Shown: in pieces, positions 1-64,000 of the stretch | How positions within the stretch are numbered: position 1 is the first letter of the stretch | How the letters are laid out: each line of letters opens with the position of its first letter | IMG/VR virus record: IMGVR_UViG_3300042539_001740 | DNA: 64,000 nucleotides | Direction: 5' to 3' (one strand) | Source of the DNA: a virus | Taxonomy: Duplodnaviria; Caudoviricetes | Notes under the pieces: model-generated | Database searches by the model: none | The model's input: only the letters and a program-made list of their open reading frames with translations | Told to the model about the DNA's origin: nothing | Position numbers and translations under genes: made by a program

Positions 1-56
1 AGATGTCTCAATTTAGTGTAAAGTTGGGTTCTATCTGGTTCAGGAATTATAGACAT
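1..56 (-). CDS. N-terminus of a gene running off the window (MSIIPEPDRTQLYTKLRH...), probably a neck / head-tail adaptor protein (T4 gp13-like)
   Basis: ATG at 56-54, open to the window edge, with a TATTTATA box 14 nt upstream. Not in the ORF track. Function is inferred only from the resemblance of this short N-terminus to gp13-like proteins and from its position. Confidence 0.45.
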   Translation of the reverse strand, partial: MSIIPEPDRTQLYTKLRH

Positions 57-70
57 AATTAGTTTTTATA

Positions 71-78
71 TATAAATA
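71..78 (-). promoter_or_regulatory. TATTTATA box (putative late promoter)
   Basis: Context GATATTTATATATAAAAACTAATTATG on the minus strand, nearly identical to the context at 28742-28768. Confidence 0.6.
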
Positions 79-2697
79 TCAATCCAACAAATTAAGTATG
101 TCTTGTTTGAAGTTTTCGTTGTCAGACAAACTATGGATAATATCTTGTGGTATATTACCACCTAAGTTTCTTATGTTGTACTTACTCCCAAAACGATTAA
201 GTAATGATAATGTTTCTTTTGTTTTTTCATTACCAACTAAAAAATCAATATATTCTTGTTCTGAGATTATTGGGAAATATATTTTTCCAACCAATCTATT
301 TCCTTCACTTGGTGTTTTTTGGAAAACTGATTTTTTGAATCTAATCTGTTGTGACCCTTTGGTTTTTGGTGCACCTAAATTACCAGGTTCTAAAGCCAAC
401 GATTTAATTCCCTCTCTGTCAAAATAAAATAAGTCGATGTTAAAATTCTCGTTGGGAACACCGATTAATAATCCATCAATGTCAGGTAGTATGAAATCAA
501 CTAAATCCTCAGCAATATTTATATAATCGTTGTTACCCGAACTTATTAAAAAACTTAGAAGATTTTCATTTTTTGCTTGTGTAATCAACATTTGTTTGTT
601 TTCATCAGAACCATTATAATTCTCGATAAAACTTTGTATATTTCCTTTTGCTGATTTCAATACAGGACTTTCACTTAAATTTCTTACTATTTTTATAGAT
701 ATTTTTTTTCCATCTTTTGTAATCAAATCATATGGAGAATTAATGTCTTCAGAAATATCTCCATCAATTAAACCGGAAATTAAACCTTCAAAATCTAAAC
801 CTCTCGTTCTACTTCTATAAAATCTATAATAGTAGTTATTGAACCTATATTTATTTCTGTCCGAAACTGTTGATAAGTTTAAATTAAATAAAGAATCAAT
901 TGTTCTACTAAAATTTAACTTACCACGACTTATTTCAGCTGTTACAATATTATTAATTGCTTCTTTAGCCGCATTCATTTCAGTGGGAATAGGTCTTAAC
1001 TTTTGTAATTCTCTTTTAATGATACTATTAATATCTAACTGATTATTATTAATCTTAATGTCCTCGGATATTAAAAAATTCATTATTTGAGCTTGTTCTT
1101 TAGTTATTATTATTGTTGAGTTCATATTTTCAGTAATGTTAATTTTTTTTAATTTTAAAAATTGGGATTGGAATTTTTTATTTTTTGAATTAAAAACGTA
1201 AGAATATCTTTCTTTTGATTGTGTTCCACCATCCTCAATATCAACCTCATTAAAATCAAAAAATATATAGTTATTTTTATCATCAACAAATGCAAAAATT
1301 TGAATATTATTTGTATTATATACATTTTTACTTTTGAAGATATAGATAGTATTACCTTGTTTGTCCCTCGTTTCATATAAATCCGTAGTTGGTTTAACCT
1401 GAACGTATTTACTTACACCATCTTCGGTTACAAACATATCTTGTCCTTTATACTTGTCCCTTGTATCACCATCACAAAATTGTGTTATTTGTGAATTTTT
1501 GTTTTTAGTGTTGAATATTTCAATCGCAATTTTTTCCCTTTCAATACCTCTATCCAAAGTTCCTTTTTTTGTTTTTGGATTTAAAACTATATTTGCCAAA
1601 CTATTGGTAAACTTTCCCTCATCACCAAACAGAGTTTTTCCCATAATATTAAACCAAGTTTCCAAATCATAGTTTTTACTATTATATTTTTCATAAAACT
1701 CTAATATCTTATCACTAATTCGAGTGTTAGCATCAAACCAATTAACAACCGACCATTCACCAGTTCCACCCCTTTGACTTACAGCATATTTTCCACCAAT
1801 AACACCATAGTTTGTTTTACATAACTCAGTTTGGATTTTACCATAACAAGGTGATTCAATACGAGTATCAGGATTGTAATCCCTAATAATTTCAGGAGAA
1901 CATTTTGGATAAACTTTCTTCAATATTGTTTGAACAAAAATAGGATTTAGTCTTCCGTTTGGGTTTAATACCTCAACTTCTTCTTTGATTAATTTTTTAG
2001 TTTTAACTGATTCAGTTAACTTAGTTTTCTTTTTATCTGTATATAATTTATTAACAAACTCCCAATTGACAACATCCCAAAAATTTTCAATATATTCATC
2101 TCTTTTGTTTTGATATTTGAGATAATATGCGTGTTCCCATACATCAAGACCAAGAATAGGAAATCCACCCCCATCAACTATGTTCATTAGTGGATTGTCT
2201 TGGTTGGGTGTTGACATAATTTTAAGTCTGTTGTTTTTTGTCAATATTAACCAACACCAACCTGAACCAAATCTATCCTTTGCTATTTCGGTGAATTCTT
2301 TTTTGAATGTATTAATTGAACCGAAATCTTTAATAATTTTGTTTTTTATCTCAGTTGGTATTTCTTGTTTTTTTGGGGACAACATTTTCCAAAATAAAGC
2401 ATGATTAAAAGCACCACCAGCATTATTCCTTATTGTTTTATTATACTTCGAAATGGATTTAATAATGTTCTCCAATTCAACATCACCATAGTTCTTTTTA
2501 GATAAGGCTTTATTCAATTTATCAACATAACCTTTATAATGTTTGTTGTAATGTATATCCATCGTTTTTCCATCGATGAAACTACTAATTGAACGATATC
2601 CAAATGGTAATTTATCAATACCAATTTTTTTTGCTTCAGATAATATATCTTCTTTAGTTAATATTATTTCTTTAAGTAAATTTGCTGCTCTTTCCAT
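79..2697 (-). CDS. sodA: Fe/Mn superoxide dismutase (Mn-type signature) fused to two C-terminal PD-(D/E)XK-like domains
   Basis: The N-terminal ~200 aa carry all SOD motifs: TMDIHYNKH, GGAFNH, FGSGWCWL, PNQDNP and DVWEHAYY. GG..NH plus NQD is the Mn/cambialistic-type signature. About 650 aa of extra sequence follow. The likely start is ATG 2697 (MERAAN), because the ORF-track start at 2715 lies between two TATTTAT boxes. Confidence 0.85.
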   Translation of the reverse strand: MERAANLLKEIILTKEDILSEAKKIGIDKLPFGYRSISSFIDGKTMDIHYNKHYKGYVDKLNKALSKKNYGDVELENIIKSISKYNKTIRNNAGGAFNHALFWKMLSPKKQEIPTEIKNKIIKDFGSINTFKKEFTEIAKDRFGSGWCWLILTKNNRLKIMSTPNQDNPLMNIVDGGGFPILGLDVWEHAYYLKYQNKRDEYIENFWDVVNWEFVNKLYTDKKKTKLTESVKTKKLIKEEVEVLNPNGRLNPIFVQTILKKVYPKCSPEIIRDYNPDTRIESPCYGKIQTELCKTNYGVIGGKYAVSQRGGTGEWSVVNWFDANTRISDKILEFYEKYNSKNYDLETWFNIMGKTLFGDEGKFTNSLANIVLNPKTKKGTLDRGIEREKIAIEIFNTKNKNSQITQFCDGDTRDKYKGQDMFVTEDGVSKYVQVKPTTDLYETRDKQGNTIYIFKSKNVYNTNNIQIFAFVDDKNNYIFFDFNEVDIEDGGTQSKERYSYVFNSKNKKFQSQFLKLKKINITENMNSTIIITKEQAQIMNFLISEDIKINNNQLDINSIIKRELQKLRPIPTEMNAAKEAINNIVTAEISRGKLNFSRTIDSLFNLNLSTVSDRNKYRFNNYYYRFYRSRTRGLDFEGLISGLIDGDISEDINSPYDLITKDGKKISIKIVRNLSESPVLKSAKGNIQSFIENYNGSDENKQMLITQAKNENLLSFLISSGNNDYINIAEDLVDFILPDIDGLLIGVPNENFNIDLFYFDREGIKSLALEPGNLGAPKTKGSQQIRFKKSVFQKTPSEGNRLVGKIYFPIISEQEYIDFLVGNEKTKETLSLLNRFGSKYNIRNLGGNIPQDIIHSLSDNENFKQDILNLLD

Positions 2698-2701
2698 AAG
2701 A

Positions 2702-2720
2702 TATAAATATCTCATAAATA
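2702..2720 (-). promoter_or_regulatory. Tandem TATTTAT / TATTTATA boxes (putative late promoter)
   Basis: Minus-strand TATTTAT at 2720-2714 and TATTTATA at 2709-2702, the latter 4 nt before ATG 2697. Confidence 0.6.
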
Positions 2721-4487
2721 TTAACGAACAGAATTAATCTTGTTCATAATTTGCTCAATGAACTCCGCTCTATCAATATTATCACCCATAACAGTATCAA
2801 TAACATTCTTTTTATTAATCAACATATCATAGATAACACCTTCAATCGTATTATCAAATAATGGATAATAGACTGAAACACAATTCTTTTGACCATATCT
2901 ATAGGCTCTATCCTCAGCTTGTTGGTGATGTGCGGGGACAAAAGATAAGTCATTAAATACAACAGCTTCACCTGCAGTTAATGTAATACCAACTCCTGCA
3001 GCTTGTAAGTTCCCAACAAAAACTTTAACCTTATCGTTATCTTGGAATTGGTCAACAGCGTATTGTCTTTGAACCTTTGAGCAAGTTCCATCCAAATAAA
3101 CAGCTTTCTTTCCAAAGTGAGAATGAATCTTATGTAGAGTATCTGTAAAGTTTGTGAATATGATAACTTTTTTACCAAGTTCCAAAATATTTTCAACAAC
3201 CTCAATTGTATTCAATATTTTTTCTTCAGCAATTACTTGTCTAACTTTCATCAACTTATTAAACTGAACTGTTAAAGACCTCGATTCATCAGGATGTTTA
3301 TTATACCATTCGTAATACTCACCCATTAACTCTTCATACATTTTAGATTTTAATCTAAGATAGATTGGGGTAATAATCTTTTCAGGTAAATCTAGTACAT
3401 CCTCTTTTAATCTTCTTAAAACTTGTCTTGATGTCCTATCTCTTAACTCTTCCAAGTTTGACGCCCCATTCACATTCCAAACCTTTCTATTACCCGCCTT
3501 AAATTGATATCCTTGACAATAACGGATAACATAAGCCATCCAATTTTGAGCAACAGGACTTTCAATTAGATTCAATAAATTATAATAGTTGATTGGCCTT
3601 GATGTCATCGGAGTACCAGTTAATAACCAAAGATATTCAACATCCTTAACAAAACTATTAATTAATTTTGTTCTTTGAGCTTGGGGATTGGATATGTAAT
3701 GAGCTTCGTCTATAATAACCAAATCAAAGTTACCTTTTGTGATTGGGGAGTTTTCTTTGTTTTTTAAATCATAAAAATTTTTAATGATATCATAATTTAC
3801 AATAACAAAGTCGTGTTCAGTTGAGAAGTTTTTACCTTCACAAATATATACACTTCTATCTGTGTAGTTTTTAATTTCCCTTTCCCAATTTATCTTAAGG
3901 GATGCAGGACAGATAATTAAAATCTTTTTAATATCAGTTTCTAATGCTGCGATTATAGTACTAGTCGTTTTACCAAGTCCCATATCGTCAGCTAAAATAA
4001 ATCTTTTACTACCCACCAATTTTTCTATTGCGGTTTTTTGGTGTTCAAGTGGTGGTCTGTGACTATATTTTGTATAATCAATTTTAACTTCTATTGTATT
4101 ATGGGTTTTTAATAATGCTGCCTTAGGTAACCACATATCTGTTAGAGTGTCACCAGTATTAAATTTACCCCAAATATGGTATGATTTATCTTTATCAACC
4201 AATAACTTTTCAACCCAAATATCAGTTGGTACTGATAACATATTTTTTTCATCAGCAATCTTGTTTGCAAAATATGGTTCCATATTAACCCACTTCTTTG
4301 CAACCTTTGGTTCAACAGAATGATAGTTGATAATATATTCAGCTTGGGAACGAGTGGGGTAAAACTTTTTATTGGATTCCTTTAGGTATTTTAATTTTTG
4401 AATATAGTTATTTGTTCCCGAATAATTATCTAATATGTCGAGTGCTTTTAATTCAATAAGATTAGAGGTGTTACCTGATATATTCAA
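2721..4487 (-). CDS. SNF2-family (SMARCAL1/HARP-like) DNA helicase/translocase
   Basis: Motifs ILADDMGLGKT, IIDEAH, LTGTP, QAEDRAYRYGQ. TTG start. Confidence 0.9.
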   Translation of the reverse strand: MNISGNTSNLIELKALDILDNYSGTNNYIQKLKYLKESNKKFYPTRSQAEYIINYHSVEPKVAKKWVNMEPYFANKIADEKNMLSVPTDIWVEKLLVDKDKSYHIWGKFNTGDTLTDMWLPKAALLKTHNTIEVKIDYTKYSHRPPLEHQKTAIEKLVGSKRFILADDMGLGKTTSTIIAALETDIKKILIICPASLKINWEREIKNYTDRSVYICEGKNFSTEHDFVIVNYDIIKNFYDLKNKENSPITKGNFDLVIIDEAHYISNPQAQRTKLINSFVKDVEYLWLLTGTPMTSRPINYYNLLNLIESPVAQNWMAYVIRYCQGYQFKAGNRKVWNVNGASNLEELRDRTSRQVLRRLKEDVLDLPEKIITPIYLRLKSKMYEELMGEYYEWYNKHPDESRSLTVQFNKLMKVRQVIAEEKILNTIEVVENILELGKKVIIFTNFTDTLHKIHSHFGKKAVYLDGTCSKVQRQYAVDQFQDNDKVKVFVGNLQAAGVGITLTAGEAVVFNDLSFVPAHHQQAEDRAYRYGQKNCVSVYYPLFDNTIEGVIYDMLINKKNVIDTVMGDNIDRAEFIEQIMNKINSVR

Positions 4488-4523
4488 AATCGTATTTTAA
4501 CATAAAAATAGTCAATAAGTTTA

Positions 4524-4530
4524 TATTTAT
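4524..4530 (+). promoter_or_regulatory. TATTTAT box (putative late promoter)
   Basis: 4 nt upstream of ATG 4535. Confidence 0.55.
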
Positions 4531-4534
4531 CAAT

Positions 4535-5047
4535 ATGAATAATAGAGTACCAATTACTAGACTCGGTAAGTTTTTCGACCAAAACGACTATGACCTTGAT
4601 ATTAATATGGGGTCAGAATGGTTACATGGTGATATGAATTTTACATTGGTGTTATACCGAATTGATAGGATGAAAACCAAGACAGATGACGTATATGGCG
4701 AAACTTTAAAGGATGGGGTTAAATTTTTACCACCAGTAGAATTTAAAGGATTAGTTCAAATTTCAGAACCTGAAAACAAAAACTATGGAAATAGTAGAAT
4801 TAATCAAACTGAACCAGGTAATCTTAAAGTTTCTGTATACCAAAGACAATTAGATGAATTGGGTGTTGATGTTAGTTTTGGTGATTACATTGGTTACTAC
4901 GAAACTGAAGATAGAATTAGATTCTATACAGTAACAGATGATGGAAGGGTAATATCAGATAATAAACATACATATGCTGGATATAAACCATTCTATCGTA
5001 CTATAATAGCATCAGCTGTTGTTGATGATGAATTTAGAGGATTATAA
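4535..5047 (+). CDS. Probable neck / head-closure protein (gp14-like)
   Basis: 170-aa beta-rich ORF upstream of the tail completion and sheath genes. Function is positional inference. Confidence 0.5.
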   Translation: MNNRVPITRLGKFFDQNDYDLDINMGSEWLHGDMNFTLVLYRIDRMKTKTDDVYGETLKDGVKFLPPVEFKGLVQISEPENKNYGNSRINQTEPGNLKVSVYQRQLDELGVDVSFGDYIGYYETEDRIRFYTVTDDGRVISDNKHTYAGYKPFYRTIIASAVVDDEFRGL

Positions 5048-5049
5048 AA

Positions 5050-6087
5050 ATGCCACTACCTAAAAAAATAAAAAAATATTTACCATTAACCGAATCCAAG
5101 GTAGGTTTGGGGAGAAGAGAGGAATTATTAGAAAAGATAAATAAGGATGGAACTTATTTGCCTAAATCAATTTTACATGCTGATTTGGATGGTGGATTTT
5201 TAGATTTTGTAAAAGAAGAATTGAAACTTATTGTAGATGGAAAATTAATACCAACAATTGATATTTTAGTTACAACACAAAATTGGACTCAGTTTGTTGA
5301 AACTTGGGAGATACAAAATATCGATAAAAATGTTGAGCCCCCTTTTGTAACAGTTGTAAGAAAACCTGAAGTCAAATTTGGAACCAACCCATCAACACTA
5401 TATAATATTCCAAATAGAAGGTTATTTTTTTATGCTCAAGTTCCAACGTGGGATGGACAAAGGATGGGTATGGATGTTTACAAAATACCACAACCAGTTC
5501 CTGTGGATATATCTTTTGATGTAAAAATAATTTGTAATAGAATGCGTGAACTAAACCAATTTAATAAAATTATTTTGGAGAAATTTGCATCTCGTCAAGC
5601 GTATCAAGTTATTAAAGGGCATTATATTCCAATTGTAATGGGTGATATTTCGGATGAAAGTGTCTTAGATTTGAACAAAAGAAAATATTATATCCAAAGT
5701 TATAGTTTTACTATGTTAGGTTTTCTAATTGATGAAAACGAGTTTGAGGTAAGTCCTGCAGTAAGTAGAGTTTTACAAGTTACCGAAGTTGATACTCGTA
5801 CAACAAGAAGAAGAAAAAAAATGGAATCTATTGAACAATCAAATAATTTCAATTTGATTTATAATGTGGGTAACGATACATTATCTCAAACATTCAATTA
5901 CACAACTAATCTTAGTATATTAGATATTGTTAATGTCAATACCTATGATGTTTATATTAATAATGATTATTATGGAACTAATGTTTCACAAGTACAAATT
6001 AACACTAATGATATTGTAAGGATTGAAGTAGTTAGATTAAATGTCTCTGAAGTATCTTCTATGGTTTTGAGTGGCTTCTTACTTTAA
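5050..6087 (+). CDS. Probable tail terminator / completion protein (gp15-like)
   Basis: 345-aa ORF immediately before the sheath. The PVPVDISFDVKII...Y..SYSFTMLGF pattern resembles tail-terminator folds. Mostly positional inference. Confidence 0.45.
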   Translation: MPLPKKIKKYLPLTESKVGLGRREELLEKINKDGTYLPKSILHADLDGGFLDFVKEELKLIVDGKLIPTIDILVTTQNWTQFVETWEIQNIDKNVEPPFVTVVRKPEVKFGTNPSTLYNIPNRRLFFYAQVPTWDGQRMGMDVYKIPQPVPVDISFDVKIICNRMRELNQFNKIILEKFASRQAYQVIKGHYIPIVMGDISDESVLDLNKRKYYIQSYSFTMLGFLIDENEFEVSPAVSRVLQVTEVDTRTTRRRKKMESIEQSNNFNLIYNVGNDTLSQTFNYTTNLSILDIVNVNTYDVYINNDYYGTNVSQVQINTNDIVRIEVVRLNVSEVSSMVLSGFLL

Positions 6088-6248
6088 GAATCACCATATA
6101 TATCTTTTTTTTCTTTACACTTTTCAACTATCAATCTTTCCAAAAAACGATACATTTTTATACCATTCTTATCACAATATGTTTTTAATATATCGTGTAC
6201 CTCAATAGATATCTTCAAATTCTTTATTTTTTTCTCTGTTTTAGACAT
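6084..6248 (-). CDS. 54-aa ribbon-helix-helix-type DNA-binding protein (MSKTEKKIKNLKISIEVHDILKTYCDKNGIKMYRFLERLIVEKCKEKKDIYGDS)
   Basis: Translated by hand, below the ORF-track cutoff. ATG at 6248, TAA at 6086-6084. The K-N-L-K-I-S strand followed by two amphipathic helices is the Arc/CopG RHH pattern. Confidence 0.7.
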   Translation of the reverse strand: MSKTEKKIKNLKISIEVHDILKTYCDKNGIKMYRFLERLIVEKCKEKKDIYGDS

Positions 6249-6277
6249 AGTAGAAAAAAGGTAGAATTTATTCTACT
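6249..6277. promoter_or_regulatory. Candidate operator: three GTAGAA half-sites, including the inverted repeat GTAGAAT-TT-ATTCTAC
   Basis: GTAGAA at 6250 and 6261, TTCTAC at 6271, directly upstream of the RHH start codon. Confidence 0.5.
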
Positions 6278-6327
6278 CAATTTATCAATACATATAATGA
6301 AGTAAAGTTTTTTAGGGTTGATACTAA

Positions 6328-6339
6328 TATTTATTTATA
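6328..6339 (+). promoter_or_regulatory. Overlapping TATTTAT / TATTTATA boxes upstream of the tail sheath gene
   Basis: TATTTATTTATA at 6328-6339. Confidence 0.6.
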
Positions 6340-6365
6340 AAATAAATTATTAAACATCCTTATCA

Positions 6366-9300
6366 ATGTCAAACAGTAAAGTTTTCGTATCTCCTGGTGT
6401 CTATACTTCTGAGGTCGATTTAAGTTTTGTGTCACAAAGTGTGGGCGTAACAACTCTTGGTATTGTTGGTGAAACCTTGAAAGGTCCAGCCTTCGAACCT
6501 ATTTTTATTACAAACTTTGACGAATTCACAACGTATTTCGGTGGTACTTCCCCTGAGAAATTTATAAACACTCAAATACCAAAGTATGAAGCCGCTTATG
6601 TAGCCAAAGCATACTTACAACAATCTAACCAATTATTCGTAACAAGAATTCTTGGGTTATCAGGTTATGATGCAGGACCTTCTTGGTCTATATCTACGGT
6701 TGCTAATGTTGACCAATCAACTGTTGGGTTTGATTGTTCAAGTGCTTCAACTGTAAGTTGTATTACACAATGTGTTGAATTTAAAGTTAGTAGTTATACA
6801 ATCAATTTTACTGGTTGTACAAATAGTATTAACTCTATTTCATACACAACATCAATACCGGCACTTCTATCGGGTGACTTATATAGTACATATGAGTTAT
6901 TTAATGGGTCAACCTCAACGATTGATTCTGATATAAAAAATCAGTTATTCAATATTTTAAACACCCCATCAACATCAGCAACATCAATAAACTATTTTGG
7001 TACAGTATCAGGTGGAACTATTGATACATTATTATCAGGGTACACTTCTCAAAATAATGTGTTTGGTGTTGATAACATTAGTTCGGATTTGGCCGACTAT
7101 ACTGCAGCCGTTAATGATACTTGGTATTATGCAACTTTTGATAATATTGGAAATGGTCAATATTCGGGTTATTCTTTTTACGATTATGTTAATAGTTTAA
7201 CACTAACATCATCGTTATCAAATTGTGCATCATTTTATAGTTACTCAGTAAGTTCTCCAACTATCACTACAGTTACAGGTGCAATCAATTACAATACAAA
7301 TGTAATTAATGTTTGTCTTCCATCCACAGCAACTACAGCTGACGTAACTGCAATGACTATTAATTTCAGTGCTTGTACTAACCCAGCATTAAGTGGTATA
7401 ACAAGTGGTGGTGTGGTACAATCGGCAACAACAGTTGGTTATAATTTTAGTTCTTTGACTAAATCATATACAATAGTATCTGACGATTTGACAGCAACTT
7501 CAGCTTGGACTGTTAATTTACTTTTCACAGACCCATGTGGTGTTTGTACAACAGGTAATACAGGAACAATTCAAACAGGTACAATCACTAATTGTTATAG
7601 TGGTAGTATAACTGGTAACATATACATTTATAGTGGTACAGCATATACAGATTATGATGACTTGGTAATAGCAACACTACGTTCAAGAGGTATTGCAACT
7701 TATGGTACAGATAATGGTGCCGTATATGAGGTCAGTGGATTAACTGACGTTAGTATGGATTGTACTGGCACATATTCAGCGGTTACTAAAAATCCATATT
7801 CAACATTTGCACTTAATGTTACTAATAAAGATGGTGATAACTTTACTTTCGAAACATCATTTACTAATTCAGACCCTAAGTATATTGCTAAAGTATTCGG
7901 TTCAAGTAACTTTGCAAAACCAAGAGCAACAACACCATTGTTTGTAGAAGAAAGGTTCCAATCATTATTAAACTATGGTTATAGAAAAGGTTACATTAGA
8001 GGTTTGAATTGTGACTTGATTGCATTACCAAATGCAAGACAAGAGGTAGACGCAACTTCAATAGCTTTCTACTTAGAAAGATACCAATCACCAGTTTCTC
8101 CATGGGTTGTTTCTGAACTTAGAGGTAACAAAGTATTTAATCTATTCAGATTTACAACGATAGCTGATGGGGATGCTGCAAATACAGAAGTAAAAATTTC
8201 TATGGCAAATATGTCATTCAATAATGGTACTTTTGATGTTCAAATTAGAGATTTCTTTGATAGTGATTCAAATCCTGTTGTATTAGAGAAATTTACAAAT
8301 TGTTCAATGAATCCTAATGAAAATAATTTCATAGCTAAAAAAATTGGAACTAAAGATGGTGAATATGCTTTGAACTCCAAATTTGTAATGTTAGAGATTA
8401 ATGAAGATGCACCAATCGATGCTTTACCTTGTGGTTTCGTTGGTTACAATATGAGAGAATATGCTGGTGCAAAATCACCATTCCCAATTTACAAAACTAA
8501 ATATGATTTCCCTGGTGAAGTTGTATACAATCCACCTTTCGGGTTAGCTTCAGGTGCTGATGATGCTTTAAGAAGTGCTGGTGACAATGTTAGAAGAACA
8601 TATTTAGGTATTTCTGATACAGTTGGTTACGATGTTGATTTCTTCACTTACAAAGGAAAACGTTTACCAGGTTCAAGTATCTGTGATGCAACTACTGGGG
8701 CTGATTGGTCTTATAGAACAAAAGGTTTCCATATGGATAAAGACGCTTCAGGTATTACTATTGCTAACTCGTTTACTACAAGTGGTACTGCTGAGTTTTA
8801 TGTTGGTAGTGGTACATTCACAAGTGACCCTAGTGATGAAACAAATCCTTACTACAGAATATTTGCACGTAAATTTAGTTTCTTGTGCTCAGGTGGTTTC
8901 GATGGTTGGGACATCTACAGAGAACGTAGAACTAATGCCGATAACTTTATTTTGGGTAGAAGTGGTTATTTAAGAGGTGCATGTCCATCGTTCAGATATC
9001 CAACAGCAACAGGATGGGGTGCATTCAAAACAATAACAGTTGGGAATACAACTCAAGATTATGCTAATACTGACTATTACGCTTACTTGTTAGGTCAACA
9101 AACATTCCAAAATCCTGAAGCGGTTAATATAAATGTATTCGTAACAACAGGTATTGATTATGTAAACAATAGTAACCTTGTAGAAGCAGCAATAGAAATG
9201 ATAGAATTTGATAGAGCTGACTCAATTTACATCACAACAACACCTGACTACAATATGTTAGTACCAACAACGGGTGAACAAACTGATGTTATTTATCCAC

Positions 9301-9959
9301 AAGAAGCTGTTGATAACTTAGAAACTGCGGGTATAGATTCTAACTACACGGCAACTTACTATCCTTGGGTATTAACAAGAGATACTGTTAACAATACACA
9401 AATCTATATACCACCAACTGCTGAGGTTTGTAGAAACTTAGCTTTAACTGATAATATTGCTTTCCCTTGGTTTGCTGCGGCAGGTTATACAAGAGGTATT
9501 GTTAACGCAATCAAAGCGAGAAGAAAACTTACACAAGAAGAAAGAGATACTCTATACAAAGGTAGAATTAATCCAATCGCAACTTTCTCTGATGTAGGAA
9601 CAGTTATTTGGGGTAACAAAACTATGCAAATTAGAGAATCTGCTCTTGATAGAATCAACGTAAGAAGATTGTTATTACAAGCAAGAAAACTTATATCTGC
9701 AGTTTCAGTTAGATTGTTGTTCGAACAAAATGACGAAAAAGTAAGACAAGATTTCTTAGATGCTGTCAATCCAATATTAGATGCTATCAGAAGAGATAGA
9801 GGTTTGTATGATTTCCGTGTAACGGTTTCTTCAGACCCTGCAGATTTGGATAGAAACCAATTGACAGGTAAAATATATATTAAACCAACTCGTTCGTTAG
9901 AATTTATAGATATTACTTTCTATATCACCCCAACAGGTGCTTCGTTTGAGAATATTTAA
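6366..9959 (+). CDS. Contractile tail sheath protein (gp18-like) with a large Ser/Thr/Cys-rich insertion
   Basis: N-terminal FVSPGVYTSEVDLS and GETLKGPAFEP. C-terminal YYPWV, FPWFAAAG..RG, INPIATF..G..IWGNKT, SALDRINVRRLL and IKPTRSLEFIDITF are typical sheath motifs. Confidence 0.95.
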   Translation: MSNSKVFVSPGVYTSEVDLSFVSQSVGVTTLGIVGETLKGPAFEPIFITNFDEFTTYFGGTSPEKFINTQIPKYEAAYVAKAYLQQSNQLFVTRILGLSGYDAGPSWSISTVANVDQSTVGFDCSSASTVSCITQCVEFKVSSYTINFTGCTNSINSISYTTSIPALLSGDLYSTYELFNGSTSTIDSDIKNQLFNILNTPSTSATSINYFGTVSGGTIDTLLSGYTSQNNVFGVDNISSDLADYTAAVNDTWYYATFDNIGNGQYSGYSFYDYVNSLTLTSSLSNCASFYSYSVSSPTITTVTGAINYNTNVINVCLPSTATTADVTAMTINFSACTNPALSGITSGGVVQSATTVGYNFSSLTKSYTIVSDDLTATSAWTVNLLFTDPCGVCTTGNTGTIQTGTITNCYSGSITGNIYIYSGTAYTDYDDLVIATLRSRGIATYGTDNGAVYEVSGLTDVSMDCTGTYSAVTKNPYSTFALNVTNKDGDNFTFETSFTNSDPKYIAKVFGSSNFAKPRATTPLFVEERFQSLLNYGYRKGYIRGLNCDLIALPNARQEVDATSIAFYLERYQSPVSPWVVSELRGNKVFNLFRFTTIADGDAANTEVKISMANMSFNNGTFDVQIRDFFDSDSNPVVLEKFTNCSMNPNENNFIAKKIGTKDGEYALNSKFVMLEINEDAPIDALPCGFVGYNMREYAGAKSPFPIYKTKYDFPGEVVYNPPFGLASGADDALRSAGDNVRRTYLGISDTVGYDVDFFTYKGKRLPGSSICDATTGADWSYRTKGFHMDKDASGITIANSFTTSGTAEFYVGSGTFTSDPSDETNPYYRIFARKFSFLCSGGFDGWDIYRERRTNADNFILGRSGYLRGACPSFRYPTATGWGAFKTITVGNTTQDYANTDYYAYLLGQQTFQNPEAVNINVFVTTGIDYVNNSNLVEAAIEMIEFDRADSIYITTTPDYNMLVPTTGEQTDVIYPQEAVDNLETAGIDSNYTATYYPWVLTRDTVNNTQIYIPPTAEVCRNLALTDNIAFPWFAAAGYTRGIVNAIKARRKLTQEERDTLYKGRINPIATFSDVGTVIWGNKTMQIRESALDRINVRRLLLQARKLISAVSVRLLFEQNDEKVRQDFLDAVNPILDAIRRDRGLYDFRVTVSSDPADLDRNQLTGKIYIKPTRSLEFIDITFYITPTGASFENI

Positions 9960-9983
9960 TATATTTTAATACCACAAAAAATT

Positions 9984-10019
9984 AACCCTCCTTGATTTAA
10001 AGGAGGGTTTTTGTTTTTT
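9984..10019 (+). terminator. Rho-independent terminator after the sheath gene
   Basis: AACCCTCCTT-GATTTA-AAGGAGGGTT followed by a T-tract. Confidence 0.85.
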
Positions 10020-10033
10020 AATTAAATATCCTA

Positions 10034-10041
10034 TATTTATA
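10034..10041 (+). promoter_or_regulatory. TATTTATA box upstream of the homing-endonuclease-like gene
   Basis: TATTTATA at 10034-10041. Confidence 0.55.
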
Positions 10042-10080
10042 TGTAGATTGGTGTTTGTTACATTAAAAAATAATTTACCT

Positions 10081-11604
10081 ATGAAAATTGAATTAAAATG
10101 TATGAATTGTACGAATATGTTTGTTACAGATTATAAACATAGAGATAAAAAATTCTGTGATAGAACTTGTTATTTTGAGTATGCTAAAAAAAATAAGATA
10201 CTTGGTAAGGAGAAAGATGAAAGCGTGAGGGAAAACAGAACTTGTATCCAATGTGGTAATAGTTTTACAGAAAGAAAAAAACACGAAAGAAAACTTTGTT
10301 CCAATGAATGTAGAACAATTTGGAATAAAAAAGAGGTCAATAAAGAAAATAGAATTAACAAGTCGAAACAAGTGTTATATGAAAAGTATGGTGAGGATTC
10401 TTTATTCAAATTAGATGAGTTTAAAAAAAATAGAGATAAACTTTTCATAGAGAAGTATGGAGTTAAGAGTCCTATGTATTTACAAGAATTTGTGGATAAA
10501 TTAAAAAACACAATTAAAATAAAACATTTAGACAAACTACTCCCCAAATTAGATGAACAAAATTTGAAGTTATTAGATGATTATAAACAAAATAAAAATG
10601 GTAATACCTCACAATCTTATACTTTCGAGTGTACTAAATGTGAAAACATTTTTAGTAGTACATTATTAGGTAGTGGTAAAATACCAATCTGTAGAAAATG
10701 TTACCCAATTACCAAAAATTCCAACTTAGAACAAAAAATTAAAGATTTTTTAAATACGAATAATATAAAACATATTGATGCCGACAGAAAAATATTAAAT
10801 GGTAAAGAAATTGATATTTTTTTACCCGATTTCAATCTTGGAATTGAGGTAAATGGTAATTATTTTCATTCTGAAATAAGTGGAGAAAAGACAAAATTAT
10901 ATCATATTGACAAAACGATTCTTTCGAATGATAAAAATATTAATTTGATTCAATTCTATGAAGATGAAATTATGTTAAAAACAGATATCGTATTATCTAA
11001 GTTATCGAGTAAATTGAATTTAAATAGTAAAATTTATGGTAGAAAATGTAATGCTCAAGAAATCACAAAAAAACAATCTATGGAATTTTTGAATGAAAAT
11101 CATTTACAAGGTTATACTATTGATAAATTTAGATATGGTCTTTTTTTTGAAAATGAATTAGTATCTGTAATGACTTTTGGAAAAAAAAGAAAATCGTTAG
11201 GTAATAAAGATATCATTTCTGACGAATATGAATTAATCCGATTTAGTAATAAAAAGTTCACTACAATTGTTGGAGGATTCTCTAAATTGTTAAAATATTT
11301 TATCAATAACATCAATCCACATAAAATAGAAACTTTTGCAGATATCAGATGGTCGGGTATTAATCCAAACAACACAGTTTATCACAAAAATGGTTTTCAA
11401 TATACATCAAAAACACCACCAAATTATTGGTATATTAAAACTGATAAATATCTAAATAGACATCATAGATTTGTGTTTAGAAAGGATGTACTTGTTAAGG
11501 AGGGTTATGATAAAAATATGACAGAGTGGGAAATTATGAAACTAAAAGGTTATGATAGAATTTGGGATTGTGGTTCGTTAAAATTTGAGCTATCATTACG
11601 ATAA
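10081..11604 (+). CDS. Free-standing homing-endonuclease-like protein (Hef-like): Zn-finger repeats, EKYG repeats, DUF559/Vsr-like nuclease and GNAT-like C-terminus
   Basis: Two CxxC...CxxxC repeats, EKYG twice, a CxxC..CxxC ribbon, KEIDIFLPDFNLGIEVNGNYFHS nuclease motif, C-terminal ELIRF..GGFSKL..FAD.RWS..RIWDCG. First ATG is 10081; the track start at 10048 is TTG. Confidence 0.7.
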   Translation: MKIELKCMNCTNMFVTDYKHRDKKFCDRTCYFEYAKKNKILGKEKDESVRENRTCIQCGNSFTERKKHERKLCSNECRTIWNKKEVNKENRINKSKQVLYEKYGEDSLFKLDEFKKNRDKLFIEKYGVKSPMYLQEFVDKLKNTIKIKHLDKLLPKLDEQNLKLLDDYKQNKNGNTSQSYTFECTKCENIFSSTLLGSGKIPICRKCYPITKNSNLEQKIKDFLNTNNIKHIDADRKILNGKEIDIFLPDFNLGIEVNGNYFHSEISGEKTKLYHIDKTILSNDKNINLIQFYEDEIMLKTDIVLSKLSSKLNLNSKIYGRKCNAQEITKKQSMEFLNENHLQGYTIDKFRYGLFFENELVSVMTFGKKRKSLGNKDIISDEYELIRFSNKKFTTIVGGFSKLLKYFINNINPHKIETFADIRWSGINPNNTVYHKNGFQYTSKTPPNYWYIKTDKYLNRHHRFVFRKDVLVKEGYDKNMTEWEIMKLKGYDRIWDCGSLKFELSLR

Positions 11605-11612
11605 ATTGAACA

Positions 11613-11644
11613 AAAGGAAGATAATAAACCATCTTCCTTTTTTT
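11613..11644 (+). terminator. Rho-independent terminator
   Basis: AAAGGAAGAT-AATAAACC-ATCTTCCTTT followed by TTTT. Confidence 0.75.
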
Positions 11645-11654
11645 AATTAAGACA

Positions 11655-11661
11655 TATTTAT
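11655..11661 (+). promoter_or_regulatory. TATTTAT box
   Basis: 4 nt upstream of ATG 11666. Confidence 0.55.
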
Positions 11662-11665
11662 TAGT

Positions 11666-12547
11666 ATGAGAAATACAATTATTAAATTACTTAGAGAATT
11701 TGAAGAAAGAGAAATCCCAATGAAGTATTATGCTTTTGATTGGGATGATAACTTAATGTATATGCCAACAAAAATCTACTTATTAGATGATGATGGAGAA
11801 GAAGTTGGTATGGGAACTGAGGATTTTGCTGAATATAGAACTCAGATAGGAAAAGAACCTTTTGAATATGAGGGTTTTACTATCGTAAATTTTGCACCAG
11901 ACCCATTCAGAGATTTTAGAGTTACTGGGGATGGTAAATTCTTAAAGGATGTAATGAGTGCTGAATTAGCTAATGATGCTGCATGGCCTGATTTTGTAGA
12001 AGCAATTAATAATGGTTCGTTGTTTGCAATTATTACTGCAAGAGGACATAGACCATCAACACTAATGATGGGGGTTAAAAAACTTATAGATTCAAATAGA
12101 GGTGGAATTGATTCTGATTCTCTATATGATTCATTAAAAGAAATGAGAATTAACTCTGGTGAAAATCCAGCTGATAAAGAAACTGAAATAATGAAGTACC
12201 TAAAAATGAATAGGTATTATCCTGTTTCTTATGGGGAAGGGTCAGCAACAAATCCTGAAGTAGCTAAAATTACAACAATGAATAGATTCAAACAATATGT
12301 TCAAGGTCAAGCTGAAAAATTAAACTTAAGATTATCTAAAAAAATAGAAAACGAAATAAGAAATAAATTTGTTCCTATGATAGGATTTTCTGATGATGAC
12401 CCGAGAAATATTAAGGCTATGAGTAAGGGGGTAAAAGATGTTAAAATATTTTCAACACACGGAGGTATTAAAAAGGAATACAAACCAGATGAAGAAGAAT
12501 TACAACTAGAAACTAGAATAAAAAGAATATTATATAAATTAATATAA
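11666..12547 (+). CDS. HAD-superfamily phosphohydrolase-like protein
   Basis: Motif I AFDWDDN, motif II IITARGH, motif IV GFSDDD. Confidence 0.7.
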   Translation: MRNTIIKLLREFEEREIPMKYYAFDWDDNLMYMPTKIYLLDDDGEEVGMGTEDFAEYRTQIGKEPFEYEGFTIVNFAPDPFRDFRVTGDGKFLKDVMSAELANDAAWPDFVEAINNGSLFAIITARGHRPSTLMMGVKKLIDSNRGGIDSDSLYDSLKEMRINSGENPADKETEIMKYLKMNRYYPVSYGEGSATNPEVAKITTMNRFKQYVQGQAEKLNLRLSKKIENEIRNKFVPMIGFSDDDPRNIKAMSKGVKDVKIFSTHGGIKKEYKPDEEELQLETRIKRILYKLI

Positions 12548-12632
12548 AATATTATATTAATAATATTTAACTAGTTCTAGTATAATAATACTTTTTTTAT
12601 TTTATAAAGTCAATAGAAAAAAAATAATAAGA

Positions 12633-12640
12633 TATTTATA
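12633..12640 (+). promoter_or_regulatory. TATTTATA box upstream of the tail tube gene
   Basis: TATTTATA at 12633-12640. Confidence 0.6.
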
Positions 12641-12679
12641 TTTAAAATAAAAAAGAATAAAAATTTAAACTGAAATACG

Positions 12680-13168
12680 ATGGCTGATTTATTGATGAAA
12701 ATGCCCATACCTTATGAACCTAAAAGACAGAATAGGTTTATTATGAGATTTCCTTCTTCTTTAGGTATTAATGAATGGTTCGTGGAATCAACATCTAGAC
12801 CAAAAGTTAAGATAAACTCGGTTGAAATCCCATTTTTAAACACTTCAACATATGTTGCAGGTAGATTTAACTGGGAAGAAATTTCTGTTACTTTTAGAGA
12901 CCCTATCGGTCCATCTGCAGCACAAGCACTTATGGAATGGGTTCGTCTTCATGCTGAATCTGTAACAGGTCGTATGGGGTATGCTGCGGGATATAAGAAA
13001 AATGTTGATTTGGAGATGTTAGACCCAACTGGTGTAGTTGTTGAAAAATGGATACTTGAGGGTTGTTTTTTAACTAACGTTGATTTTCAAGGACTATCAT
13101 ATAGTGATGACAAAATAGCAACAATCCAAGCAAACCTTAGAATGGATAGATGTATATTAGTATACTAA
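12680..13168 (+). CDS. Tail tube protein (gp19-like)
   Basis: 162 aa. EPKRQNRF, VAGRFNWEEISVTFRD, EKWILEGCF and L.Y....IATI...L..D are characteristic of gp19-like tubes. Confidence 0.9.
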   Translation: MADLLMKMPIPYEPKRQNRFIMRFPSSLGINEWFVESTSRPKVKINSVEIPFLNTSTYVAGRFNWEEISVTFRDPIGPSAAQALMEWVRLHAESVTGRMGYAAGYKKNVDLEMLDPTGVVVEKWILEGCFLTNVDFQGLSYSDDKIATIQANLRMDRCILVY

Positions 13169-13221
13169 AAAAAAGTATTTAATTTTTTTATTATTAGTTT
13201 ATTTTAATAATAAAAAAAACA

Positions 13222-13980
13222 ATGGATGCTAATATATTAAAAGCCGGTACTGAAAATTTTAATTTACCACACGATGTAGTTCCTTTACCATCGGGTGGTA
13301 TTTTTTATAAGAACAAAAAGAAATCTGTAAAAGTTGGTTACCTTACAGCTAATGATGAAAACATAATTTTAGGGGGAATTTCTAATCCTAATGTAAATGT
13401 TGTTACTACTTTAATACGAAGTAAACTTTACGAAACAGATATCAGACCCGAAGAACTTTTAGAGGGTGATGTTGAAGCAATTCTAATTTATTTGAGAAAT
13501 ACATCTTTCGGTCCTGAATACACACTCACATTGACTGACCCATTAACAAACAAACCATTCGAAGCTACAATAGTTTTGGATGAATTAAATATTGTTAAAC
13601 CAAATTCAACACCTGATGAAAACGGACATTACAATGTAAAATTACCACGTAGTGAAGCGAATGTAAAACTTAAACCACTGACTTATGGTGAAATCATTGA
13701 AATAGATAAAATGGTTGAAAGTTATCCTACTAATATGACACCTCCAAGAGTTACTTGGAAATTAATGAAACATATTGTTGAAATTAATGGTGAGACAGAT
13801 AGAGAAAAAATTTCACAAATGGTAAATAATCTTCCAATTATGGATTCAAAATTTATTAAAAAATTCATAAAAGAAAATGAACCATCTTTGGATTTAAAAA
13901 GAGTTGTTAGAGCACCATCAGGTGAACAGGTGAATTTGGAGGTCACCTTTGGTGTTGAATTTTTTCGCCCTTTCTTCTAA
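13222..13980 (+). CDS. Tail assembly chaperone / baseplate hub assembly protein (T4 gp26/gp51-like)
   Basis: Lies between tube and tape measure. Motifs LPSGG..Y, YLTANDENII, DVEAILIYLRNTSFG.EY. Ends GVEFFRPFF. Confidence 0.7.
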   Translation: MDANILKAGTENFNLPHDVVPLPSGGIFYKNKKKSVKVGYLTANDENIILGGISNPNVNVVTTLIRSKLYETDIRPEELLEGDVEAILIYLRNTSFGPEYTLTLTDPLTNKPFEATIVLDELNIVKPNSTPDENGHYNVKLPRSEANVKLKPLTYGEIIEIDKMVESYPTNMTPPRVTWKLMKHIVEINGETDREKISQMVNNLPIMDSKFIKKFIKENEPSLDLKRVVRAPSGEQVNLEVTFGVEFFRPFF

Positions 13981-14122
13981 GTATAGAGAAGTATTATTAG
14001 ATGAGTATTTTTTATTGGGTAAATTTCTTCATACATCATATACCGATTTTTTAAATTTACCAACATACTCAAGAAAATATTTAGTCAATAAAATTATAGA
14101 ATACCACACATCTGAAAAATAA
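13961..14122 (+). CDS. ATG-less +1-frame extension of the chaperone (FFALSSKYREVLLDEYFLLGKFLHTSYTDFLNLPTYSRKYLVNKIIEYHTSEK), probable programmed frameshift product
   Basis: The +1 frame is open from 13934 to TAA 14120-14122 and contains no ATG. It overlaps GAA TTT TTT CGC at 13957-13968 and lies in the canonical G/GT position before the tape measure gene. Confidence 0.65.
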   Translation, partial: FFALSSKYREVLLDEYFLLGKFLHTSYTDFLNLPTYSRKYLVNKIIEYHTSEK

Positions 14123-14148
14123 AAAAAGGTGTGTGGTATTTATTTATA
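14100..14148 (+). promoter_or_regulatory. 11-bp hairpin (AATACCACACA / TGTGTGGTATT) overlapping TATTTAT(TTATA) boxes upstream of the tape measure gene
   Basis: Arms at 14100-14110 and 14130-14140; boxes at 14137-14143 and 14141-14148. Confidence 0.55.
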
Positions 14149-14161
14149 AAACAATTTAAAT

Positions 14162-15973
14162 ATGGGTGGAGACGATGGTAAATCACTCTTAAGTGGTATA
14201 GAAAAACAATTTCAGGAAATTGGAGAAAACTTTGGTGACGCTGTATTATCAAATGTAAAACCTGCTAGTTTAAAAAAAGTTTTTGATGAAGTAGAGGGTG
14301 CTGCAATTGGTGTCGCAAAATCTTTTGGTGTTGGTAGAACTAATATATTGAGCATAAAAGCAGCAATGACAGATGTTGTTGGTGATGTTAAAGAATTGGG
14401 TGGAAAATTTTCTGATATATCAGCTATTCAAACATCAATATCCTCTGATTTGGGTAGGAATGTCATATTAAATAATCAAGCGTATAAAGGATTAATAGCA
14501 ACAGCTAAGGTTACTGGTTTGGAAGTTGATGATATGGCAAAAAAATTCAAAGATGTTGGTGTTTCATATATGGGTGTACAAGACCAAATGCAGAAAGTAG
14601 TTGACATCTCAAGAAAAATGGGAGTTAATGCTCAAGGTGTTTCAGATGAGGTAGCAAAAAATTTAACTAAACTTAATACATTTAATTTTAAAGGTGGTAT
14701 AGAAGGGTTAACTAAAATGGTAGCTCAGGCTAAAGTTTTAAGAATAAATATGGAAGAAGTTTTTACATTATCCGAAAGTTTATTCGAACCTGACAAAGCT
14801 ATAGAAATGTCGGCGGCATTACAAAGATTAGGTGTTACACAATCTGAATTATTAGACCCACTTCGATTGATGGATATGGCACAGAATGACCCTGGTGAAT
14901 TGATGAATCAAATGTCCAAAATGTCAGAAAAATTTGTTCAGCTTAATAAAGATGGTCGTTTCGAAATTATGCCTGGTGCAAAAAGACAACTAAGAGAGAT
15001 TGCCAAAGAAATGGGAATGAGTTATGATGAATTAGCAAAAATGGCAACTGGCTCAAAAGAACTCGATATGAAATTGAGTAAAATTAAATTTCCTGCAACA
15101 TTTACTGAAGAACAAAGAAACTTCATAGCTAATTTATCAGAAATAGGTCCTGGTGGTGAAATGACTTTAACCGTTGATGGTACTCAAATGGGAATAGATA
15201 AAGCTATGGAAACTTTTGCTAAAGACAAAGATGCTTTAGACAAATTTATGAAAGACCAAGAACCTAAAACGATGGAAGAGTTGGCAAAAGAACAACTTAC
15301 TGTCCAAGAAAACCAAGAAATATTGTTGGCTATGATTGCTGACACTATGGGTTATGGTTTAGCAGCATCCAAAGGTGGTGAAAGATTAAGTAGGGCTGAG
15401 ATAGAAATTTATAAAAATGGTATCGAAGTATTAAAGAGAACAACTAAGGATAAAGAAGGTAAAGAAAAAACAGAAACATTTTCAGAAAAGGGAATTAGAC
15501 AAGGTATTGGAACTCAGTCAGATGATTTGATTAAAAGTTTATTCAAAGGTGATTTCAAAGGAGCTGGTGAGGCTGGCAGTAATATGGCCAACGAGTTTTA
15601 CAATATGTTTAAGGAAAAAATGGAAAAAGCTAGTGTTGTGTATAAAGAATCTAAAGTTGGAAGTATTTTGACTGGTGAGGATGAAAAAACTAAAACTCAA
15701 GTAGCAACTACCACAACACCGAAAACAACTGAAATGAGTTATTTGGATAAATTACAAAAACAAGTACAAGCACCAACAACTCAAAACTTAAATTATAGTG
15801 GTAATTTAAATGTAACTTTTTCAGCCCCACCTGGTGTAAATACCACTGAGGTCGAAAGAGTGTTGAATGAACTTATGAAAAAACCTGAGTTTATTCAAAT
15901 GATTGCTCAAATGGCCAAAGACCCAACAGGTAAACAAACTCCATCACAACAAAATATGAATTTTGGTAGATGA
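14162..15973 (+). CDS. Tape measure protein
   Basis: 603 aa, Ala/Gly/Lys-rich and predicted helical, located directly after tube and chaperone. Confidence 0.7.
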   Translation: MGGDDGKSLLSGIEKQFQEIGENFGDAVLSNVKPASLKKVFDEVEGAAIGVAKSFGVGRTNILSIKAAMTDVVGDVKELGGKFSDISAIQTSISSDLGRNVILNNQAYKGLIATAKVTGLEVDDMAKKFKDVGVSYMGVQDQMQKVVDISRKMGVNAQGVSDEVAKNLTKLNTFNFKGGIEGLTKMVAQAKVLRINMEEVFTLSESLFEPDKAIEMSAALQRLGVTQSELLDPLRLMDMAQNDPGELMNQMSKMSEKFVQLNKDGRFEIMPGAKRQLREIAKEMGMSYDELAKMATGSKELDMKLSKIKFPATFTEEQRNFIANLSEIGPGGEMTLTVDGTQMGIDKAMETFAKDKDALDKFMKDQEPKTMEELAKEQLTVQENQEILLAMIADTMGYGLAASKGGERLSRAEIEIYKNGIEVLKRTTKDKEGKEKTETFSEKGIRQGIGTQSDDLIKSLFKGDFKGAGEAGSNMANEFYNMFKEKMEKASVVYKESKVGSILTGEDEKTKTQVATTTTPKTTEMSYLDKLQKQVQAPTTQNLNYSGNLNVTFSAPPGVNTTEVERVLNELMKKPEFIQMIAQMAKDPTGKQTPSQQNMNFGR

Positions 15974-15990
15974 TAAAAAAAAAATTCATC

Positions 15991-15997
15991 TATTTAT
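15991..15997 (+). promoter_or_regulatory. TATTTAT box overlapped by hairpin TAGATGA/TCATCTA
   Basis: Box at 15991-15997; hairpin arms at 15967-15973 and 15986-15992. Confidence 0.55.
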
Positions 15998-16011
15998 TTT
16001 AAAATAAGATT

Positions 16012-19000
16012 ATGTCCGAAAGTTCATTATCGTTTGCATCAACATCAAGTTTTAGAAATAGTTTACTGAATAGGAATTTACCCCCCTATGCAGTGACTGG
16101 TGTTTATACAGCACCTGTTGGTACTAGAACATATGAAACAAGTTTAAGTGATTACAATGTTATTAATTCACCTGATGATTTAATCTCACAGAATCCATTT
16201 GTAAGACAACTTTATCCGTTGAATGAGTATGGACCTGAAGGTGGATATAATTATACAATCACATACAATAACCCACCAATAATTAATAGTTCTAATCAAG
16301 GTGAATATAGTCCAAACGACACAGTACTAGATTTAGTTAATGAATTTTTTATTGACGCAGCATATATCGAAAACAGATATGGTCCTGTGGGAGGATTCAA
16401 TGATATGGTTATTATTGATAACATACAAAACAATAATAAGTTATATACACCATATTGGAATCCCCCAACTTTTGTACCCTCTTCCTATAGTCCATATCAG
16501 ATTCTAATTTCTCCTGACCCCGCTGGTGATAGTGGATTATTATCACAAGATTCATATTTAGCTAAGCTTGGGGCTCAAACTTTAAAAAAACTTTTTCAGG
16601 ACAGAGTTGATGCTGATACAAGAAGAAATACACAAGGCACTTTGACTCTTGATACAACAAGTGACCCTTTTGATATTTCTTTAATTATTGCGGGTAAAGA
16701 ACCCTTGAGGTCTAAAAATTGGACTATTACAGTACCAACAACACCAACTAATGAATCACCATTTATACAAAGTTTGGGGGGTGCATATTTTCCTGTATCA
16801 CCTATTGCTGGTGATTATTTTGACCCTGTACTTTTTAATGCTGGTTCATCCACACAAATATCATTAGCTCTTAACGTACCTAATTTAACAACTGGAGGTG
16901 GAGGTTTACCACTCACCTTAAATATTACAACGAATCCATCACAGAATTTCATTGATAACACTGGTACAGGTCAACAATCAGCTTTATTTGCTAATATTGA
17001 TTATAATAGATATAGAGCACAATATACAAGAACTTCACAATTTGCACAAACTGAAAGTACAATAAATCAAAATGGTACTTTGAATGGTGGTTACTATGTG
17101 GGTAGTAGAACATCTGAACCATCGACTATTACATCACCACCTTTACAAATACCTATTGACCCATTCGGAAGACAAGTACAAACACCGGTTTATGGACCTA
17201 GTGAGTTGGGTAGTTTATATGAAGGAAATATTGGTCGATTAAATTTTGGTTTGGCTGGTAAATCATCATCTGATGGTGGAGGTATTGATGGTCAATTTGT
17301 GTGGGTTTCACCTAAATATAAAAGTGATGCTGGTTTTAAAGCAACACCTGGTGGTGGTACTGGTTCACAAGATGAGGAATTTAATTTAATAAGTTCACAA
17401 TATACAAGTAACGAATCAACAAATTTACAATTCAAAGAAAGTTCTATTTTAGATGCAACTCAACGTCTTGTTAATTCGGCGGATTTAGTTAATGGTATTT
17501 CGAGATTAAAACACGTTGGAAATGCAATTAATCAAGTTAGTAAAGTTTTCAACGATGGATATAAAGAATTAACAAAAGGTTCAAGAGTTTTATCATATAG
17601 AGATAACACTACTGGTGCTGAAGCGGGTATTGAATATTGTAGGGTATTTGCAAAAGATACACCTTATTACACTTATGGTGATTTACAGAAATCAGATGGT
17701 ATTACTAAATCAGGTAGAAGATTTGACTATTCTGTATTGGACAACACTTATAATTTAAACATAGCACCACTCAAAAATCCTGGTTCAACAAATCTACAAC
17801 CAAATGCAAAAGGTCAAGTTGTTGCTAAAAAATATATGTTCTCAATTGAAAATCTTGCTTGGAGAACATCAAGTAAACCTGGGTTTACATATGATGATTT
17901 ACCTGCATGTGAAAGAGGACCTAATGGTGGTAGAATTATGTGGTTCCCACCCTATGATTTAACATTTGAAGATAGTGCTGATGTATCCTTCGATGCAACA
18001 ACTTTTATTGGTAGACCTGAACCTATATATACTTACTCAAAATCAAGTAGAAGTGGTTCAGTAAATTGGAAAATCATAGTCGACCATCCTTCTGTTATGA
18101 ACACAATTGTTCAAAAACAACTTAAGGGTCAAACTAAAGAAAAAATTGATTCAATAGTTGATTCATTTTTTGCAGGTTGTGTAAAATTTGACATTTACGA
18201 ATTAGCTAAAAAATTTAATACAATACCATTGTCTGAATTATATACATACCAAGAGGTTATTAATAATCCAAGATTAACCAAAGAAGAACTTGGTCAAGTT
18301 ATAACAGAAATATCAAAAGAAAATGTACCACTTGGAGGACAAGATGGAGGAAATGTTACTCCACCTCAGGGTGTCAAAAAAACTACACCAGACCCAGCTA
18401 AACAAGCTTTTGTTGATGCCTATTTAGGTATAGGTTTTTATTTTGACAATGATATTCCATCATCTGGTGATATTCCATATAATAGTACTTATGATGGTTA
18501 TATTTCAAAAAAAGAAACTTATAAAACGAATGCTGAATCAGCTTTTGCTTCAGGTGGAACTTATTGTAAACAAAATGTTGAATTTTGTAATAGAGCCAAA
18601 AATGTCAACGAGTTTTTCGATTCTGTTGTAAAAACAAATTATGAAAAAGTTTCAAGTGGACAAAAGAATTTTATTACTGATGCCTTTGATTTATTGAATA
18701 ATAAAAAAGGAACTATTACTATAGAAATGGAGGGTGCTGCCTCAGCGACTGCGTCAGTTGATTACAATAAAAAATTGTCACAAAGAAGAATAGATTCAGT
18801 TGAAAGTTTCTTAAAATCTTTTAAAATCGGAGATGCTAATTTACAAAAATTTATTGATGATAAAAAACTAATAATTAAAGAAATTGCAAGTGGTGAACAA
18901 GCTAAAAGTGTTGTTCCCAAATCGGCAGATGGTACACCAGGTTTTGAAGTAAATTGTACTGAGGATATTAAAAGTACAACTGGTGCTATCACTTTTCAAT

Positions 19001-21051
19001 CACAAGTATATTCTGTAAATGCAATGGCTTGTAGAAGAGTTATAATAAAATCAATTGTTGTTGATGTACCCGATATTGAAACTATTGAACAACCGAATGT
19101 TGAAGAACAAAAAGAAGTCAAAACACAACAAGTTGATGTTGTATCAAGTAGACCTGTAGATAGAGTTCAACCAACTGTAGATATTGTTAAAAAACTTAAA
19201 GATGGTATTGGTAAAAAAATATTGAGAAACTTATTTAGTGAATGTGATTATTTTGAAGTATTGAAGGAAGAAAATCCTATGGTATATACTTCAATTGTTG
19301 AAAAAATAAAGTATTTCAATCCGGCTTTCCATTCTATGACACCTGAAGGCTTAAATGCTCGTCTAACTTTCTTGAATCAATGTACAAAACCTGGTGAAAC
19401 GATACCAACAATAGGTCCTGATGGTAAACCAAGATACAATGATGCTCAAAATACTGCATTTGGTGCACCACCAGTTCTAATACTTAGAATAGGAGATTTT
19501 TACAATACAAAGATAATACCTAAAAGTGTTAGTTTTACATACGAAAAAGATGGTCAATTTGATATGAATCCTGAAGGTATTGGATTACAACCAATGATAG
19601 TTTCAGTAAAAATGGGATTTGACATTATTGGTGGTATGGGTCTTAAAGGTCCTGTAGAACAATTACAGAATGCTTTATCATTCAACTATTATGCTAACAC
19701 AGAAATATATGATGAAAGAGCAACACCTACTGATGAAAGTTATAAAGTTGTAGACCAAGAAATTATTACTTCTTTAACCGCAGGAGAAGAAGCTGCGACA
19801 ACTCAAAATTCAACACCACCACAGACAAATCCTGGTGGTTCAACTATAGGTGAAATTATTACAAATATACCAGTACCTAATGGTCAAAATGGTGAAATCT
19901 CATACGGAAAAGTAATGGACACATTAATAGACCAAAGTGTAGGTTATTTCAATAACACACTTAATACATTAGAAAAGATTACACTAAATTATAATTATGG
20001 AATTCTACAATTGGTGAATCAAAAAAGATTATATACGACTGGTTTAATGAAAGGAGCAACTTGGGCAAACCAAGATACACCAATCTGGGGTGCACCATCT
20101 AGTGTTGGTGAAACATTGGCCACTTTATTTAAAAATGTAACTGATGATATTGATGATGATGCTAACATAATTATTGAAGAATTAAATGCTAAAAAATTTG
20201 GATTAGATTCACCAGCAATTAAAGGAGTTAAACAAAATATGAAAGAGTATTTTAAAACACTTCAATCTGAATTTGAGAATGGTATTACAACTATAACACA
20301 AGAGTTTATAAAGTTTGAACAAGATTTTGTTTACTTAATACGACAAATAAATTTAATAAGTGAAAATACTGATGGAAAACTTTTGAATGGTAATAAACCG
20401 AGAGTTTATAACTTAACAGGTACTTCAGAAGTAACAGCATCAAGTTTGGAAAGTAGTCCAAAACCAACTAACACTACTGAGGAATTATCTTATGATTATG
20501 AGAAAGTTTACGAAGCATTGATTGACTATAATGATTATTTGTCAGGATTGGAAACTGAGGCAAAATATACAATTATAACAACAGAAGAAGGTTTAGATGA
20601 AATTTTTCCATTGAATGATTCTTTATTTAAAGATAATTCTGAACTTCTTTTCTTTATGGTTATATCAAGAATATTCTCTGATAAAAATAAAAGGGATGGT
20701 TTTATTAATAGTATAATTAAAGGGGAACTTCTTAAAATTTCAGACCCACTAAATTTAAAAAATCAATTTACACAGATAGTAAATAAGTTAGCTAATAAAT
20801 ATGATAAGGAATTAGCGGAAGAGGAAAAAATGTTCAAAGAACTAAGAAAAGATAAATATTTAAAAAATTTCTTAAGTAGTCCTGACGAAAAACTTTATCC
20901 TAAAGGTAAAACAAGAAAATTTAATTATACAACGATACCTAACCAAAATACTAATGCAACACAAGAAACAAATATAAAAAATGTTTTTAGTACCACTAAT
21001 ACTAATCAAGATACTCAAACATTTGATGGAAAAGTTTCATTCAATAGTTAA
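16012..21051 (+). CDS. Large baseplate / tail-tube-initiator protein (gpU/gp48-like) with an inserted OmpA-C-like domain
   Basis: FIGRPEPIYTY..R and FGAPPVLILRIGD..SVSFTY..PM..V resemble the two halves of a tube-initiator domain. Between them lies EGAAS..YNKKLSQRRIDSV..ASGE..CRRV, an OmpA-C-like pattern. Confidence 0.6.
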   Translation: MSESSLSFASTSSFRNSLLNRNLPPYAVTGVYTAPVGTRTYETSLSDYNVINSPDDLISQNPFVRQLYPLNEYGPEGGYNYTITYNNPPIINSSNQGEYSPNDTVLDLVNEFFIDAAYIENRYGPVGGFNDMVIIDNIQNNNKLYTPYWNPPTFVPSSYSPYQILISPDPAGDSGLLSQDSYLAKLGAQTLKKLFQDRVDADTRRNTQGTLTLDTTSDPFDISLIIAGKEPLRSKNWTITVPTTPTNESPFIQSLGGAYFPVSPIAGDYFDPVLFNAGSSTQISLALNVPNLTTGGGGLPLTLNITTNPSQNFIDNTGTGQQSALFANIDYNRYRAQYTRTSQFAQTESTINQNGTLNGGYYVGSRTSEPSTITSPPLQIPIDPFGRQVQTPVYGPSELGSLYEGNIGRLNFGLAGKSSSDGGGIDGQFVWVSPKYKSDAGFKATPGGGTGSQDEEFNLISSQYTSNESTNLQFKESSILDATQRLVNSADLVNGISRLKHVGNAINQVSKVFNDGYKELTKGSRVLSYRDNTTGAEAGIEYCRVFAKDTPYYTYGDLQKSDGITKSGRRFDYSVLDNTYNLNIAPLKNPGSTNLQPNAKGQVVAKKYMFSIENLAWRTSSKPGFTYDDLPACERGPNGGRIMWFPPYDLTFEDSADVSFDATTFIGRPEPIYTYSKSSRSGSVNWKIIVDHPSVMNTIVQKQLKGQTKEKIDSIVDSFFAGCVKFDIYELAKKFNTIPLSELYTYQEVINNPRLTKEELGQVITEISKENVPLGGQDGGNVTPPQGVKKTTPDPAKQAFVDAYLGIGFYFDNDIPSSGDIPYNSTYDGYISKKETYKTNAESAFASGGTYCKQNVEFCNRAKNVNEFFDSVVKTNYEKVSSGQKNFITDAFDLLNNKKGTITIEMEGAASATASVDYNKKLSQRRIDSVESFLKSFKIGDANLQKFIDDKKLIIKEIASGEQAKSVVPKSADGTPGFEVNCTEDIKSTTGAITFQSQVYSVNAMACRRVIIKSIVVDVPDIETIEQPNVEEQKEVKTQQVDVVSSRPVDRVQPTVDIVKKLKDGIGKKILRNLFSECDYFEVLKEENPMVYTSIVEKIKYFNPAFHSMTPEGLNARLTFLNQCTKPGETIPTIGPDGKPRYNDAQNTAFGAPPVLILRIGDFYNTKIIPKSVSFTYEKDGQFDMNPEGIGLQPMIVSVKMGFDIIGGMGLKGPVEQLQNALSFNYYANTEIYDERATPTDESYKVVDQEIITSLTAGEEAATTQNSTPPQTNPGGSTIGEIITNIPVPNGQNGEISYGKVMDTLIDQSVGYFNNTLNTLEKITLNYNYGILQLVNQKRLYTTGLMKGATWANQDTPIWGAPSSVGETLATLFKNVTDDIDDDANIIIEELNAKKFGLDSPAIKGVKQNMKEYFKTLQSEFENGITTITQEFIKFEQDFVYLIRQINLISENTDGKLLNGNKPRVYNLTGTSEVTASSLESSPKPTNTTEELSYDYEKVYEALIDYNDYLSGLETEAKYTIITTEEGLDEIFPLNDSLFKDNSELLFFMVISRIFSDKNKRDGFINSIIKGELLKISDPLNLKNQFTQIVNKLANKYDKELAEEEKMFKELRKDKYLKNFLSSPDEKLYPKGKTRKFNYTTIPNQNTNATQETNIKNVFSTTNTNQDTQTFDGKVSFNS

Positions 21052-21054
21052 ATT

Positions 21055-21378
21055 ATGGCAAGACAAACATATAACAGATACGCAGATTTTCTTTTAAACG
21101 GACAACAAACGATTGTTCCATATATTCAACTACCAAACAAAAGTAGTGATAAAAGATACATTTATAAAATTGGGATGTCCAGAATGGATAAAGTGTCACA
21201 ACAATATTATGGTTCTCCAACTTTCGGTTGGTTAATCTTGATGGCTAATCCACAATATGGTGGACAAGAATGGAACATACCTGATGGTTCTATATTGACA
21301 ATACCATATCCGTTAGTAACTTCTTTACAAGATTACAAATCCCAATTAAACAATCATTTCTTCTATTATGGTAGATAG
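21055..21378 (+). CDS. LysM-like baseplate protein (P2 gpX / T4 gp53-like)
   Basis: RMDKVSQQYYGSPTFGWLILMANP...IPDGSILTIP is the gpX/LysM pattern, in the canonical position. Confidence 0.75.
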   Translation: MARQTYNRYADFLLNGQQTIVPYIQLPNKSSDKRYIYKIGMSRMDKVSQQYYGSPTFGWLILMANPQYGGQEWNIPDGSILTIPYPLVTSLQDYKSQLNNHFFYYGR

Positions 21379-24300
21379 ACCCGAAAATATATTAGTCGAT
21401 TTTGACTATAACAACATTATAGTAGTTGACCCAAACAAAATTATTGATGAGGATGGTCGTGCAAAAGACAGACACATCAGAATGGAGAATATGGTTTATT
21501 ATGCTAATTTGGAATGTAAAGTAGTTCCAAGAACTAAATTAGCCGTGGGTGTTGCAGCTAATGATGCAATTCAAACAGTATCTGTAGCATCTCTTAATTT
21601 TCTACAACCTGGTGGAGAAGATTATCTTAATACTAAATGGACTGATGAAATAACAGGGAAAGATTCTTTGAAAGGTCAAGGTATTAATCAACCAATAAAA
21701 AACCAATTTCAAAATCCGAATAAAAGTGATGACTACTATGTAAGACAAACAATTAATACTGGTGGTAAACCTGGTGCTACTGACACTGGATTATTAGGTA
21801 TAAAGTCAATTAGTGTCACAATTAACACAGCATTTGAACCAGTTATATCAATAAAAATGATTGATATAAGAGGTAAAGCTCTATTTGAATCAGGTGATAG
21901 TTCACCATATGCTGTTTTCTTCAACCTACCATATCCTTTATTCTATCTAACACTAAAGGGGTATCTAGGTAAAGCAATCAGGTTACCATTGATGTTGTAT
22001 AAATTTGGTGCTTCATTTAATACTGGTTCGGGTAACTTCGATGTGGACTTACAATTTTATACATACAAATATAATGTAATGACTGAAATTACAATGGCTG
22101 GTCTATTAGCTACACCTTATATGTATAAAACAAATCTTAGAATACAAGAAAGAAGTGGTGTCCCCAATCAGTCAGCAAACGTACAAGATAGAACAGTTAC
22201 TAGAGGGTATCAAAAGATTCAAGAAGTTTATAGTGAATATAAATCAAAAGGTATCATACCTGATGATTTTCCTGAACTAACGTTGATGGAAATGAAAGAT
22301 AGATTGGACATTTTTATTAAAAATAAAATGGACACTTTTGCAAAAGAAAACTTACAACCATTGAGTGATTGTGAAAGTTATAGAGTTAACTTAGCGGAAT
22401 ACTATGGTGATGTTTATTTTTATGCAGGAAATCAATCTTGGTTCAATAGAAATATGGACACACAAAATTTTATAGTTTTGACTGATAAAAAAACTAGGGT
22501 TTATACGTTCACTAAAGTTATAGATACACCTGATAAAAGAAACACTGCTGAAAGTGAATTAATTGGGAAAATTAATGATAATAATAAAAAATTAAAAACC
22601 AATCAAACTGTTGGTGAGGATGGAAAATATAAAATAGGAAAAAAACCTGAGGTTAAGAGTGCGATAAATTTTAGTATAAGTATAGATACCTTCAGAAAAG
22701 TTGTACAAATCAAAGATATTGATATCGCTGAAACCTTCCTACAACGTAAGAAAAAAGAACCCACACCAGCTGAATTGGAGACATTTCAAGCTGAGTTGGA
22801 ATTACAATTAGAGTTTCAAGCGGGTTCATTTAAAACAAAAAATGGGGACATAAAACAAGAAAAAAAATACTTTTTTTTCGAAGGTGATGGTTCATTTACT
22901 TCAATAGTACAACAAATGAACACAGACCTCAAAAGAATAAAAGAGGATATTGAAAATGCTTTGACTGAGACATTGGCCGACTTATTACAAAATAAAAACA
23001 ATGGTATTGGTTTTGTACCAAACATTAGAAATGTGTTAGCTGTGTTCTTTGCTAATGGTGAGGCATTTTTGAGATTGATGGATGATGTACATACTAAAGC
23101 TTGGAATGAAAGAAATAGTGATGTTAGGAAGAAAGCAATTTTTGACCCACAAGTTGCTGGTGCTTCACAAGATAATATAAATCCAGGTGATGACACTAAT
23201 ACACCAATTTATCCTTGGCCACAATTTATTGTCGCAACTAATGGTGAAAATGGACAAGAAAAATATGAAATTAGATATCCTGGTGACCAATCTTTAATAA
23301 GTCGTACTCAAGGTTATTTATATGATAAATGGCCTGAAATTGAATTTGTTGAAGAATTCATTAAAGGTTTGACTGAGAGAGACCCCGAAAGAAAAGAAAT
23401 CGGACCGACAACAAATGAGGTATTAGATATTAAACGTGCATCTATTAATGCTATTGAGTTTCCAATAACCAATCAAGTTTATAGTAATAAAGAGGAAGTT
23501 AAGTTCTTTTATGAGATTTACGAGAGATTAATTTATTTAGTTAATTTTTCAAAAATTACTCGAGCAAACAATACTAACTCTACTGCTGACGAAATATCAA
23601 ATGTTTTAGCCGAGTTTGAAAGTGGTAATCTTTTGGATAGTTTGGGTGTAAATAGTCCATTCATAATTATGAAACTTAAAAATTTGGGTTTCAATGCTCA
23701 AACTTTTCCTTTAATCCTTAGACAAATATCTAATGGTGGTATAGGAGAAAGTTGGCAAAATTATATCAGAGGAATTTTCAATACAAAATATATACGTAAT
23801 CAAATTTCTAATTCTAGTTTCGAATTTATTAAAAGTTCTGATTTTATTAGTAGAGCTACTGAACCTCAATTATCAATTGTTGACGAAGACAAACTACAAA
23901 ATTTTATTGATGATTCTACCGCAGGTAATAAAGTTGATTTTACTGACACTTTTCCATTTACAAATTTAAATTGGTGTAAAAATAATTTAGCTAATGGTGT
24001 TGGTGTATCCACAGTTAATCAAGCTATGGATACGAAAGATGTTATATTTTATAATAAAAATAAAAAAGTTATAACTAATTTTAACCAAGATACGACCTTT
24101 AACCAAATCAGACCAATTACACACTTTGTTTTTCAAAATGTTAGTGAACCATCAGTAACGGAAGATAATTTAAAGACATTTTTACAAAGTAGAACAACTG
24201 ATTATAAGTTACAACTTATAACTGAAGGTAATGTTGATTATTCAAATTATAATGGAAATTTAGGTTTGGCTAATCAAACATCTTCTATGTTTAATACACC

Positions 24301-27300
24301 ATACTTTACCAACTCAATACAAGAAGCAATACAGAAGTTTAGGAATGGTGACCCCTACCCTTTTACTGTTCCCGCTTACTTGTTTTTGAATAGTTTACCA
24401 TTAGCAACACCCAAAGAAAAATATAAAAGTTGGGACTTTGGTGAAGAAAAAACATTGAGTTATATTTTTGCAAGTTTAAAAAAATATTCGGGTGTTCACA
24501 AAGTACCATACGCATGGTTATTAAAATTAGGTTCTGTTTGGCATCGTTATAAAAAATATGTTGAAAGTACAAATAACTTTGATATATTGGATAACTCTTG
24601 GAAAAACTTTAATAGCTTAGTAAATTATGACCCAGTTACATCAGCAGCAACTAAAACATATAGTTTGACAATTAATAATGCAAACGTTGACATAGTATTA
24701 GAAGACATCAATACAATCGGTGTGGGGACTGGTACAACTACTTCCGTAATTATGAATGTTGGATTTTATCCAAAATTAATAAATGACTTTAACGTTTTTT
24801 ATCAAGGTTATGAAATAATTAAAAGTAACCAACAAATAAATGGTATTGCAAGAGTAACTGGTGGTACAATATTAACAATTTCATCAGTAAATTTAGACCA
24901 ACTCACAATCGGTAACATTTTAGGTGGGACAAGTTTTTTAGCTGGTACTACAATCTTATCACAAATAAATGGAACACCTGGTGGTATTGGTCAATATACT
25001 ATTAATTTACCACAATCAGTAACTGACTCAAACTTTTTTATAACCAATTCACAATCCGTTGGATATTCAGATACTTTAATACAACAAGCGTTAAGTTCTG
25101 GTTTAACAATGGAATATGTTGCTGAAGCAATTATAAATGAAACAAACTCAGCAAGAAATCTCAATACTAAAATCATACCTTGGTCGGTGAGTGTTAAAAC
25201 ACCAGCGGGTAAATTTTGGTATCAAATACCATCAAGTGGTAGTTTGTTTAATCAAACAAAATTGGAATGTTTTAAAAAGACATCAACAAATGGAATTTCA
25301 TCAGTTGTAATTCCAGTTACTGGTAATACTGCAATTCATAATGGTGCTGTTAGAACCTTTTGGACTGCCCCAAATTATGGATATTTTGATAACAATAAAT
25401 TAACTAAACCTTCATACGATTCGTATTTAAAATATATAAACCCATCAAGTGATGACCAAGAAAATTTTAGTTTCAGTCCAGTAACCCCATCAAAGATTGA
25501 GGAACTTTTATCAATATTCCCTAAAGATGTTTTGGATGGTTTCGAAACTGAGTTTTTAAAATTTTCACGTTCAGTTTATGACATTGAAAGTGATGGGTCA
25601 ACAAATATACCAGGAGGTATAAATGAAATACCATCTAAAGCTGCATTCAAAAATTTCCAAGCTTTGATGAGGGATATGATGAAAATACCTGTCATAACTG
25701 GTAATACAGGTGAGGAAATTGTATCAACTATTCAAACAAGTCAATTTGAAAAAATAAATTCTTATCTTTCAGATTTTCTTCTCTATGATATCTACTTTAA
25801 ATTTGGTAATCCATCAAATTATGATAGGAAGTTATTTTTAACTTTTTCAAATGAAGAAGTTGTTGACCCCATCGTTTGGGAAAAGTATCAAATCATAACA
25901 CCTAATAGTGTACCTGTAAATGGAAACCCAACTTTGTTATTTTCAGAGGTTAATTATCCTAATGTTTGGAAGGCTTTGAGAACCTATGTGGGATTTTCAA
26001 CAATACAAGATATAAGTTATAAAAATAGTGGTTCATATATCACTGATTTCTTTGTTGATTTTAATGTTGCGTTTACGGAAGATAATGTTAAATCTTTTGC
26101 TCAAATTATCAAAATTTACGCAACTCAGAAACTAAATCAGTTTCAAGTAAATCAAATTGAACCACCTCAGTCACCACCAACACAACCAACTCAGATTGTA
26201 GGTATAACTTATCTCAAAAACTTATTTACAATTAACATAGAATACTATGATGGTAAATATAGAACAATTTATAAGAACTCTGGTGGGACACCTCTATTTG
26301 AAAGTAAGTATGAAAGTATTCCACTTTCATTGAGAGCAGCAAACAATTTTAATGTGACTGCAACAACAAATGTTTATTATTCGGCAATAACTAATCAAGT
26401 TATTGAAACTGCATATAATTCATTATCTAATAATCCTAATGACCCGCAATATATTGTAAGACAAGAATTTGTTGAACCACAAACTTATACACCAACACCA
26501 AACACCACACAACAGAAAGGTAAAAATGCCTTTCAAACTGCTATGTCATCCTACTTGTCTCAAGTGGATAACTTTAGAGATAAGATTGTTAACAATTTGA
26601 TACCAAAATTACAAAAATCTTTGGCCAATGTTAATATGACAGTTGAAGAACAGAAACCATCGAAGTTGACTGGTGAACCACAACCTAAAGTTGAATTATG
26701 GGAATCATTTAAAGCACTAAATGATAAATGGATTTCTGGTAATGACTACAAAACTAAAACATTATTTGAGGATGTTTTATTATTGGATAGGGCAAATAAA
26801 AACATTGGGGAAGAAGTATTAATTGATATATTTTCAATAAGTGACCAAATTACAAACATAAATGCTTCGGCTAGTTTGTATTCTTACGTTACGGGTATAT
26901 TACAATTAAATCATTTTGTTGTACTTACAATACCTAACTACATCAATTTTTACAATGTACAAGATGCGATTAAAGACCCAAAACCAAGATTGGAAGGTAC
27001 TGCAGAATTTGCAAATACACTTTTTGGGACATTTTTAAATGTTGATTATAGAGAATCAACAGCTAAAATGGTTTGTACTTACGCAGGTAAAGCTAGTGAA
27101 CAACCTGATGTTAAAAGTGTTGACTTCAGATTTAGAAGTGATTCATTTGATTTGACTAGAGCAAGTGATAATCCCTTGGTTGAAAATCAAGTTGGTAAAA
27201 AAGATTGGGATAAATCAAATAGAGTAGTTGGATTTAATGTTGATATCGGTCCTCAAAATCAGGGTGTATTTAAAAACTTTAGTGTTGGTCAAAATTCATC

Positions 27301-28720
27301 TTTAGCAACATCAGAATCACTTCAGATTTTAAACCAAATGGCAAATCAAGGTGGAAACAGAGGTGGTGCAACACAAAGTGTATCCTTATATAATTTATAT
27401 AAGAACAGAAGTTATACTTGTAATATTGATATGTTGGGAAATGCTTTAATACAACCAACAATGTACTTTAATTTAAGAAACGTACCTATGTTTAGTGGTT
27501 CGTATTATATTACTTCAGTATCACACAACATCACAGATTCAAGTTTTGAAACTAGTTTTGAGGGAGTTAGACAACCAGTACCAAATTTACCAAAGATTGA
27601 TAATTACATACAAAATCTTAGAGCTAACTTGGTGAGTAAAATTACTGAATTGATTAAACAACAAAGTACAACAACTACAGTACAACAAAATACAAACGTT
27701 AATAGTGTTACAAATAATGTTACAAGTAATGCTGGTAATGGTGCTTCACAACAAGTTTCTCAAACAACAAATGAAGCTTGTAAACCAGTTGAACAATATA
27801 GTAAATTTGTTAACAATACTACACCTACTGAGGTTACAATTAATTATCAAGATTTGATTAAAGAAATAAAAGGTCAATCTAATGATGATAAACTACTTTA
27901 TACTATTTTCTTTTGGTCTTATACAAATTCATTCAATGGTAAAGATGGACTAAGAGTTATTGGAAATAATCCAGGTTATTTATCTATTGACCAATATTTT
28001 GGTACAATTGGAAATGAAAAATATTTCTGTACAACGAAAAATATTCCGTATGTTGAGTTTAGTTCGTTGTCAAATTATGTTGAGTTTCTTATTAAAAGAT
28101 GGCAATCAAGGGTTATTACTTTACAAAGTAATGGAGAACAAATCAATGTGGATGATTACGTTAAATTTGCTTATATAAATTCATTTGCTGATAGTGTTGG
28201 TAAAGGAACTGAGAGTTACAATAAAATGGTTGGAACTAATGACTTTCAAAAATATAAGGATGACTTTAATAAAGCACTACAAATATTAAAACCAGCAACT
28301 AATGTTGTAACTCAAATTACACCACCACCAGCACCGCCACAACCTTCGATTTTACAAGAAACAATTGTCACTGGTGGATTAGATGGTAGTTTCCAAAGAT
28401 TAACTATACAAATAAAACCAAATAGTGGTTTGTGGAAAATATTTGCAGTTAATTTGGATTGGACTTCATCAGCATTGTGTTCACGAAGTGGTAAAAATAA
28501 ATCTATACCAGAATATATTAGTACAGACCAACAATCAGTATTGATAAATAATACTGATTTAATATCACGAATTGGTTGTAGTGGTGTCTCTAGAAATGAT
28601 TTTATTGGAACATACAATTTTGTGATTTGGGTTTACGTTAATCCTGTTTTAGCTGATGGTAGAACAGACCAAAACAGACAACAAGAAATAGGAAAATATC
28701 CGATACAGATTGTATTGTAG
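21368..28720 (+). CDS. Very large baseplate hub protein (gpD/gp27-like core) with insertions and a possible lysozyme-like C-terminal region
   Basis: N-terminal LGIKSISV..I.MIDIRG and late MLGNALIQP.MYF.L..VPMFSG.Y.ITSVSH.I...FET.FEG.R are hub motifs. Follows the LysM gene. Confidence 0.6.
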   Translation: MVDRPENILVDFDYNNIIVVDPNKIIDEDGRAKDRHIRMENMVYYANLECKVVPRTKLAVGVAANDAIQTVSVASLNFLQPGGEDYLNTKWTDEITGKDSLKGQGINQPIKNQFQNPNKSDDYYVRQTINTGGKPGATDTGLLGIKSISVTINTAFEPVISIKMIDIRGKALFESGDSSPYAVFFNLPYPLFYLTLKGYLGKAIRLPLMLYKFGASFNTGSGNFDVDLQFYTYKYNVMTEITMAGLLATPYMYKTNLRIQERSGVPNQSANVQDRTVTRGYQKIQEVYSEYKSKGIIPDDFPELTLMEMKDRLDIFIKNKMDTFAKENLQPLSDCESYRVNLAEYYGDVYFYAGNQSWFNRNMDTQNFIVLTDKKTRVYTFTKVIDTPDKRNTAESELIGKINDNNKKLKTNQTVGEDGKYKIGKKPEVKSAINFSISIDTFRKVVQIKDIDIAETFLQRKKKEPTPAELETFQAELELQLEFQAGSFKTKNGDIKQEKKYFFFEGDGSFTSIVQQMNTDLKRIKEDIENALTETLADLLQNKNNGIGFVPNIRNVLAVFFANGEAFLRLMDDVHTKAWNERNSDVRKKAIFDPQVAGASQDNINPGDDTNTPIYPWPQFIVATNGENGQEKYEIRYPGDQSLISRTQGYLYDKWPEIEFVEEFIKGLTERDPERKEIGPTTNEVLDIKRASINAIEFPITNQVYSNKEEVKFFYEIYERLIYLVNFSKITRANNTNSTADEISNVLAEFESGNLLDSLGVNSPFIIMKLKNLGFNAQTFPLILRQISNGGIGESWQNYIRGIFNTKYIRNQISNSSFEFIKSSDFISRATEPQLSIVDEDKLQNFIDDSTAGNKVDFTDTFPFTNLNWCKNNLANGVGVSTVNQAMDTKDVIFYNKNKKVITNFNQDTTFNQIRPITHFVFQNVSEPSVTEDNLKTFLQSRTTDYKLQLITEGNVDYSNYNGNLGLANQTSSMFNTPYFTNSIQEAIQKFRNGDPYPFTVPAYLFLNSLPLATPKEKYKSWDFGEEKTLSYIFASLKKYSGVHKVPYAWLLKLGSVWHRYKKYVESTNNFDILDNSWKNFNSLVNYDPVTSAATKTYSLTINNANVDIVLEDINTIGVGTGTTTSVIMNVGFYPKLINDFNVFYQGYEIIKSNQQINGIARVTGGTILTISSVNLDQLTIGNILGGTSFLAGTTILSQINGTPGGIGQYTINLPQSVTDSNFFITNSQSVGYSDTLIQQALSSGLTMEYVAEAIINETNSARNLNTKIIPWSVSVKTPAGKFWYQIPSSGSLFNQTKLECFKKTSTNGISSVVIPVTGNTAIHNGAVRTFWTAPNYGYFDNNKLTKPSYDSYLKYINPSSDDQENFSFSPVTPSKIEELLSIFPKDVLDGFETEFLKFSRSVYDIESDGSTNIPGGINEIPSKAAFKNFQALMRDMMKIPVITGNTGEEIVSTIQTSQFEKINSYLSDFLLYDIYFKFGNPSNYDRKLFLTFSNEEVVDPIVWEKYQIITPNSVPVNGNPTLLFSEVNYPNVWKALRTYVGFSTIQDISYKNSGSYITDFFVDFNVAFTEDNVKSFAQIIKIYATQKLNQFQVNQIEPPQSPPTQPTQIVGITYLKNLFTINIEYYDGKYRTIYKNSGGTPLFESKYESIPLSLRAANNFNVTATTNVYYSAITNQVIETAYNSLSNNPNDPQYIVRQEFVEPQTYTPTPNTTQQKGKNAFQTAMSSYLSQVDNFRDKIVNNLIPKLQKSLANVNMTVEEQKPSKLTGEPQPKVELWESFKALNDKWISGNDYKTKTLFEDVLLLDRANKNIGEEVLIDIFSISDQITNINASASLYSYVTGILQLNHFVVLTIPNYINFYNVQDAIKDPKPRLEGTAEFANTLFGTFLNVDYRESTAKMVCTYAGKASEQPDVKSVDFRFRSDSFDLTRASDNPLVENQVGKKDWDKSNRVVGFNVDIGPQNQGVFKNFSVGQNSSLATSESLQILNQMANQGGNRGGATQSVSLYNLYKNRSYTCNIDMLGNALIQPTMYFNLRNVPMFSGSYYITSVSHNITDSSFETSFEGVRQPVPNLPKIDNYIQNLRANLVSKITELIKQQSTTTTVQQNTNVNSVTNNVTSNAGNGASQQVSQTTNEACKPVEQYSKFVNNTTPTEVTINYQDLIKEIKGQSNDDKLLYTIFFWSYTNSFNGKDGLRVIGNNPGYLSIDQYFGTIGNEKYFCTTKNIPYVEFSSLSNYVEFLIKRWQSRVITLQSNGEQINVDDYVKFAYINSFADSVGKGTESYNKMVGTNDFQKYKDDFNKALQILKPATNVVTQITPPPAPPQPSILQETIVTGGLDGSFQRLTIQIKPNSGLWKIFAVNLDWTSSALCSRSGKNKSIPEYISTDQQSVLINNTDLISRIGCSGVSRNDFIGTYNFVIWVYVNPVLADGRTDQNRQQEIGKYPIQIVL

Positions 28721-28743
28721 TTTTTTTTTTCAGTTACAACAGA

Positions 28744-28751
28744 TATTTATA
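28744..28751 (+). promoter_or_regulatory. TATTTATA box
   Basis: 14 nt upstream of ATG 28766. Confidence 0.6.
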
Positions 28752-28765
28752 TAAAAACTAAAAAT

Positions 28766-28990
28766 ATGAGTGTAAAATTAATTTTAGATAATTACTTAGG
28801 TAAAAATACTAGAACCTCTGAAAAAGATATGGGGGATGGTACTAAACAAGTTTGTGATTTAGACACTGGTGAATGTTACACAGTGAGAATGAAAGATGGT
28901 CTTATTGAAAGAGTTGATAATACAATGAGAACTCATAAAAAAATTCAAGTTGAAACAACAACAGGAATAAAACAACTATTAAATGGTTAA
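28766..28990 (+). CDS. Hypothetical protein (74 aa)
   Basis: ORF with a TATTTATA box and typical codon usage. Confidence 0.75.
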   Translation: MSVKLILDNYLGKNTRTSEKDMGDGTKQVCDLDTGECYTVRMKDGLIERVDNTMRTHKKIQVETTTGIKQLLNG

Positions 28991-28992
28991 TA

Positions 28993-29709
28993 ATGAAAAC
29001 TGACTTAAGAATTTTAGAAGAACTAAAGAGATATAATCAAATTAATAAATACATAAACGAACAAGAACTACCACCAGCACCAGGGGGAGAAGTTCCACCA
29101 GTACCTGGAGGGGAAATACCACCAGCACCAGGGGGAGAAGTTCCACCAGCAGGTGATGTTCCAGCTCCAGCTCCTGATACTGCAGCAGGAGCACCTGCAC
29201 CACCAACAGCACCACTACCTGAACCAATTGACACAGAGTCCGACCCTGATGTTGAAAAATTAGGAGACGAAAAGAAAAAAGGTGATAAGGAAGAAATTGA
29301 AGTCACTGATTTAGTTAAAGGACAAAAATCTGTTGAAGAAAAACAAGATGAATATTTCGAAAGTTTATTCAACCATCTCAATGATTTGGAATCCAAATTA
29401 AATGCTATGGATGGTATATTAGATAGATTAAATTCTATTGAAACTAAAATTGAAAAATACAGAGTTAAAACACCTGAAGAAAAATTAGAACTTAGAACTT
29501 TAGATTCAGGTCCTTTTAACCAAAAATTAAGTAAGTTTTTTGAAGACAAGGAGGAGGAAATGGAAGCGAGTGGAAAAAATGAATATGTTTTAACCACAGA
29601 CGAAGTTGAAAGTTATTCACCTAATGAAATTAAAAGAAGTTTCAGAGATTTTGGTGATACTGAGATGACTCCTGAAAATGACGTAAGTAAATTCAAAAAA
29701 ATATATTAG
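28993..29709 (+). CDS. Acidic protein with a Pro/Gly/Ala-rich linker and coiled coil (possible head/scaffold-associated protein)
   Basis: N-terminal ILEELKRYNQINKYINEQ, PPAPGGEV repeats, heptad region LNDLESKLNAMDGILDRLNSIETKI. Confidence 0.6.
   Translation: MKTDLRILEELKRYNQINKYINEQELPPAPGGEVPPVPGGEIPPAPGGEVPPAGDVPAPAPDTAAGAPAPPTAPLPEPIDTESDPDVEKLGDEKKKGDKEEIEVTDLVKGQKSVEEKQDEYFESLFNHLNDLESKLNAMDGILDRLNSIETKIEKYRVKTPEEKLELRTLDSGPFNQKLSKFFEDKEEEMEASGKNEYVLTTDEVESYSPNEIKRSFRDFGDTEMTPENDVSKFKKIY
29071..29151 (+). repeat. In-frame 24-bp tandem repeat (3 units plus a partial), encoding PP(A/V)PGGE(V/I)
   Basis: Units 1 and 3 (CCACCAGCACCAGGGGGAGAAGTT) are identical; unit 2 has diverged. Confidence 0.9.
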
Positions 29710-29717
29710 AACTTAAT

Positions 29718-29756
29718 TTGACAAACCCACGGCTGACACTTACTATTGTGTATAAT
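29718..29756 (+). promoter_or_regulatory. Sigma70-like early/middle promoter upstream of the SSB gene
   Basis: TTGACA (29718-23), 17-nt spacer, TACTAT (29741-46). A further TATAAT lies at 29751-56. Confidence 0.55.
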
Positions 29757-29785
29757 ATTTCTTAACAAAAAACTTTTTAAACATT

Positions 29786-30637
29786 ATGGCGACAAATCCA
29801 TTAGATGCTATTTTAGCTCAGTACGAACAATCACAAAAATCAGGTAGTAATACCAACAAAATGTCTCAAGATGAGAGAATGAAGAAATACTTCGCAGCTC
29901 TTCTTAAGGACAATGAAAAACAAGGACAAAAAAGATTAAGAATCCTTCCAACTACAGATGGAAGTTCACCTTTCAAAGAGGTGTGGTTTCACGAAATCCA
30001 AGTAGATGGTAAATGGCAAAAGTTCTATGACCCAGGTAAAAATGATAATGAGCGTTCTCCACTTACAGAAGTATATGAAGAACTTATGTCAACTGGTAGA
30101 GATGCCGACAAAGAACTTGCAAAACAATACAAACCTCGTAAATTTTACATTGTTAAACTTATCGACAGAGATAATGAAAACGATGGAGTTAAGTTTTGGA
30201 GATTCAAACACAACTACAAAAACGAAGGTATCTTAGATAAACTTATTCCTATCTTTAGAGCAAAAGGTGATGTAACCGATTCTCAAAAAGGTAGAGATAT
30301 TATCTTAGAGATGACCAAAGCAAAAACCCCAAAGGGTGCAACATATACAGTTATTCAAACTATTATGTATGATGACCCAGCTCCACTCCACGAAAACAAA
30401 GAAACAGCTGAAGGTTGGTTGAATGATGAACTATCTTGGGCTGATGTTTACTCTAAAAAACCAGTAGAATACTTGGAAGCTATTGCCAAAGGTGAAACAC
30501 CAAGATGGGATAGTGAAAAGGGTGGTTATGTTTATAGTAACTCAGATTCAGGTGAAGTTGTATTAGGTGGTAAATCCACACCAACTTATTTGGACGATTC
30601 TGATGATTTCGAACCAAGTGGTGACCTTCCGTTCTAA
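29786..30637 (+). CDS. Single-stranded DNA-binding protein (T4 gp32-like) with acidic C-terminal tail
   Basis: LRILP..DGSSPFKEVWFH, RKFYIVKLIDRD..DGVKFWRF, GRDIIL. Ends DDSDDFEPSGDLPF. Confidence 0.8.
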   Translation: MATNPLDAILAQYEQSQKSGSNTNKMSQDERMKKYFAALLKDNEKQGQKRLRILPTTDGSSPFKEVWFHEIQVDGKWQKFYDPGKNDNERSPLTEVYEELMSTGRDADKELAKQYKPRKFYIVKLIDRDNENDGVKFWRFKHNYKNEGILDKLIPIFRAKGDVTDSQKGRDIILEMTKAKTPKGATYTVIQTIMYDDPAPLHENKETAEGWLNDELSWADVYSKKPVEYLEAIAKGETPRWDSEKGGYVYSNSDSGEVVLGGKSTPTYLDDSDDFEPSGDLPF

Positions 30638-30653
30638 AAATATTTTTTAACCC

Positions 30654-30684
30654 GAACCCCATTAACAAAGTGGGGTTCATTTTT
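30654..30684 (+). terminator. Probable terminator/attenuator after SSB
   Basis: GAACCCCA-TTAACAAAG-TGGGGTTC followed by ATTTTT. Confidence 0.65.
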
Positions 30685-30693
30685 AAATCCTAA

Positions 30694-30921
30694 ATGAAAA
30701 TTCAAATTAAAATGATTGATGCTCTTGCTCTTAAATACGAGAGTGAGATAGCAGAGGCTGAGGCCACTTTATTGGTTTATTTCTCTAACTCAGTTGGTAT
30801 TGGTGAACATCCACAACATTTAGAAGAAATGGACAAGTATGTTGAGAAAATGGCTAATGCTAAAGACAAGTTGGAAACACTAAAAGAATTTGTAAAATAT
30901 AATTTAAACGATGGCAATTAA
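30694..30921 (+). CDS. Hypothetical protein (75 aa, helical)
   Basis: ORF coupled to recA by an 11-nt overlap. The start could be 30712. Confidence 0.7.
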   Translation: MKIQIKMIDALALKYESEIAEAEATLLVYFSNSVGIGEHPQHLEEMDKYVEKMANAKDKLETLKEFVKYNLNDGN

Positions 30922-31915
30922 GAAAACGGATTTCAGTAGTATTAAAAAGAAGTTCTCCACCTCAGCAAAGTACAAACAACAAAGATACTTTGACTTGGGT
31001 ACTGAGTTCTTGGATGCTGTTGGATTACCAGGTCCTGCTGTAGGTCACCTAAATATGTTTTTAGGTCACTCTGATACTGGTAAAACAACTGCTTTAGTAA
31101 AAACTGCAGTAGATGCTCAAAGAAAGGGTATTCTACCTGTGTTCATAATCACAGAACAAAAATGGAGTTTTGAGCACGCAAAATTGATGGGACTACAATG
31201 TGAAGAAGTTGTGGACGAAGAAACGGGTGAAGTTGATTGGGATGGTTTTTATATCTTCAACAATAACTTCGAATACATTGAACAAATCACAGATTATATC
31301 AACGACTTACTTGATGCACAAGAAAAAGGTGACCTTGAATATAGTTTATGTTTTATGTGGGACTCAGTTGGGTCAATTCCTTGTAAAATGACATTTGAAG
31401 GTAAAGGTGGTAAACAACATAACGCCTCAGTTCTTGCCGATAAAATTGGTATGGGTATCAACCAAAGAATCTCAGGTTCTAGAAAAGCGGATTCAAAGTT
31501 TGAAAATACTTTGATTATCGTTAACCAACCTTGGGTTGAATTACCTGATAACCCATTTGGACAACCAAAGATTAAAGCTAAAGGTGGTGAAGCAATATGG
31601 TTGAACTCTTCTTTGGTATTTTTGTTTGGTAATCAAAAAGGTGCTGGAACAACCAAGATTACGGCAACTAAAGATAAGAGAAGTGTTAAGTTCGCTTCAA
31701 GAACAAAAGTATCTGTATTAAAGAACCACATTAATGGTTTGGGATATGATGATGGTAAGATAATTGTAACTCCCCACGGATTCTTATCAGGTAAAGATAC
31801 AACAGAAGAAAAAGTTTCTATTGAAAAATATAAGAAAGAATACGCAGATTATTGGAAAGATTTATTAGGTTTGGAGGGAGATTTTGATTTGAAAGAAGAA
31901 AAAGAATATGAATAA
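30911..31915 (+). CDS. recA: RecA/UvsX-like recombinase
   Basis: Walker A GHSDTGKTT, Walker B FMWDSVGS, IIVNQ and KAKGGEAI motifs. Confidence 0.85.
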   Translation: MAIKKTDFSSIKKKFSTSAKYKQQRYFDLGTEFLDAVGLPGPAVGHLNMFLGHSDTGKTTALVKTAVDAQRKGILPVFIITEQKWSFEHAKLMGLQCEEVVDEETGEVDWDGFYIFNNNFEYIEQITDYINDLLDAQEKGDLEYSLCFMWDSVGSIPCKMTFEGKGGKQHNASVLADKIGMGINQRISGSRKADSKFENTLIIVNQPWVELPDNPFGQPKIKAKGGEAIWLNSSLVFLFGNQKGAGTTKITATKDKRSVKFASRTKVSVLKNHINGLGYDDGKIIVTPHGFLSGKDTTEEKVSIEKYKKEYADYWKDLLGLEGDFDLKEEKEYE

Positions 31916-32915
31916 ACTAAAAGTAATATCACTATTTTCTGGTTATGGTACACAAGAGTTGGCACTGAAATACATTGGTGCTAACTATGAAGATGTTGCA
32001 AATTGTGACATCCTTAAAGTTGCGAACATAGCTTATGATTCATTACACGAGACAACATTGGGTAACTTGGGGGACATATCAAAGGTAAACGAAGATAGTT
32101 TCCCCCAATGTGACCTGATGACCTATTCTTTCCCTTGTCAAGATATATCAATATCAGGGGTACAAAAGGGTATTCAAAAAGGTACAAGAAGTGGTTTGTT
32201 ATATGAAGTTGAAAGGATTTTGACAAAGAACCAACCGAAGTATCTTTTGATGGAGAATGTTAAAAACTTGGTATCACATAATCACATTGAGAACTTCAAA
32301 GCTCATATTTCATTCTTAAATGAATTGGGTTATGGTTGTTCTTGGAAGGTATTGAATGGCGCCGACTTTGGTTGTCCACAGAATAGAGAGAGGGTGTTTA
32401 TGATGTCCGTATTTGGTTTGACAAATAATGAAGTTGAAACAATTATGAGTGGTGTTGAGAAACATAAGAAAGATAGAGTTCCTATGAGACCATTCATCGA
32501 AAATGAGATTACAGAGGACTTATTTATCACTTGTGACATTACACCTAACCATCCCAAAAAAGATAGTGTGTGCAAACTTGTGGCAAGGAGAAACGATGTT
32601 AACTACGACCAAGCAAGACGAGTTTATTCGATTGATGGTTGTTCCCCTTGTTTAACAACAACTGGTTCACCACAGATTATGGTTGATGGAAGAATAAGAA
32701 CTATCACAGGAAGAGAGGCTTACAGATTTATGGGTGTTAGAGAAGAAGATATTGATAAACTATTATCAACAAGTTTAACAACTAATAATCATATTGCGTT
32801 GGCGGGTAACTCCATTTGTGTACCAGTAATGGAAGCTATCTTTACCGAGTTCTTGGGTGAGTATATCACTCAAACGAAAGAAACAAAATCGTTCACACAA
32901 TTAAGTTTATTTTAA
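31908..32915 (+). CDS. dcm: DNA (cytosine-5)-methyltransferase
   Basis: Motif I LFSGYG, motif IV FPCQD, motif VI MENV, motif VIII PQNRERVF, motifs IX/X R.IT.REAYRFMG and AGNSI.VPV. Confidence 0.92.
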   Translation: MNKLKVISLFSGYGTQELALKYIGANYEDVANCDILKVANIAYDSLHETTLGNLGDISKVNEDSFPQCDLMTYSFPCQDISISGVQKGIQKGTRSGLLYEVERILTKNQPKYLLMENVKNLVSHNHIENFKAHISFLNELGYGCSWKVLNGADFGCPQNRERVFMMSVFGLTNNEVETIMSGVEKHKKDRVPMRPFIENEITEDLFITCDITPNHPKKDSVCKLVARRNDVNYDQARRVYSIDGCSPCLTTTGSPQIMVDGRIRTITGREAYRFMGVREEDIDKLLSTSLTTNNHIALAGNSICVPVMEAIFTEFLGEYITQTKETKSFTQLSLF

Positions 32916-33923
32916 ATGACAAAAACACTTGTTATTGATGCGAACAACTTGATGAAGATAGGCTTCCATGGCGTGAAAGATTATTATCATAATGGAAATC
33001 ACATTGGGGGTATATGGCATTTTCTCAATACAACTAGAAGATTTATTGAAGAATATAATTTTGATAAAGTAATGGTTTTTTGGGATAACGAAGGTAATGC
33101 TAATAAACGAAAGTTAATTTACCCCCAGTACAAAGAAAATAGAATCCAAGAACAAAATGAGTTTAAGGTTCAATCATTTACCTTTCAAAAAGAGAGGGTA
33201 AAACAATACTTGGAGGAGATGTTCATTCGTCAAGTGAACATAGAAAATAACGAAGCTGATGACTTGATTGCATATTATTGTCAGATAGCAACTGACGAGA
33301 AGATTACCATTTTTTCATCAGATAAAGATTTAACCCAACTTATATCCAAGAATGTTTCCATTTATTCACCATCAGCCAAACAATTGTATAATTTTGGTGA
33401 TAAAATTAAACTCAAGGAACACGAGATTCCTCACAACAATATTTTGGTTTATAAAATATTAGCGGGAGATAAATCCGACAATATTGATGGAATATATTAT
33501 TTGGGTGATAAAACTTTATTCAAATTATTTCCTGAACTACTTGAACAAGACGTAACTATTAACGATATTTTATCCAAGGCAGAAAATCTCCTTAAAGAAG
33601 ACAAAGAAAATAACACTCTTAAAAATCTTTTGACAGGTAAGACAAGAACTGGAATTTATGGTGAAGAATTTTTTGAAATTAACCAAAAGATTGTAGATTT
33701 GTCAAACCCATTGATTGATGATGAAGGGAGAGAAGTGGTTGAACTTTATTATAAAGAAACACTTGACCCTGATGGAAGAGGACATCGAAATCTAATTAAA
33801 ATGATGATGGAAGATGGATTTTTTAAGTTCTTACCGAAAGGAGATGACGCTTGGGTTAATTTCTTAAAACCCTTTTTAAAACTTACAAGAAAAGAAAAAC
33901 ACAATTTTAAAACAAAAAAGTAA
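32916..33923 (+). CDS. 5'-3' exonuclease / flap endonuclease (PolI N-terminal domain / T4 RNase H-like)
   Basis: LVIDANN, YPQYKENR, EADDLIA, SSDKDLTQL, GDKSDNIDGI..LGDKT. Confidence 0.9.
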   Translation: MTKTLVIDANNLMKIGFHGVKDYYHNGNHIGGIWHFLNTTRRFIEEYNFDKVMVFWDNEGNANKRKLIYPQYKENRIQEQNEFKVQSFTFQKERVKQYLEEMFIRQVNIENNEADDLIAYYCQIATDEKITIFSSDKDLTQLISKNVSIYSPSAKQLYNFGDKIKLKEHEIPHNNILVYKILAGDKSDNIDGIYYLGDKTLFKLFPELLEQDVTINDILSKAENLLKEDKENNTLKNLLTGKTRTGIYGEEFFEINQKIVDLSNPLIDDEGREVVELYYKETLDPDGRGHRNLIKMMMEDGFFKFLPKGDDAWVNFLKPFLKLTRKEKHNFKTKK

Positions 33924-33929
33924 AACACA

Positions 33930-34382
33930 ATGAGAGAGCAAGACATTACCAAATTGGAGTTCTTAATGATGGTTAACGACAACATCATAGTTCAAAGATA
34001 CTTCAATGTTAGAGATTACAATCCTGATGCAAGAAATTCAGTTGATTTCAAAGAGTATATGGATGATTTAATCCATAACTTGAATTATCAACTTAAGATG
34101 AAAGCTGTGAGTTATTTGTTGGAGAATCAATATGATATCACAAACAAACCTGACATCCTTAATACCTCCTATGTAGATGGCCCTGAGTACTTTAACATTT
34201 ATTTAAAACAAGGGGACAAGTTACTTTGTCATAGAAGATTTGACGCTAAAATCTACCCTCCAAAGATTAGATACACAGTTGACATCAGACAAACAATCAA
34301 AGGAATTTTATCAGAATTAACTAGTTTATTTTCAGCAAGAGACCTTTCTTTTGATTATCTTGGACTTAATACAAGAGTGTAA
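33930..34382 (+). CDS. Hypothetical protein (150 aa)
   Basis: ORF within the replication operon; no motif recognised. Confidence 0.75.
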   Translation: MREQDITKLEFLMMVNDNIIVQRYFNVRDYNPDARNSVDFKEYMDDLIHNLNYQLKMKAVSYLLENQYDITNKPDILNTSYVDGPEYFNIYLKQGDKLLCHRRFDAKIYPPKIRYTVDIRQTIKGILSELTSLFSARDLSFDYLGLNTRV

Positions 34383-34389
34383 TATTTAT
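34383..34389 (+). promoter_or_regulatory. TATTTAT box upstream of the helicase
   Basis: TATTTAT at 34383-34389, 20 nt before ATG 34410. Confidence 0.4.
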
Positions 34390-34409
34390 TCATACAACAA
34401 ATTTAAACT

Positions 34410-35789
34410 ATGTCATCTAACAAAAATTTTGATTATTTAGGGAGCTCATTTCAGATACAACTACTTAATCAAATTGTGGTAGATAGTACCTTTTCAAGGT
34501 CAATAATTGATGTAATAGAACCTAATTATTTCGAAAACAAATACTTCAAACTCATCATACAGATGATTAAAGAGTATAATCAAAAGTGGGACTCAGTGCC
34601 CACTTTTGACACATTGGAACAAATCACAAAATCTGAGTTTCAACAAGAACAAATTGCTAAAGTAGTAATTGACACACTTAAGAAAATTAAGGATGCACCT
34701 ATCTCTGGTGGGGATTTCGTTCAAGAGAAAGCGTTAAAGTTCTGTAAACAACAAGAGTTACAAAAGGCTATCACAAAAGCACAAAAAGTAATTGATGGGG
34801 GTGAGTTCGAAAACTACGATACCCTTGAGGAAATGATTAGAGATGCCCTACAAGTGGGTATCAATGAAAACGGAATGTTGAGTGTATTCTCAAACTTGGA
34901 TGATGTACTAAACGAAGATTTTAGACACCCAATTCCTATGGGTATTGGTGGTATCGATAGATTATTAAAAGGTGGTTTAGCTAAGGGTGAGATTGGTGTT
35001 GTGTTAGCACCAACAGGTGTGGGTAAATCAACATTCTTGACCAAGATTGCCAACCACGGATTTAACTTGGGTTATAATATTCTTCAAATATTTTTTGAAG
35101 ATAATCCCAAGGTTATTCAAAGAAAACATTTTACATTGTGGACTAAAATCCATCCAGATGATATGTCTAATAAGAAGGAAGAAGTAATGACAAGAGTTAA
35201 GGAGATTGAACAAAAAATGGAAAATCAACTTATCTTGGAAAAACTTCCCTCTGATACAATGACAATGACACAAATCAAAAATCTTGTAAGAAAAAAGATT
35301 GCTGATGGATGTAAAATTGATATGATTTTATTAGATTACATCGATTGTGTTGTACCTGAGAAAAACTTGGGTGATGAATGGAAATCGGAGGGTTCAGTTA
35401 TGAGAGCATTTGAAGCAATGTGTCACGAATTGAACTTGGTAGGATGGACAGCAACACAAGGTAATAGAAGTTCTATTTCTGCTGAAGTTGTAACAACAGA
35501 CCAAATGGGTGGTTCTATTAAGAAAGCTCAGGTGGGTCATGTGATTATATCAGTGGCAAAAACATTACAACAAAAAGAAATGAAGTTAGCAACAATTGCG
35601 ATTACAAAATCAAGAATTGGTGATGATGGTATTATCTTTGAAAATTGTAAGTTTGATAATGGGATGTTGGACATCGATACAGAATCTTCGGTAACATTCT
35701 TGGGACACGAAGAACAAAAAGAAGAAAACAATAGACAAAGAATTAAAGATTTATTAGAAAAAAGAAAACAAAGAGAAAACACAAATTAA
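34410..35789 (+). CDS. dnaB: Replicative DNA helicase (DnaB / T4 gp41-like)
   Basis: [40 protein letters not shown]. Confidence 0.88.
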
Positions 35790-35791
35790 TT

Positions 35792-36742
35792 ATGACAGAA
35801 AAAATATTAACAGAAAATCCCAATCGTTTTGTGATTTTCCCAATCCAATACCACGACATTTGGGAATACTACAAACAACATCAGGCTGCGTTTTGGACAG
35901 CTGAAGAAGTTGATTTAAGTGGAGACATTAGGGATTGGCAGAACTTATCAGAGAATGAACAATACTTTGTTAAAAATGTATTATCATTCTTTGCAGCATC
36001 TGATGGGATTGTCAATGAGAACTTGGCTGAAAACTTTTATAGAGAAGTGCAATATCCTGAAGCAAAATTTTTCTATGGATTTCAATTGATGATGGAAAAT
36101 ATCCATTCACTAATGTATTCTTTGTTAATTGATACTTATATATCCAATCCTGAAGAAAAAGATGAATGTTTCAATGCAATCGATAGATTACCCGCAGTTC
36201 AGAAGAAAGCCAAGTGGGCATTAAATTGGATTGAAAAAGCATCCTTCCAAGAAAGATTGGTAGCTTTTGCTGCGGTAGAAGGTATATTCTTTTCAGGTTC
36301 ATTCTGTTCTATCTTTTGGTTGAAATCAAGAGGAATTATGCAAGGACTTTGTAATGCTAACTCCTTGATTTTCAAAGATGAAAACCTACATTGTGATTTC
36401 GCAATTCACTTATTGAACAACCATATTGAAAACAAACCAAGTGAAAAAAGAATAAAAGAAATATTACTTTCAGCATTGGAAATTGAAAAAGAGTTTATTA
36501 CAGAATCACTACCAGTATCTTTAATCGGTATGAACTCCAATCTTATGAAACAATATTTGGAGTTTGTTGTTGATGGTTTACTGGTTAAGTTGGGATGTAG
36601 TAAACATTTCAATGTAGAACAACCATTCAAGTTTATGGAACAAATTGCCGTTGAAACAAAAGGTAACTTCTTTGAATCAAGAACGGTTGAGTATCAAAAA
36701 GCAAAACTTAACGAAACAATTTCATTCACAGACGATTTTTAA
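35792..36742 (+). CDS. nrdB: Ribonucleotide reductase class Ia beta subunit
   Basis: [29 protein letters not shown] (radical Tyr), [21 protein letters not shown]. Confidence 0.95.
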
Positions 36743-36751
36743 AATTAAACT

Positions 36752-39169
36752 ATGTCATTAAGAATTCAAAAAAGGGATGGGGATGTTGTATCCTTTAACC
36801 CCACCAAAATACAAAACAGAATAAAAAAAGCGAGTAAGAACTTAAATGTAAACTCTGACCAGATTTTTATTAAGGTTATTACTTCCGTACCAACAGAAGG
36901 TGTCATATCAACAAAACAACTTGATAAGTTGATTTATGAAATTGCTGCATCATATACAGGTAGCCACCACGATTATTCGAGGTTGGCATCTTCTGTTGCA
37001 ATATCTTCATATCACAAAGAAACAAATGAGAGTTTTAGTGAAACAATGAAGTCGTTGGCCGACCTTGGTATTGTAAATCAAGAGTTAATCAATATGATTG
37101 ATTCCTATGGTGATTTAAATATTGATGAAGTAATCAATCACGAAAACGATTATAACTTTGATTACTTTGCTTGGCGTTCCTTATTTGAAATGTATTTGTT
37201 AAAAACACCTGAAGGTGTAACTGTGGAAAGACCCCAACATATGTATATGAGGGTTGCACTATGGGTAACAAAATCATTTGATGAAGCTGTAGAATACTAC
37301 AAGTCATTATCAAATCAATTAATATCCCCTGCAACACCAATTATGATTAATGCGGGTACAAAGATTCCTCAATTGGCATCTTGTGTTCTACATTATAACA
37401 ATGATGACTCAAGAGAGGGATTGTTGGCCACGATGAATGACATTTCTACTTATTCTGCCGATGCTGCAGGTATTGGGCTTTGTATGTCAAATATTAGAAG
37501 TAAGGAGAGTAGATTAAGCACATCTGGTGGTTTTGCTGGAGGTTTGTTAAAATATCTTAAAATAGCAAATGAATCATTAAGATTCTTTAACCAACAAGGT
37601 AGAAGACCAGGTTCTGCCGCAATTTATCTTGAACCTTGGCATAAAGATATCTTTGACTTGTTGGACATTAAAAAGAATACAGGTGCAGAAGAACTAAGAG
37701 CAAGGGATTTGTTCACAGCTTTGTGGATTCCTGATAATTTTATGAGAGCCGTAAAAGAGGGTGGTGATTGGTATTTGTTCTGTCCTAATGATATTAAGAA
37801 AGCTGGTTTAAAACCATTACAAGAATGTTTTGGTACAGAATACGAAAGTGTTTATGAACAAGCGGTAAATCTAGGTTTAGGTAAAAAAGTAAAAGCAACA
37901 GATGTTTGGACTAAGGTAATTGAATCTCAAATTGAGACTGGTGTACCTTACCTTTGTTCTAAAGATAATGCTAACAACAAAACTAATCATCAGAACATTG
38001 GGGTTATTAAACAATCAAATCTTTGTAACGAGATTTACCAATTTACTGACGAGAAAACTACAGCAATATGTACACTATCTTCAATGGTATTGAAAAACTT
38101 TGTAAAAGATGGTGAGTTTGATTTTCAACTTCTTTATGAAGAAACAAGAAAGGTTGTAAGAGCTTTAAACAAAGTTGTTGATATTAATAACTACTCAACA
38201 GCAAAAGGTGAAAAAGGTGGTAGAGAACAAAGAGCTATTGCTATAGGAACTCAAGGTTTAGCTGATGTGTTTTATCTTATGGATTATGAGTTTACTTCAC
38301 CTGAAGCAAAAAAATTAAACAAAGAAATTTTTGAAACAATTTATTTTGCTGCAATCACCGAAAGTAATAGGTTGGTAATTGATGGTGATTATAGTAAATA
38401 TGTCCATTTTGATGGTTCACCAATGTCACAAGGTCAATTCCAATTTGATATGTGGGGATTAACAGAATCTGATTTATCAGGTAGATGGCCTTGGGAAGTA
38501 TTAAAGTCAAATGTTAAACAATATGGTATTTGTAATTCATTGTTTACTGCTCAAATGCCTGTAGCAAGTTCTGCTAAGATTACTGGTTCATATGAAATGA
38601 CAGAACCCGCTCACTCAGCAATCTTCAACAGACGAGTAGTTGGTGGTGAAATCATGATTGTAAATAAGTATCTTATTAATGACTTTGAGAAACTTGGTAT
38701 TTGGGGTGAAGATTTGAAAAATGAAATTATATACAATGAAGGCTCAATTCAAAATATTAATTTCAACAACTACTTAGACCCCGAAGACAAAAAGTATAAT
38801 CAAAAAGTTAAAAGAATTGAACACTTGATTAAGAAGTACAAAACGATTTGGGAAATATCACAAAGAGAATTAATTGATATGGCGGCAGATAGAGGACCTT
38901 TTATTGACCAATCACAATCAATGAATATCTATATGGGTAATCCTACTTTATCGAAGATTACTTCATCACATTTCCACGCATGGCAAAAAGGTTTAAAAAC
39001 ACTTTGTTATTATGTGAGAACAAAGGCAATATCAACAGGAGCAAAACATTTGGCTATGGATATATCCAAGATGGATAAACCAAAAGTAACACCAACCTTA
39101 CCTCATATTGAACCTGTTACAAACAAACCAACGGATTCACCTTTTGATTGTTTTGGATGTTCATCTTAA
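36752..39169 (+). CDS. nrdA: Ribonucleotide reductase class Ia alpha subunit with ATP-cone
   Basis: KRDG ATP-cone, ASCVL, SNLCNEI, AICTLSS, TLCYYVR, C-terminal CFGCSS. Confidence 0.96.
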   Translation: MSLRIQKRDGDVVSFNPTKIQNRIKKASKNLNVNSDQIFIKVITSVPTEGVISTKQLDKLIYEIAASYTGSHHDYSRLASSVAISSYHKETNESFSETMKSLADLGIVNQELINMIDSYGDLNIDEVINHENDYNFDYFAWRSLFEMYLLKTPEGVTVERPQHMYMRVALWVTKSFDEAVEYYKSLSNQLISPATPIMINAGTKIPQLASCVLHYNNDDSREGLLATMNDISTYSADAAGIGLCMSNIRSKESRLSTSGGFAGGLLKYLKIANESLRFFNQQGRRPGSAAIYLEPWHKDIFDLLDIKKNTGAEELRARDLFTALWIPDNFMRAVKEGGDWYLFCPNDIKKAGLKPLQECFGTEYESVYEQAVNLGLGKKVKATDVWTKVIESQIETGVPYLCSKDNANNKTNHQNIGVIKQSNLCNEIYQFTDEKTTAICTLSSMVLKNFVKDGEFDFQLLYEETRKVVRALNKVVDINNYSTAKGEKGGREQRAIAIGTQGLADVFYLMDYEFTSPEAKKLNKEIFETIYFAAITESNRLVIDGDYSKYVHFDGSPMSQGQFQFDMWGLTESDLSGRWPWEVLKSNVKQYGICNSLFTAQMPVASSAKITGSYEMTEPAHSAIFNRRVVGGEIMIVNKYLINDFEKLGIWGEDLKNEIIYNEGSIQNINFNNYLDPEDKKYNQKVKRIEHLIKKYKTIWEISQRELIDMAADRGPFIDQSQSMNIYMGNPTLSKITSSHFHAWQKGLKTLCYYVRTKAISTGAKHLAMDISKMDKPKVTPTLPHIEPVTNKPTDSPFDCFGCSS

Positions 39170-39176
39170 AAATAAG

Positions 39177-39208
39177 AATCACGACTTAAGGTCGTGATTT
39201 TTTGTTTT
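39177..39208 (+). terminator. Rho-independent terminator after nrdA
   Basis: AATCACGAC-TTAAG-GTCGTGATT followed by TTTTGTTTT. Confidence 0.85.
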
Positions 39209-39212
39209 ATGG

Positions 39213-39245
39213 TATTTATAGAAAAAATATAGGGTATATATTTAT
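39213..39245 (+). promoter_or_regulatory. Two TATTTAT boxes upstream of the gp25-like gene
   Basis: TATTTATA at 39213-20 and TATTTAT at 39239-45, the latter 4 nt before ATG 39250. Confidence 0.6.
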
Positions 39246-39249
39246 TGTT

Positions 39250-39708
39250 ATGGCAAATGGTTTTACATATGGTATAAATTTCCCATTCAAGGATTCTTAT
39301 GAAGGAAATTACTTAAGTTTATCTCAAACAACTGAACAAGAAATCAGAAGTAATTTAATTCATTTATTGTTAACTAGAAAAGGTACAAGATATTATTTAC
39401 CTGACTTTGGAACAAGATTATATGAGTATCTATTCGAACCTTTGGATGGTCCTACTTTTTCTGATTTAGAATCAGAAATTAGAGATTCTGTTGCGGAATT
39501 CATACCTGGTATAACAATAACAAATGTGACTATAACACCTGCCTCGGAGGGTGAAGAAGATAAAGGATACTACATAAATGAAGATAACCAAAGAGAGTTT
39601 AGAGTACCAGGTATTGGACAAATGGAACACACAGCAAAAATAAAAATTGACTACATATCAACTGATACTGCTTTTGAAAGTAGTGACTTTGTAATTATTA
39701 ATATATAA
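39250..39708 (+). CDS. Baseplate wedge protein (gp25/gpW-like)
   Basis: IRSNLIHLLLTRKGTRYYLPDFGTRLYEYLFEP. True start is probably 39250 (MANG), because the track start at 39202 lies in the terminator. Confidence 0.9.
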   Translation: MANGFTYGINFPFKDSYEGNYLSLSQTTEQEIRSNLIHLLLTRKGTRYYLPDFGTRLYEYLFEPLDGPTFSDLESEIRDSVAEFIPGITITNVTITPASEGEEDKGYYINEDNQREFRVPGIGQMEHTAKIKIDYISTDTAFESSDFVIINI

Positions 39709-39712
39709 TTCT

Positions 39713-41551
39713 ATGGCTAACAAAAAAATATCATATACAACCAGAGATTTCCAATCCATAAGAACGGAACTTATTAATTTTACAAGAACATATTACCCAG
39801 ACCTAATTGATAATTTCAATGATGCCTCAATATTTTCGGCTCTATTGGATTTAAATGCTGCGGTTTCAGATAACTTACAATACAATATAGATAGAAGTGT
39901 ACAAGAAACCGTACTACAATATGCACAACAAAGGTCTTCCATTTTTAATATAGCAAGAACTTATGGACTGAAAGTACCTGGTCAAAGACCTTCTGTGGCA
40001 TTGGTTGATTTCTCAATAACAGTGCCTGTTTATGGTGATACTGAGGACTTAAGATATTGTGGTATTTTAAGGAGAGGGTCTCAGGTTAATGGGGCTGGTC
40101 AAGTTTTTGAAACTGTGAGTGATATTGATTTTGCTTCGCCAATAAGTTCGGATGGTGTTCCAAATAGATTAAAAATACCAAATTTTGATTCTAATAATAG
40201 ATTATTAAACTACACCATAGTAAAACGAGAAACTGTAGTAAATGGTACTACAAAGGTATTCAAGAGAGTTATTACCGCAAATGACATAAAACCTTTTTTT
40301 GAGTTGTTTTTACCCGAAAGAAACGTTTTAGGTGTAACGAGTGTTTTACTTAAAGATGGTACTCAATATGCAAATGTCCCTACAGCTGAAGAATTTTTAG
40401 GTTTAGAAAATAGATGGTATGAAGTTAAAGCATTGGTTGAAGATAGGGTATTCATCGAAGACCCAACCAAAGTATCTGACAATCCTGGTATTAAGGTAGG
40501 AAAATATGTTCAAACAAATACAAAATTTATATCAGAATTTACACCTGAGGGTTTCTGTAAATTAACTTTTGGTGGTGGTAGTCAATCAGCAGACGAACAA
40601 TTAAGAGAATTTGCTAGAAATGGTTTTGAATTAAACTTATACAAATATTCAAACAACTTTGCTTTAGGTAGTACATTGAAAGCTAATAGTACACTATTCA
40701 TTCAATATAGAATAGGTGGAGGTACTGGAAGTAATTTAGGTGTAAACGTAATTACTCAGATAGGTACAATAAACTTTAATGTCAACGGACCTTCAACTTC
40801 GGTAAATACAAGTGTAATTAATTCTTTGTCTTGTACAAATGTCACTGCAGCAATTGGAGGAGCACCAGCACCAACTACCGAAGAAGTAAGAAATTTAGTG
40901 ACATTCAACTTTTCAGCACAAAACAGAGCTGTTACAATTAATGATTATGAATCATTAATAAGAACAATGCCTTCACAATTTGGAGCACCAGCCAAGGTTA
41001 CAATCACAGAGGAGAACAATAAAATTAAAATTAAAATGTTGTCTTATGATGAAACTGGTAGATTGACTGAGGTGGTTTCAAACACACTCAAAAATAACGT
41101 AGCTAATTACTTATCGAATTATAGAATGATTAATGACTACATTTCTATCGAAACTGCGAATGTAATCGACTTAGCATTTACGATAGATGTTGTTTTAGAT
41201 AATAGTCAGAATCAAGGTGCCGTAATAACTCAAATAGTTGATAATGTAACTAATTTTATGTCACCTTCAGTTAGAAACTTAGGTGAAAATGTTAATATAT
41301 CAGAATTAAGAAGAATATTACAATCACAGAATGGTGTAATAACTCTATCAAACATATCGGTGTTTAATAAAGTAGGTGGTGAATATTCATCATCTCAAAC
41401 ATCACAAAGGTATTCAGATAGTGAAACTAAACAGATTGAATTAATAGATGACACAATTTTTGCAGAACCTAGTCAAACTTATCAAGTAAGATATCCTGGT
41501 AAAGATATTAGTGTGCGTGTTAAGAATTTGAGTACGGTCAATTTTTCGTAA
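39713..41551 (+). CDS. Baseplate wedge protein (T4 gp6 / P2 gpJ-like)
   Basis: YTTRDFQSIR.EL, AQQRSSI.NIA, YRIGGG..SN, AAIGGA..PT.EE.R, QNRAVT..DY. Confidence 0.85.
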   Translation: MANKKISYTTRDFQSIRTELINFTRTYYPDLIDNFNDASIFSALLDLNAAVSDNLQYNIDRSVQETVLQYAQQRSSIFNIARTYGLKVPGQRPSVALVDFSITVPVYGDTEDLRYCGILRRGSQVNGAGQVFETVSDIDFASPISSDGVPNRLKIPNFDSNNRLLNYTIVKRETVVNGTTKVFKRVITANDIKPFFELFLPERNVLGVTSVLLKDGTQYANVPTAEEFLGLENRWYEVKALVEDRVFIEDPTKVSDNPGIKVGKYVQTNTKFISEFTPEGFCKLTFGGGSQSADEQLREFARNGFELNLYKYSNNFALGSTLKANSTLFIQYRIGGGTGSNLGVNVITQIGTINFNVNGPSTSVNTSVINSLSCTNVTAAIGGAPAPTTEEVRNLVTFNFSAQNRAVTINDYESLIRTMPSQFGAPAKVTITEENNKIKIKMLSYDETGRLTEVVSNTLKNNVANYLSNYRMINDYISIETANVIDLAFTIDVVLDNSQNQGAVITQIVDNVTNFMSPSVRNLGENVNISELRRILQSQNGVITLSNISVFNKVGGEYSSSQTSQRYSDSETKQIELIDDTIFAEPSQTYQVRYPGKDISVRVKNLSTVNFS

Positions 41552-41602
41552 AGATTTATTTTGAATTGTATTGAATTATCTTTTTGAAATGAACGTATAA
41601 AC

Positions 41603-41609
41603 TATTTAT
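41603..41609 (+). promoter_or_regulatory. TATTTAT box
   Basis: 15 nt upstream of ATG 41625. Confidence 0.55.
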
Positions 41610-41624
41610 TTCAAAAGATAATTA

Positions 41625-44600
41625 ATGTCTCAATCATATAGAATAAGAACCGAAGTCGGTAAGGATAAGTACGTAAATGTACTATTAGAACAAGATTTCG
41701 AACAATTAGAAATCCTTTCATTAAAGATTCTTCAAAGTCAAATTTACACTAGATTATGTTCAGATTATGGTGTTGTTGCTGGAAGAATTACCGCTAATTC
41801 AGGGTTCGGTTTACCAAATTGTAAAGTGTCTATTTTCATCCCTCTATCCAATGAGGATGAAAACAATCCTATTATATCTGATTTATATCCCTATAAACTT
41901 TTAAGTGATACTAATGAAGATGGTTATAGATATAATCTATTACCTTATGTTAAATCACATAGTGGACATAACCCGACTGGTTCTTTTCCTGACAGAATAG
42001 ATGTACTTACAGACCCAAATTTAATAGAAGTTTACGACAAATATTATAAATTTACGGTAAAAACAAATGATAGTGGGGACTTTTTAATATTTGGTGTTCC
42101 ATTAGGTACTCAAACAATTCACGTTGATATTGACTTATCTGATATTGGTGAGTTTTCATTATCACCCCAAGATTTAATTAGATTGGGTGTTGCGACCGAA
42201 TCTCAAGTTGCTGGTACAGAATTCAGAACATCGACCGACCTAAATACATTACCACAAATAATAACACTTAATAGAACAATTAATGTTGAGCCATTGTGGG
42301 GTCAACCTGAAGTTTGTACTATTGGAATTACAAGAACTGATTTCGATATTACAGAGGAATCAGGTATAGAAATTACGCCAACAGCAATTTTTATGGGTAG
42401 TATTTTCTCAAATGGTAACGACCAATTTCAAACTCAGAGATGCAGACCAAAATTAAGAAGTGGTGATTTGTGTAACTTAGTTGCAGGCCCTGGTGAAATA
42501 TTAGCAATTAGACAAACAATATTTAATGATGATACAGGAAGACCTGTTTTAGAAACTTTCCCTTTGGAATCAGGAGGTCAAGTTATTGACGATAATGGTG
42601 CTTGGTTGGTTGACGTACCTATGAATTTAGATTATGTCACAACTAATGAGTTTGGTGAAAGAGTAATTTCTAATGACCCAAAAGTTGGTATTCCGACAAG
42701 AGGAAAATATCGATTTAAAATTAAATGGAATCAATCACCTACTTTGTCTGAGGACATAAAAAGAGGTTATTTCTTAGTTCCAAATGTTAGAGAATATGGT
42801 TGGGAAGTAAATGTGGACAAAGACCCCTTAGTTATACAAGATTGGATAACTAACCCATTATCAATACCACCAACTATTGACCCAAACTTTTATCCAAACA
42901 ATGAATTAGCAAAAAAATCGTATTCCTTTAGTTTAGATTGGAATGATTATGTTGACCCTCAAACTGCAATTAATTGCGAAGATACATTTTATTTAATGTC
43001 TTTTAACAAAGTTTACACTGTATCACAACTAATTGACCAATATAGAAGGGGATTTTTACCGAATGAATTCGTTGGAATAAAAAATAATTTAGATGATGCG
43101 TGTGAAAGTGATAACGTAAAGTTTCCAAACAATGATGCAAATTATAGATTTGATTTATTGTATTTGTTAGCACTTGTGGCTATGTTTATTTTTAAACCAA
43201 TTTTATTTGGTTTAGTTCCTATAATTCATATTGTTGCTGCTTTGGTTGCAATTTTAGGGTTCGTATTTGGAATTATTGTTGGGGTTATTTTATATATCGT
43301 TTTACCAATATGTTATGTTATTGCGGGAATTGTCGCTTTTTTGAATTGGTTAGGTGCTGGTTTGGAACCTATTGATTGTATTGACCCTGAAGAGATTAAT
43401 CAAATTATGGACGATATGTTCAATTTGTATAAAAAAATATTGAATATAAATTTACCATTGTTAGTTTATCCCAATTGTGAATTGTGTTCTTGTGAACCAG
43501 GAGGTGAGTTAAGTACCCCACCATCAAGTGTTCAATCCTCAGGTAATTATGTCGCAGCAGCCACAGAAACGGGTGGAAATGGTATTTTATCAACATATAT
43601 GTTACCTACCCAATATGATGTCAAAGATGTTGATGTTCAGTTTAGAAGTGGTATACAAGCTTTATTGGCTGGTGCTGCATATACTCGTGATGAACCATCA
43701 GGTAAGGCAAGAGTCCCCCAATTTTCAAGTTTTGGAACAGATACTACTTGTCCTTCTGTAAGTACACCTGAAGACCCAACAAAAATAGTTTTATTTACTA
43801 ACAACCTCACTTTAGCGGAAAGAATTAATTTATTTAACGTAAAAGCTAAATATTTCGATGAGAATCAAATAACAAATCCTGGTGGAGGTGTAAACAGAAT
43901 TAAAGTAACTTTCAACACACCAAATAATAATCCACTTACAAAATTCCATTTGGATAATATGTTAGTAATTTCTTGTAAAGAAAATACTTTATCAAATTTT
44001 CCAGTTGGTCAAATTATTACGTTCCAAGACCCGAACTTAAGTTCGGATATAAATATTAATGGTTTTACACAATTAAATCAATATGGAACTGGTGCTGTAA
44101 CTGGTTCAACATATCGTCAACAACCTATAGAAAATGTACAATTATCATATGCAAATCCAAATGGTAATGGTTCTATCTCAGTGTTAGGGGGTTATGACTT
44201 ATTTTTCTCAGGAGACCCACAATTCCATAAGTTTCCTATGGATATTGAGTATTTCCAAGTAATTACAGCTATGACCTATTCAAATTATACTGGTCAATGT
44301 CAGTCAGCAAGTTTAAGTAATAATAAAACATTACCACATCGTACTTTAGGTAATGATACATTGTTAAGAGAGGTAAATGGTGTTTACTCTTATAGTTATT
44401 ATCCACCATCACCACCACATCAACAGTTCCCGCCAGCAAGATTATACAATCCTATGAAATTGTATAAAAAAAATACTGAACAAGTTATTGTTTTTCTTGT
44501 AAGAGGTGTTGACCCATATTCAACCAGACAACCTTGTGAATATGATTTGAGTAGATTGTTCGGATATGACTTGGATGTTAACGGACTACCACAAGGTAAC

Positions 44601-46973
44601 GTTATAGTTAGAGGTAATTATAAACTTAATATACCAATACAAGCATCAAATAATAATAATAATCTAAATGGTCTAAGGGCTGTGAGACATAGTTTTGGGA
44701 TAACAAGCACAACCCAAAATATTTTATCTACGTCAGATATAATAACGGGAATACCACTATACTATAATTCTTTTAATTTTGAATTGTCCACAAGTGGTTT
44801 GGCTAAATTTAGTAGTTTTACTTCTGATATGCCAAGTTATTATTCTAGTTTGGACTCATCTGTTCCTGCAAGTTTTAGACCAAACGATGTACCATCAACA
44901 AGTCAAATTAGTTTAAGTAGATTTGCTGAAACACCTTCAGTGTTTTACAACAACTCAGAAGTTTTGAGGGTGAAAAGTCATGCGGCAACCATTAATCAAT
45001 TCGCAAACCCAACCTTACCATTTCAAGGGGGTAATTCACCATATTATTGGGGGTTTTCTGTTGAAATTGATTCATTTTTAGGTACATTTCCTGCTGGTTC
45101 AAACACATCAGGCTGTAATCGTGATTATTTTGGGGCATTACCTAATGATTATCTTTATGATACGAGAGGATACTATGTTAATGAAATTATAGATGGTGGT
45201 TCTTTGATGGGACAAGAAAAATCTCGTATTACAAGTGCAGTATTTGATTTTTATGCTGATGGTTGGTACTTTGCCCCAAGATACAACAATACGTATAATT
45301 TCCAAGCGGCAACAACACCTACGAATGCAAGAAAAATAATAATGCGTTCAGATAGATTACCAACTTCATCAACCGTTACTGATGTACAAGGAAATAGCTT
45401 ACCATTACAAAGTAATCTAATCTTTAGTTTGTTCAGATTAAGTGATAGTGGTTTAACTCAAGGAACTACTGGTACAGCATCATTCATTGGTGGAGGAGCT
45501 GACCCATCAAATTTAGATTTAGTTACCTCTGAGTCAGTTCCCAATCCTGTTTTTGAATCATTTACTTGTGAGAATGCAGTACCATTATTTTGTTATACTG
45601 TAGGTACGAACAACGAAATTTCAATAAAACCTGATGATAACATTTGTTACACAAATGGTGTGACTGGAAAAAAAATAATGAAAAACGGATGTTATCAACT
45701 TATTTCAGAAATCTTGTTATCACTACCTGCTGACCTTTTAATTGTTAATGAATGGACATCAAGGTTATTAGTTAATTTCGGTGCTTGTAGAAATGTGTGG
45801 TCTCATTTATTCGTTAATAATTGGATTAATGGTTCTTTGTATGCGTTTGCATTTAAAAATGACAGAATTTTTGATGCTAATAATGTACCACGTAGTCAAT
45901 ATTGTCGTAGGACATTATATCTACACCCAACAAACAATTTTTATTATAGAAGTAGTCCATACGTAACTGGAACAACGACTGGATTTATTGGTGCACCACC
46001 AAGTACTTTCAACATATTACCTTTCGTACCTGGTATCCCTTTCGGTGGGAATGATAGGAACTTGAAGTTCCCAACAACTATGTTAGATTTAGGTCCTAGG
46101 TCTCAATTTTTACAAGAACTTGTTTTTTCTGATGAATTTGATGGTTATGTTGTTAACAGAATGGATGATTCATCTTATTCTGATGTAAGTGAGATATTAA
46201 ATCTACTTATAATAAGTAGATTAACAAATCTAAGTTTTATTGGTATATTATTGAGTGCTGCAGGTGGAACTATATTTGAATTCTTCTTAAATAATAGAGA
46301 TTTATTTAAAAACCTTGTTGATGCTGATTATGCCCAAATGATATCTATAAGTTCCGAATTAGGAATTTCAGCTTTCGAACCTGCAAATTATCCTACTGAC
46401 CCAAATGGACAAGACCCTATTTATATCAATAGCCCGTTTGCTAGTGATGTTGTAATGGGAATATTTTGGTCAAGTGATACACAAGTTAGAGATTATATAT
46501 CACCAAAAAGAAATATAATCAACACCAATGCTAATTTAGGTTCAATTTGTGGGTTTTCAAATATACCTGTGTTCTCGCAAGAAGTTCCATTCTATCAATG
46601 GCAAATACAACCAAACGCAGATGGTGGTGCTGCTGAGAGTATTTTTGGGTCTCAAGGAAACAATTGGTTTACTAACCCCATTAATAGTAATGGTACTTTT
46701 TTTAGTTCAAACTATCAATCAATGGACAGATTACAACAAACTTCTAGATATTTTAGATATGATAGTAATACTAAAGGTACTGGTTATATTTTTGCTACAG
46801 ACCAAAATGGTGATGAAGATGGTAATAGACAATTATGGTCACACAATAATCCTGACGACAACAACATCACTATTGGTGCACCATTCCACTTCTATTTTGG
46901 TCTGAAAAAAGGAAAAACTTCTTTTGATAGATTTAGAAGAAAATGGATAAAATTTGATACAATAACTGATTAA
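41625..46973 (+). CDS. 1782-aa baseplate-operon protein with an internal ~70-aa hydrophobic (multi-TM-like) segment
   Basis: N-terminal GVVAGRITA..G..LPNCKVSIF resembles a carboxypeptidase-regulatory-like beta-sandwich. Hydrophobic stretch at 43149-43364. Function unknown. Confidence 0.6.
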   Translation: MSQSYRIRTEVGKDKYVNVLLEQDFEQLEILSLKILQSQIYTRLCSDYGVVAGRITANSGFGLPNCKVSIFIPLSNEDENNPIISDLYPYKLLSDTNEDGYRYNLLPYVKSHSGHNPTGSFPDRIDVLTDPNLIEVYDKYYKFTVKTNDSGDFLIFGVPLGTQTIHVDIDLSDIGEFSLSPQDLIRLGVATESQVAGTEFRTSTDLNTLPQIITLNRTINVEPLWGQPEVCTIGITRTDFDITEESGIEITPTAIFMGSIFSNGNDQFQTQRCRPKLRSGDLCNLVAGPGEILAIRQTIFNDDTGRPVLETFPLESGGQVIDDNGAWLVDVPMNLDYVTTNEFGERVISNDPKVGIPTRGKYRFKIKWNQSPTLSEDIKRGYFLVPNVREYGWEVNVDKDPLVIQDWITNPLSIPPTIDPNFYPNNELAKKSYSFSLDWNDYVDPQTAINCEDTFYLMSFNKVYTVSQLIDQYRRGFLPNEFVGIKNNLDDACESDNVKFPNNDANYRFDLLYLLALVAMFIFKPILFGLVPIIHIVAALVAILGFVFGIIVGVILYIVLPICYVIAGIVAFLNWLGAGLEPIDCIDPEEINQIMDDMFNLYKKILNINLPLLVYPNCELCSCEPGGELSTPPSSVQSSGNYVAAATETGGNGILSTYMLPTQYDVKDVDVQFRSGIQALLAGAAYTRDEPSGKARVPQFSSFGTDTTCPSVSTPEDPTKIVLFTNNLTLAERINLFNVKAKYFDENQITNPGGGVNRIKVTFNTPNNNPLTKFHLDNMLVISCKENTLSNFPVGQIITFQDPNLSSDININGFTQLNQYGTGAVTGSTYRQQPIENVQLSYANPNGNGSISVLGGYDLFFSGDPQFHKFPMDIEYFQVITAMTYSNYTGQCQSASLSNNKTLPHRTLGNDTLLREVNGVYSYSYYPPSPPHQQFPPARLYNPMKLYKKNTEQVIVFLVRGVDPYSTRQPCEYDLSRLFGYDLDVNGLPQGNVIVRGNYKLNIPIQASNNNNNLNGLRAVRHSFGITSTTQNILSTSDIITGIPLYYNSFNFELSTSGLAKFSSFTSDMPSYYSSLDSSVPASFRPNDVPSTSQISLSRFAETPSVFYNNSEVLRVKSHAATINQFANPTLPFQGGNSPYYWGFSVEIDSFLGTFPAGSNTSGCNRDYFGALPNDYLYDTRGYYVNEIIDGGSLMGQEKSRITSAVFDFYADGWYFAPRYNNTYNFQAATTPTNARKIIMRSDRLPTSSTVTDVQGNSLPLQSNLIFSLFRLSDSGLTQGTTGTASFIGGGADPSNLDLVTSESVPNPVFESFTCENAVPLFCYTVGTNNEISIKPDDNICYTNGVTGKKIMKNGCYQLISEILLSLPADLLIVNEWTSRLLVNFGACRNVWSHLFVNNWINGSLYAFAFKNDRIFDANNVPRSQYCRRTLYLHPTNNFYYRSSPYVTGTTTGFIGAPPSTFNILPFVPGIPFGGNDRNLKFPTTMLDLGPRSQFLQELVFSDEFDGYVVNRMDDSSYSDVSEILNLLIISRLTNLSFIGILLSAAGGTIFEFFLNNRDLFKNLVDADYAQMISISSELGISAFEPANYPTDPNGQDPIYINSPFASDVVMGIFWSSDTQVRDYISPKRNIINTNANLGSICGFSNIPVFSQEVPFYQWQIQPNADGGAAESIFGSQGNNWFTNPINSNGTFFSSNYQSMDRLQQTSRYFRYDSNTKGTGYIFATDQNGDEDGNRQLWSHNNPDDNNITIGAPFHFYFGLKKGKTSFDRFRRKWIKFDTITD

Positions 46974-48793
46974 TGGGAAATATTAACTATACAAGAGTTG
47001 TTTTGGGGTCTTTGAGGTATAAGTCAGCGCCAAATACTGATTTATCCTTTCAGATTCCATTTAAGAGTACTCAACGTGAGTTGATAGAGTACGATAGGAG
47101 TGCTGATATAAATTTACAACAAGTATTCCAAGATGAAAGGGAAGCTTCAAATTTGTTCAGACCATCTTGTAAATTTAATGTAGTATTCAAAAATGGTTAC
47201 ACAGGTACAACCAATTACAGACCTTTCGAACGAAACTTGTATTACACCAATGCTGAAGAAGTTATAAGTTCTAGATGTGTATATAATAATAATAGTTCAC
47301 CTTTACCTTGGGGTGGTTTTCCACTATATAATGAATTTGATTTTATACGAAACGATTACAATGTTTCAGGTTACACAACATCACCAAATAATCATATAAA
47401 TTTTGTAGCAAGTAGTGCAAGTACGTATAATTGGAATTTCTTTTTATCGTATGGGTATGATAATGATTATACCAAGGAACACACTGCAACCTTTTTGATA
47501 CCTGATGATATAAATCCTTACTATGAGACAGTTAATTGGGTAGTAGGTGATGGTATCCCCTTCGTATTGACAAAAGGAACTTTCAATGGTAGAAATGTTT
47601 TAAGATTTAGATGTCCAATAAAACATGGTATGGATGTGGGTGAATATGTTCAACTAAGTTCAAATTTTACTTACGATAATAGTAGATTATTTCAAGTTTA
47701 TAGTTTGGGGGATTATAGTTATGGTTCTGAAGAGTATATTTTTAATTTGGTTGATTATGGATACACCGGAACAACATTCAGTGTTGGACTAAAAGGAACT
47801 GCTAAAAGAGTTTTAAATCCAAATAACGTCACTGATACAATCTCAGAGTATTATGTTAGAAAACACAAAATAGTTACAAATGTTAATGATGCTTTATTAG
47901 TTAAAACTGGTTTTGAAGAAAATAGTTACAACAATGTAAAGAAGTATGAAAGTAGTGGTTTTACCCCTGATGGCCAGGCAAGAGTTTCTGTTAAGGAGGG
48001 AGGTCAAGCATATTCATTAACCTTCAATAAAAAAATAGATATTGGTTCTTTATTAGACAATCAACGAAGACCATTAACAGAATTATTTTTTACGGTAATT
48101 TGGAAGGGATATTTTGGATGGACTTTGGGCATGCCTAAAATTTCACCCCAAACTGGTTTCTACGGATTAAAACAAGGATGGGAATTCAATTTACCCTTAG
48201 ATACAACAACTAATCAACCTAGTCCTTGGTGGCAAAATTCAGAATCTAGGTCTGAAACAAATTTTCCGATTGGAACATATACAACAACTCAAACTTCACA
48301 ACCTCAGTATGGATTTACATATGTTGAAACTCTAAATGAGGGGGATGAGATGGATGGTGAGATATGTGAGTGGAATAATTTTGCCCAAACTGAAAGAATG
48401 ATTGTAGACATATATCATAAAATACGATTTAATCCTTTTGTTTTTGCAACTAACTCAAACACGATAGATAACCTCAATTCTAGAGGTTATTATTATAAAC
48501 CATTTTATAGTTTACCAATACGTGTTTTTTCTGATTATATTGAGGATGGTAATTTTAACACAATAGTTGGTGTACCCGATTACGCATATTTCTCAACATC
48601 ACAAAATACCTTTAGATGGAGGGATTTATATCCATATGGCTTTGTTGACTCAACTGGATTGGGTTATGATTATCCATTTTTAAATGGTGTTCATTATCCT
48701 TATGACAATTATACTTTTAGAATAATACCTGAAGGAACTAATTATACAGAACAAACTATAATAACTCAACCAACAATAGATAATTGTGAATAA
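46973..48793 (+). CDS. Hypothetical structural protein (606 aa)
   Basis: Long ORF, translationally coupled (TAATG), within the baseplate operon. Confidence 0.7.
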   Translation: MGNINYTRVVLGSLRYKSAPNTDLSFQIPFKSTQRELIEYDRSADINLQQVFQDEREASNLFRPSCKFNVVFKNGYTGTTNYRPFERNLYYTNAEEVISSRCVYNNNSSPLPWGGFPLYNEFDFIRNDYNVSGYTTSPNNHINFVASSASTYNWNFFLSYGYDNDYTKEHTATFLIPDDINPYYETVNWVVGDGIPFVLTKGTFNGRNVLRFRCPIKHGMDVGEYVQLSSNFTYDNSRLFQVYSLGDYSYGSEEYIFNLVDYGYTGTTFSVGLKGTAKRVLNPNNVTDTISEYYVRKHKIVTNVNDALLVKTGFEENSYNNVKKYESSGFTPDGQARVSVKEGGQAYSLTFNKKIDIGSLLDNQRRPLTELFFTVIWKGYFGWTLGMPKISPQTGFYGLKQGWEFNLPLDTTTNQPSPWWQNSESRSETNFPIGTYTTTQTSQPQYGFTYVETLNEGDEMDGEICEWNNFAQTERMIVDIYHKIRFNPFVFATNSNTIDNLNSRGYYYKPFYSLPIRVFSDYIEDGNFNTIVGVPDYAYFSTSQNTFRWRDLYPYGFVDSTGLGYDYPFLNGVHYPYDNYTFRIIPEGTNYTEQTIITQPTIDNCE

Positions 48794-49631
48794 CAACAGA
48801 TATTATATAACATTACCAGTAACCTCACAAGAGATAAACATACCAATAGAAATTACAGAAGATTTCTTAGGAAGGTCTGATAGTATTGAACTTTATGAAG
48901 ATGAGGTTTTGGGTCAAGTTATTGGTATTCCATTTGATTTTGAAGTTGGTAGATATTCACATAATGAATATTCACCAACAAACACACAAACATCAGTTAA
49001 CTACGAATTCTACTTTTATAGTGGAAATCCTAACACTTTGAGTGCAACAACATGCCCTTTATCAAGTTCACCTGATTTAACACTTTGGGGGAATAATTAT
49101 TTGGCTGAAGGTTTCAATTCAAAAGAATTGTATTACTTTGCTAACTCTTTTGCAAATTCGTTTTTCAAACTTGATTTTTACGATAGACCTGACGAAAAAA
49201 ACCAAACTAATTATTTTACCGTAATAATACCAACTCAACAAGGTTTTACGACAACAGCGTCAATTTCACCTTACATAGCACCAGTACAAGTTAAAATACC
49301 AAAGTATAAATTGGATTTTGTTGGTGACAAAGAGGGTTTCTTTTTTTATTGGTTAAATGTACCACAATTTTTGACATTAGATACTTTTTATATGTCAATG
49401 AAATTTTTTGATGCAAAGTTGGGTGTTTTTGTAAGAATGATGAATGAACCTCAATGTCGATTACCAAACAAATACCAATTTGATTCAAGTATATATTTTT
49501 ATAATAAAGTGAAACTGAATTACGATACAAAAAAATATGAAATTTTTGATGGTAAAAATCATAATAATAGAATAGGTACAACGACAAATCCTATGAAGTG
49601 GTACGAATATGTTAATCCACCAAATTTATAA
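48786..49631 (+). CDS. Hypothetical structural protein (281 aa)
   Basis: Coupled ORF in the operon. Confidence 0.7.
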   Translation: MNNNRYYITLPVTSQEINIPIEITEDFLGRSDSIELYEDEVLGQVIGIPFDFEVGRYSHNEYSPTNTQTSVNYEFYFYSGNPNTLSATTCPLSSSPDLTLWGNNYLAEGFNSKELYYFANSFANSFFKLDFYDRPDEKNQTNYFTVIIPTQQGFTTTASISPYIAPVQVKIPKYKLDFVGDKEGFFFYWLNVPQFLTLDTFYMSMKFFDAKLGVFVRMMNEPQCRLPNKYQFDSSIYFYNKVKLNYDTKKYEIFDGKNHNNRIGTTTNPMKWYEYVNPPNL

Positions 49632-50809
49632 TGGAAAGTACAATTTATAACATAAGAATTTCACCTGAAAATATATCCAACGATTTATTTATTGTTCCGT
49701 ATTTCGGAGGATTTTCCCCACAAATTAGTGGAGACCCTTGTTGTGTTACGACTTTTTCAACAACACAAAAATATGAAGGATTTACGTATGTTTACTCCTC
49801 TATGACAAATGTTTTATCAGGCGGTACTAATGGGACTTCTTTATTAACAGGACTAACATTACCTATTTTATTTACACAATCAGCTGTAGATTTCGGATAT
49901 TATTCAGTATTTGATGGAATGATATTACAACAAGATGTAATGACTAATTTTGTCTTTACAGGCTCAACCATATTCCCAAACAATTTTACAGTAATTCTTT
50001 ACAATACATCAGAAATAGAACTAAAAAAATACTTGAGTTTTTCGAACTATCAAATTAGTTGGGGCGATGGTTCAACAACAACTATTGGACCTTATACTTC
50101 AACACCTTATACTCACACATATAGTTCTGCTGGAGAATATACAATAACTATGTCGGGTATGAGTCCTTGGGGTTATAACACAATTCAAAAAACACTAACA
50201 ATACCATTCTCTTCAACTACGATTAACAATCCAAATGGTACTGCGTATTTTACCCCACTTGGTGGAAGTTGGTCAGGAAGTGCTTTGAATTACAATTTTA
50301 TTTATAGTGGTGATTCAGATTGTGAAACAACAATAGAAGGATTCAATACATTTTTGGGTAACTCAGATTTAATCATATCAGGTTATAGTAAATCAGGACT
50401 TAATGATTTGGAAGTTTATGGTTCAATTAATAACCCTAATTTTTATTTAGGAAAATATAAAATCGGATGGCAAGTTACAGGTAGTTCCAATGTTGTTGGT
50501 ACTTTTTGGGGACCGAATCCAAATGGTTATACAGCATATACTATTAATGGTGTTGATTACTATGACTATCCTGATGGTACGACTTTATTCATCGTTAGTG
50601 GTGTGTCTGAGGTTGATTATGTTTGTTCTGCTATAACTAAAAATGAAGCACTACTCAATGTTATTGATGAACCTGCAATACAAACAAATGTTTTTGTTGA
50701 AAGGGGTAAGAATTCGGGTATTGAAACGATGATAAGATTGGGGGAGGTTGATAATCTTGGGGATTTAGATAATTATGGCTACGGATTTTTTAAAGTTACA
50801 AAGTTGTAA
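49631..50809 (+). CDS. Structural protein with a PKD (Ig-like) domain
   Basis: YQISWGDGSTTT...YTHTYSSAGEYTITMSG is the PKD signature. Confidence 0.7.
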   Translation: MESTIYNIRISPENISNDLFIVPYFGGFSPQISGDPCCVTTFSTTQKYEGFTYVYSSMTNVLSGGTNGTSLLTGLTLPILFTQSAVDFGYYSVFDGMILQQDVMTNFVFTGSTIFPNNFTVILYNTSEIELKKYLSFSNYQISWGDGSTTTIGPYTSTPYTHTYSSAGEYTITMSGMSPWGYNTIQKTLTIPFSSTTINNPNGTAYFTPLGGSWSGSALNYNFIYSGDSDCETTIEGFNTFLGNSDLIISGYSKSGLNDLEVYGSINNPNFYLGKYKIGWQVTGSSNVVGTFWGPNPNGYTAYTINGVDYYDYPDGTTLFIVSGVSEVDYVCSAITKNEALLNVIDEPAIQTNVFVERGKNSGIETMIRLGEVDNLGDLDNYGYGFFKVTKL

Positions 50810-50822
50810 CTTTAATATTTAT
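50790..50822 (+). promoter_or_regulatory. 11-bp hairpin (TTAAAGTTACA-AAGT-TGTAACTTTAA) abutting a TATTTAT box
   Basis: Arms at 50790-50800 and 50805-50815; box at 50816-50822. Confidence 0.55.
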
Positions 50823-50864
50823 TAATAGGTTAGTCAATATAAACTTAGAATAAAAGAATAATAA

Positions 50865-51773
50865 ATGGCACTCGCAAGTTATGGTACTATAAGACCATCA
50901 GATGTTTCACCAGAAGACGTTGAGATAATTTTACATTATACCCCATCAAGGGATGATACAGCTAATTTTGTATTGACTAAATTAGATTCAGTTTCATTAT
51001 TGAGACCATACTTTAACAATAGTAGTACTGGTGGTAATGCTAACATAGAAATATTAGGTGGTTTATATAATTTAAAATTACCTGCTGACCAATTTAATGC
51101 AATAGGAATTTACACAATTTATTTAAGACCAACTCAAATAAGAACTAAAATATTAGATTGTGGTGTGTTATCAGCATTACCTAATGTTAGAGGTATAATA
51201 ATTGATTTGAATCAAGTACCAAATCAATATAGAAACAAGTTTACAAATCAAGGTTTAGTTGGTTTCAGAATTGAATATCTTAACACAGATGGTTCAAAAA
51301 TACCTAACTTTTTTAGAGTAATTACATCTTCATTTTTCTGTGAACCTGTAATTCAAAATCTAACGAACACTTCGCAAAAAGCGATAAGATACAGATATAC
51401 TGATAGTAATAGTGGATTATTGTTTTGTACATTGTCACCATCATCAGCACCAACTAATAAACCGAATGCAATACCATACATTGGTCAACCTGACCAAGAT
51501 ATCATAATAACTAATACTTTCTTCAATCCAATAACCCTTGATATTGAAGTTGCTGAACACGATTTCTCAACGTTGGCTATTGCACTTTATGGTAATCAAA
51601 CCAAATCTATTGATGATGGTATCTACACTTACTACGATAGTCAAAATAACATATACAGACAATATAACCTATACGAAATCAGAGACCAGTTTAATGAGCT
51701 TCTATTTGAGGTAAGACAAGACAGAGGTAATAATATAGATTTCAGTAAAAACTTCACTAACATCACTTCGTAA
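50865..51773 (+). CDS. Hypothetical structural protein (302 aa)
   Basis: ORF with a TATTTAT box, in the baseplate operon. Confidence 0.7.
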   Translation: MALASYGTIRPSDVSPEDVEIILHYTPSRDDTANFVLTKLDSVSLLRPYFNNSSTGGNANIEILGGLYNLKLPADQFNAIGIYTIYLRPTQIRTKILDCGVLSALPNVRGIIIDLNQVPNQYRNKFTNQGLVGFRIEYLNTDGSKIPNFFRVITSSFFCEPVIQNLTNTSQKAIRYRYTDSNSGLLFCTLSPSSAPTNKPNAIPYIGQPDQDIIITNTFFNPITLDIEVAEHDFSTLAIALYGNQTKSIDDGIYTYYDSQNNIYRQYNLYEIRDQFNELLFEVRQDRGNNIDFSKNFTNITS

Positions 51774-54700
51774 TGGCTAAATTCACATGTCCTCCTCAAA
51801 CACCATCAGGTGCTGGTACTTTTGCAAATAATCTAGTTGGTTTACAATTAGTTACTGGTGGGGGTTTGACACAAGGAACATTTAATTTTACACTTTCGGC
51901 AAGTGAAAAAGTTAATAGAAACTTTTCCACTGGTACTTTTTCTAATCCAATCAGTTTGGATTCGATGGGTATCATAGATATTAATCAAGCCAAAGCTATT
52001 ATAGAAAATAATTACAAAGTTTATCCAAATTTTGATTTAACTCAAGTTACAAACTTTGTTTTATATGGGTCTATGGCCAAAAGGATGTCAGCTGCAGTAA
52101 CACAAGTTATTAGTTATTTTCCTGCAGCACTAGAATCAACGACATTAAGATTGGATTATTCCACTGGTGTAACAGCATTTAATGTTGTTTTCAGTTTACA
52201 ATATAATGAAACAACGTTTGAATTAGACCTTACCAAAATAAGAAATCCTTTTGGAATTGATTATACAACTAACTCAACTAGAAATCTGTCCCTCAGAGAG
52301 ATACCAGTATCAACATTGAGGAATATGACATTAGAATATGCCAAGTATTCCTTATATTATAATGAAATTGGGTATCAAGTTAAACGTATAGTACCAACAA
52401 ATTCTTTAACATCAGGTAATTTAAGTATTACTGTCGTTGGTAATCCATTTTCAGGTGAAACGAATGTTTTTGGAAATATTATAATAAGACCAAATGATAG
52501 TGAAGTTAATAAAGTTTTTAATGAAAATTTAGACGAAGTTGAAAACTTCTTATTAAATAGAACATCAACACCGATATATACAGCATCTTTCGTCATCCCT
52601 AAAGAAGCTGATGATGGAACGTATTACTCCGATAATGCTTCGGTAACTTGGCCAATATTGGGATTATGGAATTTGGACATTATCTCAAGCACTTTTGTTG
52701 ATTACTTAACAGTGTTGAACGACATCAGTGTATCATTTGATTCATATAGGACAAATCTTGTATCAAGATTTTTTACAACACCAGCATTTAAAGAATTTGA
52801 TACCATTGGTCAAAAAATGGATAAAGTTCTCCAAATCTATGGTAGAAGTTTTGATGAGGTAAATAAATATATCACAAGTTTATCTTATGTTACATCGGTT
52901 AACTACAATGTAAGAAATGACATCCCATCTCAATTATTAAGAAATTTAGCTCAAACTTTAGGTTGGCAGACGAATATTTCACCGATAACTAATACTGATT
53001 TTTTAAACTCTGTTTTTGGTCAAACAAATCAAGAAAAATCTATGTTCAGTGGGGTTCCAGTTGCTCAAACACCCGATGAATTGAATTATCAATTTTACAG
53101 AAATGTCTTATTGAATACCGCTTATTTATTCAAATCAAAAGGTACTAGAAAATCAATTGAAAATTTGTTAAGATTAATTGGTGCACCTGAAGCTTTGGTT
53201 GAATTTAATGAGTACGTTTACTTAGCCGACCAACGAATTAATATAAATAAGTTTAATAGTTATTATGCACAAATTTCAGGTGGTACTTTAGTAGAACAAA
53301 CACCAACACTAGAAAGTTCGAATGTCTTCACTTTGTTTGGCGTACAATATACTGGATTTACAACTACTGTAACAATAAAAGACGTTAATATAACAATTGA
53401 TGAATTCCCAATTGACGAATTTGGATTTCCCAAACCAATAACGGATAGTGAAGCTTATTTTTTTCAGATAGGTAGTGGATGGTTTGAACAAACCCCACAA
53501 CACAGAGCACCTGAACAAGTGAATTCAACTTTAAGTGTTTTCACAGGACTGAATCCCGATTATCAAACAAGTTTAAAACCATACACTTATGGTCAAGAAT
53601 ATTTAGACAGATTCAGAAAATTTCCATTTATTCAATTAGGCTATAATATTTCACCATCTGTTGATAATAACAAATCTTGGTACGATTCTGAAGTACTACT
53701 AAGAGTTAACTTAGATGGTAATATTAACGCAAGATACTTCGTTGCTGATGACAAATTAGTTTTAAATGTTAAGAATACTGAGATATTTTTGAATCCTGCA
53801 CAAGGACTTTTATATGATGTTTGGTATATGTCACGTTTGTACAATTATCCAATACCAAATCAAGGTATGAATTATGTCAATCCGAATGGGTGTTTTCCAA
53901 ACGCGGCAAGTTGCTACCCTGATAGAAATGGTGTTGATTGGACGATTATTAACCCACAACCAAAACAAAAAACCTTCTTCGAATTTGCTCAAACATTTTG
54001 GAAGAATACGATTAATGTAAGAAATAGACAATATTCTACTGATGGTAAAACTAGTGGTTACCCAACACTACAATCAATTTATTGGAAATATTTACAATCA
54101 TTACAAGATGTGAATATAGCAAACAATAATTTCACTTACCAAACTATGATAGAATACGTTAATGGTTTGGGTGATTATTGGATACGCTTAATTGAACAAA
54201 TGGTTCCAGCAACAACCATTTGGAATACTGGTGTCAAGTTAGAAAACTCAATTTTCCATAGACAGAAATTTCAATGGAAAAGACAAAGAGGTTGTCAGAT
54301 TATATTAGATACACCACCACCAACACCTGACCCTGTTGATTTATGTGAGTGTATAAGTATTACTGGTGCTTCAGTTGGAAGTAGTACATTAATAACAACA
54401 TTGAGTCCTAATGGTTATGTTAATGGCAAACAATCATTCTTGGGTTATGACCCTTGTTGTGGTTTAGTTAAAGATATAATTATTTCTTATAATTCGGGGT
54501 CAACTCGTTGGGAATATTATTATGATGGAACTCTTGTAGGTACTTTAAACTCAACATCTGATTGCCCAATTGGTAGTGTTTGGTCGAATACAAAAAATAA
54601 TGTTGGAACTATTTCATCAACTAATAGAACTATTTGCCCAAATCCTGCATCGTTTACACCATTGAGACCTAATCCTTGTAGACCATGTGAGTTGAATGAT

Positions 54701-55150
54701 AGTTTATATACCTACGATTGTCCTATACAAAACACAGAGTGTCCAAAATATCCTTGGTTAAGTGACCCAAAACTTGGTAGTTTTGGTAGTGTTTTAGGTA
54801 AATTGTTGAATGAATATCTTACTTCTATTGGTTATGACCCAAATAATTGTAGTTTGAATACGTTAACCACAGAGTGGTATGTGGATATTAGGATAGATGA
54901 TATTCAAGTTGTTTCTTACCCATTCTTCAATGGAATAGGATATAATTTAATACCATTAAGTTATCCTACAACTACGAATTGGGACACAGCATTAGTTACC
55001 GCTATGAATTTGATTAAACCACTAGGTTATGATTATTACTTTACTAGTGACGATACTATTGTAGTTTATAATCAAGTGTGTTCTGTGTCAGAAGCTGATA
55101 TTAACTTCAAGTTAAATATCGGAATAAACTTCTCAATTTATTGTGTATAA
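51773..55150 (+). CDS. Baseplate wedge protein with a P2 gpI / T4 gp7-like domain and a Cys-rich insertion
   Basis: LLRNLAQTLGW...AYLFKSKGTRKSIENLLRLIG is the gpI-like signature. Confidence 0.65.
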   Translation: MAKFTCPPQTPSGAGTFANNLVGLQLVTGGGLTQGTFNFTLSASEKVNRNFSTGTFSNPISLDSMGIIDINQAKAIIENNYKVYPNFDLTQVTNFVLYGSMAKRMSAAVTQVISYFPAALESTTLRLDYSTGVTAFNVVFSLQYNETTFELDLTKIRNPFGIDYTTNSTRNLSLREIPVSTLRNMTLEYAKYSLYYNEIGYQVKRIVPTNSLTSGNLSITVVGNPFSGETNVFGNIIIRPNDSEVNKVFNENLDEVENFLLNRTSTPIYTASFVIPKEADDGTYYSDNASVTWPILGLWNLDIISSTFVDYLTVLNDISVSFDSYRTNLVSRFFTTPAFKEFDTIGQKMDKVLQIYGRSFDEVNKYITSLSYVTSVNYNVRNDIPSQLLRNLAQTLGWQTNISPITNTDFLNSVFGQTNQEKSMFSGVPVAQTPDELNYQFYRNVLLNTAYLFKSKGTRKSIENLLRLIGAPEALVEFNEYVYLADQRININKFNSYYAQISGGTLVEQTPTLESSNVFTLFGVQYTGFTTTVTIKDVNITIDEFPIDEFGFPKPITDSEAYFFQIGSGWFEQTPQHRAPEQVNSTLSVFTGLNPDYQTSLKPYTYGQEYLDRFRKFPFIQLGYNISPSVDNNKSWYDSEVLLRVNLDGNINARYFVADDKLVLNVKNTEIFLNPAQGLLYDVWYMSRLYNYPIPNQGMNYVNPNGCFPNAASCYPDRNGVDWTIINPQPKQKTFFEFAQTFWKNTINVRNRQYSTDGKTSGYPTLQSIYWKYLQSLQDVNIANNNFTYQTMIEYVNGLGDYWIRLIEQMVPATTIWNTGVKLENSIFHRQKFQWKRQRGCQIILDTPPPTPDPVDLCECISITGASVGSSTLITTLSPNGYVNGKQSFLGYDPCCGLVKDIIISYNSGSTRWEYYYDGTLVGTLNSTSDCPIGSVWSNTKNNVGTISSTNRTICPNPASFTPLRPNPCRPCELNDSLYTYDCPIQNTECPKYPWLSDPKLGSFGSVLGKLLNEYLTSIGYDPNNCSLNTLTTEWYVDIRIDDIQVVSYPFFNGIGYNLIPLSYPTTTNWDTALVTAMNLIKPLGYDYYFTSDDTIVVYNQVCSVSEADINFKLNIGINFSIYCV

Positions 55151-57291
55151 TGTCTTGTTTTTTAGATGTAGTAGTAAATAGTATAACTGGTGATTGTAGT
55201 AATACGTCCTCAGGTGCGTTTAATATAAGTATCAATGGTAGTGCTCCTGATTTTACAATTTCTTGGATTGACCCTAGTTTTGGTACAATTCCACTTAGTG
55301 GTGCCACAGGGTACACAATTAGTGGACTTTCGGGTGGTTCTTATGTATTTAATGTTATTGATAGTTGTTCAGGAGGTAGTACAACATTTCCTGTAAGTGT
55401 CTATATTTCGACAGGGACTTGTGTTACCTTGACAGGTGTTCAGAATACAACTTGTAATCTGAGTAATGGTAGTATTACTGCTGATACAACAAATTATTAT
55501 AATTCACCTACTTTTAGTTTATACGAAATATCGAGTGGGTTTATTACTTCAGGACAAAGTTTCAACAATATCTTCACATTTAATTCTTTATCTGCAGGTA
55601 CATATTATGTTATTGCGGACGATGGTGGGGGATGTACTGGTAAATCTGAATCATGTATTGTTAAGTCATCAACTACGTTAGATTTTGGTGTATATGTCAT
55701 CAATGATGCGGGATGTGCAGTGGACTCAGGGGCAATCTACGTTACTGGTCAAACTGGAGTACCACCATACACATATTTGTGGTCAAATGGTCAAACAACC
55801 CCATCAATCACAGGATTAACACCTGGTAATTACAATGTGGTGGTGACAGATAGTGCTGGTTGTTCTAATAGTTTGGGTGTGGTTGTAAATGAAGTACCAC
55901 CAATTGGATTGGGAACATTTACAATTACAAATCCATCTTGTTACACTTCGGATGGAAGTGTAACAGTTGTTACAACTGGTGGTACTGCACCTTTTTATTA
56001 TTCAGGTTCTAACGGAACTGTAACAATTACTTTTGCTTCGAGTTATACATTTACTGGTGTTGCCGCAGGTAATTTCTCAGTTAGTGTAACTGATGCTGGT
56101 TTATGTAATTTTGTGGCATCCACAATTTTGTTGACTCCGAATTCATTTACTAACGTAACAGTTTCAACAACCAACTCACTATGTAATAATAATACAGGTG
56201 TTGTTTCAGTTTCTCTATTTGGTGGTTCCCCTCCTTATTCATATACTCTGATAGATTTCACAGGAAACTCAGCAACAACAGTTACTAATGCAACAAATGT
56301 AAACTTTAATGCCTTGGAATCGGGTAATTACACCTTACAAATTACTGATGGAGGACCTTGTGTTTTTACTCAAGCTGTGACAATAAATAATACAATTTTA
56401 TATACTTTAAGTTCAGTTGTATCAGGTACAACTTGTGGACAAAATAATGGTGTTGTTACTTTAAATATAAGTAGTGGAGGTACACCACCCTACATCTATC
56501 AGATGGATGGTGTTTTAGTTAACACAAGTTTGTCAGGTTATACATTTTCAGGATTAGCACCTGGTAATTACACAGCATCTGTAATTGATGCTAATTTATG
56601 TCAACAATTTTTACCAATATTAATACCAACCTCATCCTCGGTAAATTTTATATTAAACCCAACATCACCACTATCGGGAAATGATGGGATGATAGAAACT
56701 TTTATATTAGAAGGTGAACCTCCGTTTAATTTAATATGGAGTTCAAACGCACCAAGTGGACAAACTGGTTTAACAATAACTGGTCTCACTGCTGGTACGT
56801 ACAATCTAAGTGTTACAGATGATAATGGATGTACACAAGTAAGAAGTGTAACTTTATTCGGATACAATTTAATATCTTCATATCAAGTTTTAAATATTTG
56901 CAACGATAATTTTGTAAATTCGGGTCAATTAATCAAAAAGGGACTACAACAGATGTATCTTGAAGGTTTTCATGACTTAACATCAGGTGATACCAATTGT
57001 TTACTAAGTGCCGCAACTTTTGTTTGTGAAGTTAGTGTAAATGGGGTAACCAACTCAATTGGTTTTTATAATTCCACATCGTTAAACGATTTTCCAACTG
57101 ATAGTGTATATTTTAATGTTGTTGAAATATTATTATCACTATACCCCGAATTAGAAACAATAACTATTGATATATCGACAGGTGAGATATTAATTAGTTC
57201 ATTGTGTAATCCATCCATTGGGATGATTGATGCAACAATAATTGTGAGTGTAATAATTCTTTACAACATAAATTGTGTAAGTTGTGCATAA
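55150..57291 (+). CDS. SprB-repeat protein (about 7 repeats), putative tail fibre / virion adhesin
   Basis: Repeats of C...G.I.....GG.PPY.Y.W.....GL..G.Y.V.V.D..GC, e.g. GVPPYTYLWSNGQTTPSITGLTPGNYNVVVTDSAGC. ATG at 55150 overlaps the upstream TAA. Confidence 0.75.
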   Translation: MSCFLDVVVNSITGDCSNTSSGAFNISINGSAPDFTISWIDPSFGTIPLSGATGYTISGLSGGSYVFNVIDSCSGGSTTFPVSVYISTGTCVTLTGVQNTTCNLSNGSITADTTNYYNSPTFSLYEISSGFITSGQSFNNIFTFNSLSAGTYYVIADDGGGCTGKSESCIVKSSTTLDFGVYVINDAGCAVDSGAIYVTGQTGVPPYTYLWSNGQTTPSITGLTPGNYNVVVTDSAGCSNSLGVVVNEVPPIGLGTFTITNPSCYTSDGSVTVVTTGGTAPFYYSGSNGTVTITFASSYTFTGVAAGNFSVSVTDAGLCNFVASTILLTPNSFTNVTVSTTNSLCNNNTGVVSVSLFGGSPPYSYTLIDFTGNSATTVTNATNVNFNALESGNYTLQITDGGPCVFTQAVTINNTILYTLSSVVSGTTCGQNNGVVTLNISSGGTPPYIYQMDGVLVNTSLSGYTFSGLAPGNYTASVIDANLCQQFLPILIPTSSSVNFILNPTSPLSGNDGMIETFILEGEPPFNLIWSSNAPSGQTGLTITGLTAGTYNLSVTDDNGCTQVRSVTLFGYNLISSYQVLNICNDNFVNSGQLIKKGLQQMYLEGFHDLTSGDTNCLLSAATFVCEVSVNGVTNSIGFYNSTSLNDFPTDSVYFNVVEILLSLYPELETITIDISTGEILISSLCNPSIGMIDATIIVSVIILYNINCVSCA

Positions 57292-57292
57292 T

Positions 57293-57325
57293 AAAAAACC
57301 CCACCTAAAAAGTGGGGTTTAATTT
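57293..57325. terminator. Bidirectional terminator between the convergent operons
   Basis: AAACCCCAC-CTAAAAA-GTGGGGTTT flanked by an A-tract and a T-rich tract. Confidence 0.8.
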
Positions 57326-57924
57326 TACCATAAATTTTCTTGTTTCATATATCCTAACACACAACAATAAGCATCACTCATATCAAAATTCTCTTTCTTA
57401 AGAGTATTGTTTTTTGTGTAACCCCAATTTATTTGAGGTTCTCTTTTGGCTACTTGTTCCCAAATAATTTGTTTTTTGTCACAATCCTTTGGTAATCCAC
57501 CAAACAAAACAAACTTCCCTTTACCATTATCTTTCACTAACCATGGGAAAGCGTTTTTTCTTGAGTTGTATGTTGATATGTATTCAGGAACAATACCTAA
57601 AACATCATATATCTCTTTGGAAATAAGAGTATTATATCTCATTAAAGTTTGTATAGTATAAACATTGTTACTATTTAAAAGTGGCTCTTCGATAACAACT
57701 TTTTTGATGTTTAATTCATCATACCCCTCTAATTTAGTTTTGAAAATTTCGGTCTTAAGAAATAATTCCTTCATTTTATTTTCTTCTTTAGGTTTGGTTA
57801 CTGGTGAGATATGAGTTAATTCCAATAATTCCTTACTTTCTATGTCAAACAATGCCCAACCAATTGTTTTCGTAGAAATATCTAACCCCAAAACCTTTGG
57901 GGATTGTTTCATTTTATCATTCAT
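57325..57924 (-). CDS. RuvC-like Holliday junction resolvase
   Basis: RNase H-fold catalytic pattern: VLGLDIST..IGWA, VVIEEP, DMSDAY. Confidence 0.8.
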   Translation of the reverse strand: MNDKMKQSPKVLGLDISTKTIGWALFDIESKELLELTHISPVTKPKEENKMKELFLKTEIFKTKLEGYDELNIKKVVIEEPLLNSNNVYTIQTLMRYNTLISKEIYDVLGIVPEYISTYNSRKNAFPWLVKDNGKGKFVLFGGLPKDCDKKQIIWEQVAKREPQINWGYTKNNTLKKENFDMSDAYCCVLGYMKQENLW

Positions 57925-57927
57925 AAA

Positions 57928-60348
57928 TTAAATATCTAATTTGATTACAAACTGTTGAATCCCCGTTCTCGGATATGGAGATTGTAGCTTTGAAACAATC
58001 ATAAGATTTTTGTCTGAATCGTAAAGACCAATTTCAGTTACGAATGGTTGGACTGAAGTATTCCACGATGGATTTGAGGAGTATTGGAATTCTGATTGAC
58101 CTAATACTATCTGATACCTCATTTCATAAATTGTGGCTTGAATGTCAGTTTCTATATTACCATAAAAATAATATTCATCACCAAAATTTAATTGAGTTCC
58201 TGAAAAACCTGCCGTAGTTATATCAATATAATCACTTAAGTCATAAAGTGGTGCATTATCATATAAGTCCTGAGTTATAACAAACGTATTACCTGTTAAA
58301 CCTGATTGTGTTAAATACCCATTATTACTTGTACCACTAAGTTGGAAATTATAGTCAATTATTCTCCATTGTGATGGTTCTGGTCTACCATTACCCTCAA
58401 CCTTTTGACAAATAATTTCAAATGAATCAGCAATAAAACCTGACGTAATATCACAACCTACAGAACATATACTTGGATTAGATGATAAACAATTAAATTC
58501 ATCACCAAATCTTACACTAACATTTTGAGAATTCAAAGGATTACAAGTTATGTTAGGTCCTTGTATTACTTGATAATAATTAGAATGTAAAGAATTAGTA
58601 TAGGCTGAAGAGTTTGATAATCGATATGTAACGTGTAAATATTCAGTTTCGCCAGTCAGAATTCCCTCAACAGATTCGTTATCCAAACCACAAATATTTG
58701 GTGTAATTAAAGCAACCTTTGGCGCTGGTAATGTCCAGTTTCTATTGGCTTTATATGACATTGCGGCAATAATCTCTTCATCATCAATAATGATTAGTTT
58801 GTGGTCAGGAAATACCTTACCAATTCTGTTTGGTATTCCCGCAATCGGTGTTGTATTTGGGTTTGGATTAGTATCCCATAGGTGATAATATCTTATACCT
58901 GGATTATTCATATCTTGGTTTTGATTTGACTCCAAGTAATGAACAGTAAATAATGGTATAATTAAATCATCAAAACCAGGAGGGTCAACATAAAAAGTTT
59001 GTCCATAACAACATTCAGGGTTTTTATGCCACATTAACCACGGAATGTGTAATTTGAAATTCCTTGCTTCTCCTATTGTATCATCAGGTTCAGTAATATC
59101 GTGAGGTTCCAAGGCGAATTTTTCACCATAGAAAAAATCAATCGTATTATTAGTATAATGAATAATAGCAATGGCCTTTTGTTCTTCAGGTGTAACTACA
59201 ACCTTTTCATCAAAAGAGTTATAATAATAAGTTGAATCAGTATCGGTTTGTCCACTACTTGAAGCGTAACCAAAATATTCTTTAGACCCCAAATAATCAA
59301 TAGAACCAAATTTAGTATAATCTTTGTGTGTTGAGGAATTTATACCTGCTGGACTTTCTGACCAAGGAATATTCATATTCCAAATTTTAACATCAAATTG
59401 GTCAGTATAACAAACCGATTCAAAATTGATAACATCATATGGGAAGTGTTGAGATGGTGTTACACTATCATAAATCTCAGTCATTCCTGATGGATATACA
59501 ATTACACGAGCATAACAATCACCACTTAAATATGTAAAATCAGGTGTTGACCTATCCAAAGTTATATTATCCAAACAAACATCAACAATTCGATATGTTA
59601 AAATCGTATAACAACTTGACATATCCACAACACAAGTTGCAGTATAACTCGGTAAACACGGGCCACAATTAGTCACAGGACAAGTTGTGGTTGTAGTTGT
59701 TGTTGGAGGTGATGGTGGACTACAAGCGTCAGTTGTTGTTGTTGTCGTTACTGGTAAGGTAGTTGTAGTAGTTGTTGCAGTGAAACAATTACAGTCATTA
59801 ACACCATTACCATCATAAATTATCGTTATAAAATCACCAATTTGATAGTTCCTAACAAAATCATTGTTACATGTAATTGCCGAAACCACAATCAAATTTG
59901 AACCATTCAAACCACTCATTTGTATTACATAGTTAGATGTTAGTGCGTAGTCACCTGTGGTTATTGCACTCCACTCTATGTTTGAACCTGATGTTGTACC
60001 TAAGAAAAACCCCCTTGGTGATGCTGTATTATACACTGGACTTACAATCGATTGCATAAATGGGATTCCATATGTATTTCCGTTGTTACCATCCACGTAG
60101 TAAGGGTATTTAATGTTTTCCTTATTTGATTGAGGAACACCTGCCGAATTTTGAGCATTGAAACTTGGCTCTAATACTCTACTATTATATTGGTTATAAC
60201 TTGTTTGAGGAATAGCATTATACGAAACTTCACTATCACCAATTTGAAAATAACTTATATTAAAATTACCTTGAGAAATTTTTTGTCTCCCAGTATCGGT
60301 AATCCTTGTGTTTATTAAACCTGCTGTGTTTTTTAAAATATATCCCAT
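57928..60348 (-). CDS. Tail-fibre attachment protein (P2 gpH N-terminal / DUF3751-like domain split by a large insertion with poly-Thr linkers)
   Basis: N-terminal ITDTGRQKISQG..ISYFQIGDSE and C-terminal VTEIGLYDSDKNLMIVSKL match the two ends of the gpH-type collar domain. Confidence 0.55.
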   Translation of the reverse strand: MGYILKNTAGLINTRITDTGRQKISQGNFNISYFQIGDSEVSYNAIPQTSYNQYNSRVLEPSFNAQNSAGVPQSNKENIKYPYYVDGNNGNTYGIPFMQSIVSPVYNTASPRGFFLGTTSGSNIEWSAITTGDYALTSNYVIQMSGLNGSNLIVVSAITCNNDFVRNYQIGDFITIIYDGNGVNDCNCFTATTTTTTLPVTTTTTTDACSPPSPPTTTTTTTCPVTNCGPCLPSYTATCVVDMSSCYTILTYRIVDVCLDNITLDRSTPDFTYLSGDCYARVIVYPSGMTEIYDSVTPSQHFPYDVINFESVCYTDQFDVKIWNMNIPWSESPAGINSSTHKDYTKFGSIDYLGSKEYFGYASSSGQTDTDSTYYYNSFDEKVVVTPEEQKAIAIIHYTNNTIDFFYGEKFALEPHDITEPDDTIGEARNFKLHIPWLMWHKNPECCYGQTFYVDPPGFDDLIIPLFTVHYLESNQNQDMNNPGIRYYHLWDTNPNPNTTPIAGIPNRIGKVFPDHKLIIIDDEEIIAAMSYKANRNWTLPAPKVALITPNICGLDNESVEGILTGETEYLHVTYRLSNSSAYTNSLHSNYYQVIQGPNITCNPLNSQNVSVRFGDEFNCLSSNPSICSVGCDITSGFIADSFEIICQKVEGNGRPEPSQWRIIDYNFQLSGTSNNGYLTQSGLTGNTFVITQDLYDNAPLYDLSDYIDITTAGFSGTQLNFGDEYYFYGNIETDIQATIYEMRYQIVLGQSEFQYSSNPSWNTSVQPFVTEIGLYDSDKNLMIVSKLQSPYPRTGIQQFVIKLDI
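59683..59781 (-). repeat. Low-complexity ACN-codon tracts encoding TATTTTTTLPVTTTTTTDACSPPSPPTTTTTTTC
   Basis: Imperfect GTT/GTA trinucleotide runs on the + strand. Confidence 0.85.
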
Positions 60349-60352
60349 AAAG

Positions 60353-60359
60353 ATAAATA
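60353..60359 (-). promoter_or_regulatory. TATTTAT box
   Basis: 4 nt upstream of ATG 60348 on the minus strand. Confidence 0.55.
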
Positions 60360-60372
60360 TCGAAAATTGATT

Positions 60373-61098
60373 TTATGTGACGATAATGTTACAACAATAA
60401 CATCCTGATATAGAAACATTACTTAAAGTGTAATTTTCAACACTTTGACCTAAATAACAAGCGACATCTTGGTTTTTAGTTGTAGTTGTATATGTTGTTA
60501 ATATTAAAGTATCTGAATTTGTATAAGTGAGATTGTTCCATCCCTCAGTGTACGAAGTGATGTAAACATTTTGATTTTGACAACCTGGTGTTGGATTATA
60601 AGTTGTACTCAAAGTCGAACTTGAGTATGAAATAGATTGTGTGACACTATTTTTAACCAAGTCACTCGTTGACGTTGTTGTAGAAGTACCTGAGAATGGA
60701 GAAGATTTTGAAGTATTTAAATGTACCAAATTAAATGTTATAGTTACACCACTTGGTAAACTTGGAAACACTGAAATAGTTGTATCGTATTTTTTTGTTA
60801 ATGTTGTATTGTTATTAACTATTGTTGTTGACGAAGTATTAATTGTAACGTTGTATGTTATTGAATTATTCGATGTGTTTAGAATAACAGAATTTGTTGA
60901 TGTTTCACCCGACACGTCTTTTACAATAACAGAGTATTGACCAGGACATAAATTACTAAATAATGGTGTATTAAAATAGGTTAAACCATTATTAATTGAG
61001 TAGGAATATGGTGGTGTTCCATTGTAACCTTGAATTGCAAAAGAACCATCACATCCACAAATTGTATCATTTATATTAACAGTTGAAGTTAAAATCAT
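60373..61098 (-). CDS. Thr/Ser-rich protein with one N-terminal SprB-like repeat
   Basis: CGCDGSFAIQGYNGTPPYSYSINNG..FSNLCPGQYSVIVKD. Confidence 0.65.
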   Translation of the reverse strand: MILTSTVNINDTICGCDGSFAIQGYNGTPPYSYSINNGLTYFNTPLFSNLCPGQYSVIVKDVSGETSTNSVILNTSNNSITYNVTINTSSTTIVNNNTTLTKKYDTTISVFPSLPSGVTITFNLVHLNTSKSSPFSGTSTTTSTSDLVKNSVTQSISYSSSTLSTTYNPTPGCQNQNVYITSYTEGWNNLTYTNSDTLILTTYTTTTKNQDVACYLGQSVENYTLSNVSISGCYCCNIIVT

Positions 61099-61101
61099 AT
61101 A

Positions 61102-63297
61102 TTAGCTTGTTGAAGTAAATGTGTATGTACTTGTTTTAGTACCCCCAGCAACTAAATTGGCTGTTAATGTAACTAAATAAGTATGTGTATTACCAATCGG
61201 AGGACACGGGCCTTCCCATCCTTGAGTATTTGAAGCACCTGGGTCACCTGTGGTTGGATTTATTGTCACACCACCAGGCCAAGGTATTGATGAACTAACC
61301 TGAGTGGTTGTATTTGGTATATTTGTTACATCCCAATGAATATATCCCGGATTGTCTAAATCTTCACAATAAATTTCAAAACTACTAATGTCTGAACTTG
61401 TTAAACCCCCCAACAAATACCATTTAAACCAAGGAGTTTCATTAGAACCACCACAAGCCCCTGAAAATTTAAATGTTGTTGGTATGTCACTATCATCTAA
61501 CGCCCACCAAGCATTAATTGTTAAAGATAAAAAGTCAGAACAAGCACCTATTGATGTTATAGTTTGTTGTTGAGGACTTGGAGGATTAACAGACATTGTC
61601 CATGCTCCTGAAGTTGGTGAACTTGGATATCCTTTGAATATAGTCCAAGTAGATGTACCTAAAGCTGTATTTATAATACTACTTGTTGATGCCGATAACG
61701 ACCATACTCCCGAAGTACCAACAGATGGGTTAAAATATACAATTTCATTACCAGAATTTGATATCCAAGATGTTTGGCCATTTATATAAGTGTTATATTG
61801 GAAAGTAATTTGAGTTGTGGTTGGAGTAGGTGTACCGCCAGTCCTTTTGGTTGTCGTAATTGACATACAGAAAATATTTTCTAAATAGTTTGGAACTGGA
61901 GGTAAAGTTGTTGTTGATGTTGTAGTCGTTGTAAAACCAGGTACTGTACAAGTTGTTGTGAAAGTATAGTCACCATAATAGTCACTAACAACGGCAGTAT
62001 AACTACCAGTAGATAGACCATTTATTGTCTTACCACCTATTAGTGTAGCACCATTAGGAAAAGTCCATTCTATTGTGTATGGAGGAACACCACCAACGAT
62101 ACTTAATGTTATTGAACCATTTGAACTATCAGGGTTTCCAGTAATATTTGTTACATTACAGATTACGTTTAATGGTTGTATAGTGAGTACGTTACAATCA
62201 TTTACTGGTATATAACCCGAGTTTATATATGACCTAGTTGTTGTAGTTGTCGTTGAAGTGGTAGGTGTTACACCAGTACAAGGTGTTCTTAAAACTTGTG
62301 AACAAAAAGGTGAACCCGAACATGTTACTAATGTAAATCCACTCGAACAAGTTAACCCAGTAACACCTGAATTATCAAAAGTAGTACCCGTTAAATCTCT
62401 TGTGGTGAATACGGTTACTAAGGTTAATGCTGATTGGGAAGTAATTGCACTCAAAGACGAAACACTACCTGAATAAATTTCAGCACCGAAACCACCAGTA
62501 GCTCCTGTACTTGAATTTAGACCTTCCATTTGAATATAATTCGGTCCTGCTGGTAAAGTTATTGGGAAAACTGACCAAGTTGAAAAAGTTTGACCATGTG
62601 TTCTATAAGCTGAAAATGAATTGTACTGATTACCGAAAGTAAAACCACTTGTATTAGCTTCAACTAATAACACACCATTTAATTTAAATCTGTAAAAATC
62701 GTCAGCACCCATTCCCAAATAATAGGTTTGAGATGTTGGATTATTGAAACAAGCAGTGAAACCAATCCATTCATTTGCTGGAGAAAAAGGTGATGTTGTT
62801 GTTGGCCAAACACCTGAGTAATTTAATCTACCTGGTGAATTGGGTAGAAAAGTTGTTGATTTATTACCCCATACTGTATTAGAATTAGCACATGGCCAAA
62901 TTCTAGGTCCGTGAGTTGTTGCACTTAATGAACAACTTTCTAATAAACCACTTGGAGAAACAATACTTTGACCAGCACCCGGGCCTCCCAAAATATAATT
63001 TAAAGTTCTATCCTTCAAACTTTTGGTAGTATCAGAATCTATAAAAAATGATGTGTTGAATAAGGGTGTCCCATTTTTTGTTTGAGAACCAGTTGTAATT
63101 CCTGTCAGTATAATTGGAAACGTCAAATTAGTTATGTCTTCATAAAAAATTGTCCCCATATATCCGTTGGTAGAAAACTGACCTGCTTTCAAAACAACAA
63201 GAGTTGAGGCAGAACCACTGGTTGATGCGGTTACTTCTCTTATACACTCAGAATTATCAGGTGCTGCGGTATAACCAGATGGACAAAAACAACTCAT
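61102..63297 (-). CDS. Modular putative fibre / receptor-binding protein: lectin/PA14-like domain, poly-Thr linkers, SprB repeat and C-terminal PEBP (YbhB/YbcL) domain
   Basis: YYLGMGADDFYRFKLNG..W...PITLPAGPN.I..EG.N (lectin-like); GSITLSIVGGVPPYTIEW (SprB); GSNETP...W..EDLDNP..IHWDVTNIP..GWEGPCPP.GNTHTY (PEBP). Confidence 0.7.
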   Translation of the reverse strand: MSCFCPSGYTAAPDNSECIREVTASTSGSASTLVVLKAGQFSTNGYMGTIFYEDITNLTFPIILTGITTGSQTKNGTPLFNTSFFIDSDTTKSLKDRTLNYILGGPGAGQSIVSPSGLLESCSLSATTHGPRIWPCANSNTVWGNKSTTFLPNSPGRLNYSGVWPTTTSPFSPANEWIGFTACFNNPTSQTYYLGMGADDFYRFKLNGVLLVEANTSGFTFGNQYNSFSAYRTHGQTFSTWSVFPITLPAGPNYIQMEGLNSSTGATGGFGAEIYSGSVSSLSAITSQSALTLVTVFTTRDLTGTTFDNSGVTGLTCSSGFTLVTCSGSPFCSQVLRTPCTGVTPTTSTTTTTTRSYINSGYIPVNDCNVLTIQPLNVICNVTNITGNPDSSNGSITLSIVGGVPPYTIEWTFPNGATLIGGKTINGLSTGSYTAVVSDYYGDYTFTTTCTVPGFTTTTTSTTTLPPVPNYLENIFCMSITTTKRTGGTPTPTTTQITFQYNTYINGQTSWISNSGNEIVYFNPSVGTSGVWSLSASTSSIINTALGTSTWTIFKGYPSSPTSGAWTMSVNPPSPQQQTITSIGACSDFLSLTINAWWALDDSDIPTTFKFSGACGGSNETPWFKWYLLGGLTSSDISSFEIYCEDLDNPGYIHWDVTNIPNTTTQVSSSIPWPGGVTINPTTGDPGASNTQGWEGPCPPIGNTHTYLVTLTANLVAGGTKTSTYTFTSTS

Positions 63298-63312
63298 TAA
63301 TTAGATTTTAAA

Positions 63313-63320
63313 TATAAATA
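63313..63320 (-). promoter_or_regulatory. TATTTATA box
   Basis: 15 nt upstream of ATG 63297 on the minus strand. Confidence 0.6.
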
Positions 63321-63323
63321 GAT

Positions 63324-64000
63324 TTATTGATTGTTTTGAACAATCTTTTTCATTATTTCGATGTATTTTATTGTTGAACTATTTTTCTCCACGTAATCAA
63401 AAAAATTAATGTTGGTTTTCAATTTATCTAAAGGACTTACATTAATAAATTCACCTTTATAAAATTTTGAAGATTTCAAGTCATCGGTAACACCTGCCAT
63501 ATGTAGTATTGAATGTTGATTATAAATCTCCATTGAATCTGTTGCCCACGAAAAACTTAATTCATCTGATATTTTAGTTTCATAATTATGTAACCATAAA
63601 TTCCACAATAAAGACCACATTTCTGCTGTCCAAAATTGTATTTCACCAGGACTTATCGGAAATCTTTTTTGGTAACTCAACATTTGGTCATAAAGTGGTG
63701 TACAATCTTCATAAATTTTTTTCCATAGTTCTTTTGTCGTGTTTTTCAACAAATACTGACCACCACCTGAGTTAAGTTGGTTTTCTTTTATAGTATTAAC
63801 ATCAATTCCTATAATATCACTCATTTCTCTCAAAAGTTGACCTTTTTGTGAGTTTGGATGTCTTCCTTCATATCTTTTACAACAATCCATAATGTAGTTG
63901 TAACCAATATAACCGATTGTATCTGATAAATAATTTATTTCATCTTTGAGTAATGAATTGAAATCAGGTAATTTTCTGAATACAATATCAGCATCGTGTA
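63324..64000 (-). CDS. GT-A-fold glycosyltransferase-like protein (SERGT1/HPAT-like), 5'-truncated by the window edge
   Basis: The frame stays open beyond the track start at 63890 to the window end, adding HDADIVFRKLPDFNSLLKDEINYLSDTIGYIGYNYI. It contains a DxD motif (DAD), WTAEMW and ILHMAG. Confidence 0.65.
   Translation of the reverse strand, partial: HDADIVFRKLPDFNSLLKDEINYLSDTIGYIGYNYIMDCCKRYEGRHPNSQKGQLLREMSDIIGIDVNTIKENQLNSGGGQYLLKNTTKELWKKIYEDCTPLYDQMLSYQKRFPISPGEIQFWTAEMWSLLWNLWLHNYETKISDELSFSWATDSMEIYNQHSILHMAGVTDDLKSSKFYKGEFINVSPLDKLKTNINFFDYVEKNSSTIKYIEIMKKIVQNNQ

Follow-up and report, generated by a model that had tools for sequence, protein, structure and literature searches.

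A probable +1 ribosomal frameshift in a T4 gp26/gp51-family tail chaperone gene of an uncultured lake myophage and its relatives

Introduction

The last codons of a tail chaperone gene in the virus record IMGVR_UViG_3300042539_001740 are overlapped by an open +1 reading frame, which raises the question of whether a fraction of ribosomes passes from one frame into the other and so makes a second, longer chaperone. Few recoding events in viruses are as conserved as programmed frameshifting in tail chaperone genes. For lambda gpG/gpGT and the conservation of the chaperone frameshift, a passage of a 2016 review cites Levin 1993 and Xu, Hendrix and Duda 2004, 2013 and 2014, and the tail chaperone frameshift is there described as conserved in long-tailed phages "except T4" (PMC5009743). 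The gene considered here belongs to the T4 gp26/gp51 family. A first-pass annotation of the 64,000-nucleotide stretch that we analyzed (the window) had proposed a probable +1 shift at UUU_UUU_CGC, and we have followed this proposal through the reading frames of the locus, its relatives in metagenomes and cultured phages, the predicted extension domain, and the explanations that compete with it.

Results

Reading frames at the end of the chaperone gene

The 3' end of the open reading frame at 13222-13980 reads GGT GTT GAA TTT TTT CGC CCT TTC TTC TAA, with the stop codon at 13978-13980, and from GAA onward this is exactly the ending given in the first-pass annotation. The +1 frame is open from 13934 to 14122. 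Within it lies a downstream open reading frame of 57 codons (13949-14122) that contains no ATG, its only candidate starts being TTG 13949, GTG 13952, TTG 13955, and one internal TTG. If the shift occurs on the second TTT (13963-13965), reading would restart at GCC (13967) and continue for 51 codons to the stop at 14120-14122, so that the long form would be encoded by 13222-13965 joined to 13967-14119 (248 + 51 = 299 aa). The coordinates thus agree with the earlier description of a +1 frame of 51 codons without an ATG and a product of about 299 aa instead of 252 aa. The features of the locus are collected in Table 1.

Other ways of continuing past the stop were considered and rejected. The −1 frame closes 6 codons past the 0-frame stop, and a −1 shift was ruled out because that frame closes within a few codons. 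Stop-codon readthrough and an alternative genetic code were ruled out as well, since the extension lies in a different frame and relatives use all three stop codons. No tRNA genes were found within the window.

Table 1. Features of the tail module and of the overlap in the window
Feature	Position	Strand	Evidence or remark
Tail sheath gene (1197 aa), opens the tail module	6366..9959	+	phrog_23 'tail sheath' 2e-54, residues 980-1195
Homing/HNH endonuclease gene, 518 aa, between sheath and tube genes	10048-11604	+	phrog_3339 2e-102; DUF7487
293-aa ORF between endonuclease and tube genes	11666-12547	+	no Pfam or PHROG match
T4 gp19-like tail tube gene, next to the chaperone gene on its upstream side	12680..13168	+	phrog_4542 'tail tube protein' 8e-27
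0-frame gene, short form of 252 aa, T4 gp26/gp51 family	13222..13980	+	C terminus ...GVEFFRPFF-stop
Near-invariant nucleotide island around the shift site, coding in two frames	13945..13987	+	alignment of 41 sequences
Predicted shift site TTT TTT CGC	13960..13968	+	UUU_Y conserved; both Phe codons fixed; rare A-site codon
+1-frame extension, 51 codons plus stop, C-terminal domain of the predicted 299-aa long form	13967..14122	+	conserved motif, pN/pS, AF2, in-frame fusions
Putative tape measure gene, 603 aa, directly downstream	14162..15973	+	position only

The chaperone and its neighborhood

The first-pass annotation had called the product a tail assembly chaperone. The term chaperone stands, but the protein is not a generic one: it is a member of the T4 gp26/gp51 family, with a match of 38.8 bits (E 1e-9, residues 31-233) to Pfam PF12322 (T4_baseplate, T4 gp26/gp51), for which the gathering cut-off is 24.5 bits and for which T4 gp26 and gp51 score 215.6 and 177.5 bits, respectively, in the same library. 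It also matches phrog_150 'baseplate hub' at 5e-14. T4 gp26 and gp51 have been described as hub assembly chaperones (PMC3004832). The AF2 model of the 252-aa protein (pLDDT 84, pTM 0.79) had HK97 2ob9 as its top Foldseek match (E 0.19, prob 0.91), and a wide search with VIA-align, in which Z values below 8 can reflect a common arrangement, returned 3fgx (Z 6.1), YqbN 3klu (Z 5.5), 2ob9 (Z 5.3), and p2 ORF12 3d8l (Z 2.6). It is suggestive that solved phage tail assembly chaperones rank first among the fold matches of this model.

The gene order is sheath, tube, chaperone, and putative tape measure, and in 94 related loci the chaperone gene has a tube homolog ahead of it on the same strand. The 603-aa product of the last gene had no family match with Pfam, PHROGs, or tblastn; the records of Flavobacterium phage immuto, Bacillus phage HSE3, and Listeria phage LIS04 give the name tape measure to the gene in this place, and we call the gene in the window a putative tape measure gene by position alone. 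Only residues 980-1195 of the sheath protein match sheath families, and the first ~970 residues could be a large insertion or decoration domain. A blastn search of the region against 50,697 phage records gave no match.

Conservation within the clade of the window

Relatives with 55-98% identity are encoded at 80 IMG/VR loci. All 80 read TTT TTT CGN CCT TTC TTY followed by a stop, with the +1 frame open for 44-50 codons where the contig reaches far enough to be counted. The 0-frame stop may be TAA, TAG, or TGA, yet it keeps a fixed codon position in nearly all members. The +1 peptides align without gaps over 52 positions and share the motif FF[AGV]LSS.YR..L.DEY..L...SY.DF...P.Y.RKYL..K.IE. Past the 0-frame stop, the +1 frame has a pN/pS of 0.37 and the other two frames have 0.99 and 1.18; by this measure the +1 frame is under purifying selection.

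The nucleotides of the site are themselves held almost constant. In an alignment of 41 sequences, 15 of the 16 bases that follow the first T never change, and within the first 15 bases of this stretch the N of CGN is the only one to vary; synonymous sites elsewhere in the same sequences are near saturation. Both Phe codons of the site are TTT in 41/41 sequences, while seven other conserved Phe columns carry 12-32% TTC, and the Arg codon of the site is always CGN and never AGR. The first-pass annotation had named conservation of TTT TTT CG and of the +1 frame among relatives as a check on its proposal; both are kept throughout this clade, and the shorter element UUU_Y is found in 113/113 related loci.

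Distant clades and cultured phages

All 113 distinct related loci combine a UUU_Y site in the overlap with a +1 frame that is open across the 0-frame stop, a recurrence far beyond chance. They include a second clade, made up of relatives of Microcystis phage Mel-JY01, whose chaperones are only ~25% identical to that of the window. Its site is TTT TTT TGG CCT, with the variants CTT TTT TGG, TTT TTT TAC, and a T8 run; TTT TTT is present in 64/64 and 65/65 cases, while other conserved Phe columns mix TTT and TTC. The +1 peptide of the second clade, FFGL..YR..LH..IF.L.YHG.GGF...VYNMP.W.R.FY, aligns with the extension of the window, and residues F1, F2, L4, P34, and R38 are invariant across both clades. 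Conservation of the +1 peptide starts exactly at the slippery run, with the FF codons, and spans both clades together with Mel-JY01, immuto, and Rhodothermus phage RM378.

Among isolates and assembled genomes the site is AGC TTT CTT TGG in immuto, TTT TTT TGG in RM378, TTT TTT CAC in Bacillus phage SP-15, TTT TTT AGT in LIS04 (where only the first UUU precedes a pyrimidine), TTC TTT CGT in HSE3 and in Streptococcus phage GXN1, and AAC TTT CTA in megaphage LR756508. The immuto site (locus L167, 3205-3216) contains within TTT CTT TGG both a CUU_U, the type of P-site slip known from prfB, and a UUU_C, and either could be the shift codon. None of the annotated isolate records of these relatives marks a frameshift; several call the +1-frame fragment a hypothetical protein, and the LR756508 record carries no annotation at all.

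The extension domain and natural in-frame fusions

AF2 predicts the extension to be a compact unit of three helices at residues 6-23, 27-32, and 35-50 (pLDDT 91); a Foldseek search of this model against the PDB gave no informative match. In a search of 1.84 billion proteins, a profile of the extension recovered 1230 cluster representatives at E <= 1e-3. The best 150 of these 1230 are mostly "orphan" open reading frames, 56-130 aa long, whose domain starts near residue 3-15. Five of the same 150 are proteins of 308-331 aa, and P0006 (356 aa) is a sixth; all six consist of PF12322 followed in frame by the extension domain. The junctions of the long proteins are NFFGL, SIFGL, NVFGI, DIFNI, and NFISL, and because they differ from one another they are not homopolymer errors.

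Three of the fused proteins (P0006, P0084, and P0127) are each encoded directly after a shorter PF12322 gene. The resulting tandem pairs of short and long proteins measure 276 + 356 aa (on a 372-kb contig), 289 + 308 aa, and 284 + 308 aa (loci L171, L174, and L176). In L176 the sheath gene is followed by genes of 398, 166, and 99 aa, then by the short and the long member of the pair, and last by a 1009-aa gene. A DUF7487 protein, like the endonuclease in Table 1, lies close to the PF12322 gene pair in L174. Two further proteins carry the extension in another context: in P0005 (266 aa), which has nothing of PF12322, it is internal and precedes a long coiled region, and in P0004 (258 aa) it runs into a UDP-glucose dehydrogenase, an open reading frame that may be miscalled or chimeric.

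DUF6760 (PF20546) was tried as a family for the extension and dropped, as 5/34 sequences matched it weakly with a best E value of 8e-4, below the cut-off. The weak similarity concerned L085 and four other second-clade extensions, and no mention of DUF6760 was found in the literature. The lambda T domain, according to a passage of the review, binds the major tail protein (PMC5009743), and by analogy the extension may link the chaperone to the tube or hub. A complex prediction for the tube protein and the extension, each entered as an alignment, scored 0.00 and was uninformative either way.

Proposed shift mechanism

We hypothesize that the 299-aa long form is made by a +1 ribosomal shift at UUU_UUU_CGC, a reading that we hold with good confidence on the strength of the sequence comparisons; the shift and its efficiency alike are predicted in the following scheme. 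Most ribosomes would stay in the 0 frame and end at the TAA at 13978, releasing the 252-aa short form. CGC, the codon that follows the second UUU (13963-13965), is extremely rare in this phage, and for this reason a minority would stall there with tRNA-Phe still paired to that UUU in the P site. The tRNA-Phe would then re-pair one base on, with UUC (13964-13966), a better pairing in which a G:C replaces a G:U at the wobble position. C13966 would be skipped, and reading in the +1 frame from GCC over 51 codons would yield 299 aa with the junction ...GVEFF-ALSSK..., followed by the three-helix C-terminal domain.

Codon usage in the window fits the first step. The earlier remark that CGC looks rare was well founded: it accounts for 2 of 20,682 codons (0.10 per 1000) and is the rarest sense codon used, CGG occurring 0 times and AGA 517 times. 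One of the two CGC codons is that of the shift site, which is also the only in-frame TTT-CGN in the 36 ORFs of the window. The A-site codon in the +1 frame, GCC, occurs 67 times and is thus 33 times commoner than CGC. The hungry-codon step may not hold for every lineage, since the second clade has UGG, not a classical rare codon, in the 0-frame A site.

The sole element common to all lineages is a UUU followed by a pyrimidine, which permits +1 re-pairing of tRNA-Phe. The sites of HSE3 and GXN1 (TTC TTT CGT), immuto (TTT CTT), and LR756508 (TTT CTA) have only T3 followed by C, and only a +1 slip of tRNA-Phe therefore fits every lineage. If it is the second Phe codon that shifts, the four main lineages would have the junctions EFF-A, NFF-G, EFF-V, and EFF-V, in each of which xFF is followed by a small residue. 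[quoted passage not shown] Searches for RNA structure, by RNAalifold over 38 sequences (−0.4) and by single-sequence z-scores (0.04 to −1.5), indicated no stimulatory hairpin or pseudoknot, and the upstream Gly codon is not fixed (GGT, GGC, GGG), which argues that there is no conserved Shine-Dalgarno stimulator.

Alternative explanations

Two other routes could yield the same long protein: a −2 slip on UUU UUU, with the junction EFFF-ALSSK, and slippage of RNA polymerase along the T6, with one U lost or two gained. The T6 is invariant in the clade of the window, including the wobble T of the first Phe codon, and the second clade has T7; an invariant wobble T at that codon would be needed for a −2 slip, for slippage, or for E-site re-pairing, whereas a simple P-site +1 slip on the second codon would not need it. 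Re-pairing of UUU onto UUU in a −2 slip would, moreover, be perfect. However, the relatives with TTC TTT CGT, TTT CTT, or TTT CTA lack the run that these routes need and yet retain the +1 frame and its domain, and these T3-only sites exclude both −2 slip and polymerase slippage as the general mechanism. The strict presence of a rare CGN after the run is explained by a hungry A site and not by slippage. T6 is also short for efficient polymerase slippage, known cases of which use runs of about 9, and the DNA contigs have no length variation at the T6. We consider these routes an unlikely source of the long form, but in the window, where the first TTT is frozen, a −2 shift, T6 slippage, or E-site re-pairing may contribute.

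The extension might instead be a small gene of its own, with no fusion made, either initiated at one of the TTG/GTG codons at 13949-13955 or reached by reinitiation past the upstream stop. In the window three near-cognate starts do lie just ahead of the FF codons, gene callers list hundreds of such frames as separate small proteins, and several GenBank/RefSeq records annotate part of the frame as a hypothetical protein. In 31 of the 113 distinct loci, however, no ATG, GTG, or TTG is found ahead of the conserved part, over the interval that opens at the upstream +1 stop and closes eight codons beyond the junction, so that initiation from a TTG or GTG of its own, which the first-pass annotation had named as one of the observations that would overturn its proposal, cannot be general. 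In L049/L061 and in L071/L068/L073/L074 a +1-frame stop stands directly before the FF codons, and in L028, L029, and L049 no such start codon appears until well inside the conserved domain. Against an independent gene stand also the onset of +1-frame conservation exactly at the slippery run and the fusion of the same domain in frame to PF12322 in other phages, and the frozen TTT TTT and the choice of CGN have no explanation under it; we regard it as very improbable. We give almost no credence to the remaining idea that the overlap is an artifact, that is, a homopolymer assembly error or a decaying gene with a chance open frame downstream. Homopolymer runs are error-prone, and the in-frame "fusion" P0002, on a single 1.4-kb contig, could be such an error. 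But the same frame relation recurs in the 113 distinct loci from many samples, lake-metagenome contigs from DNA runs of 2020, 2023, and 2024 are identical, with no indel in the T6, and a decaying gene would hardly show purifying selection downstream or a stop that changes among TAA, TAG, and TGA while keeping its codon position in nearly all of the clade. The evidence as a whole favors a +1 shift and a fused product.

In the mapping of lake contigs to the window, summed contig depth rose 1.6- to 6-fold in the bin 13940-13986, and only there, in all three DNA runs; the rise is due to contigs of co-occurring relatives, which align to the window only at the conserved island, a mark of how strong the conservation of the site is at the nucleotide level. 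None of the listed RNA runs reaches the site; the single RNA match, X24, covered only 13251-13363 and, with 9 differences, belongs to a relative, and its flanking loose ends resemble sequencing-adaptor sequence.

T4 gp26 and gp51 and the two-gene arrangement

T4 has two PF12322 genes, a short one for gp26 (208 aa), which the family covers end to end, and a long one for gp51 (249 aa), which consists of PF12322 plus 48 C-terminal residues. This mirrors the 252- and 299-aa products predicted here and the tandem genes of L171, L174, and L176, and T4 gp26 also ends with an EFF motif. In T4, however, the two genes are separate and divergently placed, have no overlapping frame, and do not adjoin the tube gene. 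Between the gp51 tail and the extension the architecture alone agrees (PF12322 plus ~48 aa), with no sequence similarity detected: hhalign of the tail (residues 202-249) against the extension gave a probability of 0.2, and an HMM built from 189 extension sequences did not place gp51 above decoys. RefSeq also lists T4 gene 26' (L084, 7803-8090), an internal in-frame product of gene 26 of 95 aa, and by this annotation T4 makes further size variants of the family by internal initiation.

Five complete isolate genomes with the overlap arrangement each have exactly one family gene, and the record from which the window comes (194 kb, ~66% complete) has one family gene and one extension. Judged from these gene counts, a short and a long form together seem to be a conserved requirement that is met either by recoding or by a second gene.

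Discussion

The locus shares its layout with lambda gpG/gpGT. In both, two overlapping frames lie between the tube and tape measure genes (the latter putative here), the first frame ends a few codons beyond the slippery site, the second lacks a start of its own, although the window itself does hold TTG/GTG codons at 13949-13955, and a short product is accompanied by a C-terminally extended long one, here predicted. The systems differ in that lambda shifts −1 at G_GGA_AAG and this phage would shift +1 at UUU_UUU_CGC with a rare A-site codon, and in that lambda has the gpG family in place of PF12322, the fold similarity of our model to solved chaperones being moderate (Z 5-6). By analogy with lambda, the short and long forms may both be needed, in a set ratio, for assembly of the tube around the tape measure or hub, with neither ending up in the virion.

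In its mechanics the proposed shift resembles +1 systems known from elsewhere. The E. coli prfB gene (RF2) is read with a +1 frameshift at CUU_UGA, where the tRNA in the P site can move +1 onto a U-rich codon while the A site is slow to be filled, as proposed here, and immuto has CUU_UGG at the homologous place; our site differs from prfB in that its A-site codon is not a stop and in that it lacks both a conserved Shine-Dalgarno stimulator and autoregulation. Influenza PA-X and the bacterial UUU_Ynn sites, as presented in a passage of the review, share with it the move of tRNA-Phe from UUU to UUC before a poorly decoded CGN and do so without a stimulatory RNA structure (PMC5009743). Our case differs from PA-X in its bacterial or phage ribosome and in its U6 run, so that the E-site tRNA could also re-pair.

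The first-pass annotation regarded a UUU_CG +1 shift in a large myophage chaperone as unusual. For the gp26/gp51 family, neither the papers found nor the database records read report a frameshift, but +1 shifts in tail chaperone genes as such are less unusual than the annotation supposed. The chaperone shift of the archaeal myovirus HSTV-2 is given as very likely +1 in the review passage (PMC5009743), and the part of the SEA-PHAGES study drawn on here counts 350 annotated forward frameshift cases, mostly in chaperone genes (PMC10885494). These cases share with ours the +1 direction and a chaperone gene that precedes the tape measure gene; they concern other protein families and hosts, and the portions of both sources drawn on here yielded none for the gp26/gp51 family. 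The G/GT principle and its +1 versions in other families were thus already known, and the addition made here concerns the gp26/gp51 family.

We lean, with some reserve, toward a broader reading in which gp26/gp51 (PF12322) is the T4-type counterpart of lambda gpG/gpGT, and every long-tailed lineage, T4 included, needs a short and an extended chaperone but can obtain them by interchangeable routes. One route would be a +1 shift at UUU_Y, as in this phage, Mel-JY01, immuto, RM378, SP-15, and HSE3, and another a duplicated pair, as in T4 26/51 and in L171, L174, and L176. For annotation, the comparison flags a systematic error, as most of the best 150 profile matches of the extension stand as orphans in protein collections and the isolate records read are without the frameshift. 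Phages immuto, HSE3, and SP-15 may offer culturable +1 systems in hosts such as Flavobacterium and Bacillus. If this reading is right, the locus and its relatives would mean that the T4 gp26/gp51 family follows the G/GT logic, with a +1 shift at UUU_Y in many uncultured and cultured myophages and a gene pair elsewhere. For T4 itself, where gp26 and gp51 still carry no label beyond "hub assembly chaperones," it suggests a concrete role that can be put to the test, as the short and the extended member of such a pair.

Follow-up and report, generated by a model that had tools for sequence, protein, structure and literature searches.

The edge of this sequence, from a large, uncultured phage, raises the question of whether a phage glycosyltransferase acts on threonine runs in the proteins encoded beside it. 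The window, meaning the whole 64,000-nt stretch that was analysed, corresponds to G000:C1:25525-89524 of a 194-kb parent viral contig, minus strand. Its last open reading frame (P0001) runs off the edge and was completed from the parent contig to a 325-aa ORF. The relevant features, from the glycosyltransferase gene downstream, are:

L001:1200-2174 (= G000:C1:25224-26201): full P0001 ORF, reaching ~300 nt past the window edge
63324..64000, minus strand: C-terminal 224 codons of P0001, the part inside the window
61102..63297, minus strand: multidomain protein of 731 aa, 26 nt past the glycosyltransferase gene
62236..62268, minus strand: TPTTSTTTTTT, residues 344-354 of the 731-aa protein
61906..61932, minus strand: TTTTTSTTT, followed by LPP, residues 456-464 of the 731-aa protein
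61813..61833, minus strand: TPTPTTT, residues 489-495 of the 731-aa protein
60373..61098, minus strand: 241-aa protein rich in Thr and Ser (18.7% T); SprB-like repeat at its N-terminus
60664-60687, minus strand: TSTTTSTS, a weak tract and the only one in the 241-aa protein
57928..60348, minus strand: 806-aa protein, conserved across this jumbo-phage group
59683..59775, minus strand: site-1 linker TTTTTTLPVTTTTTTDACSPPSPPTTTTTTT, residues 192-222 of the 806-aa protein
57325..57924, minus strand: RuvC-like Holliday-junction resolvase (phrog_159, E 3.8e-8)

P0001 contains every motif that a preliminary description of this DNA had quoted for the edge ORF (HDADIVFR, GYIGY, GGGQYLL, LWKKIYED, FWTAEMWS, KISDELS and ILHMAG). 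The DxD motif, D103-A-D105 within HDADIVF, sits at the extreme window edge, and H267 falls in ILHMAG. In an alignment of 54 family sequences (29-91% identity), D105 and H267 never vary and D103 is kept in at least 90%; about 10 further residues are invariant down to 29% identity. Searches of Pfam and NCBIfam with P0001 gave no match, and the protein was assigned to phrog_4417 (E 6.5e-70), a family of unknown function. A literature search returned no paper describing phrog_4417, and no member is backed by biochemistry or proteomics. Family members occur as fusions to PF11397, O-FucT (PF10250) and GT6 domains and, in one case, to a methyltransferase. The gene immediately upstream of the glycosyltransferase gene belongs to phrog_1645, annotated as 'virion structural protein'. 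One homolog, phiFL2B gp49, is labelled 'major tail protein' in one record.

The AF2 model of P0001 (pLDDT 97.4, pTM 0.93) has a GT-A fold. Its top structural match in Swiss-Prot was the Arabidopsis peptidyl-serine alpha-galactosyltransferase SERGT1 (Q8VYF9; E 9e-11, TMq 0.63), followed by eight HPAT/RDN/PLENTY/NOD3 entries (TMq 0.58-0.64), whereas GT8, UGGT and LPS glycosyltransferases ranked lower (TMq ~0.42-0.47). The AFDB clusters gave the same ranking, with 'HPAT-like domain' clusters directly behind the family's own members. Among solved structures the best matches were UGGT (7zll), glycogenin (3t7n), WbbM and LARGE1, all at TMq ~0.45. The resemblance to SERGT1 and HPAT (GT96 and GT95) put forward in the preliminary description is thus borne out in structure, where these enzymes come ahead of LPS glycosyltransferases, GT8 and UGGT, but not as membership of a sequence family. 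Neither the Pfam HPAT model PF23452 nor Pfam GT8 matched P0001, and identity within the structural alignments to SERGT1/HPAT was only 12-15%. Because PF23452 gave no match, P0001 cannot be called a sequence-level member of GT95/GT96, and the kinship is structural only. Since the first beta-strand begins at residue 5 of the model, leaving no N-terminal anchor, P0001 is predicted to be cytoplasmic rather than Golgi-resident. We propose that P0001, whose activity has not been measured, is a soluble, metal-dependent GT-A glycosyltransferase of the cytoplasm with D103-x-D105 and H267 as its catalytic signature.

The 731-aa protein is the candidate substrate nearest the glycosyltransferase gene. It has a Cys-rich N-terminal region, an SprB-like Ig domain with poly-Thr linkers on both sides, and a C-terminal PEBP/YbhB-like domain (residues 614-713; PF01161 PBP, E 1e-11; TIGR00481, E 1.5e-9, under its curated cut-off). 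A PA14 match is weak (E 0.038, 14.2 bits against a 24-bit Pfam cut-off). The 806-aa protein, for which at least 495 related stretches were found in IMG/VR, has two linker sites, site 1 at residues 183-245 and site 2 at about residues 622-632. Site 1 carries pure Thr runs of 6, 6 and 7 bracketed by Cys (ACNx6 matches at C1:29750-29841); site 2 is empty here and holds 1-4 TTTTTT modules in most relatives with the glycosyltransferase. The 806-aa model is poor overall (pLDDT 49.8), and both sites lie in low-confidence segments between beta-rich domains. In relatives, genes like that of the 241-aa protein are conserved upstream of the 806-aa gene, with homologous domains at the same position in proteins of variable size. 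The RuvC-like gene, the last of the co-oriented run, follows the 806-aa gene in all relatives examined; the block ends with it, and it has no part in the proposed system.

Composition-matched shuffles reached the longest Thr run of the 806-aa protein (T7) in 2 of 20000 cases and that of the 731-aa protein (T6) in 280 of 20000; for the 241-aa protein 3939 of 20000 shuffles did so, which is not significant. The runs use a mixture of Thr codons (ACA/ACT/ACG/ACC) and are therefore not slippage repeats. Such tracts occur in only 6 of the ~182 ORFs of the 194-kb contig, and three of the six are the genes directly downstream of the glycosyltransferase. These had been described as co-oriented fibre genes with Thr strings. 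The strings and the gene order are as described, but 'fibre' is an inference: none of the three proteins matched a structural PHROG or Pfam family, and their place in the virion is suggested only by the SprB-like Ig repeats, the sub-threshold PA14 match and the adjoining phrog_1645 gene.

We then asked if glycosyltransferase and poly-Thr are coupled among relatives, using loci chosen by orthology to the 806-aa protein and counting runs of at least four Thr as poly-Thr. Both were present at 54 loci and both absent at 19; four loci had the glycosyltransferase and an 806-aa ortholog without poly-Thr, and none had poly-Thr alone (naive Fisher p = 1.7e-14, a value inflated by shared ancestry). The glycosyltransferase state switches at least four times on the ortholog tree. 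The loci without the gene form five separate groups, all lacking poly-Thr, and the gene was not found anywhere on their contigs, one of which is 322 kb long and rated 100% complete. Poly-Thr modules were observed at the two alternative sites of the 806-aa protein exclusively in lineages with the glycosyltransferase, and ACNx6 density was 3.4 per 100 kb in genomes with the gene versus 0.41 per 100 kb in those without. Only 3-4 contrasts within the group are phylogenetically independent, so that a sign test was not significant. The gene also lies 0.8-3.3 kb from the 806-aa gene, and co-inheritance of a recombining block could therefore contribute to the correlation.

The coupling extends to distant phages. 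All four distant cultured carriers have T7-T10 runs in nearby structural proteins (4/4), including both major tail proteins, those of Enterococcus phage VPE25 and Staphylococcus phage SA2, which end in poly-Thr tails. The homolog lies between head genes and head-tail adaptors in VPE25 and after the major tail protein in SA2. In Lactobacillus phage Iacchus its neighbour is a GDPD protein, and in Chryseobacterium phage MA9V-3, as in the present phage, it follows a phrog_1645-like gene. In a reverse test, viral contigs were picked solely for an ACNx9 run (n=54), with GCNx9 (n=41) and AAYx9 (n=14) contigs as controls. Family members, 34-36% identical to P0001, were found in 7/54 ACNx9 contigs compared with 0/41 and 0/14 of the controls (Fisher one-sided p = 0.006). 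In six of these seven contigs the genes for the glycosyltransferase and the poly-Thr protein are direct neighbours in the same orientation. The poly-Thr proteins concerned are major tail proteins and large structural proteins of the virion. The co-occurrence of this glycosyltransferase with Thr-rich genes, raised in the preliminary description, holds in the distant cultured phages, in the controlled reverse test and in presence and absence among close relatives.

We consider it likely, without biochemical evidence, that P0001 O-glycosylates threonines of poly-Thr linkers in the cytoplasm. What the data show directly are the fold, the conservation of the catalytic residues, where the gene lies and its statistical and phylogenetic coupling to poly-Thr; the acceptor is inferred. 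The enzyme would be made late in infection with the adjoining structural genes, a timing that is itself inferred, and would use an NDP-sugar of host or phage origin, the identity of the sugar being inferred as well. The presumed acceptors are threonine hydroxyls in homopolymeric runs (T5-T10) that would lie exposed in virion proteins, either as linkers between domains or as C-terminal tails; in this phage the proteins would be those of 731 and 806 aa, whose genes follow directly. A poly-Thr run would then serve as a portable acceptor tag, and the first sugar could be extended by transferases encoded elsewhere on the contig. If this is correct, the inferred benefit would be a linker that is stiff and extended, resistance to proteases, shielding or adhesion, and many phages probably sugar-coat their particles by such a route, for which there is no bench test.

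Coupling concerns the presence of a gene and a tract and is silent on which atom is modified. P0001 could glycosylate virion proteins elsewhere, on (PT)n stretches, other Ser/Thr or folded domains, with poly-Thr as a docking tag or as a spacer tolerated only beside glycosylated residues. Thr/Ser-rich sequence outside pure runs is indeed abundant, the downstream proteins being 10-19% Thr. However, (PT)n linkers and general Thr-richness are unchanged in relatives without the glycosyltransferase and are thus independent of P0001; it is the homopolymeric run that comes and goes with the gene, and in small Firmicutes phages this run is often the sole unusual feature of the tail protein. The persistence of (PT)n linkers ties the gene to pure poly-Thr, not to Pro/Thr or 'extensin-like' SPP motifs, a refinement of the preliminary description. 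Modification at other sites is possible, in our view, but unlikely.

The role usually given to phage glycosyltransferases is DNA modification or serotype conversion (PMC12619734, PMC10202952). The acceptor might be no protein at all but, for example, phage DNA or, on the host, cell-wall polysaccharide, teichoic acid, LPS or capsule, with poly-Thr linked only through shared hypervariable fibre or receptor-binding cassettes. The gene is physically near fibre genes, the folds next after GT95/96 include LPS glycosyltransferases and WbbM, and the contig's large glycan-synthesis island could serve a polysaccharide. Yet the coupling recurs in siphoviruses, a Harbinvirus (Herelleviridae) and jumbo phages, with Firmicutes and Bacteroidota-type hosts, where poly-Thr lies on head, scaffold or tail-tube proteins, which are core genes and not cassettes. 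Within the present group the modules arose at two sites of one conserved gene, in glycosyltransferase-carrying lineages only. The glycosyltransferase gene belongs to late structural operons and does not lie with genes of DNA metabolism, and the best structural relatives of its product are protein O-glycosyltransferases. We regard a non-protein acceptor as no more than an outside chance, on a par with modification at other sites.

For poly-Thr glycosylation itself, P0001 is not the only candidate initiating enzyme in the genome. The contig has about a dozen genes with transferase-family matches, alongside domains of the DegT, dehydratase/epimerase, UDP-sugar dehydrogenase and sugar C-methyltransferase types. 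It showed no sign of a prolyl hydroxylase, which makes Hyp an unlikely acceptor. One gene, directly after the second Thr-rich fibre block, encodes a PF11397 protein, a type usually assigned to CAZy GT60. This CAZy family includes polypeptide Thr/Hyp alpha-GlcNAc transferases, and the PF11397 protein could be the real Thr transferase, with P0001 adding a second sugar; the fusions between the two families suggest a shared pathway. But PF11397 is present in 5/5 relatives tested, four of them with neither P0001 nor poly-Thr, and so does not follow the poly-Thr pattern. In the small Firmicutes phages, moreover, the P0001 family sits next to poly-Thr proteins, and the GDPD beside the Iacchus homolog is the only other glycan or teichoic-acid annotation (13-17-kb stretches, annotation only). 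Initiation by PF11397 is very improbable. That P0001 is a catalytically dead fold serving poly-Thr proteins as a chaperone or structural partner, as the absence of measured activity and the label on gp49 would allow, is scarcely credible, given that the DxD, the C-terminal His and the other invariant residues are kept as expected of an active enzyme and that its fusion partners are other transferases.

Among known systems, the GT8/GT24 type of retaining GT-A enzyme (glycogenin, the UGGT catalytic domain, galactinol synthase, the LPS alpha-glycosyltransferases RfaI/RfaJ) shares with P0001 the DxD and C-terminal His metal site, and two of these enzymes, glycogenin and UGGT, likewise have protein or glycoprotein acceptors. 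In structure the GT8/GT24 enzymes resemble P0001 clearly less than GT95/96 do, and they have no tie to low-complexity acceptors. Giant viruses decorate their virion proteins with cytoplasmic transferases and NDP-sugar pathways of their own (chlorovirus capsid glycans, mimivirus fibril glycans), and the present contig likewise has multiple transferase and sugar-pathway genes. Giant viruses, however, infect eukaryotes, their transferase families and acceptor rules are unlike those of the phage, and their glycosyltransferases match P0001 in BFVD at TMq ~0.47 only.

In the mycobacteriophages Che8, Corndog and Myrna, capsid and tail-tube subunits carry glycans at their C-termini (Freeman et al. 2023, Cell Host Microbe, as summarised in PMC12619734). 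As described there, the glycosyltransferase genes lie among structural genes, as in the P0001 family, and the C-terminal location is of the same kind as the poly-Thr tails of the VPE25 and SA2 major tail proteins; that summary mentions no homopolymeric Thr tag coupled in presence and absence to a glycosyltransferase. Hosts also differ, being Actinobacteria for the mycobacteriophages and Firmicutes and Bacteroidota-type bacteria for the P0001 family.

The GT-A fold of P0001 is shared with the plant and algal enzymes SERGT1/SGT1 (GT96) and HPAT1-3, RDN1/2, PLENTY and NOD3 (GT95). The plant SERGT1 and HPAT enzymes are Golgi-resident, whereas P0001 has no N-terminal membrane anchor, and they act on Ser or Hyp, whereas the presumed acceptor of P0001 is Thr. 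They place the first sugar on low-complexity, extended cell-wall segments (extensins, AGPs, CLE peptides), and it is these acceptors that the poly-Thr linkers of the phage parallel.

We consider it likely that the last ORF, cut off by the window edge, encodes a cytoplasmic, metal-dependent GT-A glycosyltransferase (GT) whose substrates are virion proteins with homopolymeric Thr linkers or tails, which it O-glycosylates. The enzyme would be made late in infection and, in the cytoplasm, put a sugar on the Thr residues of these segments. This reading draws on an observed fold, observed catalytic residues, gene position and coupling to poly-Thr; transfer from an NDP-sugar, the acceptor atom, the sugar, the timing and any benefit are inferred.

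The GT-like motifs listed in the preliminary description were all found in the final minus-strand ORF (63324..64000), which runs past the window edge. Reading on into the parent contig completed it as a 325-aa protein, P0001 (L001:1200-2174 on the local stretch). The window is the reverse strand of 25525-89524 on a 194,498-bp IMG/VR viral contig (G000:C1; GC ~31%) that CheckV rates ~66% complete. Since the nearest relatives reach 270-322 kb, we regard the window phage as a jumbo phage. The genes around P0001 share its orientation and are tightly packed, only 3-29 nt apart. In contig order the genes are (window positions where given):

phrog_1645 'virion structural protein', 404 aa
63324-64000, minus strand, continuing past the window edge: P0001, 325 aa
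61102-63297, minus strand: 731-aa protein
60373-61098, minus strand: 241-aa protein
57928-60348, minus strand: 806-aa protein
RuvC-like resolvase

The poly-Thr strings earlier ascribed to the genes downstream of P0001 are all present, and two of the three proteins exceed composition-matched chance: the tract of the 806-aa protein was reached in 2 of 20000 composition-matched shuffles and that of the 731-aa protein in 280 of 20000, with the 241-aa tract falling within chance. Thr codons are mixed within the runs. Tracts of this kind occur in 6 of ~182 contig ORFs, three of which are the consecutive 731-aa, 241-aa and 806-aa genes. For the 806-aa and 241-aa proteins, and likewise for the large ORFs at window 41625-55150, neither PHROG nor Pfam returned a structural annotation, so their virion role is only inferred; the AF2 model of the 806-aa protein was poor (pLDDT 49.8). 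The fibre-like 731-aa protein ends in a PEBP/YbhB-type (Raf-kinase-inhibitor-like) domain (residues 614-713, window 61102-61500; PF01161, E 1e-11), which is unusual at the distal end of a phage appendage.

Other parts of the window have features of their own. On the opposite strand, a 716-aa protein (55141-57291, plus strand) is made of SprB repeats (PF13573, E 5.6e-21), the Ig-like repeat known from the gliding-motility adhesins of Bacteroidota. The 731-aa and 241-aa proteins contain similar 'GG.PPY' repeats, as does a 417-aa protein of another Thr-rich fibre block. This second block lies outside the window, and one of its products is a 1032-aa fibre carrying an endosialidase-chaperone domain. 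Together with a homolog of P0001 in a Chryseobacterium phage, the SprB-type repeats hint at a Bacteroidota host. A set of replication and nucleotide-metabolism genes (30911-39169, plus strand) stands between a 2450-aa tail protein and the giant unannotated ORF block. It contains three ~335-aa ORFs in tandem, of which PHROG identifies the first as a RecA/UvsX-like paralog, as well as genes for a DnaB-like helicase and an RNR large subunit. Structural and replication modules are therefore interleaved.

P0001 belongs to phrog_4417 ('unknown function'), which it matches over its full length (E 6.5e-70; protein residues 6-320, profile positions 3-291 of 293). The family comprises at least 1293 clusters at 90% identity and at least 836 representatives at 50% identity (E <= 0.001), and it was found in at least 593 IMG/VR stretches. 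Homologs with 32-37% identity to P0001 are present in 77 records of cultured phages, mostly of Lactobacillus, Enterococcus, Staphylococcus and Lactococcus and including the Chryseobacterium phage; none of the homologs in these records carries a functional annotation.

We examined 80 loci chosen by orthology to the 806-aa protein (54-91% identity) without regard to the GT, and scored runs of T>=4, which do not catch (PT)n. Such runs were present in the 806-aa ortholog at 54 of the 58 loci carrying a P0001-family gene, versus none of the 19 GT-less loci, out of 22, that had enough upstream DNA to be judged (naive Fisher p = 1.7e-14, which ignores kinship). The GT was absent throughout these 19 contigs, one of which, at 322 kb, is rated 100% complete. 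An ortholog tree made after taking out the Thr runs shows at least 4 changes of GT state, and the GT-less loci form five separate groups, all without poly-Thr. Only 3-4 independent pairs were available, too few for a sign test to reach significance; all of those that differ in poly-Thr state were concordant. The density of ACNx6 (six consecutive Thr codons) was 3.4 per 100 kb in two GT-carrying genomes versus 0.41 in three GT-less genomes.

The alignment of the 806-aa orthologs resolved two linker sites, both in low-confidence segments between beta-rich domains of the (itself poor) AF2 model. Site 1 (residues 183-245) holds a Cys-punctuated (PT)n/PTPTPS linker in GT-carrying and GT-less orthologs alike; Pro/Thr linkers are thus not dependent on P0001, and the claim was narrowed to pure Thr runs. 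These were confined to GT-carrying lineages among the aligned orthologs. They occupy site 1 in the window phage and four relatives; alternatively, 1-4 tandem 'TTTTTT-x-x-P-x' modules are inserted at site 2 (~residue 625), in 17 of 21 aligned GT-carrying orthologs versus 0 of 11 GT-less ones. Virion proteins could still be glycosylated at sites outside the poly-Thr runs, and the (PT)n linkers do persist whether or not the GT is there; with the pure runs restricted to GT carriers, we find this improbable. The site-1 linkers (window 59614-59802) have conserved Cys in all orthologs, with a C-x-C followed by (PT)n, a further C and so on. Judged from the alignment only, this suggests disulfide- or metal-stapled linker modules in the 806-aa protein, itself presumably an extracellular virion protein.

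In four phylogenetically distant cultured phages a homolog lies in or next to the virion module, with long Thr runs in nearby structural proteins:

Enterococcus phage VPE25: major tail protein with T10, and a protein of the head module with PETTTTTT
Staphylococcus phage SA2: major tail protein with STTTTTTTTP, and protease/scaffold protein with PTTTTTTT
Lactobacillus phage Iacchus: PTTTTTTTAS, two ORFs upstream of the family gene
Chryseobacterium phage MA9V-3: TTTTTT runs, one and three ORFs upstream of the family gene

SA2 also has a 90-aa ORF (L005:6652-6924; 44% Thr) that lies across the 3' end of its major tail protein gene in a different frame. Reached by a programmed frameshift, this ORF could give some tail-tube subunits a long Thr tail.

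We also ran the test in reverse, picking IMG/VR contigs only for nine consecutive Thr codons (ACNx9), with GCNx9 and AAYx9 runs as controls (80 loci, and 50 and 44 for the controls, of which only 54, 41 and 14 contigs were searchable). A family member was encoded on 7/54 ACNx9 contigs (E <= 1e-91, with just 34-36% identity to P0001), versus 0/41 GCNx9 and 0/14 AAYx9 contigs (Fisher one-sided p = 0.006). The count is conservative because some ACNx9 matches are (AAC)n repeats in another frame. On 6 of the 7 contigs the GT gene directly adjoins the T9-T13 ORF on the same strand. These ORFs encode major tail or tail-tube proteins that are much extended at the C-terminus, a 'virion structural protein' containing Ig domains, and proteins of 1660 aa with PKD domains. 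The co-occurrence of the GT with Thr-rich genes proposed in the preliminary description was therefore borne out in 4 cultured phages, in 7/54 versus 0/55 contigs and in 54/58 versus 0/19 relatives.

A non-protein acceptor, with the GT gene merely hitch-hiking in fibre cassettes, would also place it beside Thr-rich genes. The gene map shows the GT as a single-gene accessory insertion upstream of a conserved block (genes resembling the 241-aa gene, the 806-aa gene and RuvC), with Thr runs of T6-T11 in neighbouring genes (including one divergently transcribed) when the GT is present versus at most T5 when it is not. Block co-inheritance alone does not easily explain two poly-Thr sites that both occur only with the GT, and we hold the hitch-hiking account to be unlikely as well.

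The contig encodes a larger glycan toolkit outside the window:

G000:C1:95982-100487 (~6-11 kb beyond the window start on the contig): four co-oriented genes directly after the Thr-rich tail-fibre block, encoding a PF11397 'GlcNAc' GT (E 1e-70), a GT25, an unannotated 292-aa ORF and HtrL/YibB
G000:C1:123479-145201, glycan island, transferases: a dual-GT2 633-aa protein, further GT2s, three GT11 (fucosyltransferase-like), GT17 and an RmlD/epimerase-GT2 fusion
Same island, sugar genes: two DegT aminotransferases, a UDP-glucose/GDP-mannose dehydrogenase and an epimerase/dehydratase-sugar C-methyltransferase fusion
Same island, other: DUF5672, DUF3431, NAD synthase and PhoH

Other members of the P0001 family are fused to PF11397, protein O-fucosyltransferase, GT6 or methyltransferase domains, which places the P0001-type domain in multi-step glycan assembly. 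Five fused members (P0152, P0167, P0170, P0183 and P0261) are 779-1369 aa long, with PF11397, O-FucT (PF10250), F5/8 type C lectin-like, GT6 or methyltransferase partners; the order of steps in the pathway might be read from such fusions. P0001 might accordingly be imagined as an elongating enzyme acting behind PF11397, but PF11397 was found in each of the five relatives checked, although four of them have no P0001-family gene, and we give this idea very little weight. PF11397 is thus a core gene, like the (PT)n linkers, and P0001 an accessory one that tracks poly-Thr. PF11397 may pair with the likewise ubiquitous (PT)n linkers; such a division of labour with P0001 is an attractive hypothesis but untested.

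The reading of P0001 as a GT rests on its structure. P0001 had no Pfam, NCBIfam or PDB sequence match, a PDB profile search gave nothing meaningful, and Pfam returned only noise (SwrA and MpsC at E > 0.05). The AF2 model, made from a 54-sequence alignment (pLDDT 97.4, pTM 0.93), is a single Rossmann-like alpha/beta/alpha domain with a central mixed beta-sheet. In Foldseek it matched at least 322 PDB chains at E <= 0.001, and the best 50 listed were all glycosyltransferases, nearly all GT-A enzymes of GT8/GT24/GT6 type. D105, H267 and ten further residues never vary in the alignment, and at least 90% of its sequences have D103; the DxD motif H102-D103-A104-D105 comes right after beta-strand 98-101. 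On sequence conservation, the putative family signature is this DxD motif plus the C-terminal His. The best solved matches of the model are GT8/GT24 structures, and by analogy with glycogenin and UGGT the invariant H267 may complete the Mn2+ site. That a protein with these invariant residues is non-catalytic seems to us scarcely credible.

The proposed resemblance to SERGT1/HPAT stood at the level of structure and failed as sequence-level membership. Against Swiss-Prot models the first match was Arabidopsis peptidyl-serine alpha-galactosyltransferase (E 9e-11, TMq 0.63). Next in line were eight hydroxyproline O-arabinosyltransferases (TMq 0.58-0.64), and at TMq 0.42-0.47 came galactinol synthases, UGGT, glycogenin and LPS transferases. 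AFDB clusters gave the same ranking, with GT95/GT96 first among named clusters. The best solved structures were UGGT, glycogenin, WbbM and LARGE1 (~0.45), and no GT95 or GT96 structure was among the PDB matches. Among viral models, only uncharacterised phage ORFs scored higher (e.g., LP65 Orf49, TM 0.71). The HPAT model PF23452 missed P0001 (even at E <= 10) and its 54 relatives, and a six-frame search of the contig with it found nothing; no Pfam model of any kind matched the 54 aligned members at E <= 0.01. DUF7164 (PF23741) matched neither the contig nor any of the 54. The sole PF23452 trace was in 10% of the members of one neighbouring ESM-Atlas viral cluster.

A broader scheme remains tentative and, with all its parts taken together, rather doubtful. 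In it, phages would graft a portable, genetically encoded poly-Thr tag onto capsid, tail-tube and fibre proteins, at surface-exposed linkers and C-termini. The tag would be read by a dedicated cytoplasmic phrog_4417 transferase sharing ancestry with the plant and algal starters of extensin glycans. In the jumbo phage, a core GT60-like enzyme would serve (PT)n and an accessory GT95/96-like enzyme pure poly-Thr, as two orthogonal systems. Both would be supplied by about a dozen other transferases and by an NDP-sugar pathway that the phage encodes, to give a mucin-like virion coat.

Genome papers usually assign phage glycosyltransferases to DNA protection or serotype conversion, and to our knowledge virion glycosylation has been demonstrated only for some mycobacteriophages. 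Our literature search found no description of the phrog_4417 family or of phage poly-Thr tags in the searchable literature. Genome papers put phage GTs down to DNA or host-surface modification and, for virions, cite only mycobacteriophage work (PMC12619734, PMC10202952). O-glycosylation of phage virions has been described before; doing it with a different, plant-like enzyme family and a homopolymeric acceptor tag, in phages of many hosts, would be new. If the reading is true, sugar-coated virions would be common, given a spread of at least 836 clusters at 50% identity, at least 593 IMG/VR stretches and 77 cultured phages. Carriers include phages of Enterococcus, Staphylococcus, Lactobacillus and Lactococcus that serve in therapy or matter to dairy fermentation, and the modification would bear on phage stability, antibody recognition, therapy pharmacokinetics, mucus adherence and host-range determinants. 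Tag and transferase would form a simple two-part tool for cytoplasmic protein O-glycosylation in bacteria. P0001 would also be a soluble microbial relative of the plant GT95/GT96 families, suited to structural work; we know of no solved structure for these. The hypothesis is directly testable in phages already cultured.

Among known systems, CAZy GT95 (HPAT) and GT96 (SERGT1) come closest to P0001 in the predicted structure of the catalytic domain. The plant enzymes have a type II membrane anchor and work in the secretory pathway, whereas P0001 lacks an anchor: beta-strand 1 (residues 5-11) follows almost directly on its N-terminus (MEDLIFVSAQPD), and neither the sequence nor the AF2 model showed a hydrophobic N-terminal segment (no dedicated TM predictor was used). 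A prolyl-hydroxylase idea, prompted by an SPPSPP motif and the HPAT analogy, was unsupported, as a search for 2OG-Fe(II) prolyl hydroxylases (PF13640) returned none on the 194-kb, ~66% complete contig. Acceptors of GT95/GT96 are Hyp or Ser of extensin-type motifs. The P0001 gene tracks pure poly-Thr and not Pro-containing linkers, and its own acceptor is only inferred. In phage virion O-glycosylation of the mycobacteriophage type, the GT gene lies in or beside the virion structural genes, and the same holds for the P0001 family.
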